Below are positions 1 through 64,000 of a stretch of DNA of 64,000 bases, piece after piece; position 1 is the first letter of the stretch; each line of letters opens with the position of its first letter. Below the pieces are notes generated by a model. It was not told the origin of the DNA. It made no database searches and saw nothing but the letters and a program-made list of their open reading frames with translations. Origin of the DNA: Eledone cirrhosa (Eukaryota); the NCBI GenBank assembly GCA_964016885.1, contig OZ024741.1:104966001-105030000 (forward strand), in the 5' to 3' direction. Both the position numbers and the translations under genes were made by a program.

Positions 1-99
1 TCCAATATTACTCTAGCCCTGGCCGGCCATAGGATCCAACCTTTTTGCCAGACTCAGCATATGATGAGGTTTTATTACCACCGCAATCAGAAGCGATAA

Positions 100-425
100 A
101 TTTGAAGGCAATTTCTACCAATACTTGTTGGTTTTTATTGCTCATTATCGACAATAAATGACATTGAACAGAAATGATAACTCTGTCAAAGCTCACAATA
201 CTGATCAAAGGACACCAATATCTGAATCATTTACGTGGAATATTCATAGCAGTGAAGGCAATTTATACCAATACTTGTTGATATTTATTGTGCAACATAG
301 CAGTGAAAGCAATTTTTACCAATACTTGTTTGTTTTTATTGCTCATTAAATGACATTGAACATAAATGATAACTCTGTCAAAGCTCACAATACTGATCAA
401 AGGACACCAATGTCCGAATCATTGA
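100..425. repeat. 192 bp tandem duplication with ~54 bp sub-repeats downstream of the Helitron ORF
   Basis: atgacattgaaca..aaatgataactctgtcaaagctcacaatactgatcaaaggacaccaat at 158 and 350; gcaattt.taccaatacttgtt repeated near 108, 258 and 309. Confidence 0.8.
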
Positions 426-460
426 CGTCGCTTATTGATAGTATTAAAGATATGCATACA

Positions 461-3400
461 TCAGCTCAAAGCTTCAGTATAGACAATATTCAGGGTTGTT
501 CCTCTGTTAGTGGTATCAATTGCAAATTTTATACCATCAGGATCGCACACTCGAGATGCAGCAACATACAGTTGCCTATGGCTGAATGCTGGATCATTCA
601 AGTAGACACCGACTCGCTTGAAAGTCTGTCCCTGTGTCTTGTTGACAGTCATGGAAAAGGTCAAATTGACGGGAAACTGTCTCCTTTGCCAAACGAATGG
701 CAGCAAATTTCACTTGATCTCAGCATGATCATCGGAATGAGAACCGATTCCTCTCTGCCTGGGAATTTAGCTTCTAAAACTCTTCCGTTAATCAATCTCC
801 CAACAATCAATCTGGTACCATTGCAAAGGTCCATTTTATGATTGATATTTCTAAGCAATATAATCGGCATACCCTTTTACAACCTCAAAATATGTGAGGG
901 TATTTGAAGTGAATTCAGATACTCAGTCGGAACATCCATATCGTTCTGCTGATTAGGCTCCATTGCATCCGCACTGACGGTCAACTATTCCTCTCCAGGA
1001 AACATTCCGACTACTTGTGAATTTGTTTCATCGACCGTTGCATTCGTATGAGTTAGAATAACGCGTTCCGGTATCCAGGAGATATTCTGCCAAAAAGCAT
1101 TCAAATTAGGGAACACCCAGTCAATCAATGCTTGGCGGTCCAGTGGCATGACCAAATGGTCTTGGATTCTTACAGTCTAATTATCACCAACGTGTGGCAA
1201 TTCATCGTTTCTCAACTGCATCAACCATCGGCCGTATGTCTCAGCCTCTTCGTTTTGCTCGAACATACGAAGTCGCATATTATCGTGTAATCGCAAAACT
1301 CTGAAATGGCGTCACAACGGGGACTTTTTCAGACATGCATCGACAATTTGCGCTCTTTGAGCATTCCTAACAATTGGTAGCACCTGTCTGAAATCGCCAC
1401 CAAGAAGGATAGTCTTACCACCGAATGGCAGGTCACTACCGCAGATATCTCTCAAAGTTCTGTCCAATGCCTCCAGCAAATATCTGTGTGCCATTGGAGC
1501 CTCGTCCCAAATAATCAGAGACGTATTGCGTATAAGGCCCGCGAGTTCACTTTGTCCTGTAATGTTACAGACACTCAACTCATCCGGAGCCAATGGAACC
1601 TTGAAGCATGAGTGGAAGGTCCTTCCACCACTCATCAAAGTGGCAGCAATCCCACTGGTGGCCACAGGGAGAGCAATCTTCCTCTGAGCTCTGAGTGCCG
1701 ATAACATAGTGTTGAAACAGAATGTCTTTCCGGTGCCTCCTGGAGCTTCTATGAAAGCACAAAGTTGCTCATTAGTTGCTCAATCGAGTGGAGAATGCCA
1801 TCGACCAATTCTCTCTGAGATTGGGTCAACATTGGTATACGTTCATCCACAATACGTTGCTGTTCCAGTGGATCAAACTGGAATAGTTCCCTCCGATCGA
1901 GTGGCAACCGTCTAAGCTGCAATCTCATGTTCAATGCTAAGACACGTTGCCGCATTTCTTCATCAGGAATTGGCAAATTGAAATCTCTTAAAAATTTGAA
2001 ATGAACTTCAAGCAGTTGCTCAATATTGAGCAAAACAATAGCTTTCATCAAATTTTCATCATCTACCTGAAGATGATGCCTAAAATCACCAGCCATAATT
2101 CCCCAATGGATTTCAAATAACTCTCTTGGATCGGCAGGATTGCAAAATCCTAGAATCGTGACAAACAACTTCCTTATTTGAGCTGGCATCTGTGTTGTTC
2201 CTGCAGCTTCCATGGCGTTATTCCATTCAGCGTCATCCTGAAGGAGTCCCAGATGCTAACACACAGCCTGGTATGTTTCATATTCCACGCCATTGATTGT
2301 TTTCAAATCAGCGAAGCTCTGTTTACCTCTCGAAAAATCATTATGCAACAGAATTCGCAGATAAAACACATCACCAGATGCTGGATGGTAATTACAAACC
2401 CGTCCAATAGCCATGAATCTCAACTTTTGTTTTCTATCATTCGATTTCTTTCCCTTCTTATCCCACGTATAGTGCGAAGGGAAATCACAGTAGTGTTGCC
2501 TTTGATCCGGGTTCAAAGCATGTTCCCTATTATGCTTGAATCACTCAGTCAATTCCGTCATAGGAGGTGGTGCGTTAGCAATTCTTTCGACACCTCTTCT
2601 AGTGTCCTGAAAACAGACCATTTGCCTATTCTCTAAGTGAACCGTGAGTTTCTGAACGCTGGGTTTGCGTTCATTGAGATCAAAATCGAACAATCTCCAG
2701 CAAGCTTCGCTAGATCCAATCGAGCGAACACCCTAGATATTTGCAAGCTTTCACTGAGTTACAAATTTCCACATTAATATGACAACGATATTTCATAATC
2801 AAATATGGATTGTATGGCACAACCCATTTATTTGTAACCTGTCGACCGTTTACATTTTCGACCAAACCGCCATCTGCAGGTGACCGTCTTCTGTATGAGG
2901 GATGAGCATCCCATCGTTCCAGGAAGTTTTCGTGACAAAAGATTTCGGAAAGTGGTTACTGCATTGGCCATTTTTCATGAAAGCGCTTTCCGATTTGCCA
3001 CTCCGCATTGGTTGTGTACCATTGACTTTGCCACCAAATTGCGTAGTGCCTCATTTTCCGGCAGTTCAGCACACACAACGCTGTCGACATCCTCAGTATA
3101 TCTCAGTTTGCAATCTCTATGTAAAATCATCAGCAAATGTGCATGTGGCAATCCTCTTTTTTGGAATTCAATTACGTATGTAAAAGCAACTATAGCTCCA
3201 AATATTCCCTCTTTTCCCACATCATCCATTATCTTTTTCAGATATCCTTTGAATACTCTTGCACAATATCAGGACGGTCCTTTGGCTGTTGTCCTGTCAA
3301 AAGTGAATCCTTAATATCAGTGCATTCAGGATTGCATGTAACCGTTATAAACAAATCTGGCTTTCCAAACTTTCTGACAATAGCCATTGCATCCTGATAG

Positions 3401-5545
3401 CGAATGTTCATATATTTCGGGCCGCCGATGAACGACGATGGCAAAATGATGCGTCGACCAATTTGCTTGTAATTGGCATCATCAGCTGTTATCGCATCCT
3501 GTATATTATTATACAATTCAGCTCTGATATGTTGCTGATGTATAGCTATATAATTTAGCCTTTGATTTTCGATCTTTGCGAATGCCATACAACAGTATTC
3601 CTGGAACAATCTGCTGGCTTGAAATAGGGCATTTCTCTGTTGATTCCTCTCGTTCAAATGGAACGCGTAAAAGTCGCGAATCGAATTATTGTGTTTATTG
3701 CCGCCTCCCTGTTGATGCTGATTCGCATGATCATCTAAATGAACAGACATGTTCCATCCATTTTCGCCTTTTGGGAATAAAATAACATAATGAAATGGAT
3801 CGTATGCCTTATTTGACTCATTGATAGTCTTGAGACCACCATCTCTGCGATTGAGGACGATATCTCTCGATCCAGGCTTATCGTCCATCAACACAGCAAC
3901 TTCACGAAATCCTTCAGGGGCATTATATCACCGTTCGTGTTGATTCCTTGGCACTGCGTCAGCCTTAATCACCAATGTTTGCTGCTGAACATTTTGCAGT
4001 TCAGCCACCAACATGAAATCCATAACATAAGGATTACATTGTCTAAGCCATGATTGCAAATCACGGATCAAATCACTTAACCTTTGCCGTTCAAGTTCAG
4101 TTATATTTCCCGGCAACTTCATCCAACCGATCCTGATATCCTCCTCCGATTCACTATAATCTGGATCGTTAACGTAAATTTGAGCGAATCGAGGCCTCTC
4201 TCCGGGGGTAACTTCTAAATTACCGATACAATGATACAAACGGCCTTGAATGACTACATTGCCATGCTCCACTCTCAAACATCTCACTAACTCTCTGCGA
4301 TGCTAAAGCTAATGAATTGTTCATTTGCCGCGAATATTTGCGCAGTAATCTACCTCGGTCTCCTTGATCACCCCACATACTTAGTATTTTAAACTCCGGT
4401 GACTCCTCATCATCCGGCATTCGCAAGGGTTCTAGTTGAAATACTCCTTTATGACAGCACATTGTGGTCCACATCTTTTCGTGCCTCCAAAGCAATGCTC
4501 CACAATGTGGACACTCTGCTCGTCCACCAATCTGAAAATGACACGGTTGCCATGATCCATTTTTAATATCATCCGTTCGCCTTCTAGCCTCTTTACTGGA
4601 ATGAGGAGCACTTTGGCGACACATTCTCTGGACTTCTGTATTGCGCTGGCGCTGTTCAGCCAGCTCCCCTTCATCCATCGCAGCACACCGTTGCTGCTGC
4701 ATTCCGGCCATCTGCTGATGATGCTCAGCCAGTTCGTCTTCAACATCGCAGCACGCCGTCGCTGCTTGGCCCCAGTGTTTCGTTGGCGTTGTTCAGCCAG
4801 CTCCTCTTCATTCATGGCGGCACGTCTTCGCCTCTGAAGTTCGGCGTTCCGATGGCGCTGTTCGGCCCGTTTTTCTTCATTCCTGGCTGCACGCCGTCGC
4901 CGCTGTAGTTCACTGTTTGATAAAGTCGAATTGCTTTTATCAGTACTCATTTCGAGCAATTGTCAAAAAATGACACAATAATAAATATAAAAGATGTCCG
5001 TCAATGTAAAAAAGGTCTCTATTTACTCCTTTCACAACTCTGTGTATGTTAGACTGACAGACAGGCACACAGACAGATAAACTGCGTGGCGATTGTGGAA
5101 CGCCGCACGTACACACACATACACGCATGGAAACGCGCACACGCACGCAAACTTACACACGCACCCGTGCACTTACACACACACACTCACACATGTTGAT
5201 AGTTTTTACTTTCTGTGGAATGCTGCATGCACACACACATAAACATACGCGCACGTACATACACAGGCACACATGTTAATAGTTATTGCTTTCCTTCCCC
5301 TCTTATTTCCACACACATAACACACACAGATGTCTCTACACTGACACATATACATAGTGTATCCAACACAGCGTTAACTTTGCCTCTGTTTCTTACTCTC
5401 CCCTCTCACTCCCTCATTTGCATTATGCATATTAATTTAAGTTTGGCGTCATTGAGGTGGGCGGAGTAGTTTGAAACCTATGAACCAATGATAATCGAGA
5501 ATTATGACACACGGAATACTGACATTGTTGAAATTAATATATATA
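461..5545 (-). mobile_element. Degraded autonomous-type Helitron (Rep/PIF1-like helicase, frameshifted)
   Basis: Consecutive minus-strand ORF fragments: Zn-finger CPHCGALLW..CCHKG (4220-4711), RFAQIY (3928-4287), Rep motifs GKPDLFITVTCNP (3238-3894) and VIEFQKRGLPHAH (2975-3229), FYLRILL (2256-2516), helicase motifs VATSGIAA/WDEAPM/GGDFRQVLP (1312-1707), LCNGTRL (661-870), QFPV..TVNKTQGQT..QLYVAASRV (461-706). The 5' end is only approximately placed at the TA tract near 5545. Confidence 0.93.
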
Positions 5546-5550
5546 TTTAT

Positions 5551-5731
5551 ATACAAATGAATATATGATAGGGATAAACACTGATACAAGTATACATGTG
5601 TTTGCATTGCAAATGACCAAGTTAGCTAGATTGAAAATTAGTATTTTTCAATCTAGCTAACTTGGTCATTTGCAATGCAAACACATGTATACTTGTATCA
5701 GTGTTTATCCCTATCCTATATTCATTTGTAT
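5551..5731. repeat. Near-perfect fold-back inverted repeat (87 bp arms, 7 bp spacer)
   Basis: 5551-5637 is the reverse complement of 5645-5731. Confidence 0.9.
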
Positions 5732-5952
5732 TACACGGCTCAGAAATATTCCTTTCTTTGAGCTATTTAATTGTAAAAGACTATTTGAGTTTATAACTCT
5801 ATATATAATATTCTCCGCTCCGTACGTGAGCTAATTTTTAGTCCCATAAAACCGGCTGCTATTTTTAGCGGCACGAGTATGAGACAAGCTAGGCGCTGTG
5901 ACACATGTGCGTTCAACAACACATTTTTCTCAGTCTTCTTAAGTAATTTCTG

Positions 5953-6043
5953 GATACCTGCAGAAGAGCACAGGAATAGGAACTTTCACTTAATTGTTGC
6001 GAAACAAATTTAAAATTCATAATTAAAAATTTGTCCAGGTATC
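5953..6043 (+). ncRNA. Hammerhead-like motif, U4A core, in a ~302 bp terminally redundant unit
   Basis: gatacctg CAGAAGA gca..tgc GAAA caaatt..aatttg TC caggtatc (8 bp stem I); direct repeat 5747-5810 / 6049-6112. Confidence 0.65.
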
Positions 6044-6606
6044 ACGGCTATTCCTTTCTTTGAGCTATTTAATTGTAAAAGACTATTTGAGTTTATAACT
6101 CTATATATAATATATATATATATCATCATCATCATCATCATTTTACGTCCGCTTTTCCCTGCTTATATATATATTTCTGTTAAAAAATCTCACAGCTGAT
6201 CTGAACTCATCCTGAGTTCGTCGCAACGTTAAATTTGTTTCGGTATTAATCAAATTCAATGTTGTTTGGTGTCTTTCATAAAGATAATCGCTTCAATCTC
6301 TCATACATACATAACAACGGATTATTTATTAAATTCAATTTAGATATATCTAATGGCGATAGTGCTCGTTGAGAAGAATATGGCAATTATAGAAGAATAA
6401 TGATATGTTTAAAACATGTGTAAGTAGAAAAACAAGGTACTTATATTTCATTAATAGAAACGTATAGTCTATTTTGAATTCTAATTGAAGAAAAAATCAA
6501 GAATATGTATTTCAATGTATTGTGTATTTATTTCAATGTATTGTGTATAAGATATATTCCATAGAGTAAAAGTAAATGTGTGCGCATATATACATATACA
6601 TATATA

Positions 6607-6633
6607 GCGAGAGAGAGAGAGAGAGAGATAGAC

Positions 6634-6718
<85 letters not shown>
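6607..6718. repeat. (GA)n microsatellite
   Basis: Direct reading. Confidence 0.95.
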
Positions 6719-6719
<1 letters not shown>

Positions 6720-7007
6720 GTGTGCTTGTATGTATGTGTGAGTTTGAATATATATATATATATGGATATACTCAAGACGTTTTAAGGTACACTCAAGAAG
6801 TTTTGAAACTTTTTCTTTTCAGGTACTTTTAATTGATCTACGTAAATGTCGCTCTAATACATCCTTGATATGGTTATAATATGCTAACATGCCAAATCTT
6901 TCAAATTGATTCCAGAGTCAGTCCCGATCAACACAGATCGAATCTTTAGCTGATCAATCACGAAACACGTGTCACAACAAATTTAATGGAAATTTTATGC
7001 CTCGTCC

Positions 7008-7967
<960 letters not shown>

Positions 7968-8033
7968 GACACCTCGTCCATATTATCATTAATATATCTA
8001 TCTATATCTATATATATATATATATATATATCG

Positions 8034-8175
8034 ACGCAGGCATGGCTGTGTGGTTAAGAGTGTGCCGGTTCCACTGCGCAACGCATTTGGCAAGTATATT
8101 CTACTATACATAATCTTGGATAGACCAATACTTGTGAGTGAAATTTGAGCGGATGAAAACTATGGAAGCCCCTCA
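8034..8175 (+). mobile_element. Degenerate tRNA-derived SINE fragment
   Basis: gcaggcatggctgtgtggttaagag (A-box-like), followed by ttggcaagtatattctacta (CORE-like) and cttgtgagtgaaattt. Confidence 0.45.
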
Positions 8176-8389
8176 TATATATATATATATATATTAGGTA
8201 TAGGATTATCCTGGATGCAGTAATGGTTAATTACTACACTGGATAGAGTTGACGTACAGTGAGGGGTTACTCAACGAGTTATGGAAGAATAGTTGAAGAA
8301 ACTCAGTTCCTGATCCTTCTGTATTCCGGAGTGTAGATAAAGAATGAATAATAACAGGTAGACATCATAAAAAGGTAATTTATTCCGTG

Positions 8390-8501
8390 TGCTTACAAAT
8401 GTTTCCACGGTGGTTATAGAGCCTAGTTATGCTATGTGCAAATTTATAACTATTTGCAAAACTCAATTATCAAATGCTGTGACCACTGTATCATCAGAGC
8501 A
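8390..8501 (-). ncRNA. Type I hammerhead ribozyme motif with long stem II insertion
   Basis: Minus strand: tgct CTGATGA tacagtggt..accaccgtg GAAA catttg TA agca, followed by AATAAA. Confidence 0.75.
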
Positions 8502-9033
8502 GAATGATTAAAATGTTAAATGTAAATACCCATAAGTGAGGTTATTGGGGAAGATAGAGTAGAAAAGTAAAAGAGAAAGAAGGGAAGAGGCAGAGAGGGA
8601 GAGAGATATGCAGAGGTTGGAGAAATGGGAGAGAGTGGTTTGTAGAATACAGATATATTAATCAAAATGTTGTGGTAGGGGTTTTATTATACTGGTTACT
8701 CTTAAAACGACAACATTAAGCGATGCGTTGATAGTTAAGGTTGGAATTAATTATTGCCACAGAGGGAAGGTTCATAGATGTGGAGAGGGAGGGAGGTGGA
8801 CCGAGGGCGAGAGAGAGAGTGAGAGAGAGAGAAGGAGGGAGAGAGGGGTGGAGAGAGAGGGAGAGATAGAGAGGGGACAGATGACAGCTATGGGATGGGT
8901 GTACATTGAGTTCATAGTTGTAGGCTACAAATTGCACTAAGTATCCATTTATAGTGATAAGCAGGATATTGTCTTTAGTGTGGGGGATATAGTTAAGAAG
9001 TTGTTATTGAGAGAAAGTAGTTAGCTAGAAAGC

Positions 9034-9077
<44 letters not shown>

Positions 9078-9145
9078 GTATAGTACTAGGAAAAAGAAAA
9101 ACTAAGCATGAAGTAAAGGTCAGAGGAGAAAGATTTAGATTCCGT

Positions 9146-9238
9146 TCTTTAACATATGTTTTAATACAATATCAGTCTACGAGTGCTAACTGCATATTAT
9201 TATGCTCAATCGCAAAATATTGTACTTCATCAGAAAGA
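9146..9238 (-). ncRNA. Degenerate hammerhead motif (GAAA to AAAA)
   Basis: Minus strand: tcttt CTGATGA agtacaatatt..gatattgtatt AAAA catatg TT aaaga; palindromic stem III. Confidence 0.6.
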
Positions 9239-9721
9239 GCATAGTGTACATAGTTCAAGGTGAGGTCGCTGCATCTTACAGTAAGGATTTTCTTACTGCT
9301 ATCTACTCGGACTTAAAGGCAACTGGTCCACACTAATAGAAATGAAGTAGAAAAGGTAGGCGTAAGAGACACAAGTAAAAATGGGACTGTTACCGTACCT
9401 CCTGCAATGACCATGTCGAGAAAAATACTTTGGTAAGCAATCTTCCTTATATACTTTGTTTGCACATTGATTTTAACCTGATAAACAAATTTTAACCTGA
9501 CATGCCAGCATCAACAGTTTTCCAAGAGATGGCAACATGAATGGATCTGTTATTCTTCTATAAAAACATTTTTTCCAATCCCACCCCGCCTGTCCCTTCA
9601 ATCTATCTAATTTCTCATTCTTTCTTCTGATGAAGATCCTCTTCCTGCTATTTCAAGCGTTAAACTAATATATTCCTTCCATATACTCTACTAATTGTAT
9701 CGTTATTTCTGTTTACCATTT

Positions 9722-9767
<46 letters not shown>

Positions 9768-9868
9768 ATATATGTATATATATAGTGAAAAATGGAACGG
9801 GAACAAAACAGAGAGGCAGTACGAACAAAGGTTTATTAGTTTCACGCTCTTGAGAGTGGGGGGGGGGG

Positions 9869-9900
9869 GACGTTTCTGGCATAAGCCCTTCTTCAGGGGA
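9869..9900 (-). ncRNA. Minimal hammerhead core remnant (stem I not paired)
   Basis: Minus strand: cccc TGAAGA agggc ttat gcca GAAA cg TC; AATAAA follows. Adjacent 9967-10265 is repeated at 32822-33115. Confidence 0.45.
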
Positions 9901-10947
9901 AAAGTGTGTGGGAAGAGAGTTCTAGGGGAGTGGGGGAGAGACATTTAGAAAAAAGGGGGTGACAGGAAACGGTGGAAGGGGTACAAATGAAAATAAATAG
10001 AAAAACATAATAAAATTAAAAATAAACATGAAGATAAACAAATGGTGGAAGAGTGTGGGGCGTGTAGGGGTGGTGGAGGGTGGAGTGGGGAGAGGGAGGT
10101 GGGGTGTCCGAGCGGGGAGGGCTGAAGGTGGTGTGTGTGTAGGTGTACGTGTGTGTGTGTGTGTGTGTATGTGAATGTGAGAGTTGGGGGAAGAACGGGG
10201 TTCCATGTTCATGAAAAGGTGTGTGTGGGGTGGGGTGTAAGTCGGTGTGTGTGTGCGTGTGTGGATGGGGAGGGGTCAGAGGGGTGGGGGTGGGGATTCC
10301 GGAGGCTGAGTTTGTAAATATGTGGGGGTATGCACGTGTGTGTGGTGTTTATACGTATTGTGATGTGGGTGGCGTGTGGGGAAAAATATATTTGTGAGTG
10401 TATGTCCGTGGGTAAGTTCCTAAGGTAGTTCCGTAGAGGGTGTGGTGGGGTGCCGGATATTTTCCTAGTGATGGAGTTGATTCATGGGAATGTGTGTGTG
10501 TGTGTATACACTCATTTGTTGCATATTATATGTTAGATTCCTCTAGGCCCGTTCTATGTTATACACATTTACATTGTGATGTCTCTAATTAATTTAGTAA
10601 ACATTGAATTTCTTCTCAAGCACCTTGCTATATAGATATGTGAAGGACATCTCCAGCTGTTACCTCCGTATATATACTCACTCACTCGCAAATATAATGG
10701 CAATCATATATACAGGGTGTTCAAAAAAATATTATTAGAATGCTGTTTATTAGAATGTTGTTAAAGTGTGTATACATTTTTTTAATATATATTCATTCAA
10801 TTAAGAGTACCAAGACTGACTATGAAATGAATATGTAAAATCTACTTCGGTACTGAGTTCTCTTTTCTCTCAGTCGCCAAATACACACACACACACACGC
10901 ATACACACACGCGTACGCACACATACATGCCCCCCCTCCGCCACACA

Positions 10948-11072
<125 letters not shown>

Positions 11073-11084
11073 TTAATATAGATG

Positions 11085-11135
11085 AGATTCTACAGGACTA
11101 GAACTGTTTCATTCTTTAGAAATCATCAGGAATCT
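11085..11135 (-). ncRNA. Type I hammerhead ribozyme motif
   Basis: Minus strand: agattc CTGATGA tttc taaa gaat GAAA cag..ctg TA gaatct. Confidence 0.8.
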
Positions 11136-11226
11136 GTGTATCCAAAAATAAAAGTGGTATATATAGGTCTTTTCAGGTGGTAGGAGAGGGTGGGGAGTGG
11201 AATGGGTAGAGGTCATTGGTTGATAG

Positions 11227-11760
11227 AAAAGGGAATTCATTAAAAGCTAATTCTTTAAAGCTATAATTTATATTTAGAGTGACAAAGGCAGAAAGAATTC
11301 TATAAACAAGTTCAGATTGGGGTGCCACTCTTTATTTTTAAGTTTCTCTTAAGCTAACAATGCCTATATTTTAGGTGTCTATAAGATCGTTGGGGGTTGG
11401 TCATGGTTGAAGGATTTAAAGAAAAGGGAATTCATTAAAAGCTAATTCTTTAAAGCTATAATTTATATTTAGAGTGACAAAGGCAGAAAGAATTCTATAA
11501 ACAAGTTCAGAATGGGGTGCCACTCTTTATTTTTAAGTTTCTCTTAAGCTAACAATGCCTATATTTTAGGTGTCTATTAGATCGTTGGGGGTCAGTCATG
11601 GTTGATGGATTTAAAGAAAAGGGAAATTCTTTAAAAGCTAATTCTTTAAGATTCTACTTAGTGACAAAGGCCTAGAGAATTCTATAGACCAGTTCAAAAT
11701 ATTGAGTGCCTATCATACCATTATCTTCAAATTTCTCTTAAGCTATATTCCAGGTGTCAA
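11227..11760. repeat. ~195 bp tandem repeat, about 2.7 copies
   Basis: aaaagggaa..ttc.ttaaaagctaattcttt at 11227, 11422 and ~11617. Confidence 0.85.
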
Positions 11761-11855
11761 CAGACACATTCACAAACACACACATACACACACACACGCA
11801 CCCATATATACACATATATACATATATATATACATATATATATACCCATATATAT

Positions 11856-11926
<71 letters not shown>

Positions 11927-12046
11927 TACACACACATATACATATACACATACACACATACACATACACGTATATATACATACATATATATATTCGATTT
12001 TCAGCCCCATGGATTTTATCTATTACATTCACGTATTATATTTCGA

Positions 12047-12104
12047 ATACCTGATGATATCACCGGATTCATACGGAACCCGGTCATTGAAATGATCATA
12101 GTAT
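12047..12104 (+). ncRNA. Type I hammerhead ribozyme motif
   Basis: atac CTGATGA tatcaccgg..ccggtcatt GAAA tgatca TA gtat, immediately followed by AATAAA. Confidence 0.8.
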
Positions 12105-12295
12105 AATAAACCTTTCAAGGATTTACACAAATCCAGCCTCCTGTCATTTCATTATAATATTTAACTCCGTAATAGCACCACCAACTACAAAAACAAAGAC
12201 GGTTGAACTGCTTTACGTTGAGTACTCTCTATATTATTGCATTACGATTGACCATACGGAATAGACCAGCTCTATACAGTGGTGAACCTCAAACC

Positions 12296-12377
<82 letters not shown>

Positions 12378-12669
12378 AAAACAAATAACGAAACGAAATT
12401 AAATTTCGTTTCGTTTGTAACTCACTTTTGTGTGACTGGCGCTTAAACAATTAAATTAAAAATGTACATCCACATATGTATACTGAAATACTAGTATGCA
12501 TATGAATACACACACGTGTACATATGTAGATGTACCGAGTTTTTCACTGGACACTTTACTGTGAGTGTCCAGCTATTCTGTATGTAAACACACAGACAAA
12601 CCGGTTTTTAGAGTCATACTGGTTTTCGAGGAAACACCTTTCCTATATTCTCCAGAAAGCCAGACAAGG

Positions 12670-12714
12670 AATATTGGACTAGTTTCGATGTTGTTACATC
12701 TCATCAGCAATATT
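12670..12714 (-). ncRNA. Minimal type I hammerhead ribozyme (inverted copy)
   Basis: Reverse complement of 12920-12964. Confidence 0.85.
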
Positions 12715-12919
12715 TACCTATCTTCCGGCCTTTCTAGAGAATCGTAAAAGCACATATCGTTATATGCTTTTTCTATGAAAATTAGTAGTGGGCAGACTAA
12801 TTTGCATAGAGCGTGAGTACGTACCGGTTCAGATTAGTCTGCCCACTACTAATTTTCATAGAAAAAGCATATAACGATATGTGCTTTTACGATTCTCTAG
12901 AAAGGCCGGAAGATAGGTA

Positions 12920-12964
12920 AATATTGCTGATGAGATGTAACAACATCGAAACTAGTCCAATATT
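12920..12964 (+). ncRNA. Minimal type I hammerhead ribozyme
   Basis: aatattg CTGATGA gatgt aaca acatc GAAA ctag TC caatatt: perfect stems I and II, palindromic stem III, GUC cleavage triplet. Confidence 0.88.
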
Positions 12965-13182
12965 CCTTGTCTGGCTTTCTGGAGAATAGAGGAAAGGTGT
13001 TTCCTCGAAAACCAGTATGACTCTAAAAACCGGTTTGTCTGTGTGTTTACATACAGAATAGCTGGACACTCACAGTAAAGTGTCCAGTGAAAAACTCGGT
13101 ACATCTACATATGTACACGTGTGTGTATTCATATGCATACTAGTATTTCAGTATACATATGTGGATGTACATTTTTAATTTA

Positions 13183-13260
<78 letters not shown>

Positions 13261-13339
13261 CATATATAAACATATACACACACATACACATACATATACA
13301 CATATATATACATATACATACACATATACACATAAATAC

Positions 13340-13410
<71 letters not shown>

Positions 13411-13581
13411 CACACACATACATATATAAATATATATATATATATATATCTACACATATACATATACATACATACACACATACACATATATATCCACATA
13501 TATACACACATATATATACATATACACACACATATATACATATATATATATATATACACACATGCATACACATATATACAT

Positions 13582-13618
<37 letters not shown>

Positions 13619-13690
13619 CATATATATAAATATATACATACACACACATATACACATATATACATAAAACATACATATATATATATACAC

Positions 13691-13741
<51 letters not shown>

Positions 13742-13796
13742 CATATATACACACATATACACACACACATATATATATACACACATATACACAGAC

Positions 13797-13899
<103 letters not shown>

Positions 13900-13920
13900 T
13901 ATACACACATATACACACTC

Positions 13921-13951
<31 letters not shown>

Positions 13952-13965
13952 GACATATATACATA

Positions 13966-14250
13966 TAAAATAAAGTTAAATAAAAGTCAAATGATTAAAA
14001 TTTAGCTTCGTTTATTACTGCTATATATATTTCAGTGACAGCCATCTTTGGCTGTGACCTCTTCAGGCAGTTTGAATTAGTATGGTATAGACAATATTAT
14101 ACACCTCAACAACATATGTACTTGCCTATACCATACTAATTCAAACTGCCTGAAGAGGTCACAGCCAAAGATGGCTGTCACTGAAATATATATAGCAGTA
14201 ATAAACGAAGCTAAATTTTAATCATTTGATTTTTATTTAACTTTATTTTA
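13966..14250. repeat. Inverted repeat (129 bp arms) carrying an HHR in each arm
   Basis: 13966-14094 is the reverse complement of 14122-14250. Confidence 0.9.
14145..14199 (+). ncRNA. Type I hammerhead ribozyme motif (inverted copy at 14017-14071)
   Basis: actgc CTGAAGA ggtcacagcca aaga tggctgtcact GAAA tatata TA gcagt AATAAA. Confidence 0.82.
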
Positions 14251-14647
14251 CACTACTCCGGAGTAACCAAACCAACCAGCGCACTACGTCGCGTGCTCCA
14301 GCCTGCATACTGAGGTGTTGGTATACAACCAACATAAACTCAAAATCTCTATATATATATATTTCTCTCTCTCTATATATATATATATATAGTAATAATA
14401 ATAAATTTGAAGACTAAAATTCAAAGAGGGCTCGATAAGGATAAATATATATCAAATATACCATAAACGTGGTTCTGTCTTTGCGCGTAATTGTTTTTCA
14501 CCGCTCCTATTAATGACGTATTATATTCGTTTTTTCCCGTTCTTTGCCAGCGAACGTTTCCACGAACCAAAGTATCGTCTTCCTGTCTTGCTCCGGTTGC
14601 AACGTTTTTTGAAATATCCAGTTCTGCGTTTACAGATTGACTTTGTT

Positions 14648-14698
14648 AGTTTCAGAAGATCCCGTTAAGGGTGAAAGCAGCGATTCATTGCTTAAACT
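14648..14698 (+). ncRNA. Hammerhead-like motif, U4A core
   Basis: agttt CAGAAGA tccc gttaa gggt GAAA gca..tgc TT aaact, then AATAAA and (TA)n. Confidence 0.65.
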
Positions 14699-14715
14699 TT
14701 AATCTGTTATTTTAA

Positions 14716-14751
<36 letters not shown>

Positions 14752-14966
14752 CACATAAATATAAGTATGTACACGTACATACATATATGTATACAGACGT
14801 ACAGTAGTATGTATATATATATACATACATGCACACATATATATATGTACGTATGGATTCACCAAACATCCATTACAATGCTCGGTGTGTTTGTAAACAA
14901 ACATCCCGTATTAAGCGGTAGTGTCCAGCAACCATCGTTGCTCGCTTGTTCAACACTGATAAAGGA

Positions 14967-15009
14967 ACGCTGTACTAGTTTCAAGCTTATTAGCTATCGT
15001 CAGCAACGT
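14967..15009 (-). ncRNA. Minimal type I hammerhead ribozyme, unit 1
   Basis: Minus strand: acgttg CTGACGA tagct aata agctt GAAA ctag TA cagcgt. Confidence 0.85.
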
Positions 15010-15394
15010 ATACCTTCCTGCCAGATTGTTGAACGTCTGAAAGTATATACTTTCCCTATGCATATTAACGGCTGAGTCGCCCAATTTGCATATCGAGTGG
15101 GTTAATCGGCTGGGTGCACCGAAAACGTTAAACGGAAAAAATGAAACGATATTTCATTTCCCACTCTTAGTACGGCTGTTACTTAAATATAAGTATGTAC
15201 ACGTACATACATATATGTATACAGACGTACAGTAGTATGTATATATATATACATACATGCACACATATATATATGTACGTATGGATTCACCAAACATCCA
15301 TTACAATGCTCGGTGTGTTTGTAAACAAACATCCCGTATTAAGCCGTAGTGTCCAGCAACCATCGTTGCTCGCTTGTTCAACACTGATAAAGGA

Positions 15395-15437
15395 ACGCTG
15401 TACTAGTTTCAAGCTTATTAGCTATCGTCAGCAACGT
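15395..15437 (-). ncRNA. Minimal type I hammerhead ribozyme, unit 2
   Basis: Identical to 14967-15009, 428 bp away. Confidence 0.85.
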
Positions 15438-15828
15438 ATACCTTCCTGCCAGATTGTTGAACGTCTGAAAGTATATACTTTCCCTATGCATATTAACGGC
15501 TGAGTCGCCCAATTTGCATATCGAGTGGGTTAATCGGCTGGGTGCACCGAAAACGTTAAACGGAAAAAATGAAACGATATTTCATTTCCCACTCTTAGTA
15601 CGGCTGTTACTTAAATATAAGTATGTACACGTACATACATATATGTATACAGACGTACAGTAGTATGTATATATATATACATACATGCACACATATATAT
15701 ATGTACGTATGGATTCACCAAACATCCATTACAATGCTCGGTGTGTTTGTAAACAAACATCCCGTATTAAGCCGTAGTGTCCAGCAACCATCGTTGCTCG
15801 CTTGTTCAACACTGACAAAGGAACGCTA

Positions 15829-15883
<55 letters not shown>

Positions 15884-16000
15884 CACAAATACACATACAC
15901 ACATATATACACATATACATACATACACATATATACACATAAATATATACATATATATGTATATATATATATATATATACACACACATATATACATATAT

Positions 16001-16502
16001 AATTAAATAAGCCAACCACCTCCGAACCCAATCCCCGGACTGGGGCCTTGTGTAATTGCCTAAATAAGGAAGCCTGCCCACTTGAAAACAAATGCCTGAC
16101 AAATAATATCGTTTACAAATGCGATGTCATCTCAGGCACCGATGATTGCAACAACAAAAAGACTTACATCGGCATGACTTCCAATAACTTTAAGACCCGT
16201 TGGTATGCCTATACCCACTCCTTCAGAAGACCGGACAAATCAAACCAGACAACACTCGCCTCCTATGTTTGAGACCTCAAAAGGAATTCCACCCCCTTCA
16301 CGCTTAAATGGAAAATACTCCAGAAGCGCGCTCTTACAACGGAAAACAGAAGTGCTGCGACCTTTGTATCTCAGAGAGCTACGACATTTTATTCGCGAAG
16401 GGCCCGCTACTGAACAAACTCTCTGAACACTGCCCGAACTGCATGCACAAGAACTTTGCAACTTTCAAATACCTTAAGCCAGTGTTAATGCCCGATGGCT
16501 AA
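16001..16502 (+). mobile_element. Penelope-like element C-terminal GIY-YIG endonuclease remnant (Hydra-clade-like)
   Basis: CNC..CPLENKCL..IVYKC..TYIGMTSNNFKTRW..H..F, LASYV*, then after a frameshift CDLC..E..LLNK..E..CMH. Confidence 0.8.
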
Positions 16503-16824
16503 ACACGACTTCCCCCTTTTAGTCCCTCTACCACCTTCCCACCCCACCGTCACCCCTCCTCAAACTGAAATACGGCCACTATGGTTATGTGAGTACCTCT
16601 TACCTATCTGCATTTTCTGCTTGTAGAGCTGTTTTTATGCGCCTGTGTATATGCGTATATTTATGAGTACTTATCTGTATGTATTTGTATAAGTTACCGT
16701 TTGTTTGTATGCATATCACTGTGTGTAGGTGCGATTACTTGTCCTCTCTCTGTGTATATTTATATTTATTTGTATGTATATATGGTTTTGTGTATGTGTG
16801 TGTGTATATATATATGTATATATA

Positions 16825-16855
<31 letters not shown>

Positions 16856-16902
16856 GTGTATATATGTATATATATGTATATATATGTGTATATATGTGTG
16901 TG

Positions 16903-16944
<42 letters not shown>

Positions 16945-16980
16945 CATGTGTATGTGTGTGTGTATGTGTGTATGTATATG

Positions 16981-17045
<65 letters not shown>

Positions 17046-17100
17046 GTGAGGTTTTTTTTACAAAATGAAAAATGACCGAGGTGTCCTACACGAGTGAAAG

Positions 17101-17393
17101 TATAAAGAAAAAGAGATGAAATCGAAAATGCAACTGAAGTCTTATTTTTTTTAAAAATATATATATTTATTTGGTTCCTTTACCGGTTTCGCAGTTCTTC
17201 TGCTTTTCAAAAGGTGAGTTGAGATGGAGGGTCTGTGGTTTTTCTCACATCTGTGAGAAAAACCACAGACCCTCCATCTCAACTCACCTTTTGAAAAGCA
17301 GAAGAACTGCGAAACCGGTAAAGGAACCAAATAAATATATATATTTTTTAAAAAAATAAGACTTCAGTTGCATTTTCGATTTCATCTCTTTTT

Positions 17394-17400
<7 letters not shown>
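17101..17400. repeat. Near-perfect 300 bp palindrome (149 bp arms, 2 bp spacer) carrying HHRs
   Basis: 17101-17249 is the reverse complement of 17252-17400. Confidence 0.92.
17287..17324 (+). ncRNA. Minimal hammerhead with U3-A8 core variant (inverted copy 17177-17214)
   Basis: cctt TTGAAAA gcag aagaa ctgc GAAA ccgg TA aagg; AATAAA follows. Confidence 0.72.
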
Positions 17401-17473
<73 letters not shown>

Positions 17474-17482
17474 CTATATATA

Positions 17483-17529
<47 letters not shown>

Positions 17530-17609
17530 GTGAATATATATATATATATATGTGCATGTGTATGTGTGTGTGTATGTATATGTATGTATATATGTATATA
17601 TATATATAT

Positions 17610-18218
17610 GTCAGGTCACCAGTTGGTGCTACTGGTAACATGTATCCCAGTACAACCTGTCTCATGGTCGGGTCGTTGGCGACTAAACTGGCAACCCTAC
17701 CAAGGTTTCTTGGTGAGGAGGGTGACTTTGGACATCCTGCGGGACTAAAAACAAAACCTGTCAAAGGGCAAAGGACCTCTTAAGAGTCAATGGCCATCCA
17801 AAATCACCGGGAGAGATGACCCCCTTACCCTTTGTCAAGGCAGAATTCTAGGAGAAGGAAAACTCTGATATAACACCTGCAACCCTGATGGTATCCAATG
17901 ATGTTGACTTGTTCTTCTTTTTGGTAAATATCATCCTGGTTAAGAGAGTGGGACTGGCTTTGTGCAGTGCCTTTGCTCACTATAAAAGCTTCACGGCACA
18001 GGCATTGCTTTATATCTGGAGATCTCTCTGCACTTGTCGTCACATGGTATCATTGGCCCAGCACTATGTGTCAATAATTGTCACAGGTGTAGTGTTTGTA
18101 CCAGAGTTTAAGTCGCTGGCTGGACTAAAGAGTCACACTCGTTCAGTGCATCGGTAGGGGTTCTCCTACATGGATATAAAGTAGTGGCCGTACTCGAAAA
18201 AGAGTTGGCAGCCACCAT
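17610..18218 (+). mobile_element. ~600 bp non-coding interspersed repeat, copy 1 (RTE 5'UTR-like non-autonomous element)
   Basis: Near-identical copies at 23096, 58744 and 61217 with the same ends (gtcaggtcacc..gcagccaccat), flanked by TA-rich tracts. The motif ctaggagaaggaaaactctg resembles RTE-clade 5' regions (recalled, not searched). Confidence 0.8.
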
Positions 18219-18278
18219 ATATATATGTATGTATATATGTGTATATATATATACATGTATATGCACACATATACGCAC

Positions 18279-18324
<46 letters not shown>

Positions 18325-18349
18325 ATATGTATATGTGTGCGTGTGTGTA

Positions 18350-21300
18350 CAGACGAAGGCGGCCTGAGAACGGTGGATTCACTATGACGTTACGGGGTAA
18401 TCAAGTTGATAATAGGTGGGTGGTCCTGTACTGTCCATTTCTGATGAAAACTTTCAATGCTCATATAAATGTGGAGTTCTGTCATTCAGTGAAGTCGATA
18501 AAGTACATATGTAAATATGTTAACAAGGGTTCCGACGCTGCCATGTTCGGCCTTCAAAACGACAATAGCAGGGACGAGGTCTCGGAGTACTTGGCAGGTC
18601 GATATATCAGCAGTGGTGAAGCTTTTTGGCGGATATTCGGGTTTCCAGTTCACCAAAGGCACCCCGCCATCATACAACTAGCGGTTCATTTGGAAAACGG
18701 CCAGCGGGCTTACTTTACTGAACAGACTGCTGCTCATTTGGCGGCCAATCCAAAAGAAACAACTTTGACTGTTTTTTTTACGCTTTGCCAACTTGACACA
18801 TTTGCAAAACCACTTTCATATCCTCAGGTCCCGTCCTACTACGTGTGGTCAAACAACAATTGGGTGCGTAGGAAGTCAGGTCAGGATGTTGAACGACATC
18901 CTGGTGTCAAGTTTGACAGTTGTCTAGGAAGAGTGTACACTGTACCTCCCAACCAGCATGAGTGTTTTCACCTGCGCCTTCTCCTACATGAGGTTTTTGG
19001 CCCACAAAGCTTTCGAGACATAAGAACTGTTGACGGTGAATTATGTGATACTTTCCAGGAAGCCTGCTTTAGGCGTGGCCTTTTGGAGGATGATTCACAA
19101 TGGGGCTCCACTATGGCAAAGGGCGTTTTGTTGAAATCTCCTAAAAGACTAAAATCGCTTTTCGCTATTCTACTCCTATGGTGCGACTTGTGTGATCCGG
19201 CCTCTTTATGGCTTAGCTACAAAGATTACATGTCTGAAGATTTCCTGCGTTATGCTCAGTTGCTAAACCCATCGATGGAGGTCGGGTACAGTGACCTTAT
19301 TTACAACAGGGCGCTGCTTGAAATCGAAGATACTGTTCTCGATATGGGCGGTAGTGCGTTGGCTGTGTATGGCCTACCTTCAACAAACCGGGAAGGCGCA
19401 AACACTCTGTCTTCGGATTTGCTGCGTGAGACATCTTATAATGTTGACGAGCTTGCCCAGTACATAGCGGAGAATGAACCAAAGCTCCTTCCAGAACAGA
19501 GATTCGCTTACAACTCCGTTGTTAATTCTGTCCGGGGCAAAGCTGGGGGGATTTTTTTCCTGGACGCTCCTGGGGAGACTGGGAAAACTTTTGTCACCAA
19601 ATTAATATTAGCTGATATTAGGCGAACAGAAGGTATTGCCTTAGCTGTGGCATCATCTGGAATTTCGGCTACTTTGTTGCCGGGCGGCAGGACATCTCAC
19701 TCCTATTTCAAGCTCCCGCTTGACTTAGCGAAGACTGAGACACCCACTTGCAACATCAGTAAGAGCTCCGATCAGGCAGAAGTGTTCAGACGATGCAAGC
19801 TTATCGTTTGGGACGAATGCACGATGGCCCACAGAGGTGCTCTTGAGGCGCTCGATAGAACTCTGAGAGACATCAAAGACTCTACGGCTCCAATGGGAGG
19901 CATAACACATCTTCTTTCAGGGGACTTCAGGCAAACGCTTCCCGTTATTCCCAAGGGGACTAGAGCTAATGCAGTACGTGCGTGTCTTAAGTCATCCGCA
20001 TTGTGGCCCCTGGTGAAGACTCTGAAACTACACACTAACATGCGTGCTCATATGCGAGGTGATATCACATCAGCAGCATTTTCTCACACGCCTCCTTGCA
20101 CTTGGCCAAGGCAAAACGCCCGGGGATGAAAAGGGTAATGTTGCCATCGACACACTTTGTACCATTGTTAATACGCCTTCTGATCTCAGGGTTGCAGTGT
20201 TCCCAGATCTCCAAGCAAATTATCAGAATATGGATTGGCTTGCCCAAAGGGCTATTCTGGCCCCGAGGAATAAAACTGTTAACCATATTAATGATCAAAT
20301 GCTAAAACTCATTCCTGGGGATGGCTACGTATATAAGTCTATCGATAGAACTCCTGACACCGAGGACGTCATCAACTATCCAATAGAGGTACTAAATTCC
20401 TTTGAGCGCCCCGGATTACCCCCCCCCCCACACACACACATTTTGAAACTTAAAGTTGGTGCCCCTATAATGCTCATTCGAAATTCGGTTCCGCCGAATG
20501 GCACACGTTTGGTCGTTAAGTCCTTAGCTCCCAATCTGATTGAGGCCACGATAATCACAGGGTGCGGTCGGGGCAAGGTTGTGCTCATACCGAGGATGCA
20601 TCTTTTCCCATCAGGAGCAGACCTTCATTTCATATTTCGGAGGTCCCAGTTCCCGGTCAGGCCATGCTTCGCAATGTCAATTAACAAAGCGCAGGGACAA
20701 ACACTGTCTGTCGCGGGAATACATTTGGGAGAGCCGAGTTTCTCTCATGGTCAGCTTTACGTTGGCTGCTCGCGTGTCGGCAGCAAGAGTGATGAGTTCG
20801 CGTTCTTTCCGCAAGGAAAAACAAAAAAACATTGTGTACAAGGAGGTTTTATAGGATTACCTAGATTACTAATTTTATAACTTTTTTATTTTTTTATTTT
20901 TTGCCTTTTCGTGAGTACTTTCTAAGTAGGTTAACCTTCACTGCAGTGCACTGGACACTATCCACCATCTGCCGTACAAAGGCTGATTCTCGCGGCGTTA
21001 CAAATATCAGCTGTTGCTCCTCACCAATCCCTGTTTGGTGGGCCTCGGAGGACCGTGGACAGGTTAGTATTTCACCTCCGTACGACTCTCAAGGGGTCAA
21101 CAATGCTTTAATGACGGGATTTACATTTTTAGGCGGTTCCCTGCAATTACTTCACACTTCACCAACACCTGGCCTCCGCTCAGCTCTATTTCCCTCCCTC
21201 CGTCGGCACAGCAGCAGGCTCATCTTCTACGTCCGACGTACATGATGCACCAACCATACAATGACCCATCTTCCTCTTTTTTGGTTGTCATAATTCGACA

Positions 21301-21644
21301 ATGTGTTCAGGCCCCTGTCTGCGGTTCCCTCAATCCACCCCTCCCCCGTTAAAACATGTCATGCAGAACAACTCCATCGCAGCTCTGTTGTTCGGCTGGC
21401 ATCGTCTACGCGCGTGTTGCGCAAGTACTGTGAAACAATAAATTTGAACACTTCTTTGCACAGAGATAATATCAATAGGCGAAACTACAATTGTCACTGC
21501 TGGCGCAGCTCCTGCTTCGGCAGTGCAGGTTTGCAATTCATTCAACCAGTGCCTGGCAGACAAAAAAGTGCTACCATAAAATGGGTGGTGCAACCTAACT
21601 TTGGTAACTTACTGACCCCGAGCAACGCCGGGCTTTAATGCTAG
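18350..21644 (+). mobile_element. 5'-truncated Helitron with helicase ORF and canonical 3' terminus
   Basis: DNRWVV, HINVEFC..KYICKYVNKG, FHLRLLL, LDAPGETGKTF, VASSGI, WDECTM, GDFRQTLPV; after a frameshift ILAPRN, NGTRL, FAMSINKAQGQ, HGQLYVGCSRV. 3' hairpin cccg agcaacgc cggg (21617-21632), then CTAG (21641-21644) followed by T. Confidence 0.93.
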
Positions 21645-21684
21645 TATATATATATGTATGTATGTGTGTGTATATATAAATGTA

Positions 21685-21715
<31 letters not shown>

Positions 21716-21760
21716 GTGTATGTATGTATATGTATATGTATACATGTGTGTATATATATG

Positions 21761-21801
<41 letters not shown>

Positions 21802-21823
21802 ATGTATGTATATATATATGTGC

Positions 21824-21871
<48 letters not shown>

Positions 21872-21950
21872 ATATATGTATATATATATATGTATATATG
21901 TGTATATGTGTGTACATGTGTATGTATATGTATATATATATGTGTATATG

Positions 21951-22935
21951 TCAACTCTGGATATCGGTGAGCATGTCCAGCTAACCTCAGTCTCCTCTGT
22001 GTCACTTTTGAGCTGACTTTTGGGATGCTCCCATACAGCTCTGAGTTTTTCAACCTCAGTGTATACTGATTAATGTTCAGAGCCATCCTCAGCATTCTCG
22101 TGTAGCACCCATCCACCATCTGAGTTAGTTTCTTGGTCAGTGTCCAAGTCTCAGACCCATACAGCAGCACAGACTCCACTACAGCAATGAAGAGGCGGAC
22201 TTTCAGGTCTCTACGAAGGTCCGACTTCCACACCGATCTCAAGCTGTGGCACGCCGCCCAGGCCTTGCTCTTCCTCTCAACCACATCATCTTCCGTATTC
22301 CCAATCTTTGCTCCCAAATACAGGAAGCCCTCAACCAATTCTAGCGGCTTCCCGCCTACATTAGTGATCCCCTCTGGCTTCTCAACATTCTCTACCAGAT
22401 ATTTTGTTTTAGTCTCATTCATTCTCAGCCCCACACTCATCGACACAGTGTCAACCTCCCGCATCAAATCCTCTGCCCCCTTCACTGTATTTGTCACCAA
22501 AACTATGTCGTCGGCAAATTCAGCATCCGATACCTTTTTCGCCCTAACTCTCCTGCTCTGAGCCGGTGCTACAGTAAAGCCAGAGTCCTGGTGTTTCTCC
22601 AGTGCAAGGCGCATACAATAGTCCACTACGATGATAAGAGGGTAGGGAGCCAATGTATCTCCCTGGAGCACTCCAGCCAGTATCTCAAAGAACTCTGTCA
22701 TCCCATCAGGTGTAATGACTTGGGCTTTCGTTTTGGTGTAGAGCAGTGATATCAGTGCTCCTTTGGGAGCCCCTACATGGACACACTAGAAGAGGAATAC
22801 CAAGGTTAACGTATGTTGATGCCCTAAGGAGAGACACTGGTCTGTTTGAGACGCGGGACATGGCAGCGATAATGAGGGACAGAGACCGCTGGAGAGAACT
22901 CGTCCATGGATCTCGGGAATTTTACCCGCCTTAGA
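21951..22935. mobile_element. RTE-clade non-LTR retrotransposon 3' fragment with inverted 5' part
   Basis: Minus 21951-22745: GVLQGDTLAP, FADD, FLYLG, LLYGSETWTL, RLRLAGH. Plus 22746-22934: [22 protein letters not shown] (RTE C-terminus). Confidence 0.88.
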
Positions 22936-22975
22936 TATGTGTATATGTATGTGTATTTGTGTGTATATGTGTATA

Positions 22976-23074
<99 letters not shown>

Positions 23075-23095
23075 GTGTGTGTATATATATATGTG

Positions 23096-23663
23096 GTCAG
23101 GTCACCAGCTGGTGCTACTGGTAACATGTATCCCAGTACAACCTGTCTCATGGTCGGGTCGTTGGCGACTAAACTGGCAATCCCACCAAGGTTCCTTAGT
23201 GAGGAGGGTGACTTTGGACATCCTGCAGGACTAAAAACAAAACCTGTCAAAGGGCAAAGGAGCTCTTAAGAGTCAATGGCCATCCAAAATCACCTTTGTC
23301 AAGGCAGAATTCTAGAAGAAGGAAAACTCTGATATAACACCTTCAACCCTGATGGTATCCAACGATGTTGACTTGTTCTTCCTTTTGGTAAATATCGTCT
23401 TGGTTAAGAGAGTAGGACTGGCTTTGTGCAGTGCCTTTGCTCATTATAAAAGCTTCACAGCACAGGCATTGCTTTATATCTGGAGATCTCTCTGCACTTG
23501 TCATCGCTATATGTCAATAATTGTCACAAGTGTAGTGTTTGTACCAGAGGTTTCAAGTCGCTGGCTAGACTAAAAAGTCACACTTGTTCAGCGCATCGGT
23601 AGGGGTTCTCCTACATGGATATAGAGTAGTGGCCGTACTCGAAAACGAGTTGGCAGCCACCAT
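23096..23663 (+). mobile_element. ~600 bp repeat, copy 2 (two small internal deletions)
   Basis: Near-identical to 17610-18218. Confidence 0.85.
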
Positions 23664-24457
<794 letters not shown>

Positions 24458-24461
<4 letters not shown>

Positions 24462-24930
24462 GCAGAAATTGAAAATTAGAATTGGTGCTCTGAAATAGCG
24501 ATATATGAATGTATATATAGTGTATTTTGCAATACACTGTATGCTTAATTAAAAGCATTTCGAAGAATTTACGCTACAGTGTATTGCAAAATACACTATA
24601 TATACATTCATATATATATCGCCATTTCAGAGCACCAATTCTAATTTTCAATTTCTGCCTGACCGGCAACCGCTCTGTATAATCAGTTCCTGATTATTAC
24701 TAGAATTCTATAAGAATCAAACATTCATGATTTCAGCAAACAGGTAGAGTACTTGGCTTTGATAAGTACCAATCAGTACGAAACAGAGCTCTGTCAGCTT
24801 TATCTCCCCTATTTGCTGAAAATATAAAGTAAGTGAGACTGTCACTACTCTAAAACAATAGCGTCAGGTCTTCGAAATGCTTTTAATTAAGCATACAGTG
24901 TATTGCAAAATACACTATATATACATTCAT
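24458..24930 (+). mobile_element. HHR-bearing non-autonomous element: 319 bp terminally redundant unit preceded by an inverted partial copy
   Basis: tacagtgtattgcaaaatacactatatatacattcat at 24575 and 24894; 24458-24567 is an inverted copy spanning the unit junction. Confidence 0.78.
24755..24799 (+). ncRNA. Hammerhead with U3-A8 core variant
   Basis: ggct TTGATAA gtac caatca gtac GAAA cagagctctg TC agct; palindromic stem III. Confidence 0.75.
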
Positions 24931-24942
24931 TTATATATATAT

Positions 24943-25543
24943 AGTAGCCGAATTACCAGCGCCTTGCTACAATTCATTCATTTTTTTTTTTTTTTTATAA
25001 GAAAATGATTAATTTTAAATCAGTGATATAATTTATGGAGAAAAACTCTGCATTTCAATATTACTCAATGTAAAATGTAATGCATGAAAAATTGGAAAAC
25101 ATTTTTTGTAATATATCAAATCAATATTACATTATTAAATCCTATTCTTATTTTGTTTCTTGTAAATAATTTTTTTCAAAATATCAATTCAAAACTTGAT
25201 CATTTCATTTTTGTGTAAAGCATTGTTGTATTTGGAGTTCCAAAACTTTTACTATAGGGGGCTTAACCCCCATTAGGATGTCTTAATATTATTGAAATTT
25301 GCTGAAATTTTGTGGATAGGCATCATATCTTATCATTTACCTATGGTTTAAATTTCATATAAGTCGAAGGGAAAAGGTTTTAAATCGGGATTTGTACGCC
25401 CAGGGAACCCATTGATTAAAATTAAATATACTTATTCAAGTACCATATGCAATGTAGTTTCAGAATATATATGGTTATGGGGGTCTATCTCCAAAACCAT
25501 AGGAGGAGTTCGTGAACAAACAAACAAACAGACTGGAACTACA

Positions 25544-25550
<7 letters not shown>
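24943..25550 (-). mobile_element. Putative non-autonomous Helitron
   Basis: Minus strand starts tatataaagttgtagttccagtctgtttgtttgtttg and ends gtagcaaggcgctggtaattcggctacta, resembling the degenerate hairpin plus CTAG end of short Helitrons. Confidence 0.55.
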
Positions 25551-25625
<75 letters not shown>

Positions 25626-25627
<2 letters not shown>

Positions 25628-27360
25628 AGAGTATTGAAGTTTGCTTGAAGCATTGTGGAATAATAAGTAAATATCTTTAAGTCGTTTGAAAGCCTCGACA
25701 ATGCAAATGATTAAATCTCCGAGTAACCAGATCCGGTGGTGGAGAGAGAGATGTAAGTGGGTGTACGTTGAGATGCGTGGTGTGTATGAGATGTGTAGAA
25801 GAATGAAGGAAAGAGTATAAAGGATAAAATAAAATAACAACACGAGAGAGAGTTACCTTGGGAGAGATTTAATAGTCCCTATATATTTCGGATTCACATC
25901 CATCAACTGGGGGTTTTTCCGGGGTGGGGAAAGGTTGTCTGTCGGACAAGTGCGAAACGCGTCCTCCGCTGTTTGTTGTTTTGAATATCTGAGGTATTCG
26001 GCAGAGCGCGCGTGCGCATGAAATGGGGTCGGTCGGGCAGAGGTCAGCGGCCGAATGAGGGAGTGGGGTGACGCTAGCTGTCAGTCCATTCTCTGCCTGT
26101 TTGTTAAATGTTACTGTGTGTGTGTGTGCGTGTGTTGTTGTCTCGCTTGAGTGTGTGTGTGTGTGCGTGTGTTGTTGCCTTGTTCCTCTGTATTGGCAGT
26201 GTAGTATGTTCGTATGGTGGAATGCTACTGTGTGTGTGTGCGTGTGTGTGTGTAGTTGTCTCGTTTGTGTGTGTGTGTGTGCGTGTGTTGCTGCATCGTG
26301 TGTTAGCTTAAACCAGCCATCTCATTTCGCTTCTCTCTGATCGGTTGTTTATTTGCGGTTGCAGTCGTTTGATAAAAAGCGCTTCCTTGATACATAACGT
26401 GCCGACGTTTCTTTCAGTCGCTAGAATTGTGACAATGGGCCTTCCGTCTTTGTTTCCGCATTTGTCTATGTGTTTCCGGAAAGACGAGGCCCTGGTTTTG
26501 GTGTGTTCCTTGATCCGGATGTGCAAAGGTCGGATTGTGCTACCTATGTAGTATTGGTTGCACCTGTCACATTCTATCTTATACACGACGTATGTGCGTA
26601 GGCAACAGTTCGCATGGCGTATCGGGCAGTCTCTGAGGGAGCATACGTCAGTAGATTTCCCGTGTTTCCTGGAGAGGCATCTTCGCAGGGAGGGGCCCGA
26701 GTGGGCCAGGTGGATGTCGAGGCCCTCCCTCCGTATAGCCTTGCGGATAGCGTTGGTGGTATTCTCGCCCAGGTGTGGCATTTTAAGGAAGCACTTGCCT
26801 TGGGTGCCTCTCTGTCTCTTGCGTCTGGTGTCTCCTATTCTGTCTGTGATCGAGGTAGGGTACCCGTTCGTCTCCAGCACCTCGAGGAATCGCTTGGTAT
26901 GAGTGACACCACTCGCGGGATCGCTGCATCTGTTTTTGATTCGCGCGATCTCGTTCGTGATGTATCCTCTTTTGGCACTGTTAGGGATGGTGGACTTGTA
27001 GTGAACGAACAGGTCCCTGCAGGCTGCCTTTCGGTAGAAGTTGCAGTGGATCCTTCCCTGTTCCGTGATGTTGATTCGGAATTCGAGGAGGGCAAGTGAC
27101 CCGTCTTCGTTGGGGTGTTCAACACTGAAGTCAATGTTCTCGTCCGTGTTGTTGAACGTCTCATAGATTCTGTTCGCCGTGTCTTGGGAAGATGTGAGGA
27201 TGAGGATATCGTCCACGTACCTTGAGAAAAAGGCTACGGCGTTGGGGTGGCAGGCGTTGAGTGCCTTGCGTTCGAGGTTGTCCATGTAAGAGATCGCTAG
27301 CACACCTGATAGGCTTGATCCCATGGGCAATCCGTCGTGCTGTTTTAGCCATAAGATAAC
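25626..27360 (-). mobile_element. Penelope-like element 3' half (RT C-terminal part, thumb, GIY-YIG) with 3' UTR
   Basis: ORF 26308-27456: GLPMGSSLS, RYVDD, VVYKIECDRCNQYYIGSTIRPLHIRIKEH, KEALFI..PQIN. The N-terminal residues of the ORF come from the adjacent SINE. Confidence 0.92.
25876..25913 (-). ncRNA. Degenerate hammerhead motif in the PLE 3' region
   Basis: Minus strand: ccc CAGTTGA t ggat gtga atcc GAAA tata TA ggg; two core substitutions. Confidence 0.45.
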
Positions 27361-27374
27361 GCCATCCCTGGGCG

Positions 27375-27528
27375 GGCAGGCTGGTACTCTTTCTACAGCT
27401 GAGTAAACTGGAGCAACGCGAAATAAAGTGTCTTGCTCAAGGAAACAACACATCACCCGGTCCGAGAATTGAACTCACAACCTTTCGATTGCAAGCCCAA
27501 TGCTCTAACCACTAAGCCATGCGCCTTC
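27375..27528 (-). mobile_element. tRNA-derived CORE-type SINE fragment
   Basis: Minus strand: gaaggcgcatggcttagtggttagagc (A box), gagttcaattc (B box), ccttgagcaagacact (CORE-like). Confidence 0.78.
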
Positions 27529-28077
27529 ATATATATATATTTATATACATACTTACATACATACATATTATATATACATACATATATATATACACATATA
27601 CATGAAAACATGAAAACATTTATGAATCCGACGGCTGAGCTCCGGCCGTTTTAACAGCTAGATAAATGTGTGTGTGTGTGTGTGTGTGAGCGTTACATGC
27701 AATACAGTTGAGTATATAACCATCAGTCTGGTTGTTGTACAAATATCTGTGCCGTTCACTCATTCACAAGAACTTCTCTCGCATATGTCCTAGTTGGATA
27801 CACTTTACGTTAAATCATATTCAGCTGAGTCTATTTTCAGTGTTGTTAATTGGGTTTGAACTTCTCACTGGATATGTTGTACTGCATGATGTTCTGTTAG
27901 TTTAATATGTAAATGGCAGAATCTTAACCTGCTTCAATAGTAAATATCTTCATACTACTGCCAGGTACGGCCATGATGCCAAGTACTGTTTAATGATTTC
28001 ACTATAAAGTATATTCACATCATAGACAGAGTAAATCATATACATAAACACATACACTACATACTCACTCACACATG

Positions 28078-28120
<43 letters not shown>

Positions 28121-28187
28121 CAGCTTTCGCGATAAGAAATACTTTAGTAACAGGGTGTATGAATCCCCAGAACGGAAAAAATAGGAA

Positions 28188-28261
28188 TGACCATTCGTGG
28201 AAATCGAACCCACACCTCTTATTTTCCCGATAAATGTGCTAGCCGATTACACCAACTTGCC
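28188..28261 (-). mobile_element. tRNA-like SINE head or tRNA pseudogene
   Basis: Minus strand: tggtgtaatcgg (A box) and ggttcgatttcc (B box); acceptor stem does not pair well. Confidence 0.5.
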
Positions 28262-28751
28262 TATTCTAATGCCCATTTGTTTTCGTTCTGTGGTCTTATA
28301 GGTCCCGTTATTTGACTATATCCAATCGGTCATTCAAATTCCATCCCCTTCGTCTAAATCGTTTACACACACATATAAATATGTGTGTGTGTATATGTGT
28401 GTGTGCATGTGTGTGTCTATATATATAATTATTTCTACTTTTGGCACAGGGCCAGCAATTAGCGCAGTGCTTTACTGGTACTTTATTTTATCGACCCCGT
28501 AAGGGTGAAAGGCAAAGTTAACCTCGGCGGGATTTGAACTCAGACCGTAAGGGGCCGTAAGTCTATGCTGCAAAGCATGGCGTCCGACCCTCTACTGATA
28601 CTGCCAATCCTATATATATATAAATGTTTCTACTTTTGGCAAAAGACCAGCAATTATATCAGTGAATTACTGGTATTTTATTTTATCCTATATACATATA
28701 TAGATATATTCTCGACTGTTTTCAAACCCAGCAGTAGCAAGAGTGGGAGGG

Positions 28752-28795
28752 ATCGTCTTGATGAAAACCAGTTAAGTTCGAAATGCATCGACGAT
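28752..28795 (+). ncRNA. Minimal hammerhead with U3.G8 core
   Basis: atcgtc TTGATGA aaac cagttaa gttc GAAA tgca TC gacgat. Confidence 0.65.
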
Positions 28796-28941
28796 TGTCC
28801 CCCTTGCTTCTGCTGGACACCACCTGAGGGCGATAGCCCCCTGTGTTTTTTTTTGCATAGCTACGGCTTTCTGAATGTTTATCTATAAATATACCGTGTT
28901 TCTTTAGAAATTCCAATATATATATATATATATATATATAA

Positions 28942-29110
28942 CATGTACAATTCCGTTATAACGAATACCATTATAAAGAATTTTTCAGTATAACGAAATA
29001 CTTTTCAATCTCCGGCCAGATACTTGATGTGTTAGGTCAATCTCGTTATAAAGAATATTTCGTTACAACGATTTTTTTTGCTACCTCGTGAATTTCGTTT
29101 TAACGGAATT

Positions 29111-29116
<6 letters not shown>
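28942..29116. mobile_element. pogo/Tigger-like MITE
   Basis: Imperfect TIRs (aattccgttataacgaa / ttcgttttaacggaatt), internal repeats of the cgttataacga motif, TA flanks. Confidence 0.6.
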
Positions 29117-29159
<43 letters not shown>

Positions 29160-30637
29160 AGAGAGAGTGTGAGACTGACAGATAGGCAGACAGATAGATA
29201 CAAGACACTTTATTTCACGTTGTTCCTTCTGCCTGGGTTTGTGACCGGTAAATAGTATTAGCAATTGGAAAGACCTATGGAAATATTGTTTCCTCGGTCC
29301 GATTTAACGAGCTTCACCACACTCGTTTATCGAATGAGGTCTGGGATCTTGTCGATCGACTGTTATATACATATTGAAGCTATTCATTAAAAAGAACTAC
29401 CAAGATTAGAGGGACAACATATTGTGAAAGATCTACCTACTATAAACAAGATCTTTCAGTAATTGTTTCTACTTTTGGCACCAGGCCAGCAATTATCCCA
29501 GTGCATTACTGGTACTTTATTTTATCGACCCCGTAAGGATGAAAGGCAAAGTTAACCTCGGCGGGATTTGAACTCAGATCATAAAGGCGCCCGACCCTCT
29601 GCAAGCTAAAAAGAGATTCAACAACAGAATCTTTTAACTATTTTGTAGCTGTCCTTGTTTTTACCATTTTTCAAAATATTATTTATGCTTCTTTTGCCTC
29701 CCACTAGCCTTCATTTTTGTCTCACTATTTTGTTTTTGTTTCTTATCAGTAAGAGGCACTAGATACCTCCTTGAGTCTGTCATGGATTGCTAGCTCTATA
29801 CGGACGTTTAAATTGATTAAATAAATAAATACATAAATACTGATATATAATTAGGTGCTAAATATTCGTCTTTAAGAAGCTGTTGGTCATGTATTTCTTG
29901 ATGTCGCTATATAGACAATAATTGTTTCTACTCTTGGCACAAGGCCAGCAATAACCTCCAGTGCATTACTGGTGTTTTATTTTATCGACCCCGTAAGGAT
30001 GAAAGGCAAAGTTAACCTCGGCGGGATTTGATTGAAAGGGCTGCAAAGAATGGCGTCCGACCCTCTACCGATACTGCCAATCCACCGCTATATAAACAAT
30101 AATGACATCCTCAGATGATTGCCACAGATGATCCAGAAGCATTGCGAGAAATAATCAAACAATGTCTGAACTAAGACGCAGTCTGTACTGCTAAATTTCA
30201 TTATGTCTAGTGGTGTTGATATAAACTATATAAGAAGCTATTAAGATTTAAAGGGTACTGTGCTCAACATAACTTCTCTAAAACACTGAAGTAATCAATT
30301 TTTCTGAACATATAAAATCTATTTCTGAGATCCAAGAACACATACAGACGCATTTTTATTAATAGCATTTTTCAGTCCAATGCCTTTAACTTGGAACAGT
30401 AAGTCCATTAAAGATTCTCGATATTCTCGTTTTCTACTACTGAACCAAGTGGTTGTTTTATGTGTGGGTGTGTGTCTATATATATGTATATGTAATTGTT
30501 TCTACTTTTGGCACAAGGCCAGCAATTATCCCAGTACATTACTGGTACTTTATTTTATCAAACACGTAAGGATGAAAGGCAAAGTTAACCTCGGCAGGAT
30601 TTGAACTCACATCAGAAAGGGGCGTAACTCTGTGCTG

Positions 30638-30714
<77 letters not shown>

Positions 30715-30715
<1 letters not shown>

Positions 30716-31639
30716 CAATAATTCACAATACTATAAGGCCTATGAGGCCTTAGCTAAATCAGGACATAAGAATGAGATTGAATTCCTACCTATAAAATCA
30801 CATAGTTACAACATTATTTCTCATAATATGGCCATGAGGAAAATAGTAAAAACACTAGCCACTATAACTCTAAGACGAAGATTAATACCAAACTTAACTC
30901 GCACCAAAGTAAACACCACAATAATAATTTAAACACCACAAAGTAAACACCACAATAATAATTTAAATACCTCAAAAAACAATATTATAAACAAAAAATA
31001 GAAGGAGAACTAATACATTCTTCAATCCCCCTTTCAATCTAAACGTCTCTACCAACTTGCCTAAGGCTTTCTTCTCAATCTTAGAAAAAAACTTCCCGAC
31101 CGGCCACAAGTATCAATAAAAATACAATTAAAATATTGTACTCCACCACACCCACCATAGCATACCATATAGCTAGTAGTAATAAAAGGAAGATTAATAA
31201 CTATTTCCAACTAATTAAAACACAACAGGAGGTAAACGTAGTATCTGTAAACAATAGTAGTAATAATAGTAATAATGATAATAGCACTAATGAAATCAAT
31301 AACAATACGAATGATAGGAATCATTACCCTACTTCGAACAACTTCAAGACGAGATACAACTCGCACCTCCACTCTTTCAAAAAGCACAATCTAGCTAGCA
31401 ACACTTCTTTATCTAGCTGCATACACTCTCTGAAAACTAGGAATAGACCATTTACACTGCAATGGGAAGTAGTAGGTAGGGCCTCATCGTATAAACCACC
31501 GAATAAATTGTGTAATCTCTGCCTTCTGGAGACCCATACTATAATCTTTTCGAAACTAGACCTCCTTAATAGAAAGTCAGAGACATTTTCTTCGTGCCAA
31601 TACCGACACTCGTTCCATAACTTTAAACCTAGCTGTTAG
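30715..31639 (+). mobile_element. Penelope-like element remnant (thumb plus GIY-YIG C-terminus, Hydra-clade-like, internally deleted)
   Basis: FNPPFNLNVSTN near 31021; TSNNFKTRYNSH..F..TSLS..W..SY..CNLCLLE..LLNRKSE..C in ORF 31136-31639. Confidence 0.78.
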
Positions 31640-32821
31640 TATGCAACAATGTCAGATTTGAATTCCCCACCACCATTAACACTACACATCTAGGACTTAA
31701 CAGCACCCACAACCACAAACCCCTCGACCAACTCTTTCCGCTACACAACTCCTATTCATCTATAACCTTATGCTCTGCAATAACAGTTAGAATTAGACAT
31801 AGTGTTACCACCTTGTGATATAACTACAATAGATTAATTATATCTTATACAGTAATGGATATTTGGCACTTGGTATGTAGAGACATTTAATGTAATGTGT
31901 GATGATAAACTATGTGTGCATTTGTAATTGTATAATTAAATGCTTAAATTACACAACATAATAATAATAAAGTATATATACACTTATAATTAAATGTAAT
32001 AAAATGTAATAGCATTCTATATTAGGGATTATATTATTACACATATAGCATATCTATTATGACATAGTAACAGCTGTATAATCCTTCATAACATATACCT
32101 TGTCCAGTAATGAATAGATAACAATCTAAAGAAACCTTTAATGTATGGTAGTAGAATACACTGTATTTAAAAACAGGCATAAATATACAGGGTTATGTAA
32201 CAGAGATCCATTATATTGTGTATTAGAACAAAGAATGTTAATAACCGAATTGAACTAAATTAGCTAGTTACCTCCCCTTACGCATTAGCTCCCCTTATTC
32301 ACTTCCGGAAATTAACGATTGAAAATTTAACGGTTGATCAATATGAATATGAATTCATTAAGACTAATTTACAATCCATTGCTCTAACTAACTTAAAACA
32401 CTCAATATAAACATTAACTAAAATTTAATTCAACATATGTCATGGAACAGTCTGCAAAAACTGTGTTTCTCAATACATGAATTCGAACACCATCAACATT
32501 CAACACCCATCGTAGACTCTAATACATTAACATATTTGCTTCAACTGCAGTATTTATTCATCTATATATGCATAATAGCTTTGCTTGTCTCCTTCTCATG
32601 TATATGATTTACGCAGTCACACTATCCACACGTCTGCATATGAATTGTTATCGCACTCTTCCTTTCTCAAAACTGCTTCCCCAATGCCTCTTTAATATTT
32701 GTTTTAACTGTTGCATGTATTCCACTCCGTGCTTTTGATTTTAATTTAAATTTTGATTTGAATTTGAACTTGAATACAATTCTCGTAAAATATATATCAC
32801 ATCCATTCCACCCTGTAAATA

Positions 32822-33115
32822 CGAAACGGTGGAAGGGGTACAAATAAAAATAAAAATAAAGATAAAGATAAACAAGTGGTAGAAGCGTGTGGGGCGTGTA
32901 GGGGTGGTGGTGGGTGGAGTAGGGAGAGGGTGGCGGGGGGGAGGGGGTCCGAGCGGGGAGGGCTGAAGGTGGTGTTTGTGTATGTGTCTAGGTGTACGTG
33001 TGTATGTGTGGTGTGTGTGTGTGTGTATGTGAATGTGAGAGTTAGGGAAAGAACGAGGTTCCATGTTCAGGAAAAGGTGTGTGTGTAGGTCGGTGTGTGC
33101 GTGCGTGTGGATGTG
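32822..33115. repeat. Second copy of the 9967-10265 repeat
   Basis: gaaacggtggaaggggtacaaat..tccgagcggggagggctgaaggtggtg..ttccatgttca shared. Confidence 0.8.
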
Positions 33116-33416
33116 ACGCAATGTTTAGACAAATCACAGAGGCAATAAATATAAATGAACTCCAACCAAAATTAAATAGAAAACATGAATGGAACAGCAA
33201 CATCACAACTTACAATTAAGGACAAAATGAAAACACACACGCACATAGAACAAACAACCAGTAACATGTAAATAAACAAATAAATAAACGAATATAAACA
33301 CACACAGACACCCGGATGTAACACATGCGCAAACTAAGCACACAACACACACAAAAAAACAAGATGGCGTAGGACAGAACAAAGGAGAGGCACAAAAACA
33401 AAGAAAAGAATCCCCA

Positions 33417-33459
33417 GTCACTGAAGAGGTCACAGAATGTGTGACGAAAGAACTTTGAC
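33417..33459 (+). ncRNA. Minimal hammerhead ribozyme motif
   Basis: gtca CTGAAGA g gtcac agaatgt gtgac GAAA gaac TT tgac. Confidence 0.7.
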
Positions 33460-33673
33460 AATATATAAACAATCATCTGGTTGTGGAACCGACCAACCGG
33501 AAATTTATAAATTCCTAAATTTATAAATTTATTATAATAAATTGAAGTGAAAGCAACTGGTGCGTGTGTTTCTTATTGGCAACATGACCCTCCCAAAGTA
33601 TAACAATATATATATATATATACGTACATATATATATATGTGTGTGTGTGTGTGTGTTCATATCACAAGGGAC

Positions 33674-33726
<53 letters not shown>

Positions 33727-33894
33727 GGGGTAACAAATAATAGTTAAATGCAGTCCACTTAGGTAAAGTCCAGTTATGGTATTCCAGGTAGTGGATGATA
33801 TTAACGCTTGGCTTGGTTTGACTCAACAAGGCGTTTTCATAGTGATGCTGCGGGTATGCCGTAATTCCTATGTTGCAAACACTTGGAGTAATAA

Positions 33895-34094
33895 TAAATC
33901 AGGAAAGAAGGTTGACATGGTTTGCTATACAAAAAAGGTTTTTAATCTCATAGCTGACAATTGTTTCTCTGAACTGGTAGGTCTAGAGGTCGCTATTCGC
34001 TTATTTTCACGTTACTCGATCGCCAATACAAAATTATAACCAGTCAGATCTCGAGAGTATATTGATGTGTATGTATGTGTCTATGTACACATGC

Positions 34095-34178
<84 letters not shown>

Positions 34179-34720
34179 ATATGCGTATATTACTTTGTTA
34201 ACCTCTGTATTAACTTAACAACTATTTAGCTTTGACAGTGTTGTCCCACTCATGTATACTATTGAAGATGAAAAGAAAGACTGTAAACACTGGCTTATCT
34301 TTATAATTTAAAATTGATACACACTTCGATACTCTGTACATGCCAAACTCTTACTTTTGCCTCATGACAGCTAGTTTTACACGCCGTAACGTTAGATACA
34401 TTATACCCCCCACCTAAGTAATGTCAGGGTCGCCTCAAATAATTTATTAATAGCATTGTTGTAATTGTTGTTATTGTTCTAATTAAATGCCATTACTACT
34501 TCATATAGTAGCCTGTATATTCTTTTCTTGCCTGTGTATTTTCTTCATTCTCGCATGCTCCGAAGATCTGACTGGTTATAATTTTGTATTGGCGATCGAG
34601 TAACGTGAAAATAAGCGAATAGCGATCTCTAGACCTACCAGTTCAGAGAAACAATTGTCAGCTATGAGATTAAAAACCTTTTTTGTATAGCAAACCATGT
34701 CAACCTTCTTTCCTGATTTA
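33895..34720. repeat. 157 bp inverted repeat pair (33895-34051 / 34564-34720)
   Basis: Direct reverse-complement match. Confidence 0.88.
34554..34666 (+). ncRNA. Hammerhead-like motif, U4C core, long stem II
   Basis: catgct CCGAAGA tctgactggt..accagttcaga GAAA caattg TC agctatg. Confidence 0.65.
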
Positions 34721-34730
34721 TATATATATA

Positions 34731-35247
34731 TACAAAAGTGAGTTACAAACGAAACGAAATTTAATTTCGTTTCGTTATTTGTTTTTATCGTCTCCGTTGA
34801 ACCGGTACGTACTCACGCTCTATGCAAATTAGTCTGCCCACTACTAATTTTCATAGAAAAAGCATATAACGATATGTGCTTTTACGATTCTCTAGAGAGG
34901 CCGGAAGATAGGTAAATATTGCTGATGAGATGTAACAACATCGAAACTAGTTCAATATTCCTTGCCTGGCTTTCTGGAGAATAGAGGAAAGGTGTTTCCT
35001 CAAAAACCAGTATGACTCTAAAAACCGGTTTGTCTGTGTGTTTACATACAGAATAGCTGGACACTCACAGTAAAGTGACCAGTGAAAAACTCGGTACATC
35101 TACATATGTATACGTGTGTGTATTCATATGCATACTAGTATTTCAGTATACATATGTGGATGTACATTTTTAACTTAATTGTTTAAGCGTCAGTCATACA
35201 AAAGTGAGTTACAAACGAAACGAAATTTAATTTCGTTTCGTTATTTG

Positions 35248-35254
<7 letters not shown>
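34731..35254 (+). mobile_element. 466 bp HHR element monomer with ~58 bp terminal redundancy
   Basis: tacaaaagtgagttacaaacgaaacg.. at 34731 and 35197; same family as 12376-13187; (TA)n flanks. Confidence 0.85.
34915..34959 (+). ncRNA. Minimal hammerhead ribozyme (GUU triplet)
   Basis: aatattg CTGATGA gatgt aaca acatc GAAA ctag TT caatatt. Confidence 0.82.
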
Positions 35255-35340
<86 letters not shown>

Positions 35341-35363
35341 AGAGAGAGTTTGATAGATAGATT

Positions 35364-35446
<83 letters not shown>

Positions 35447-35447
<1 letters not shown>

Positions 35448-38400
35448 TGTTTCTTTTATTTGCCACCAGGGCATCAAAAGTGGGACAAGTACAATGGGGG
35501 GAGTTTACAAAACAAGGCGTCCTCAATAAGGAGGAGGCAATAACAATATATAAAAATAGAATAAAATATAACAAAAGATAAAATTTATAACAAAGTCCTC
35601 AATAGAGAGGAGGCGCCTTGGGGGGTCGCACACACCCCCGAAAAAAGTGTGCAACCCTTCTCCTCAGGAGCACAGAGAAGGGGTGCTCCCTTGGTCTTTC
35701 ATCTTCCTCACCTATAGTCTGATGTAGAGTGAAGGCCCATTCACACGGGCCATTCTCGCCACTTTCACCCATCTTTCATAGAAACGGCTGGGGTGCAGCA
35801 CCTCTCTCTCCATCCTGATCCTTCTTCCGAAATGATATCGGAAGAAACGGACCAGTTGTTGGCCAGAGAGAAAGGTGTCTGACCTCAGTCCTTTCAGACG
35901 CGTCCACCATACAACCTCTTTCGCCATGGCTATTACGCACAGAAACACCGCCTCTCCTTCGTTTTTGAAGAGGGGAGGCGGCTTGATCGTTACAATAGAC
36001 TCGGTGGTCAACCGGATCGGTCCCACCTTTGACAGCAGTTGTTCGACATAGCCCCACAGATCGGCAATGCCCGAGCAGTGTACCAATGCGTGTGCAACGG
36101 TTTCCTCGTCGCACACGCATCTGGGACAGATCTTTTTCGATGGGTCCCTACCCGGGCGCCCGTGTCTGTAGAGCCTTTCTCGAACGGGCAGAGCCCTTCT
36201 GTAGCATTGCCAGGCCAGGGACCTCTGGAAGTTATCCATGGGTCCCGGGCTGAATGTCCTACCGAACAGGTTGGCCAGTTCGTCTTCCTCCATGCCTAGG
36301 GCTTCTCCGAGGGCGTCGTCGCACCTACTAACCACCAGCCCTCTATAGAATGACGAGGTGGATTCTCCACTGACAGCCGGGTCAGCCTGCCAGGCGCCCA
36401 GTTTTCTCGGTCTTTGCTTGACCCAGGATTGCAGCTCGGTGAGTGAGACGAGTCTGGGAAAGGCTCGCCTCACAAACGGGGCCCACACCGGTTGACCGGA
36501 GAGGAATACCTGAAGGTGCCGTAGCCTTAATGCGTGTTTACGTATCATTAGCCACGGTATCCCCAGCCCTCCTTTCGAAGGGTGTTGACAGCAGATGGAT
36601 CTCCTCACCATAGGAGCCCGCTTCTTCCAAAGGAATTGGAAGAGTGCGCGCTCCATTTTGGCGAGCGTTTCCCTTGGGCAAGGCACAACGGTCAGGCGGT
36701 AGTAGATGACGGACGCTATATAAGTGTTCGCCACCTCCGCCCGACCTTTCAGGGACAGTTTGCACTCGGCCCACTTCTGGGTCAGTGCAAACACCCTGTT
36801 CGTCACCTCACCCCAGTTCTTCTCCACCTGGAGGTCTGGTCCGAACCAGACCCCGAGCAACTTCACCGGGGTCTCCGTCCAGCGCTCGACGACGCCATCG
36901 GAGGGCATCGATCTGCCCCTCCACGTGCCGAGTTGCAGACCGATCGACTTGTCCCGGTTCAGCTTAGCCCCTGTAAACCTTTCGTACTCCTCCAGTAAGG
37001 TGCCGATCGCCCCGATTTCCGAGGCCGTCGACACCATTACTGTTACGTCATCGGCGTAGGCTGACACCGCTTTCCGCAATCCCGGTTCCAACGGGATGCC
37101 CTGCAACAACTCCAACTTCCGCAGCAGTGGCTCTAGAGTCATTACATACAGAAGGGAGGAGAGAGGGCACCCCTGTCGGATGGACCGCGCGATTTCGAAC
37201 GGCTCCGAGAGGTAGCCGTTCACCTTGACCCTAGAGCAGATGCGGCTGCTGTGCATGGCATTGATCCAGCCCCTGAAAACGGGTCCGAAGCCTGCCGCCG
37301 CTAGCACCGCATCCAGGTAACCATGGTCGACCCTATCGAATGCCTTAGATTGATCCAAGTTTATCAGGGCCCCACCAAAGCCGGGTTCGTTCCCAACCCT
37401 CTCTATGATGTATCGCATGAGGTGGAGGTTATCGTGGATGGACCTGGACGGGATAGCACATGTCTGCGCATCTCCCACCAGGTTGCCCACGACAAGCGCC
37501 AACCTCTTTGCTAGCACCTTGGCCAAAATCTGTAACTCTGTATTTAGCAGAGTTATGGGCCTGAAATTATTTATATCGTCCCCCTTGTTCTCGTCCTTCC
37601 TCACTAGCGTGACTACGCCCTTGATCACAGCACAGGGAATTCTCCCGTTCTGTTGCCAGTTGCAGTAGACCGCCTCGAGGAGATCGGGGAACAAGTCCGG
37701 CATAGCTAGATATAGTTCGTATGGAAGACCATCGAGACCCGGGGATTTGCGTTTGCCGCATTGGCTCAGCACGTTCTCTATCTCAGCGGCTGAAATCGGC
37801 TCCTCGCAGGACTTCGCCTCCCTGTCCGAGAGACGCGGCAGGCCGTCGAGGTATGGACCGAAGTCGACGTCCCCAACCGGCCCCCCGCCCCTTCCGAACA
37901 ATCCGGCAAAGTGCTTTTGAAAAGCCTCGCACATCTGCTTAGGTTCAAGGATCACCCGTCCATCCTGGTCTCGCAAAGACCGGATAGTGGATCTGCTCCC
38001 TCTTTTGGCTTCTGTCACGCGGGCCCAGCTAACAGCTTTGGTCCCCTCGTTTCCCAGAGCACGTATTTTGCTTCGGACGATGGAGCCTTCGTGTTTCGCG
38101 TCGAAGAACTGGCCCAGGGCCGTTCTCGATGCTAGCACTCTGGCCACGTCGCCGCTTCTAATTGCCTCTTCTACACTATCTACCAACTCCCTTTCCTTCC
38201 TATTTCTATTGGAGGCTAACTCCTTACTAAATTCTATAGAGACTACTCTAATCTCTCTTTTGAGAGATCCCCACCACCTGCTGTTGACGATGGCGCCCGT
38301 CAACCGCTCCTTAACTAAAGTGCTAATCCGGTCCCTGTAAGCCTTACTTGCCGGTAAGGACAAGTTGAGCTTCCAGTAACCGGGTCCCTGTCTATGAGTT

Positions 38401-38709
38401 CTGTCAAGGTTGATCATGCAGGTCACTAACTTGTGTTCTGAATAGCCAACCATGCGCATTTTTGGACAACTTAAAAAGTCCTTATCCTTAATTCTAACTA
38501 AGAACCTATATAGGTACGACCTAGATGATCCGCTACGATTTGCCCAAGTCCAGGTTGGCGCAGTCGGAAAATCTAGTCGATATCTATCGGCCAGGTCAAA
38601 TCGACCGATTAACCCTTTGAGGCTATTACACCCCTCTCTATCGCGACAGGCCCCTACGTAATCCCAGCGTGCATCTAGGATACCATTCCAGTCCCCCACT
38701 AATAGCAAG
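35447..38709 (-). mobile_element. Tx1/L1-clade LINE, 5'-truncated, ORF2 open (APE C-terminus, RT, cysteine-rich C-terminus)
   Basis: ORF 35712-38834: GDWN, WKLN, KSPGLDG, FRPITLLN, DQSKAFDRVDH, RQGCPLS, YADD, CPRC..ETVAHALVHC. 3' AATAAA; (GATA)n on both sides. Confidence 0.95.
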
Positions 38710-38787
38710 GAGATAGATAGATAGATAGATAGATGGATAGATAGATAGATAGATAGATAGATGGATAGATAGATAGATAGATAGATA

Positions 38788-39541
38788 TATTTCTTTATTA
38801 GCCACAGGGGCACAAAAGAAGGGGACAAATACAAAGGGGGAAGTTTACATACAATAAAAACGTGTAAAATGTTATCACAGATGGAATTTAAAAGTTAGTC
38901 GATTTTCCCCAATAGAGGGAGACAGTTTATATGGGTAACACAGACCCCCGAAAAAAATGTGCAACCCTCATCTCCAGGAGTACGAAGAGCTTGTACTCCT
39001 TTCCTCTCCTCCTCCTTTTCCTCAACCTACAGGCTGATATAGAGAGAAGGCCCATTCACTCGGGCCATTCTCGCCACTTTCACCCACCTTTCATAAAACT
39101 TGCTGGGGTACAGCACCTCTCTCTCCATCCTGATTCTTCTTCCAAAGTGGTATTTGAAAAAAAGAATCAGTTGTTGGCCGGAGAGAAAGGTGTCTGACCT
39201 CAGCCCTTTCAACCTTGTCCACCATACAACCTCTTTCGCCATAGCTATCACACAAAGGAAAACCGCCTCTCCTTCGTTTTTGAAGGAGGGTGGCGGTTTG
39301 ATCATGACAATGGACTCGGTGGTCAACTGGATTGGTCCCACCCGCGACAATAGTCGTTCCACATAGCCCCACAGGTCAGTGACGCCCGGGCAGTGTATGA
39401 ATGCGTGCGCGACGGTTTCTTCGTCTCGCACGCACCTCCGACAGATCTTTTTTGCAGGGTCCCTGCCCGGGCGCCCATGTCTGTAGAGCTTGTCTCGAAC
39501 TGGTAGAGCTCCTCGGTAGCACTGCCAGGCCAGGGACTTTT
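38788..39541 (-). mobile_element. Second, shorter 3' fragment of the same Tx1/L1 family
   Basis: ORF 39027-39629 matches the C-terminus of 35712-38834; (GATA)n flanks. Confidence 0.92.
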
Positions 39542-39542
39542 G

Positions 39543-39579
<37 letters not shown>

Positions 39580-39583
<4 letters not shown>

Positions 39584-40865
39584 GGAACCGTAAATAAACT
39601 GACACCAGTAAATAACGATATATTGACACATTAATATAAATTTAATTTATTTATGTACTAAATCAAAACAAATCCTAGTATTTCGTAAAAGTTTCCTTAA
39701 AAGTGATAAATATAAAATAATGTATTGATGTTTATGAAAATACTTGATAAACTCTGTAAAGATATTTAGATAAGGAACCTTAAATTAACTGACACCGCTA
39801 AAAAACGATATTTTCAAAATGCTCGTGAATGAACCCATTTGAAATGCACCAGTTGCATAAAATTACTTTTACTCAAGAACCTGATTAGAAAAATAACATT
39901 AGTCAACCATTTTTGAAACGTTGTGTGCTTCTTAAATGAGATTATTTAATTCTTACGTATGTCCTGAATCCAATTATTACCTTGATAAATGCTTATTAGC
40001 TGTAGGCTTAAAGATACATCACATGTAATATTTGATTATTTTATTATAATGTATAATATGTGTGATGATGTTTTAAGCTCTAGTCCGTATGTACTCTCTG
40101 CCTTTTTGCTTGACACTTATAGTGGGCTGAAAAATCATCTCTTGTCCATGTCCAGCAATAGTTTGCAAGTATTTTTGTGCTCCATTTGCCCTGGTACCGC
40201 TTTTCCATAGCTGAAATATCTTGGTGAAACCTATCACCATGTTCATCAGTGAGAGGTGGCTGTTGAACATTTTTCATCTCAAGCTCTAATGATTGATGCG
40301 GTGATCAGTCTCTCCTAAGATAGTGAGAACCTCTTGCACGGCTGTCCCATTCACACAGACAGTAACTGTACTTGGTGTATCTGCTCTGCAAGCCCATCAA
40401 AAGAGCAATAACCTTTAAGTCACCACAGAGCTGCCATTGATGCTCATCATATTTTATGCATTACAACATATGCTTTATATTCTCTCATAAGTTTCTTTCA
40501 TGTGTGATGCATAGCCCACAAGAACTGATGGTTCACTATTGTCATTATGCCGCAAGCCACATTTCAGACTAGTTTTTGATGAATCTATGAACAGCCTCCA
40601 GTGACTAAGTTCGTATTCAATATTAAGTGCTTCCATCAGACCATTAATATTGTTACAGGCCAATAAATTACCTTCCATTATGAAAAGATTGCTGAACGGC
40701 TGCTGACGGTCACGAAATTTTGAAATCTTCAAATCAGCTGTTATGAGATTCCACTGTTGAAGACGAGAGCCTAGCAGCTCTCCTTTATTTTTAGATAGTT
40801 GTAGATCCCTGACAAGGCCATGGAGTTTCCCTTGTGTTATGAGATGTGGTCTAGAGGAGTGTGCT
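39580..40865 (-). mobile_element. DNA transposon remnant, Chapaev3-like (CMC) transposase fragments
   Basis: PHLITQG..LVRDLQLSKNKGELLGSRLQQWNL (~40745-40850), WRLFIDSSKTSLK (40475-40732), EHGDRFHQDISAMEKRYQGKW..YCW (40080-40277). Family name is from recall. Confidence 0.65.
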
Positions 40866-40889
40866 TCATCAATATTATATCATTTAGTA

Positions 40890-42100
40890 GGAAAATAAAA
40901 TTAATACAAAATGGCTCTCATGCATTGGGCTTATGAAAAGGGTAATAAAAGCCAGAGTTTAAGTTTAACGTAACATCAAGAAAATTAACTATTTTGGTAC
41001 CACTTTATACTTCTAACTTAAGGTCATACATTTTAAAGAATTCTATTATACTTTTCTTTACTCTATTTAGTTCAATATTGTTGTGTTTGACCACCGTAAA
41101 TAAAATGTCGTCCCTATATAAGCCACCGGTAATCTCCGGCAGTTTTCTATTTATCATATTTAATATGAAAATCCCCAGAAAATCTGTGATTTGCGCTGAA
41201 TCAGATGCCCCCATAGTGATATCAAAGTTTCTATTTCTACCTGAGCGGGTCCAATAATCTTTTTGAAGTTAATAAGAGTTCTTCTAGCTGTTAGTATGAT
41301 ATGAATTTCATCCGTTGTTAGATCAGTATGCTTATAAGCATATGAAAGTGCCTTATTTAGTAGGTTGGGCGTTATGGAAGAATAATAGCTTGTTATGTCC
41401 ATCTGGATGAATTTATGGTTTTTCTTATTATCTATATTCTTATACCATTCTATGACTTCTTTTGTATCTTTCCACAAGCTCAATTTAGATCTCAATTTAA
41501 GAGCAGGTAGAATTCTATCGATAATGTTTTTACTGATTACTCCAATATCCGATTTGGATGGAACAATCAGTCTAATTGGCAGGTCTTCCTCGAAGTTTCT
41601 TTTGTGATCTTTTAAGTTAATCCGCGGCTGCCTAGGTATAAGTGGCTCAGTTCTTCCTTCTATTCCTAAATTGGTAATTAATTTATATGCATCCTCATTA
41701 ATTTCTGTAAGATCTTCAGCCGGGGCATTTTTATAGTTTTTCCTAAGTTCCTTTAAAATCAAGTTATTATATTCTTCTTTGTTTATCCCATATAAATTAT
41801 TTGTTTTGTCCGATTTAAACAATATTTTGTTAACTTTTTTATTTCTGTGATTTTTTTCTTTTAGAGTTCTAAGGTATTGGTGACCTATATATGGGTTTTT
41901 CCTAAATTTAATTTTTTTAAGTATACCAAGCATTTCGGTTTCAAAATCCTCCAGGAGTTTGTTGTATGGAGGATTCTTTCTTGATTTAAATAAAGATTCG
42001 AAATGATTGCTGTTGGTTTTTCTATCAGCATCTTTATTTTCGAAATGATATGCTCCCCATTGTTATACTTTAGACACTATAACTATTTAACAATAAATTC
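40890..42100 (-). mobile_element. Penelope-like element RT remnant (Hydra-clade-like)
   Basis: KSDKTNNLY, LKDHKRNF..RLIVPSKSDIG, FIQMDITSYYSSI (41160-41933); MGASDSAQITDFLG..GGLYRDD (41005-41214). Confidence 0.82.
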
Positions 42101-42737
42101 CTTGATAATTATAACTGTAAATACTTCATAAACTATACATATGGAAAATGTTGACACTGTTACAAATAATATTGTTAAAGATTACATTTGCGTAAATATT
42201 GAACAGTATATATTTTTCTTTCGGGGGCCTAGTAAATCCTTTAAATTTGATTTCATAAAACTTTGAATTTTAGAAATTTAACACATTTATAAAATTTATA
42301 AAATTTATAACACAAATAACCATCAACTTTTAAAACCTAAAATGTTGATTCGTTACCCTAAAATAACATAAATTAAATATTTTGAAACTTAACCGCCAAG
42401 ACTATATATGTTTATATGTGTCTGATGAATATTTGTGCATAAATTACTCCCCTTTATATCTCTCTCTCTCTTTAATTATCTATCAGTTGCATTCTCAAAC
42501 TAAAAACTAAAAAAATTATAACTCCAGATATCTATAGTCTTCCTCTATAGTCCTACAGTAGTATTTCAAACTTTAATAACGCTATAACTGTTACATTAAA
42601 GCAATCTTTTTCTTACTCTATTGATTCTATTACGTTCTCATTTGTAGGGTATAAATATTGAGTTTTCTCACAAGTTAATCACTACCTTGATTAAATCTTA
42701 ACCATTTAACATGTCAGCGTATGTCATGTATCATTTT

Positions 42738-42803
42738 ATTTTATCTGATGAGGACGTACTATTGAACTTGATTCAAGTACCTCTGAAATATGTATAATAA
42801 AAT
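42738..42803 (+). ncRNA. Type I hammerhead ribozyme motif
   Basis: attttat CTGATGA ggacgtac..gtacctct GAAA tatgta TA ataaaat. Confidence 0.75.
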
Positions 42804-43081
42804 TTAATTGATCACAAGAACATCTATTTTATTAATATTTGAATTTTTGAATTTAATATATATATATATATATATATATATGCGAAATGATACTGAAACC
42901 TCACACACATAGAGTTATACATAAATACAATCACATACGCAAAACTACAAATAGATACATGCATGTATGGGTCCAGTGGAAGTATAAACAGCTTGGTGCA
43001 TGTAAAAATACAAATGAACACACGCAGATAACCACACATATAAATACATATATACATACACACGCAACCACATATATATAG

Positions 43082-43149
<68 letters not shown>

Positions 43150-43150
<1 letters not shown>

Positions 43151-46100
43151 CATACACCACCAAGAACAACAACAACAAAGACAAATGAGAAGGTAGAACT
43201 TATACCCCTCCCTGACCTCACACAGTCGGACATGGAGTATGAGGCGTCTGAGGAGTGGAAAACGTTGGTCAACAAAAAGAACAAACGCAAAAACACCACA
43301 GCTTCTTCCTCCAAAAGAGAAGGCAAAGAAAGGGGGATAAAGGCAGCAACACCACCACCCTCACCATCACCACCACAAGCATCACCATCGACAACAACCA
43401 CACCACCACCAGCATCACCAAAACACCATCATCGCAAACACAACAAAGAACACACACCCAACGGCAACAACAAGAAAACAGCAACAAAATCACCCAACCT
43501 CCCAAGACACAGCCATAAATATCACACACAAAGGATTAATGGAACATATAAAACAACACACAGACATTATAGACTTAAATTACCACACCACAGCAGCACC
43601 AAGAACATTACCCAAAAACATTCTCACTTACCCCCTTTCCTCATCCAGCATGGCCGTACTTAGAATAGGCAGTATAAAAGTAAGTGGTCTGGGGTCATCT
43701 TGGAAGCAGGGTCACCTGCTCAACGACCTCAGGTCACTAAACATGGATGTGGTGGCCATCAGCGAGACCAGAATCTCAGAAGCACGAGCCTCCGCACCGA
43801 TCTTCGCGGCTACGGTGTGTACGCATCTCCCAGCCGTCCTGGATCGGGGGGGAGAAGTTACTGTTATTTTTCGGGGAGGATTGGATCTCGCCATATGGAC
43901 CATCTTACTGGACCCAGAAGGTAAGTTGGTGGTGCTGGACGTGACCAGCGGAGACGGGAAAGCTTTCAGGCTAGTGGCCTGATTTCTTCCGGCGTCAGGA
44001 GACGTTTCTTGGAACGTTCCGCTCTTTAGTGTTAGTGGGCGACTGGAACGGGATCTTAGATGCACGCTGGGACTGTGTGGGATCAGCGAATAGGGGAGGG
44101 GGTGTAAAAGCCTCGCAACCTGCTGAGATGGGTCATCCAGATCATATCTAGATAGGGTATTTTGTAGGAAAATAGATAGGTCTAGCATAGACTGTCCACA
44201 TTTCAAAATAGTCGACTACACGGACCACAAATTCGTGATCTGTGAGGTTGACTTAGATAGGCTTCATAGACATGGACCCGACTACTGGAAGCTAAACGCG
44301 TCATTAACAGCGCGCAAGGCCTACAGAGACCGGATTAGCGAACTAATTAAGCGGGCGTTGACGGGGGCCATCGTCAACAACAAATGGTGGTTTGCTCTGA
44401 AAAGAGCGATTAGAATAGAGTCCATTAGGTTTAGTAAAGATTTATTAGCAATAGAGAAAAATAGAGCAGAGGGAGAACTAGTTAGAAAATTAGACGAGGC
44501 GCTTAGTAAAGGCATCGCGACCAACGTACTTGCGGCGAAATTGGCCCTTGACCAATTCTTCAATGCAAAGCACGAAGGCTGCGTTGTCAGGGCTAGGGTG
44601 CGTGCTCTCAGACACGAGGGGACGAAAGCCGTTCAATGGGCCCGAGTGGCGGAGGCGCGTCGTGGCAACAAAGCCACGATCCGGTCTTTGGTGGACCACG
44701 ACGGGCGCATGCTACTCGATCCCGGGCAAATGTCGGAAGCTTTTCAGCAACACTTCGCTCAGTTGTTCGAGGGCAGCGGCGGACCGGATCGAGGGATGGA
44801 CTTTAGTGCCTACCTCGACGGACTGCCGCGGCTCTCGGCCACTGAGGCCGAGTGTTGCGAAAAGCCGATAACAGCCGCTGAAGTACGGGGGACACAAGGG
44901 GTAAATCGCCTGGTTTGGATGGTCTGCCCTATGAACTTTACGTACAGATGCCAGACTTGTTCGGAGGCCTCTTGGCGGAAGTTTACTTCAACTGGCAACA
45001 GAACGGGATAATTCCCAGCTCTGTGAGCCGAGGAGCGGTGGCGCTGCTGAGAAAGGATCCGAACAAGGGGCATAACATAGATAATTTCAGGCCCATAACT
45101 CTGCTAAACACAGAGTTCAAGATTTTGGCCAAGGTTCTAGCAAAGAAGTTGGCGCTTGTCGTTGGTGGTCTGGTGGGAGAGGCGCAGACGTGCGCATTCC
45201 CGACAGATCCATCCACGACAACCTCCACCTCATGCGATACATCGTCGAGAGGGTAGCTAGGGAACCTGGCACGGGTGGGTCCTTGATCAATTTAGTTCAG
45301 TCGAAATCTTTCGATAGGGTCGACCATCGTTACATATCGGCAGTCCTGAGGGCGGCTGGCTTTGGGCCTGTCTTCAGAGGCTGGATCGCTGCCATGCACA
45401 GCAACATCTGCTCTGTGGTGAGAGTGAACGGTCATCTTTCGGAAACGTTAACATCATGCGCTCGGTCCGCCAAGGATGTTCCCTCTCGTCCCTCTTGTAC
45501 GTGTTCCCTCTCGTTCCTCACGTACGTATTGACTCTCGAGCTATTACTGCACAAACTGGATACGTTGAGGGGCGTCCCGCGCGAACTAGGATGCGGAAGA
45601 TCCGTGTCAGCATATTCGGACGATGTCACCGTAGTGGTGTCGAACGCCAAACACATCGAGGCGATCGGCACTACACTAAGAGAATACGAAGCGGTGACAG
45701 GAGCAATGATCAACCAGGAAAAGTCGGTGGGCCTGCACTCAGCACCTGGAGAGGCAGGTCCATGCTGTCCAACAGCGTCGTCGGGCGCAGGACGGGCGGA
45801 CCAGTTAAAACGCTAGGGGTCTGGTTCGATCCGAACCTCCAGACGGACAAAAACTGGGACGAGGTGACGCGCAGGGTGGCTTCTCTCACACAGAAATGGG
45901 CAGAGAGGAAGCTATCCCTGAAAGGTCGAGTGGAGGTGGCTAACGCGTACATCGCCTCCGTCATCTACTACCGGCTGACGTCGTGCCTTGTCCTAAGCCT
46001 CGCCTGACTGCGCTGAAGCGTTTGCTCTTTCGCTTTTTGTGGAAGGGACGCACTCCGATGGTCAGACGGTCCATCTGCTGTCAACACCCGCTACGTGGAG

Positions 46101-47219
46101 GGCTGGGCATGCCGTGGCTGATGATGCGCAGACACGCGCTCAGGCTACGACATCTCCACCTCTTCCTCAACGGTGATCAGGTGTGGTCGCCGTTTGCTAG
46201 ACGCGTCTTTCTCCAGCTCGTCTCCTTGACGGAGCTGCAGTCCTGGGTCAAGCGAAGACCGAGAGGGAGCGCTTGGAGACTGGACTGTCTTCAGGCGCTC
46301 ACAGCCATCGACCAATCGGTCAATGTGATCGGTGGAAACTCCACCTTGGCGTTCTATAGAGGATTAGTGGAGGGGAAGAGCGACGACGTACTTGGGGAAA
46401 CTCTAGGCGTCGACGAAAATCAACTAGCCAATCTCTTCGGAAGAACTTTCGGGCCGGGCCCTATAGACAACTTCCAGAAATCCCTGGCCTGGCAGTGTTA
46501 CCGAGGAGCTTTGCCAGTTCGGGATAAACTCTACAGGCATGGAGGTGCCGTCAGCCGGGCGTGTCCGAAATGCGCGCAAGGCGACGAAACTGTCCTGCAC
46601 GCACTCGTCCAGTGTCCGAGCATTGATGACTTGTGGGTTTATGTCGAACACCTGCTGTCGCGTGTAGGACGGATCCGGCTATCAGCTGAGTCCATCGTGA
46701 GGATTGCCCCGCCCTCTTCCTTTAGCCGGGAAGGGCAGGCAGTTTTTATCTGTCTAGGGGCCATGGCGAAAGAGATAGTATGGTGGACGCGTTTGAAAGG
46801 GCTGAAGACGAGCACTTACCCCTTCGGTGATGCCCTGATTAACTTTTTCAAATTTCATCTGAAAAGGAAAATCAGGGTAGAGAGGGAAGTGCTCTCTTCC
46901 CAGCATTTTGTTGAAAGATGGGTGAGAGAAGCAAGTATGGCCCGAATGAATGGGCCTTCTCTGAGTATGTGTCTGTAAATTAAAGGTGGAAAACTGGGAG
47001 AGGGCACTTGCCCTGGTGGTCAGGGCCACTGTGGTCTTTTAATGGGCTCTCCACAAATGTCCCTCGGAAGTCTCCCCCATATTGGGGAATTTTTCTTTGT
47101 TATTTTATTTCATCCTCTGTTTTTTTTACACGCAGAAATGCCCATTTGTACTGTCCTGTATTGTCCTGTACTGTCCTTAATGTCTACTTTATGTAAACCC
47201 TTGTGGTTAATAAAGAAAA

Positions 47220-47220
<1 letters not shown>
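43150..47220 (+). mobile_element. Degraded Tx1/L1-clade LINE (possible ORF1 tail plus frameshifted ORF2)
   Basis: ORF2 start MAVLRIGSIKVSGL..DVVAISETR at 43650; YWKLN, FRPITLLN, FDRVDH, RQGC, YSDD, CPKC..HALVQC; 3' AATAAA then (ATT)n at 47221-47270. Confidence 0.92.
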
Positions 47221-47274
<54 letters not shown>

Positions 47275-49065
47275 GCATAATGTGTTTAATGTGTAAATAT
47301 TGTTATGAGTGAAAACATTTTGCCTTTAAAATAATCAGTTACGATAAAGTAAGGAATTGTTATACCAAATCTGTAGAAACGTTATTAAACACTATAGTCA
47401 GTATTAATGTAAAACAGTTAAATAAGACATTAAACCAGTGGATAAGTGCGTTTTACTTGATAACATTTCACGAGCGGATGCGTCATTTTAATTATTGCAG
47501 ATCATTTAAGATTATGCCACATACATGGCTGTGCTTCAGAAATGTATCATTAATAGCTCAAATGTGTTTGTGTTACTGTACAAAGCAAATGATTAATATC
47601 TTTAAATGCACGAACATTTAAACGCAGTAATTTCGTGTCAAGTAATTTCGTGTCTTTAGAAATCATTTAGTTGAGAGCAAGCTTACTGTCCTACACTGCA
47701 CATATATGGCTTAAGTGAATCTTTGGTAGAACTTTCTTGTGATTTTCTCGAAACACGAAAGACATAGAAATCAGCATATCATTTCTGTTTCTAGTAAAAT
47801 GATTTAATTTTCTAACTGAGTCAATCTCACTCTCGGAGATAAAAAAAACAATTGCTTCTTTATAACCTTTAAAAAGATAGTGACTAGTTTTAATCTTCAT
47901 ATTCGCTTTAATAGGCCGTTTTATAACACTGCTAAGTAGCTGAATAATCACAGTTATGGACTGACTTATTGATTTCTTACAAAGGCTCTACAGAATTTTA
48001 ACAGCAAAATGAAATAGTTTTGTGGTTTTCTTTCTTTCATTAAAACGATTATCACCAGTCTCAAAGAACACATTCCCTTCCACCTATCTCAAAGACTAAC
48101 TCTTACCAGAAAAGGGTGATGAGCATAAATGCCGTTTCTTCAACCAAAGAGGTAAATATCAAGCTGTATTACCAGGCACTAACTTCTAACTAGCGATACA
48201 CATAGTATTTATTTATGGAGAATATCATGTAAATATAGTTTAATAGAAAATGAAAAAAGGAAAATTTAGATTGAGAACAATGGACTGTAAAATAGGAAAA
48301 TATAAAGCAAAAAAAACGGAAAAGGGAAGGAATGGCAAAGACGCTAGTGTCACAGAAGAATGAGGAAAGGGGGAGGATGATTGGGCTCAGGACCTAGGGC
48401 GCGGTAGTAAGACAAAACCGCAATACCATTTTTGGAAAGAAATATTTGACACAATTTTTTTAAATTCTTTTTATTGTTTGCTTTTCTGTAATTGTTTTTC
48501 CTTTTATCTGTTTCGATAGAATCTTTATCTGAGGATATAGAACATTTTATATTCTTTAAAAAAAGGAAGAACACTATATCTGAACTGCTATAGATACAGT
48601 ATTTTCATGTATATTGACATATACCGACACACATACGCATCCAAATACGGATGCACACATTAACATCTTACTGAATCTGTCTCTTTACATTTGCAGTATA
48701 TCGCTTGTATCAATTTGAATTATAGTATGTTTAAAAAAATCTTCTTCCTCGCCACATATTCATCTATCATACATATTAAGAGAAAAAAAGAAAAAGAATA
48801 TGTATATATATATATATGTGTGTGTGTATGTGCATATATATAAGTATGTATATATAAATATATATATATATATATATAATGATGTATGTGTGTGAGTGTA
48901 ATATATATATATATGTGTGTGTATGTATGTATATATAAACATATATGTATGACTGTGTGTGTGTCTGTATATGTATATGCACACACACGCGCACACATAT
49001 ATATATATATACATGTATACATTTATATGAATATATATATATATATGCATATATATATAAATATA

Positions 49066-49101
<36 letters not shown>

Positions 49102-49324
49102 TGTATGTATGTATGTATGTATGTATGCTTGTATGTATGTATATACGTCTCAATGATATTCCACAGACCTTGCTGTGTGACAACCTTTCATTACTGCCTA
49201 ATTATAGGTAGGAAACATTCCGCAATTAAATTGCCTGGCCAGAGAACAATTCAATCAAGCCCAACAGTATTTACTCTGTCTACTGGCGTATTTCCAATTT
49301 AATATCACAATATATCAAGGAGAG

Positions 49325-49630
49325 TGAAGCCGTGTGGCTTATTGGTTTTCGATGTTCGGCTCACGACTGAAAGATCTTGAGTTCGATTTGTGGTAATGTG
49401 CTGTATCCTTCAGTATGACATTTATTTCACGTTGCTCCAGTCCACTCAGCTAAAAAAATAAAAATTAGTATCCTGTGGGGCCAGCCTTGTCCTGTTATCC
49501 TAAATCGCCTTCAGAATTATGTTATGGCTTCACATGTCTGTGAAATGCTCAGCCACTTACACGTTAATTTTACAAGCAGGCTATTTCGTTTATCGAATTA
49601 ACTGGAACACTCGTCGGAAATGACGGAGGT
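49325..49630 (+). mobile_element. CORE-type tRNA SINE
   Basis: gaagccgtgtggcttattgg, gagttcgatt, tttatttcacgttgctccagtccactcagct; same family as 27375-27528. Confidence 0.7.
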
Positions 49631-50185
49631 TCAACCACAATAATATCAAAGAGATTCTCGTCCGCTCTCTTTAATCCGACCAATATTATCTCTCGCCCAC
49701 GCATGAGAAAAATGGCTTATCTCTTTCTTTCAGTATTGTGCTGCCTCAAGATAAATGTTCTTCCTTGTTTTATAAATATCTTAATGTCAATATTAACTAT
49801 TTTATGGGAACTTTTAGCGTTTGATGGTGAAAATTGCTGAAGTATCTATTGTTTTATATCGAGATTTCCTTCTACTGAGATGATGTTTTTATTTGTTTTT
49901 GTTTTTGTTTGTTTTTTGTTCGATAACTTTCGCAGTAATTTCCAATCCCATTATTCCAAAGGAGAATGCTATTCTGGTTGTCACTTGTTCTGAAACCAAC
50001 TTAACAAAAACAAAATATTGTTTAATTATGTAAAATATTAATCACAACTGCGTGTTTTTTTTTCTCAGCGACATAAAAGTTCAACCAGCTCGGGAATATA
50101 ACCGCTTCCTCACCATCATCATCACCACACACGCACACACACATACATACACACACACATATACATATATATATATATGTGTGTA

Positions 50186-50270
<85 letters not shown>

Positions 50271-50917
50271 TTATATTTTTATTTATTTATATTATCCGCA
50301 TATTATTGACGAATGTGAGAGAAAGAACCTAATACCGAAGTAGAGTTTACATATTCATTTGGTGACTAAGTGGTGAGTCTTGTTACACCACACTTTAAGC
50401 TATGTCATCAGATAAGACTAGATGTTCAATAATAGAGACAGCATAAACAGGAGAACATTCGGTAGGGAAAGAAGGGAGTTATGAAACGAGAAACACGAAG
50501 GAAAAAGGAAACTCTAAGCGAAATAAGGAAGGTATGGACATGGTAAGTGCGATGATGATGATGATGGTAATAAAGTTGATGATATGAATTAGTAAAAAGG
50601 GTGAGGTTTCGGATCTATATACAGTATATGTATATATATATATATTTATATTTATGGTAAATATTGATGCAATTCAATCAAGCACTCTATGTACTTTTTC
50701 CAAATAGGAATGACGGAGTGAATTCATATTTCAAATATGTATCACAGCCTTATCAATAACGGACTTTAACATCTACAACTAGTTCGCATTTTCTTATTTT
50801 ATATATGCGAAGAAATACCAACGACGGCTGGAAGATCACTGATGACGGACGCCTTACCTTCTGCTCTAATTTTATTCATATGTACCCCATTTGCAACAAT
50901 GCAGCACGCCATTTTTC

Positions 50918-50968
<51 letters not shown>

Positions 50969-51024
50969 GAAGCAGTTGTGGTAAGGAACCAGATGGACCA
51001 TAACGCACCAGAGTACTCAATACT

Positions 51025-51167
51025 TAGGAAAAGTATGCCCCGACGGCAGAGCTCAAGCCGTTTCGACGGCTATTTCTGGACAGAAATAGTCCAGAATAGG
51101 ATAAAAGAGTCCAGAAATAGCCGTCAAAACGGCTTGAGCTCTGCCGTCGGGGTCATACATTTTCCTA
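51025..51167. repeat. 57 bp-arm inverted repeat containing an HHR-like 3' half
   Basis: 51025-51081 vs 51109-51167; minus strand GAAA cggc ttgagctct gccg TC gggg. Confidence 0.75.
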
Positions 51168-51169
51168 TA

Positions 51170-51215
<46 letters not shown>

Positions 51216-51218
51216 CGT

Positions 51219-52040
51219 ATACGGGGTGTGTCAGAAAAAGAACAGGACTGGGGACGCAAAAGAAATATTTCAAATACAAACAACAAGCTACAGGTTTTCC
51301 CCAACGAAATAATCCTCCTCGAGTCTAACGCAATTTTCCATCCTTCCCCGCCACGCCTCTAAGCACTCCTGGGAGGATTCTTCCCGGATTCTCTGTAGCT
51401 CCGTCGTCACAGCCCTCTTGATGGCTTCCACGTCCAGGAAACGGGTCCCCTTGATGACCCTCTTGAACTTGGGGAAAAGGAAAATAACTCTGATCTCATG
51501 ACACACCTGCATGCACCGCTCCTTCTGGTCATCGTTCAAATCTTAGGTGATAATCTTCCAAACGCTGTCGAGGTTCATGCCCAATTCACTTGCAATCAGT
51601 CGAACAGACAGCCGAAGATGGCTATGCGCACCTACCTCACGCGCTCAACATTGGCTTCACTCCTGCTCATTGAAGGCCTTCCTGCTCATAGAATCCACGT
51701 CTCATGTCTCTCGCTGAACGTTTTCTGCCACTCGAAAACCCGTGAGCGTGACATCGTCTCATCTCCGTATACTTATTGCAGTAACCCGACTGCTTTTAAT
51801 GGAGTTTTCCCCAGCCGGACCGTAAATTTCAGGCTGGTTCGTTACTCTGTGCCCATCGCTCGACGGCCTAAAATTGAGGAACTGTTAACAAAAGCACGTG
51901 AAAAACTAGCTGAAGGGAGCTGAGATAACAGTTATATACTCCCCGTCTATTACGTCACATTTGACGCAAACGGTTAATCCCTACTCCACTCATAGCTCAC
52001 ACAGCACACTAAGTCATGATACGTTTCTGACATACCTCTC
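51219..52040 (-). mobile_element. Internally deleted mariner (Tc1/mariner) element
   Basis: FLFPKFKRVIKGTRF..W..R..CV..E.DYF (51288-51539); RSRVFEW near 51730; TIR-like ends tacggggtgtgtcagaaa / tttctgacatacctc. Confidence 0.8.
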
Positions 52041-52056
52041 ACATACATATCATGTG

Positions 52057-52092
<36 letters not shown>

Positions 52093-52175
52093 CTGGCGAA
52101 GGCTTCAAAAACATCATCTTTGTCCGTTACCTTATCGTTTTAGTTTCGATCGAGAACGTAACCTTATATAATGAA

Positions 52176-52250
52176 GCTGTCTGATGAGATCATGACACTG
52201 GTTCCGTGAAATCACATAGCCACTATCGTCATTGAAATATGTATCACAGC
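52176..52250 (+). ncRNA. Type I hammerhead ribozyme motif
   Basis: gctgt CTGATGA gatcatgac..gtcatt GAAA tatgta TC acagc, then AATAAA. Its 3' part is duplicated at 50733-50805. Confidence 0.72.
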
Positions 52251-52713
52251 CTTATCAATAAAGGACTTTAACATCTACAACTACTTCGTATTTTCTTATT
52301 CTATATATACACATATATATAAACAAAGTTATCTCGAATATCGAGTTTGAAACGCGAGTGTATTAGAATTCGTAGAATAGTGGGAAAAACTCAACGCAAG
52401 GAAGATGTTAAAACAGCAAAATGCCCTCAATGACGGTGTCAGGTAAAACTTTCCTCAAAGTTATCTCAAATATTGAGTTTGAAACGCCACTTACAGAGCC
52501 ATTATTTTTGCCTTTCTTACGGTGACCTGAGGTCGAGTGGGCGCACTTTATTTTTCTTTCTCTTTGACCTGAGTTGTAAGAGTTTTCTTAGGCGCTACAG
52601 CTGTCACCCATTACTCCATCTCCTCTAGTAGTTTACCGCTGTTGATCCTGGGTTGCTTATTAGTAAAGCAGGTGCCCGCTTATGTCGCAACTAACCATCT
52701 TATCTAGTGGCTG

Positions 52714-52763
<50 letters not shown>

Positions 52764-53083
52764 GTGGGAAAGTAAAAAATCGGAGAATAGACCGTTAAAA
52801 CATGTTTATTTAAAATATCACCTACGTGATATATATATATAATAGATATATATATATATAATAGAGATTTAGACCGATTAAATTCTAAATGCATTGAAGC
52901 CATCGGAATCATTTACGACCGTGTTGTCAGCAGAACTACTCTATGATATCAGGTACGAAAAATACTTGTTTCAGAGGAAACTCAATAATAATACCCAAAT
53001 AGAACATGTTAAGGCGGAAAAAATCAAAGAAACCTCAGAGGTTTAACAATTTAAGAAAGAGCTTGAACACTTTTATTTTAGAA

Positions 53084-53141
53084 CCTGGACCGTATGGTTT
53101 CGACCCGTGAAAAACTTAGGACTCAAGGTCTCATCGGCAGG
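53084..53141 (-). ncRNA. Hammerhead-like motif, U4C core
   Basis: Minus strand: cctg CCGATGA gacct..gggtc GAAA cc atac gg TC cagg, then AATAAA. Confidence 0.7.
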
Positions 53142-53371
53142 CCGTCCTAAGAATAACTGAAAAGTCTTTTCATCTCTAGAAAGATGCAAAGCCATGCTGG
53201 TTATGCTCGTGTGTTCGGTTAGAGGAACTGCTAAGTAATTAGCAGTATACTGATAAAACAGTCTATTATCGTAGTTTGACGGGAGGATGCTAAAAATAGA
53301 GACACCTTGCTCGACCAACCAAACCGATCAAATCAAATTAACGGGAGTAAATGAACAATATATATACATAG

Positions 53372-53700
53372 TGAAGGCGTGTGGCTTAGTGGTTCGACAA
53401 TTGGAATCGTGAGGCTGCGAGTTCGATTCCCGGACCAGGCGATGAGCTATGTCCTTGAGCATAATACTTTATTTCACGTTGCTCCAGTTTAATCGGATGT
53501 AGAAATGAGTTGCGACGTCACTGGTACCAAATTTTATGGCCCTTTGCCTGGACAACATCGATGGCGTGGAGAGAAGCGACAAGCGTGAATGGGCGATTGC
53601 TGGTCTTCCACAAAAAAGCCTTTGCCCAGGCTTGTGTTTCGGTGGGGAACTTTCTAGTTGCAAAATCCATGGTCATTCGTAATCGAGGATATATACCAAC
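53372..53700 (+). mobile_element. CORE-type tRNA SINE
   Basis: gaaggcgtgtggcttagtgg (A box), gagttcgattcc (B box), gtccttgagcataatactttatttcacgttgctccag. Confidence 0.78.
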
Positions 53701-55335
53701 CCACCTAGGCTACAGAATAACCGAACTCAGATGCTTGGTTAAAGAACACAGCTTCTTAATTCATAAGTTACAAATGGTCGTGATATCTGGAAGCTTCAAA
53801 GTATGAACAATTGATGGAAGTTTCCTTTTCTTTCGACCGAAATTAAGAGAAAAAGACAAAACACACATAGAAACATACATACATACGCCCGTACATACAT
53901 ACATACATACATACATACATACATACATACATACATACATACATACATACATACATACATACATACATACATACATACATACATACATGTGTGTTGATGA
54001 GTGCTGTTACTAGAGTCCATGTAATATCCATTGTCTTAACAGTAAAATAGAAAATGTCAGCGACAGCTGTCTCTAGAAACTTCTGATTATGTATGATGGG
54101 AACGATCTGGAATAATTTACTTTACTGGAGTGGAAAAGGATTTTGTTGACAAGATTTCATATTAAATATCGAACATTTTACCAATGAAAATCAATAATAT
54201 TAACATTTTCTATTTGAAAAACTTCCGTGAAAGCTGTTTTCAATTTGTCATGAATTATCAATTTTTATTACGGATATCAAACTTTTCCGGCGTTGATTTT
54301 TATTGGTTTCTTTTCTATTTGCTATATTCTATATAAATAGACCGACTTATCTGATGTAATTGTAATTCAGTGGAAATAGTTTTAAGACATTCAACTATGA
54401 CATGTAGAAATGTCGTAGCTCAGTGGTCTGTCTCAAGACATGGTTCATGCCGACTCAAAGGGCTTGTTACAATATTTGGGAGATTCGCAATAAAAATGGC
54501 CGTTCCTACAGCCAGACCGGCTGTCGATTTAGTATTCCTATCTGGTAACCAAAATATTTTACCCGTTGTTGAATATTATATGGCTCACATTTTAAAATGT
54601 CTGGTGAGGGGCAGGAGGTGAGGGAAAGAGAGAGAGGGGAAGAGAGATAGATAGATGTGATGGCAATGGTTGATAAATACTTATATAAATGGGAGGAGGA
54701 GCAATAATCAAATGAAAATACAATTTTCATTTTACAGGATGGTTGTTATTAAATTCAGTTCACTGAACGAAACAAAGTTCTACGGCCACCAAAGCAGAAA
54801 CATACGCTTAAGTAAATTTATTCTTCATGCCACCACATTAAGTGAATCTTAAAGGTCAGTCAGCCTCGTGGTCCAGAGCGCACAGGATGGAGAAGACATT
54901 GCCCCGGAGGAGGGTGAGGGAGACGCGCCTGAACAGCTACTAACACCAAACATCTGAACTGATCCTTTCTGTTATTGCCATCTAACAACTGGATATGTTT
55001 CATTTTACAAATTTTGTTCATTTCACAGACTTTGTTCATTCCACAGGCTTTGTTCACGGTTGTTCATAGTCCAGCTCTGCTACTGCTATGTGAGGATGAG
55101 CATAATCAACAATAATAGCTGGAGTCTATTCTACAAGGCAGCTCACTCTAATATTTCGGGTGTACTATCAATGCGTTACTACCAATACTTTACTCTTCGA
55201 TCTGTCATATATTTTGCATTATTTAATATTTAATTAACTTTATCTAAGAATTAAAAAAAATATATATACGCCATTCTGTGCACATATGTTCATTATATAT
55301 TATAATTAATACATATCGATATAGATTTTAATTAT

Positions 55336-55360
55336 GCTGCTGCTGCTGCTGCTGCAGCTC

Positions 55361-55391
<31 letters not shown>

Positions 55392-55461
55392 TGCTGCTGC
55401 TGCTGTTGCTGTTGCTGCTGCTGCTGCTGCTACTGTTGCTGCTGCTGCTACTTCTACTGCT
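55336..55461. repeat. (TGC/TGT)n trinucleotide repeat
   Basis: Direct reading. Confidence 0.9.
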
Positions 55462-55464
55462 GAA

Positions 55465-57095
55465 TATTACAAGGTGACGGCCTTTCCCCCTCTTCTCGTT
55501 TCCCTTGCTCTCTTTCCAATATCAAGTGAGCCCAACAACACGGGATTATAGTATGAACAGCAACAATAAGACCGTTAACCATTTGTTTTTTATGGATAAA
55601 CCTAAAATTGTATACTAAAAGCGACCAAAAGCTAGAAGGACTTTTAACAACTGTCAAGTAATTTAACAATAACATTAGCATGGAATTTGACCTTGAAAAA
55701 TGTGCCTAAGCAACGTTTAAAAGAGGAAAGCTAGCAAAAACATCACCTGTTAAACTCGATATAGATACAACCATACCGGAGTTAGACCCAGAAGGTACCT
55801 ATAAATATCTTGACATAAACGAAGGTGAAGGAATTAAACATAATCAAATGAAGGAGAAATTATGGAAGAATATTACAGAAGAGTAAGGCTGATCCTGAAA
55901 ACTGAATTAAATCCTAAAAACCATTTCCAGGCTATAAACACCTTAGCTGTACCAGTGATACAATACCGATATAACATCATCAACTGGAACTTATCTGATC
56001 TTCAAAAACAGCCAAAGAAATGCATCACACCAAGGCAGACGTAGATCGTTTATATTTGCCAAGACATGAAGGTGGAAGAAGACTAATTCAACTGGAAGTG
56101 TCATACAAAATAGCTACAATAAGCTTACAAGTGTACCTAGAGAGCTCCAATGAATGGATGATGGTGTTAGTAACAGAATACGAAAAGAAACTCCATTCAG
56201 TACTCAAAAAGGCAGAAAAGTACAGGAAAGAACTAAAAACTAATGACATACACCTAAATAATGAAGCTGACCTAATTCCAACTGAGGCAGCAAAAATCCA
56301 CAGAAGCTAGGTCTAAAACATTTAGAGAGAAATGGCAACAAAACCCTCTGCATAGCCAATTCCCACTTCCCACCCAAGATGCTGATGTAGATCAAGCACA
56401 AACCTATCAATGGCTACAAATTTCCGGATTAAAAGCTGAAACAGAAGGTTTTATTTTTGTTGCCCAGGACCAGAACCTCTTTAATTGGAGCAAATATTTT
56501 CAGAAATGGAGCAGACCCCAAATGCAGGATATGTGACGTACTGCTTGAGACAATTGACCATGTAATATCAGGATGCTCCACACTAGCACTAAGTGAATAT
56601 AAGATTAGACATCATAAAGTGGAGCAATATATCCACTGGATAATATGCAAAACATACAATGCAGAACATGCAGAAAAATGGTATGAACACAAACCACAAC
56701 CAGTAACTGAGACTGAAGGAACAACAATCCTTTTGGATTTTACCATTCACACATATCGCACTGTTAATGAAAACCACCCTGATATTATCATTAAAGATTT
56801 AAAAAGCAAGACCTGTTCACTCATTGACATGACTGTACCGTTTAATAGAAATGTGCCAGCAAAAGAGTATGAGAAACTTGTTAAATATAAAGATCTAGAA
56901 ATTGAGATAAACAGAATTTGGCCCCTTAAAACATAAACTATTCCGGTAGCGATAGGAGCTCTGCGTGTCACAAAGAAAGGTGTTCAAATGTTTCTAGAAA
57001 ACTTACATGGTAAACCTAGCATATACTGTATGAAATTCAAAAGATAGTTCTAACAAGTACAGCCCACATACTTCATATATCTTTGTCTTTGTAAT
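55465..57095 (+). mobile_element. Degraded R4/Dong-like non-LTR retrotransposon 3' half (RT end plus RLE endonuclease)
   Basis: MEFDLEKCA, INTLAVPVIQY, DVDRLYLPRHEGGRRL, KAETEGF..AQDQ, CRIC..ETIDHVISGC, RH, PDIIIKD, IDMTVP, KY. Confidence 0.85.
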
Positions 57096-57419
57096 ATATG
57101 TCAACATACAATCTTTTCTGTTTGATTTTTAGAGAAAATTTAATGAATATTTAATACTATTCAAATATCATGAATGCAAAATTAATTCATATTTTTATAC
57201 TCCTTTATACTTCTTTTTATCTCCACCTGCTCCTACCGTTTTATATTTTCTTTCTTTTTTTTTAAACTTATTTACCTATCAACTTTTGTGATGTGACTTG
57301 TTAAGTGAATGTGAGGAGGGAACAAAAAAAAAACCTATCCAAAACTGTCAAAACCAACGACGCCTGCACTAAGTGTCTGGTTGATACTCGGTAGACATTG
57401 CACATAAAGAGAAATAAGA

Positions 57420-57725
57420 AGAAAATACCCTATCTAGATACGATCTGGATGATCCGATGCGGTTTGTCCATGTCCACATTGGCGCATTTGAGAAATCCAG
57501 ATGGTACCTGTCAAACAATTTGAAATGTCTGAGCGGGTTTGCGAGGCTTTTAGACCCTCCTCCCATATCTGATAGCCCCACACAGTCCCAGTGTGCATCT
57601 AAGATACTGTTGCAGTTGCCCACTAACACTAAAGAGTGGGACGTTCCTAGAAAGGTCTCAAGGCTTCTGAAGAAACCAAGCCGCTCTGCTCCTGTCGGGG
57701 CATAGACAGCCACTATCCTGAAATC
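57420..57725 (-). mobile_element. Tx1/L1 APE endonuclease fragment
   Basis: AVYAP..LVGNCNSILDA..WTWTNRIGSSRSYLDRVF, homologous to the N-terminal part of the 35712-38834 ORF. Confidence 0.82.
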
Positions 57726-57727
57726 AT

Positions 57728-57935
57728 AGCCTTCGGATAAAGGAACACGTGAGAATGAGAGCCTCTTCCGTTAAAAAACACCTTGATAGATGCCGCAACC
57801 AAGACATTGATGTCACCATAGAGGCGACTGAAAGGGATATGGGAAATTCAAGGATTAAGGAAGCCATTTTCATCAGCCGAATAAAGCCAGGGATAAATAA
57901 TAGGTCAGAAATGCACGAGGCTGAATGGTTACTGG
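57728..57935 (+). mobile_element. PLE GIY-YIG C-terminal fragment
   Basis: RIKEH..RASSVKKHLDRC..KEAIFI..PGINNRSE, similar to the end of ORF 26308-27456. Confidence 0.78.
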
Positions 57936-58209
57936 CGGTACCCAGCGCATGCACATGCGTTTTACAACACATAGAGCAGTTAAGGAAGAAAACTCTGAAA
58001 ACTCTGATCGCTCGTTTGTTTTGTCTTGAGCTGTTCCAGCCCTACATCTGAAATATCATGCTAAAATACACTCGGTAAAACATTACTTTGTTTTGTTTTG
58101 TTTGTTTGTTGTTTTTTTTTTTTTGTTTCATTTGTCATCATTTGTCCTTCGAATTTTCTACTGCATTGTACCGGCTTTTCAAAAAAGAAAAATGTATTGA
58201 ACTTTTAAA

Positions 58210-58240
<31 letters not shown>

Positions 58241-58277
58241 CACGCGCACGCACATGCACACGCACGCACGCACACGC

Positions 58278-58397
<120 letters not shown>

Positions 58398-58710
58398 GAT
58401 GGCTGCAAACTCCGCTAAAAGTACTGCACTTGCTTGGAGGATTAACGAGTTTGGTGCACTTTTAGGCTACAGCCAGTCACACAAACCTGTAACATATCCT
58501 GAACAAACAATGCCTGTGCTTTGAAGGTTTTTTAAGTGGGGAAAGGCCTTGCACTCGACTAACTTCACTCTCCGAGCATCGAAAACACTACCCGAAAAGG
58601 AGAACTGGTCAACATGATCGGATACTTTCGAAGCCGCAGGGTTTTTTTTCAGAGTTTCCCTCTCCTAGAAAGGTGTTGTGAGAACAACTGGGGGCCTTTC
58701 ACTCCCAGGT
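58398..58710 (-). mobile_element. Diverged 3' half of the ~600 bp repeat family
   Basis: Minus strand: ctaggagagggaaactctg, gcacaggcattg, ends gagtttgcagccatc. Confidence 0.6.
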
Positions 58711-58712
58711 GA

Positions 58713-58743
<31 letters not shown>

Positions 58744-58744
<1 letters not shown>

Positions 58745-59353
58745 TGGTGGCTGCCAACTCGTTTTCGAGTACGGCCACTACTTTATATCCATGTAGGAGA
58801 ACCCCTACCGATGCGCTGAACGAGTGTGACTTTTTAGTCCAGCCAGCGACTTGAAAACTCTGGTACAAACACTACACCTGTGACAATTACTGACACATAG
58901 TGCTGGGCCCATGGTACCATGTGACGACAAGTGCAGAGAGATCTCCAGATATAAAGCAATGCCTGTGCCGTGAAGCTTTTATAGTGAGCAAAGGCACTGC
59001 ACAAAGCCAGTCCCACTCTCTTAACCAAGATGATATTTACCAAAAAGAAGAACAAGTCAACATCATTGGATACCATCAGGGTTGCAGGTGTTATATCAGA
59101 GTTTTCCTTCTCCTAGAATTCTGCCTTGACAAAGGCTAAGGGGTCATCTCTCCCGGTGATTTTGGATGGCCATTGACTCTTAAGAGCTCCTTTGCCCTTT
59201 GACGGGTTTTGTTTTTAGTCCTGCAGGATGTCCAAAGTCACCCTCCTCACCAAGAAACCTTGGTGGGGTTGCCAGTTTAGTCGCCAACGACCCGACCATG
59301 GGACAGGTTGTACTGGGATACATGTTACCAGTAGCACCAACTGGTGACCTGAC
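58744..59353 (-). mobile_element. ~600 bp repeat, copy 3
   Basis: Reverse complement near-identical to 17610-18218. Confidence 0.88.
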
Positions 59354-59483
59354 AAGATTTTCGTCTCGATCTCTATCGACAAATCGAACGGACGACAACG
59401 ACGACGAATCGTCGTAATCGTCACAGAATGGCAATTCCGCTGACGCTGCCGCCGACGACGACGCGCACCCCGAAAAGGGAAGC

Positions 59484-60695
59484 GACATACATACATATAT
59501 ATATACATATATACATACATACATACATACATACATACACATATACATACATACATATATATATACATATACACATACATACATATATACACATATATAT
59601 ACATACACATATACATATATACATACATACATATATACATACACACATATACATACATATATACATACATATATACATACATACATACATACATATATAC
59701 ATACATATATACATACATATATACATACATATACACATACATATATACATACATATATATATACATACATACATATACACATATATATACATACATACAC
59801 ACATACATACACACATACATACATATATATATATACACACATACATACACATATACATACATACATATATACATACATACATATATACATATATACATAC
59901 ATACATACACATATACATACATATACATATACATACACATATACATACACACATACATATATATATACATATATATATATACATATATATATACATATAT
60001 ATATACATACACATATACATACACATATACATACATATATACATATATATATACATACACATATACATATATATATACATATACATATACACATACACAT
60101 ACACATATACATACACATATACACATACATATACATATATACATACACATATACATACATACATACATACATATATACATATATATATACATATACATAT
60201 ACACACATACATACATATATACATACATACATACATACATATACACACATATACATATATATATACATATACACATACATATACATATACATATACATAC
60301 ATACACACATACATACATATATACATATACATACATACATACATACATACATATACATACATATACACATATACATACATATATATATACACACACATAC
60401 ATACACACATACATACACATATACATACACATATACATACATATATACATACACATACACATACATATATATATACACATATATATACACATATACATAC
60501 ATACACACATTCACATATACATACATACACATATATACATATACATATATACACACATACATATACATACATATACATATATATACATATACACATATAC
60601 ACATATACATACACATATACATATATATACATACACACATATACACATATACACATATACATACATACATATATACATATACATACACACATACA

Positions 60696-60727
<32 letters not shown>

Positions 60728-61029
60728 CATACATACATACATATACATACACATATACATACATACATATACATACATACATATATATACATACATATAT
60801 ACATACATACATATACATACATACATATATATACATACATACATACATATACATACATACATACATACATATACATACATACAGATACATACACATATAT
60901 ACATACATACACATACATACATACATACATATACATACATACATACACATACATACATACATATATTTATACATACATACATACACACATACATACATAC
61001 ACATATATATACATACATACATACACACA

Positions 61030-61063
<34 letters not shown>

Positions 61064-61077
61064 CATACATACACATA

Positions 61078-61111
<34 letters not shown>

Positions 61112-61216
61112 CATACATACATACATATACACACATACATACATACATATACATACATACATACATACATACATACACATATACATACATACATACATAT
61201 ATACATACATATATAT
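59484..61216. repeat. 1.7 kb compound (TA/CA/TACA) microsatellite
   Basis: Direct reading; source of the spurious 400-676 aa ORFs. Confidence 0.95.
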
Positions 61217-61824
61217 ATGGTGGCTGCCAACTCGTTTTCGAGTACGGCCACTACTTTATATCCATGTAGGAGAACCCCTACCGATGCGCTAAACAAGTGT
61301 GACTTTTTAGTCCAGCCAGCGACTTGAAAACTCCGGTACAAACACTACACTTGTGACAATTATTGACACAGTGCTGGGCCCATGGTACCATGTGACGACA
61401 AGTGCAGAGAGATCTCCAGATATAAAGCAATGCCTGTGCCGTGAAGCTTTTATAGTGAGTAAAGGCACTGCACAAAGCCAGTCCCACTCTGTTAACCAAG
61501 ATGATATTTACCAAAAAGAAGAACAAGTCAACATCATTGGATACCATCAGAGTTGCAGGTGTTATATCAGAGTTTTCCTTCTCCTAGAATTCTGCCTTGA
61601 CAAAGGCTAAGGGGTCATCTCTCCCGGTGATTTTGGATGGCCATTGACTCTTAAGAGCTCCTTTGCCCTTTGACAGGTTTTGTTTTTAGTCCCGCAGGAT
61701 GTCCAAAGTCACCCTCCTCACCAAGAAACCTTGGTGGGATTGCCAGTTTAGTCGCCAACGACCCGACCATGAGACAGGTTGTACTGGGATACATGTTACC
61801 AGTAGCACCAACTGGTGACCTGAC
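61217..61824 (-). mobile_element. ~600 bp repeat, copy 4
   Basis: Near-identical to copy 3. Confidence 0.88.
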
Positions 61825-61840
61825 ATATATACATACATAT

Positions 61841-62432
61841 ATGATGGCTGCCCCCTCGTTATCGAGTATGGCCATTGCACAATATAACATTATTAATAAT
61901 TATTAATTAATTCTATCGTGCAATGCCTGTGCGTGCAGATATTTTTTAAAGTGAGGAAAGACTGTGCACTGAGCCAATCCCACTCTCTGAGCGACAGTCG
62001 CTATAACCCGAAAAGAAGAAAAGATCAACATCGCCGGTAACTACTGAGCCGTAGGTTTTATGTCGGAGTTATCCCAGTTGCCTTCTCCTAGAAGAATGCC
62101 TTGACAACGGCTAGGGGTCCTTCACTCCCAGTGGTTTAACCGTGCGATCCAACCCGATTATTTCTATGTCCCGCGCATATTCATACACATTTACATACAT
62201 GTATGCACACATATATATATATATATACATATGTACACATTTTTGGATGGCCGTTAACACTTATGAGTTCTTCCGCCCTTTCTCAGGTTTTTTTTTCACC
62301 CTGCAGGAGGTCCAAAATCACCCTCCTCACCAAGTAAACTTGGTGGGGTTGCCGGTTTAGTCGCCGATGACCCGACCATGCGACAGGTTGTACTGGGTTA
62401 CAGTTACCAGTAGCACTCAAGAGTGACCTGAC
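61841..62432 (-). mobile_element. Diverged full-length relative of the ~600 bp repeat, interrupted by a TA-rich tract
   Basis: Same head (gtcaggtcactcttgagtgctactgg) and tail (gcagccatcat); ctaggagaaggc motif present. Confidence 0.75.
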
Positions 62433-62476
62433 ATATACATACACACATACATACATACAGACAGATAGACAGGCAG

Positions 62477-62810
62477 ACCATATGTAAAGATGTGGGACGG
62501 AAAAGAAGGCATGCACAGTAGTGGAATTTAGCTGCTCAGCAGATGCTAATATAATATCAAAGATCAGCGAAAAGAAGAATATCTATGCAGAACTAATGAG
62601 AAATCTGCAGATACTCCACCCTGACTATACCTTCAGATTTATACCTGTGATTATTGGGGCACTGGGCTATGTTAGTAACTGCCTCAATACAAATCTTGAT
62701 AAGCTAGGCTTCACAGGAACAGAAAGAACACAACCAGTTAGGAAATTAAAAGTACAATCCATTAATGGATCAGTAAAAATATGTAAAACATTCCAAAAAT
62801 ACTGCATCTA
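62477..62810 (+). mobile_element. R4/Dong-like RLE C-terminal fragment
   Basis: RPYVKMWD..VEFSC..K..Y..FIPVIIGALGYV..GSVKICKTF. Confidence 0.65.
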
Positions 62811-63201
62811 ATAACTGCATATACACATGTACATATACAAAGCATATGCACATGCACACATATAACACAAAACATACACATCCATACATACATTATCATC
62901 CATACCTGTATACACATGCATACATGCGGACAAACAGACATAACTACCTAGTTGATGTTGTTTAAATTCCAATGAGAGAGTCTTGTAACTATTTTAGAAA
63001 CCGACTCTCTTTCTATTGGTAAAAATGTATAAAATTATAAAACCAGAAGAACATACATACATAATAAACATAACAAACATATACATATATACGGTTGGTT
63101 TAACGGTATTTTCTGAGTGTTTTGTTTACGAGTTAGCACAATCAACAGTCATATTTGCATACAAACATACATACATACAACATGCATACATGTATACATA
63201 C

Positions 63202-63289
<88 letters not shown>

Positions 63290-63308
63290 GGATGATGATG
63301 ATGATGAT
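63202..63308. repeat. (GAT)n microsatellite
   Basis: Direct reading. Confidence 0.95.
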
Positions 63309-64000
63309 ATATATATATATAAACAATGCGGCTATATATATATATATATATATATATGGAAGCGGTGGTGTTCTCTATATACATAAATTGATTTGTTATT
63401 AATTTTTTCCAGCCTTCGCAGCGGCAATTCTTTAGAAAAGGGCTACAGTGGTGACGGTGATGTACAACATTTTCCTAAATGTCTACAGCTAACTTTCTCC
63501 TTCAGATGTTCTTAAGAAAACTGAAAGTATTTCGAGTACTGAAAATACCCAAATAACAGGAATGATTTCTACAACAGAAATAGCATCAATAATGACATAA
63601 TAAAGAATAAATGTGAACAAATGTGAAATCCCTGCAACAAAAAACTGTAATGATAACAACAATGACGATGGTTATATTATTAATAAAAGCAGTTATAAAT
63701 ATGCTCATGCATACTGGTCCAGGCCAAAAGTCTGACTGCAAAAATGACATTTTGAATTTTTTTCTCCATGTTTCGATATAAAATTAAAAACTAATTGTTA
63801 CAAATAACATAATTAATTTTACGGCGGCACCATGACACACGACGTATCTTTAGACATTTTAAACTTGGTGGGAACCATCCATTTCCAAGTCAGATATCAG
63901 CCGATTTCTTCCAGAGAGATATAGAGGAAAAAATCACCCCCAGTACTGCACAGGCAATTTATTTTTCAATTTCGAAACGATGGATGGCAAAATTGACACA

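What the first reader, a model, noticed from the sequence alone, without database searches (positions are those of the whole stretch)
14756..15833. 428 bp tandem HHR array whose boundary falls at the ribozyme cleavage site
Seen: 2.5 near-identical 428 bp units, each full unit with a minus-strand HHR (ctag TA^cagcgt). The third unit stops at gaacgctatacta (15821-15833) and passes into (TA)n, so on the minus strand the array begins within about 5 nt of the predicted scissile bond. Inference: the template was a self-cleaved RNA, either a multimer or a circularised monomer copied by rolling-circle reverse transcription, as proposed for retrozymes. The unit has no coding capacity.
Basis: partly seen in the sequence, partly recalled or inferred. 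Interest (0 to 1): 0.82.

Follow-up and report, generated by a model that had tools for sequence, protein, structure and literature searches.

The report
Retrozyme copies with shared editing scars
This is one insertion of a protein-less repeat, present about ten thousand times in this animal genome, that carries a predicted self-cutting RNA motif; its start near the predicted cut site is likely chance, but its units repeat the same A-to-G changes, likely RNA-editing scars, as would happen if a Penelope-type jumping-gene enzyme copied round and round one small RNA circle.

Summary
The array is real: 2.5 units of 428 bp, three differences, two whole minimal type I hammerheads on the minus strand. 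It belongs to a family of at least 9,500 units. The highlighted boundary is not a family trait: 4 of 230 copy starts lie within 6 nt of the predicted cut (6.4 expected), and this copy keeps GTA upstream of it. The fixed ends are the 3' ends, at two sites 59 nt apart, joined to (TA)n. Of 44 classifiable head-to-head pairs, 42 have one short and one long end, the Penelope-like 'tail' footprint. Some copies carry strand-specific A>G clusters with ADAR-like neighbours (29 pattern matches, mirror control 1). In such copies 20 of 28 A>G changes are shared by all passes of one arm, against 3 of 53 other changes; the window's units share six. Best reading: a non-LTR retrozyme (known kind) copied by a Penelope-type enzyme from a likely circular, sometimes edited RNA. 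Cleavage, expression, circle and partner element are untested or not found. Long arrays also grew at DNA level. The scan noted this family's two ends, and editing marks in sister families, on other DNA before.

The parts
14756..15833 (-). Single-arm insertion of the 420-428-nt hammerhead retrozyme family, 2.5 units (q424 to q214-217; q1 = first base after the predicted cut)
15401..15828 (-). Unit A (q1-428); differs from unit B at q1 and q13
14973..15400 (-). Unit B (q1-428); like unit C at q1 and q13, like unit A at q56; predicted circular monomer
14756..14972 (-). Unit C, partial, ending at the family's short 3' end (q214-217) into TA-rich flank; inferred start of reverse transcription
15395..15437 (-). 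Minimal type I hammerhead 1: 6-bp stem I, conserved core, 4-bp stem II under a U-U mismatch, palindromic 2-bp stem III; predicted cut 15401|15400
14967..15009 (-). Minimal type I hammerhead 2, identical; predicted cut 14973|14972
15823..15833 (-). 5' junction: (TA)n joined to q424; only the last five bases of the third hammerhead and its 3' stem I strand (C>T at q1) are present
15128..15186 (-). 59-nt 'tail' (q215-273) between the family's two fixed 3' ends, with a hairpin shared with the 467-bp sister family; second copy at 15556-15614
15184..15290 (-). TA-rich long hairpin (q111-217), part of the unit in all family members, ending at the short 3' end
15484..15801 (-). Six A>G changes against the family majority (15801, 15782, 15732, 15727, 15726, 15484 = q28, 47, 97, 102, 103, 345), repeated in every unit that covers them; likely A-to-I editing scars (q47 and q97 are also common family variants)
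15834..16001 (.). (TA)n microsatellite, target on the 5' side

Best explanation
The array is one insertion of a protein-less hammerhead repeat family (a non-LTR retrozyme) whose copies end at two fixed 3' sites in (TA)n, start anywhere, and were likely written into DNA by a Penelope-type reverse transcriptase running more than once round a predicted circular RNA monomer. Shown: family size, fixed 3' ends at q214 and q273, scattered 5' ends, head-to-head pairs with one short and one long end, strand-specific A>G clusters, and sharing of those changes between successive passes. Inferred: a locus with two hammerheads is transcribed, cuts itself (probably as a dimer, stem III being a 2-bp palindrome) and is ligated to a circle; ADAR edits some molecules; a PLE RT-endonuclease cuts (TA)n and primes inside the RNA at q214 and/or q273, one site per DNA end; synthesis stops at random, giving single arms or two arms joined head to head. 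The window copy is a single arm primed at q214 on an edited template. It was at least 1.5 units long at birth; the middle unit may have been added later by unequal crossover. Its start 5 nt from the cut is chance, helped by TA microhomology.
For: Family: 9,513 exact matches to an 18-mer, 0 for the reversed control. 3' ends: 181 of 230 in two classes (81 at q273, 57 at q214), 152 of those 181 followed by TA repeat; the same two ends appear as loose ends in contigs of public runs X1 and X6. Pairs: 42 of 44 classifiable head-to-head pairs have one short and one long end, p about 6e-11; one pair is counted twice through a local duplication. This matches the two internal RT start sites that define the PLE tail (PMC11167929, parts 1-2 of 4 read) and the tail at one end of inverted PLE insertions (PMC3846280, PMC8557442, passages). 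RNA intermediate: L162 has 38 A>G and no T>C on the RNA strand; double A>G pattern 29 matches against 1 for the mirror T>C pattern; in 20 selected segments other A>G 48 of 543 against T>C 1 of 428 and background 27 of 5,412; all 48 have A or U 5' of them, p=5e-4 for lack of G. Repeated copying: within arms 20 of 28 A>G shared by all passes against 3 of 53 other changes (p=8e-10); without the window and two amplified arrays 7 of 14 against 1 of 29 (p=7e-4). L242, an aged two-armed copy, shares 9 of 12 A>G and 0 of 12 other changes between its arms and passes. The cut-site junction is seamless: of 14 imperfect cases in the first 100 matches 12 are point changes, 1 a deletion inside the ribozyme, 1 a start at q424.
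Against: No RNA, cleavage or circle data. No autonomous PLE with a matching pLTR was found in 36 and 30 loci of two PLE families. L214 has different A>G sets in its two passes, and 8 of 28 within-arm A>G are unshared. Several shared sites (102, 103, 390, 392) are recurrent hot spots that could be edited in each unit of a linear transcript. Edited copies were chosen by pattern, sites are not independent, and the loci are not a random sample. In unselected copies rare variants are seldom shared (10 of 7,964 sites against 224 differences), so most copies carry no information on the template. A few two-armed insertions have arms of different subfamilies (S88, S76, S43), so not every insertion comes from one molecule. 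Long arrays show higher-order repeats, i.e. DNA-level growth. The U-U mismatch at the base of stem II may weaken cleavage (own knowledge), and 8 of 9 Xenopus dimers did not cleave in vitro (10.64898/2026.07.22.740005).
Confidence: 0.68

Rival explanations
1. Same PLE-driven retrozyme, but the template is a linear, uncut tandem transcript; shared A>G marks come from hot spots edited in every unit of one heavily edited molecule, or from a donor array already homogenised.
For: In vitro PLE insertion does not need ribozyme cleavage and uses unprocessed RNA (PMC11167929). L214 passes differ. Same sites recur on different subfamily backgrounds. Homogeneous long arrays exist as possible donors.
Against: Non-hot-spot changes are shared too (q24 in L243, q345 in the window); edit sets are specific to each insertion rather than forming multi-locus haplotypes (7 loci with 390G+392G); the 8 unshared A>G are near what 50 other unshared changes imply as later mutation (A>G is 74 of 747 private changes).
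Confidence: 0.2
2. One reading: the template was a self-cleaved linear RNA and this array's 5' boundary is its cut end.
For: The start is 5 nt from the predicted bond; read from q2, only a G in the TA flank needs to be a coincidence.
Against: 4 of 230 starts within 6 nt, 6.4 expected; none of the first 100 matches starts at q1; two other starts at q424 are microhomology switches; GTA upstream of the bond is present.
Confidence: 0.06
3. The tandem is purely a DNA-level duplication of an old copy, or an assembly artefact, and says nothing about the RNA template.
For: Unit B is C-like at q13 and A-like at q56, as one unequal crossover would give. The units are about 3% from the family majority but 99.5% alike. 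Higher-order repeats in long arrays.
Against: A crossover needs a pre-existing 1.5-unit insertion, whose first and last parts would have aged independently, yet A and C share q28, 47, 97, 102, 103 and 109. Aged copies such as L243 and L242 share A>G but not ordinary mutations. The three units are all distinguishable. It plausibly explains the extra middle unit only.
Confidence: 0.06

Closest known systems
Metazoan non-LTR retrozymes (Cervera and de la Pena 2020, PMC7229834; passages seen)
   Same: Non-coding tandem units of 150-450 bp, each with a type I hammerhead, thousands of copies, low GC, PLEs in the same genome; the short stem III recalls the axolotl motifs that cleave better as dimers.
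   Different: The passages seen propose PLEs as mobilisers and mention editing only as a possible cause of RNA heterogeneity; they do not report fixed 3' ends, two-armed insertions or editing marks fixed in genomic copies. Expression and circles, shown there, are untested here.
Non-LTR retrozymes as PLE derivatives (Li, Clavereau, Pollet 2026, 10.64898/2026.07.22.740005; parts 1-3 of 5 read, supplements not seen)
   Same: Non-autonomous, PLE-linked, monomers to long multimers, later growth by unequal crossover.
   Different: Their link is co-occurrence and pLTR homology in vertebrates; here the link is the insertion footprint, and no homologous pLTR was found.
EN+ Penelope-like elements: Poseidon PAc (PMC11167929, parts 1-2 of 4), Adineta Penelope (PMC3846280, passages), Naiad/Chlamys and non-autonomous MRC1 (PMC8557442, passages)
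   Same: Two internal RT start sites with a tail between them, AT-rich or (TA)n targets, 5' truncation, inverted 5'-truncated arm with the tail at one end, minimal hammerhead.
   Different: No ORF; the whole element is a circularly permuted 428-nt unit; the tail is 59 nt rather than 30-40; both arms can be multi-unit.

Membership tests
Non-LTR retrozyme | Type I hammerhead in each unit | tested here: met
   Motif; compensatory stem I and II changes against the sister family; within the family pair q395:q3 is U-G 505, A-U 13, G-U 8, non-pair 16 of 542 motif matches in overlapping loci. No Rfam hit.
Non-LTR retrozyme | Tandem units of 150-450 bp, dispersed, multicopy | tested here: met
   Units of 420-428 bp; 9,513 matches on many contigs.
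Non-LTR retrozyme | No coding capacity | tested here: met
   No frame of 120 codons or more within the array except a TA-derived reading at 15599-16006.
Non-LTR retrozyme | No LTR, PBS or PPT | not tested
   No LTR architecture seen in 131 regions; PBS and PPT were not searched.
Non-LTR retrozyme | Self-cleavage in vitro | not testable with these tools
   Bench test; the predicted lowest-energy fold forms stems I and II but mispairs the core.
Non-LTR retrozyme | Expressed as linear and circular RNA | not testable with these tools
   Only indirect: A>G marks imply an RNA stage.
PLE-mobilised element | Two fixed 3' ends separated by a tail | tested here: met
   181 of 230 ends at q207-218 or q261-273.
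PLE-mobilised element | 5' truncation with inverted arm, tail at one end | tested here: met
   71 head-to-head pairs; 42 of 44 classifiable are short plus long.
PLE-mobilised element | AT-rich or microsatellite target | tested here: met
   152 of 181 fixed ends are followed by TA repeat.
PLE-mobilised element | Homology to the pLTR of an autonomous PLE | tested here: inconclusive
   None in loci of two PLE families; other families not examined.
Autonomous PLE | RT plus GIY-YIG ORF | tested here: not met
   No ORF; the GIY-YIG-type remnant at 16003-16502 is on the other strand, beyond (TA)n, and belongs to a separate family.

The most novel reading that the evidence does not exclude
This family is a genomic record of rolling-circle, target-primed reverse transcription: a Penelope RT dimer loads one ADAR-edited RNA circle, primes at two fixed sites from the two ends of a (TA)n break, and each subunit runs round the circle, so editing marks act as molecule barcodes repeated in every unit and in both inverted arms, and ADAR editing feeds heritable variation back into the element.
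Probability: 0.5. Interest if true: 0.8.

Novelty: new member of a known kind. Interest (0 to 1): 0.6.

Why it matters
How animal retrozymes get into DNA is proposed but not shown in the papers read: PLE enzymes and circular templates are the candidates. This family gives two readable footprints: the short-plus-long end rule, which ties it to PLE internal priming and suggests one start site per DNA end, and editing marks repeated pass after pass, which can separate a circle from a linear multimer by genome statistics alone. It names the exact RNA and start sites for an in vitro test. The feature first flagged, the boundary at the cut, is ordinary chance.

Tried and rejected
Rfam: nothing at gathering score, only TA-hairpin miRNA-type noise to E=5. 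Local hammerhead folds are not more stable than shuffles (z 0.12 and -1.07); the unit's z of -8.4 is probably driven by the TA hairpin and was not used as evidence. A constrained energy for the hammerhead fold failed through a wrong bracket string and was not repeated. Shared rare variants in unselected copies had little power. General strand asymmetry in private changes (A>G 74 vs T>C 35, but also G>T 74 vs C>A 33) could be transcription- or RT-linked and was not taken as proof of editing. Partner search: neighbouring PLE family (45,080 candidates, open frames to 811 codons) and a second family (11,352 candidates) show no pLTR homology; PLE fragments next to L192 and L216 do not lead into retrozyme-like ends. 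Sequencing runs: no RNA holder listed; the contigs laid cannot span the tandem. Target-site duplications were not scored because flanks are TA repeat. Promoter elements were not examined. Literature: 'retrozyme'+'cephalopod' gave one listed paper, on PLEs; 'retrozyme'+'editing'+'ADAR' one unrelated review; two searches on genomic A-to-G edited retroelements gave nothing on point in the listings. Bioarchive supplements and subscription journals were not seen. A sequence look-up in earlier findings returned nothing.

Full report
Numbering. q is the position in the 428-nt unit read on the minus strand; q1 is the first base after the predicted cut (15400 in the middle unit).

Observation. The array lies at 14756-15833 with period 428 and 2.5 copies; the units differ at three places. 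Two whole hammerhead motifs sit on the minus strand (cores at 15431 and 15003): 6-bp stem I, conserved core, short stem II closed by a U-U mismatch, 2-bp palindromic stem III, GUA triplet. Rfam does not detect them and local folding is not better than shuffles. The structure is supported by covariation: a 467-bp family in the same window (about 34734-35255) aligns along the whole unit (score 320 against at most 122 in 30 shuffles) with compensatory changes in stems I and II, and an older subfamily swaps U-G for A-U or G-U in stem I. The array starts at q424 after (TA)n, with GTA before the bond and C>T at q1.

The family. An 18-mer at q2-19 matches 9,513 times, reversed control 0; 7,843 of these run on perfectly for 11 nt across the cut. 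Of the first 100 matches 14 do not: 12 point changes, one deletion inside the ribozyme, one start at q424. I mapped 261 runs in 131 merged regions, taken from best BLAST hits, a minor-allele pattern, four long arrays and the first 100 matches on contig 1, so not a random sample. After dropping three regions (a complex array, an array with both ends outside, a duplicate) and runs under 40 nt, 230 5' ends and 230 3' ends remained. 5' ends are spread over the unit; 4 of 230, the window's included, lie within 6 nt of the cut against 6.4 expected. 3' ends are fixed: 99 at q261-273, 82 at q207-218, 49 elsewhere; 152 of the 181 continue into TA repeat. Contigs of runs X1 and X6 show loose TA ends at the same two places. 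Of 71 head-to-head pairs, 44 have both ends classifiable: 42 short plus long, 2 long plus long, none short plus short (one pair counted twice by a local duplication).

What that footprint is. A purified Poseidon PLE protein cuts AT-rich DNA on both strands, starts reverse transcription at two internal RNA sites, is predicted to be a dimer, and the stretch between the two sites is the genomic 'tail'; ribozyme cleavage was not needed (PMC11167929). Inverted PLE insertions often carry the tail at one end only (PMC3846280; PMC8557442). The family therefore works like a non-autonomous PLE. The enzyme was not identified: two abundant PLE families, one with a remnant at 16003-16502, have no matching terminal repeat.

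Editing marks. The window's units differ from the family majority at 12-13 sites outside the TA hairpin, six of them A>G on the RNA strand and none T>C, and each is present in every unit that covers it. Looking for that haplotype found 11 matches at 8 loci, among them L162 with 38 A>G and no T>C. A pattern that demands two A>G in the ribozyme gives 29 matches; its mirror with two T>C gives 1. In 20 such segments the other adenosines are changed in 48 of 543 cases against 27 of 5,412 in unselected copies, T>C in 1 of 428, and all 48 follow A or U, the neighbour preference of ADAR (own knowledge). The window's six also follow A or U. These are most simply A-to-I edits fixed by reverse transcription.

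Circle or line. If one edited circle is copied several times, its edits repeat in each pass while later mutations do not. Among 20 edited insertions of the main subfamily, 12 arms had 20 or more doubly covered sites: 20 of 28 A>G were shared by all passes against 3 of 53 other changes; leaving out the window and two amplified arrays, 7 of 14 against 1 of 29. Counting both arms, over 16 of 32 insertions examined (old subfamily and low overlap left out), 30 of 46 against 4 of 98. L243 repeats q24, 390 and 392 but none of five ordinary mutations; L242 shares 9 of 12 A>G across two inverted arms and none of 12 other changes; a 6.8-unit array on contig 2 repeats seven non-polymorphic A>G with one private change. 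Against: L214 has different sets in its two passes; several shared sites are hot spots; unselected copies are uninformative (10 shared rare variants in 7,964 sites); some two-armed insertions mix subfamilies. The seamless cut-site junction speaks against end-to-end template jumps. I put the circle at about two in three.

DNA-level growth. Long arrays show higher-order repeats, e.g. an aged dimer amplified on contig 1, so unit number alone says nothing about the RNA. In the window, unit B matches C at q13 and A at q56, as one unequal crossover in a 1.5-unit insertion would give; three independent mutations with one reversion are the alternative. Either way the first and last units share their marks, which a crossover does not explain.

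Comparison and novelty. The element fits the non-LTR retrozymes of PMC7229834 (passages), and a 2026 preprint already argues that these are non-autonomous PLE derivatives, from co-occurrence and pLTR homology. It is a new member of a known kind; cleavage and circular RNA, the defining bench features, are untested. The end rule and the repeated editing marks were not found in the texts read or the searches. The host is an animal with a 3.0-Gb assembly; earlier scan notes call it a cephalopod, which I did not test. After my reading was fixed I saw that the scan had noted the same two ends 59 bases apart for the 422-nt form and repeated editing marks in sister families; these are unchecked AI notes and are not counted as support.

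Verdict. Observation partly confirmed, highlighted boundary rejected, retrozyme and rolling-circle reading supported on different grounds. Interest 0.6.

Noticed in passing
window 13963-14345: A second, unrelated hammerhead family as a head-to-head pair (cores at 14150 on + and 14066 on -), with about 90 extra bases after the right arm only: the same one-sided tail pattern.
   Followed up: partly
window 34734-35255 and about 12395: 467-bp sister retrozyme family, homologous along the whole unit, same tail hairpin and equivalent long 3' end into (TA)n; gives the covariation for the ribozyme stems.
   Followed up: partly
window 16003-16502 (+): Broken 3' remnant of a very abundant young PLE family (45,080 candidates; open frames of 759-811 codons at L274-L276) with a Cys-rich motif before the nuclease part; no hammerhead matched my pattern in its terminal repeat.
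   Followed up: partly
window 26308-27474 (-), 31085-31639 (+), 41160-42062 (-): Further PLE fragments; the first has RT and GIY-YIG matches in Pfam.
   Followed up: partly
L162 1335-1768 (G000:C2:338918795-338919228): Hypermutated copy with 38 A>G and no T>C on the RNA strand, including the ribozyme core.
   Followed up: yes
L145 (G000:C1:49584000-49588400): Ten-unit arm made of an aged 420+422 dimer amplified as a higher-order repeat.
   Followed up: yes
L097-L098 (G000:C12:20402000-20418000) and L093-L094 (C4:351897000-351914000): Arrays of 16-17 kb or more, one with a complex higher-order unit containing truncated monomers: the family is turning into satellite DNA.
   Followed up: no
L051-L053 region set, e.g. 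L050 (G000:C2:16321971-16324994) and L042: Two-armed insertions whose arms differ at 8-10 subfamily-diagnostic sites, suggesting two different RNAs in one insertion event.
   Followed up: no
L254, L260, L309: A third hammerhead-like motif with a long stem II, in inverted pairs next to PLE fragments.
   Followed up: no
window 1312-4962 (-) and 18180-20880 (+): Broken Helitron-like Rep/helicase frames (label recalled from the motifs, not tested).
   Followed up: no
window 35712-39641 (-) and 43341-46978 (+): Non-LTR retrotransposon frames with endonuclease and RT motifs, one open for 1,060 codons (label recalled, not tested).
   Followed up: no
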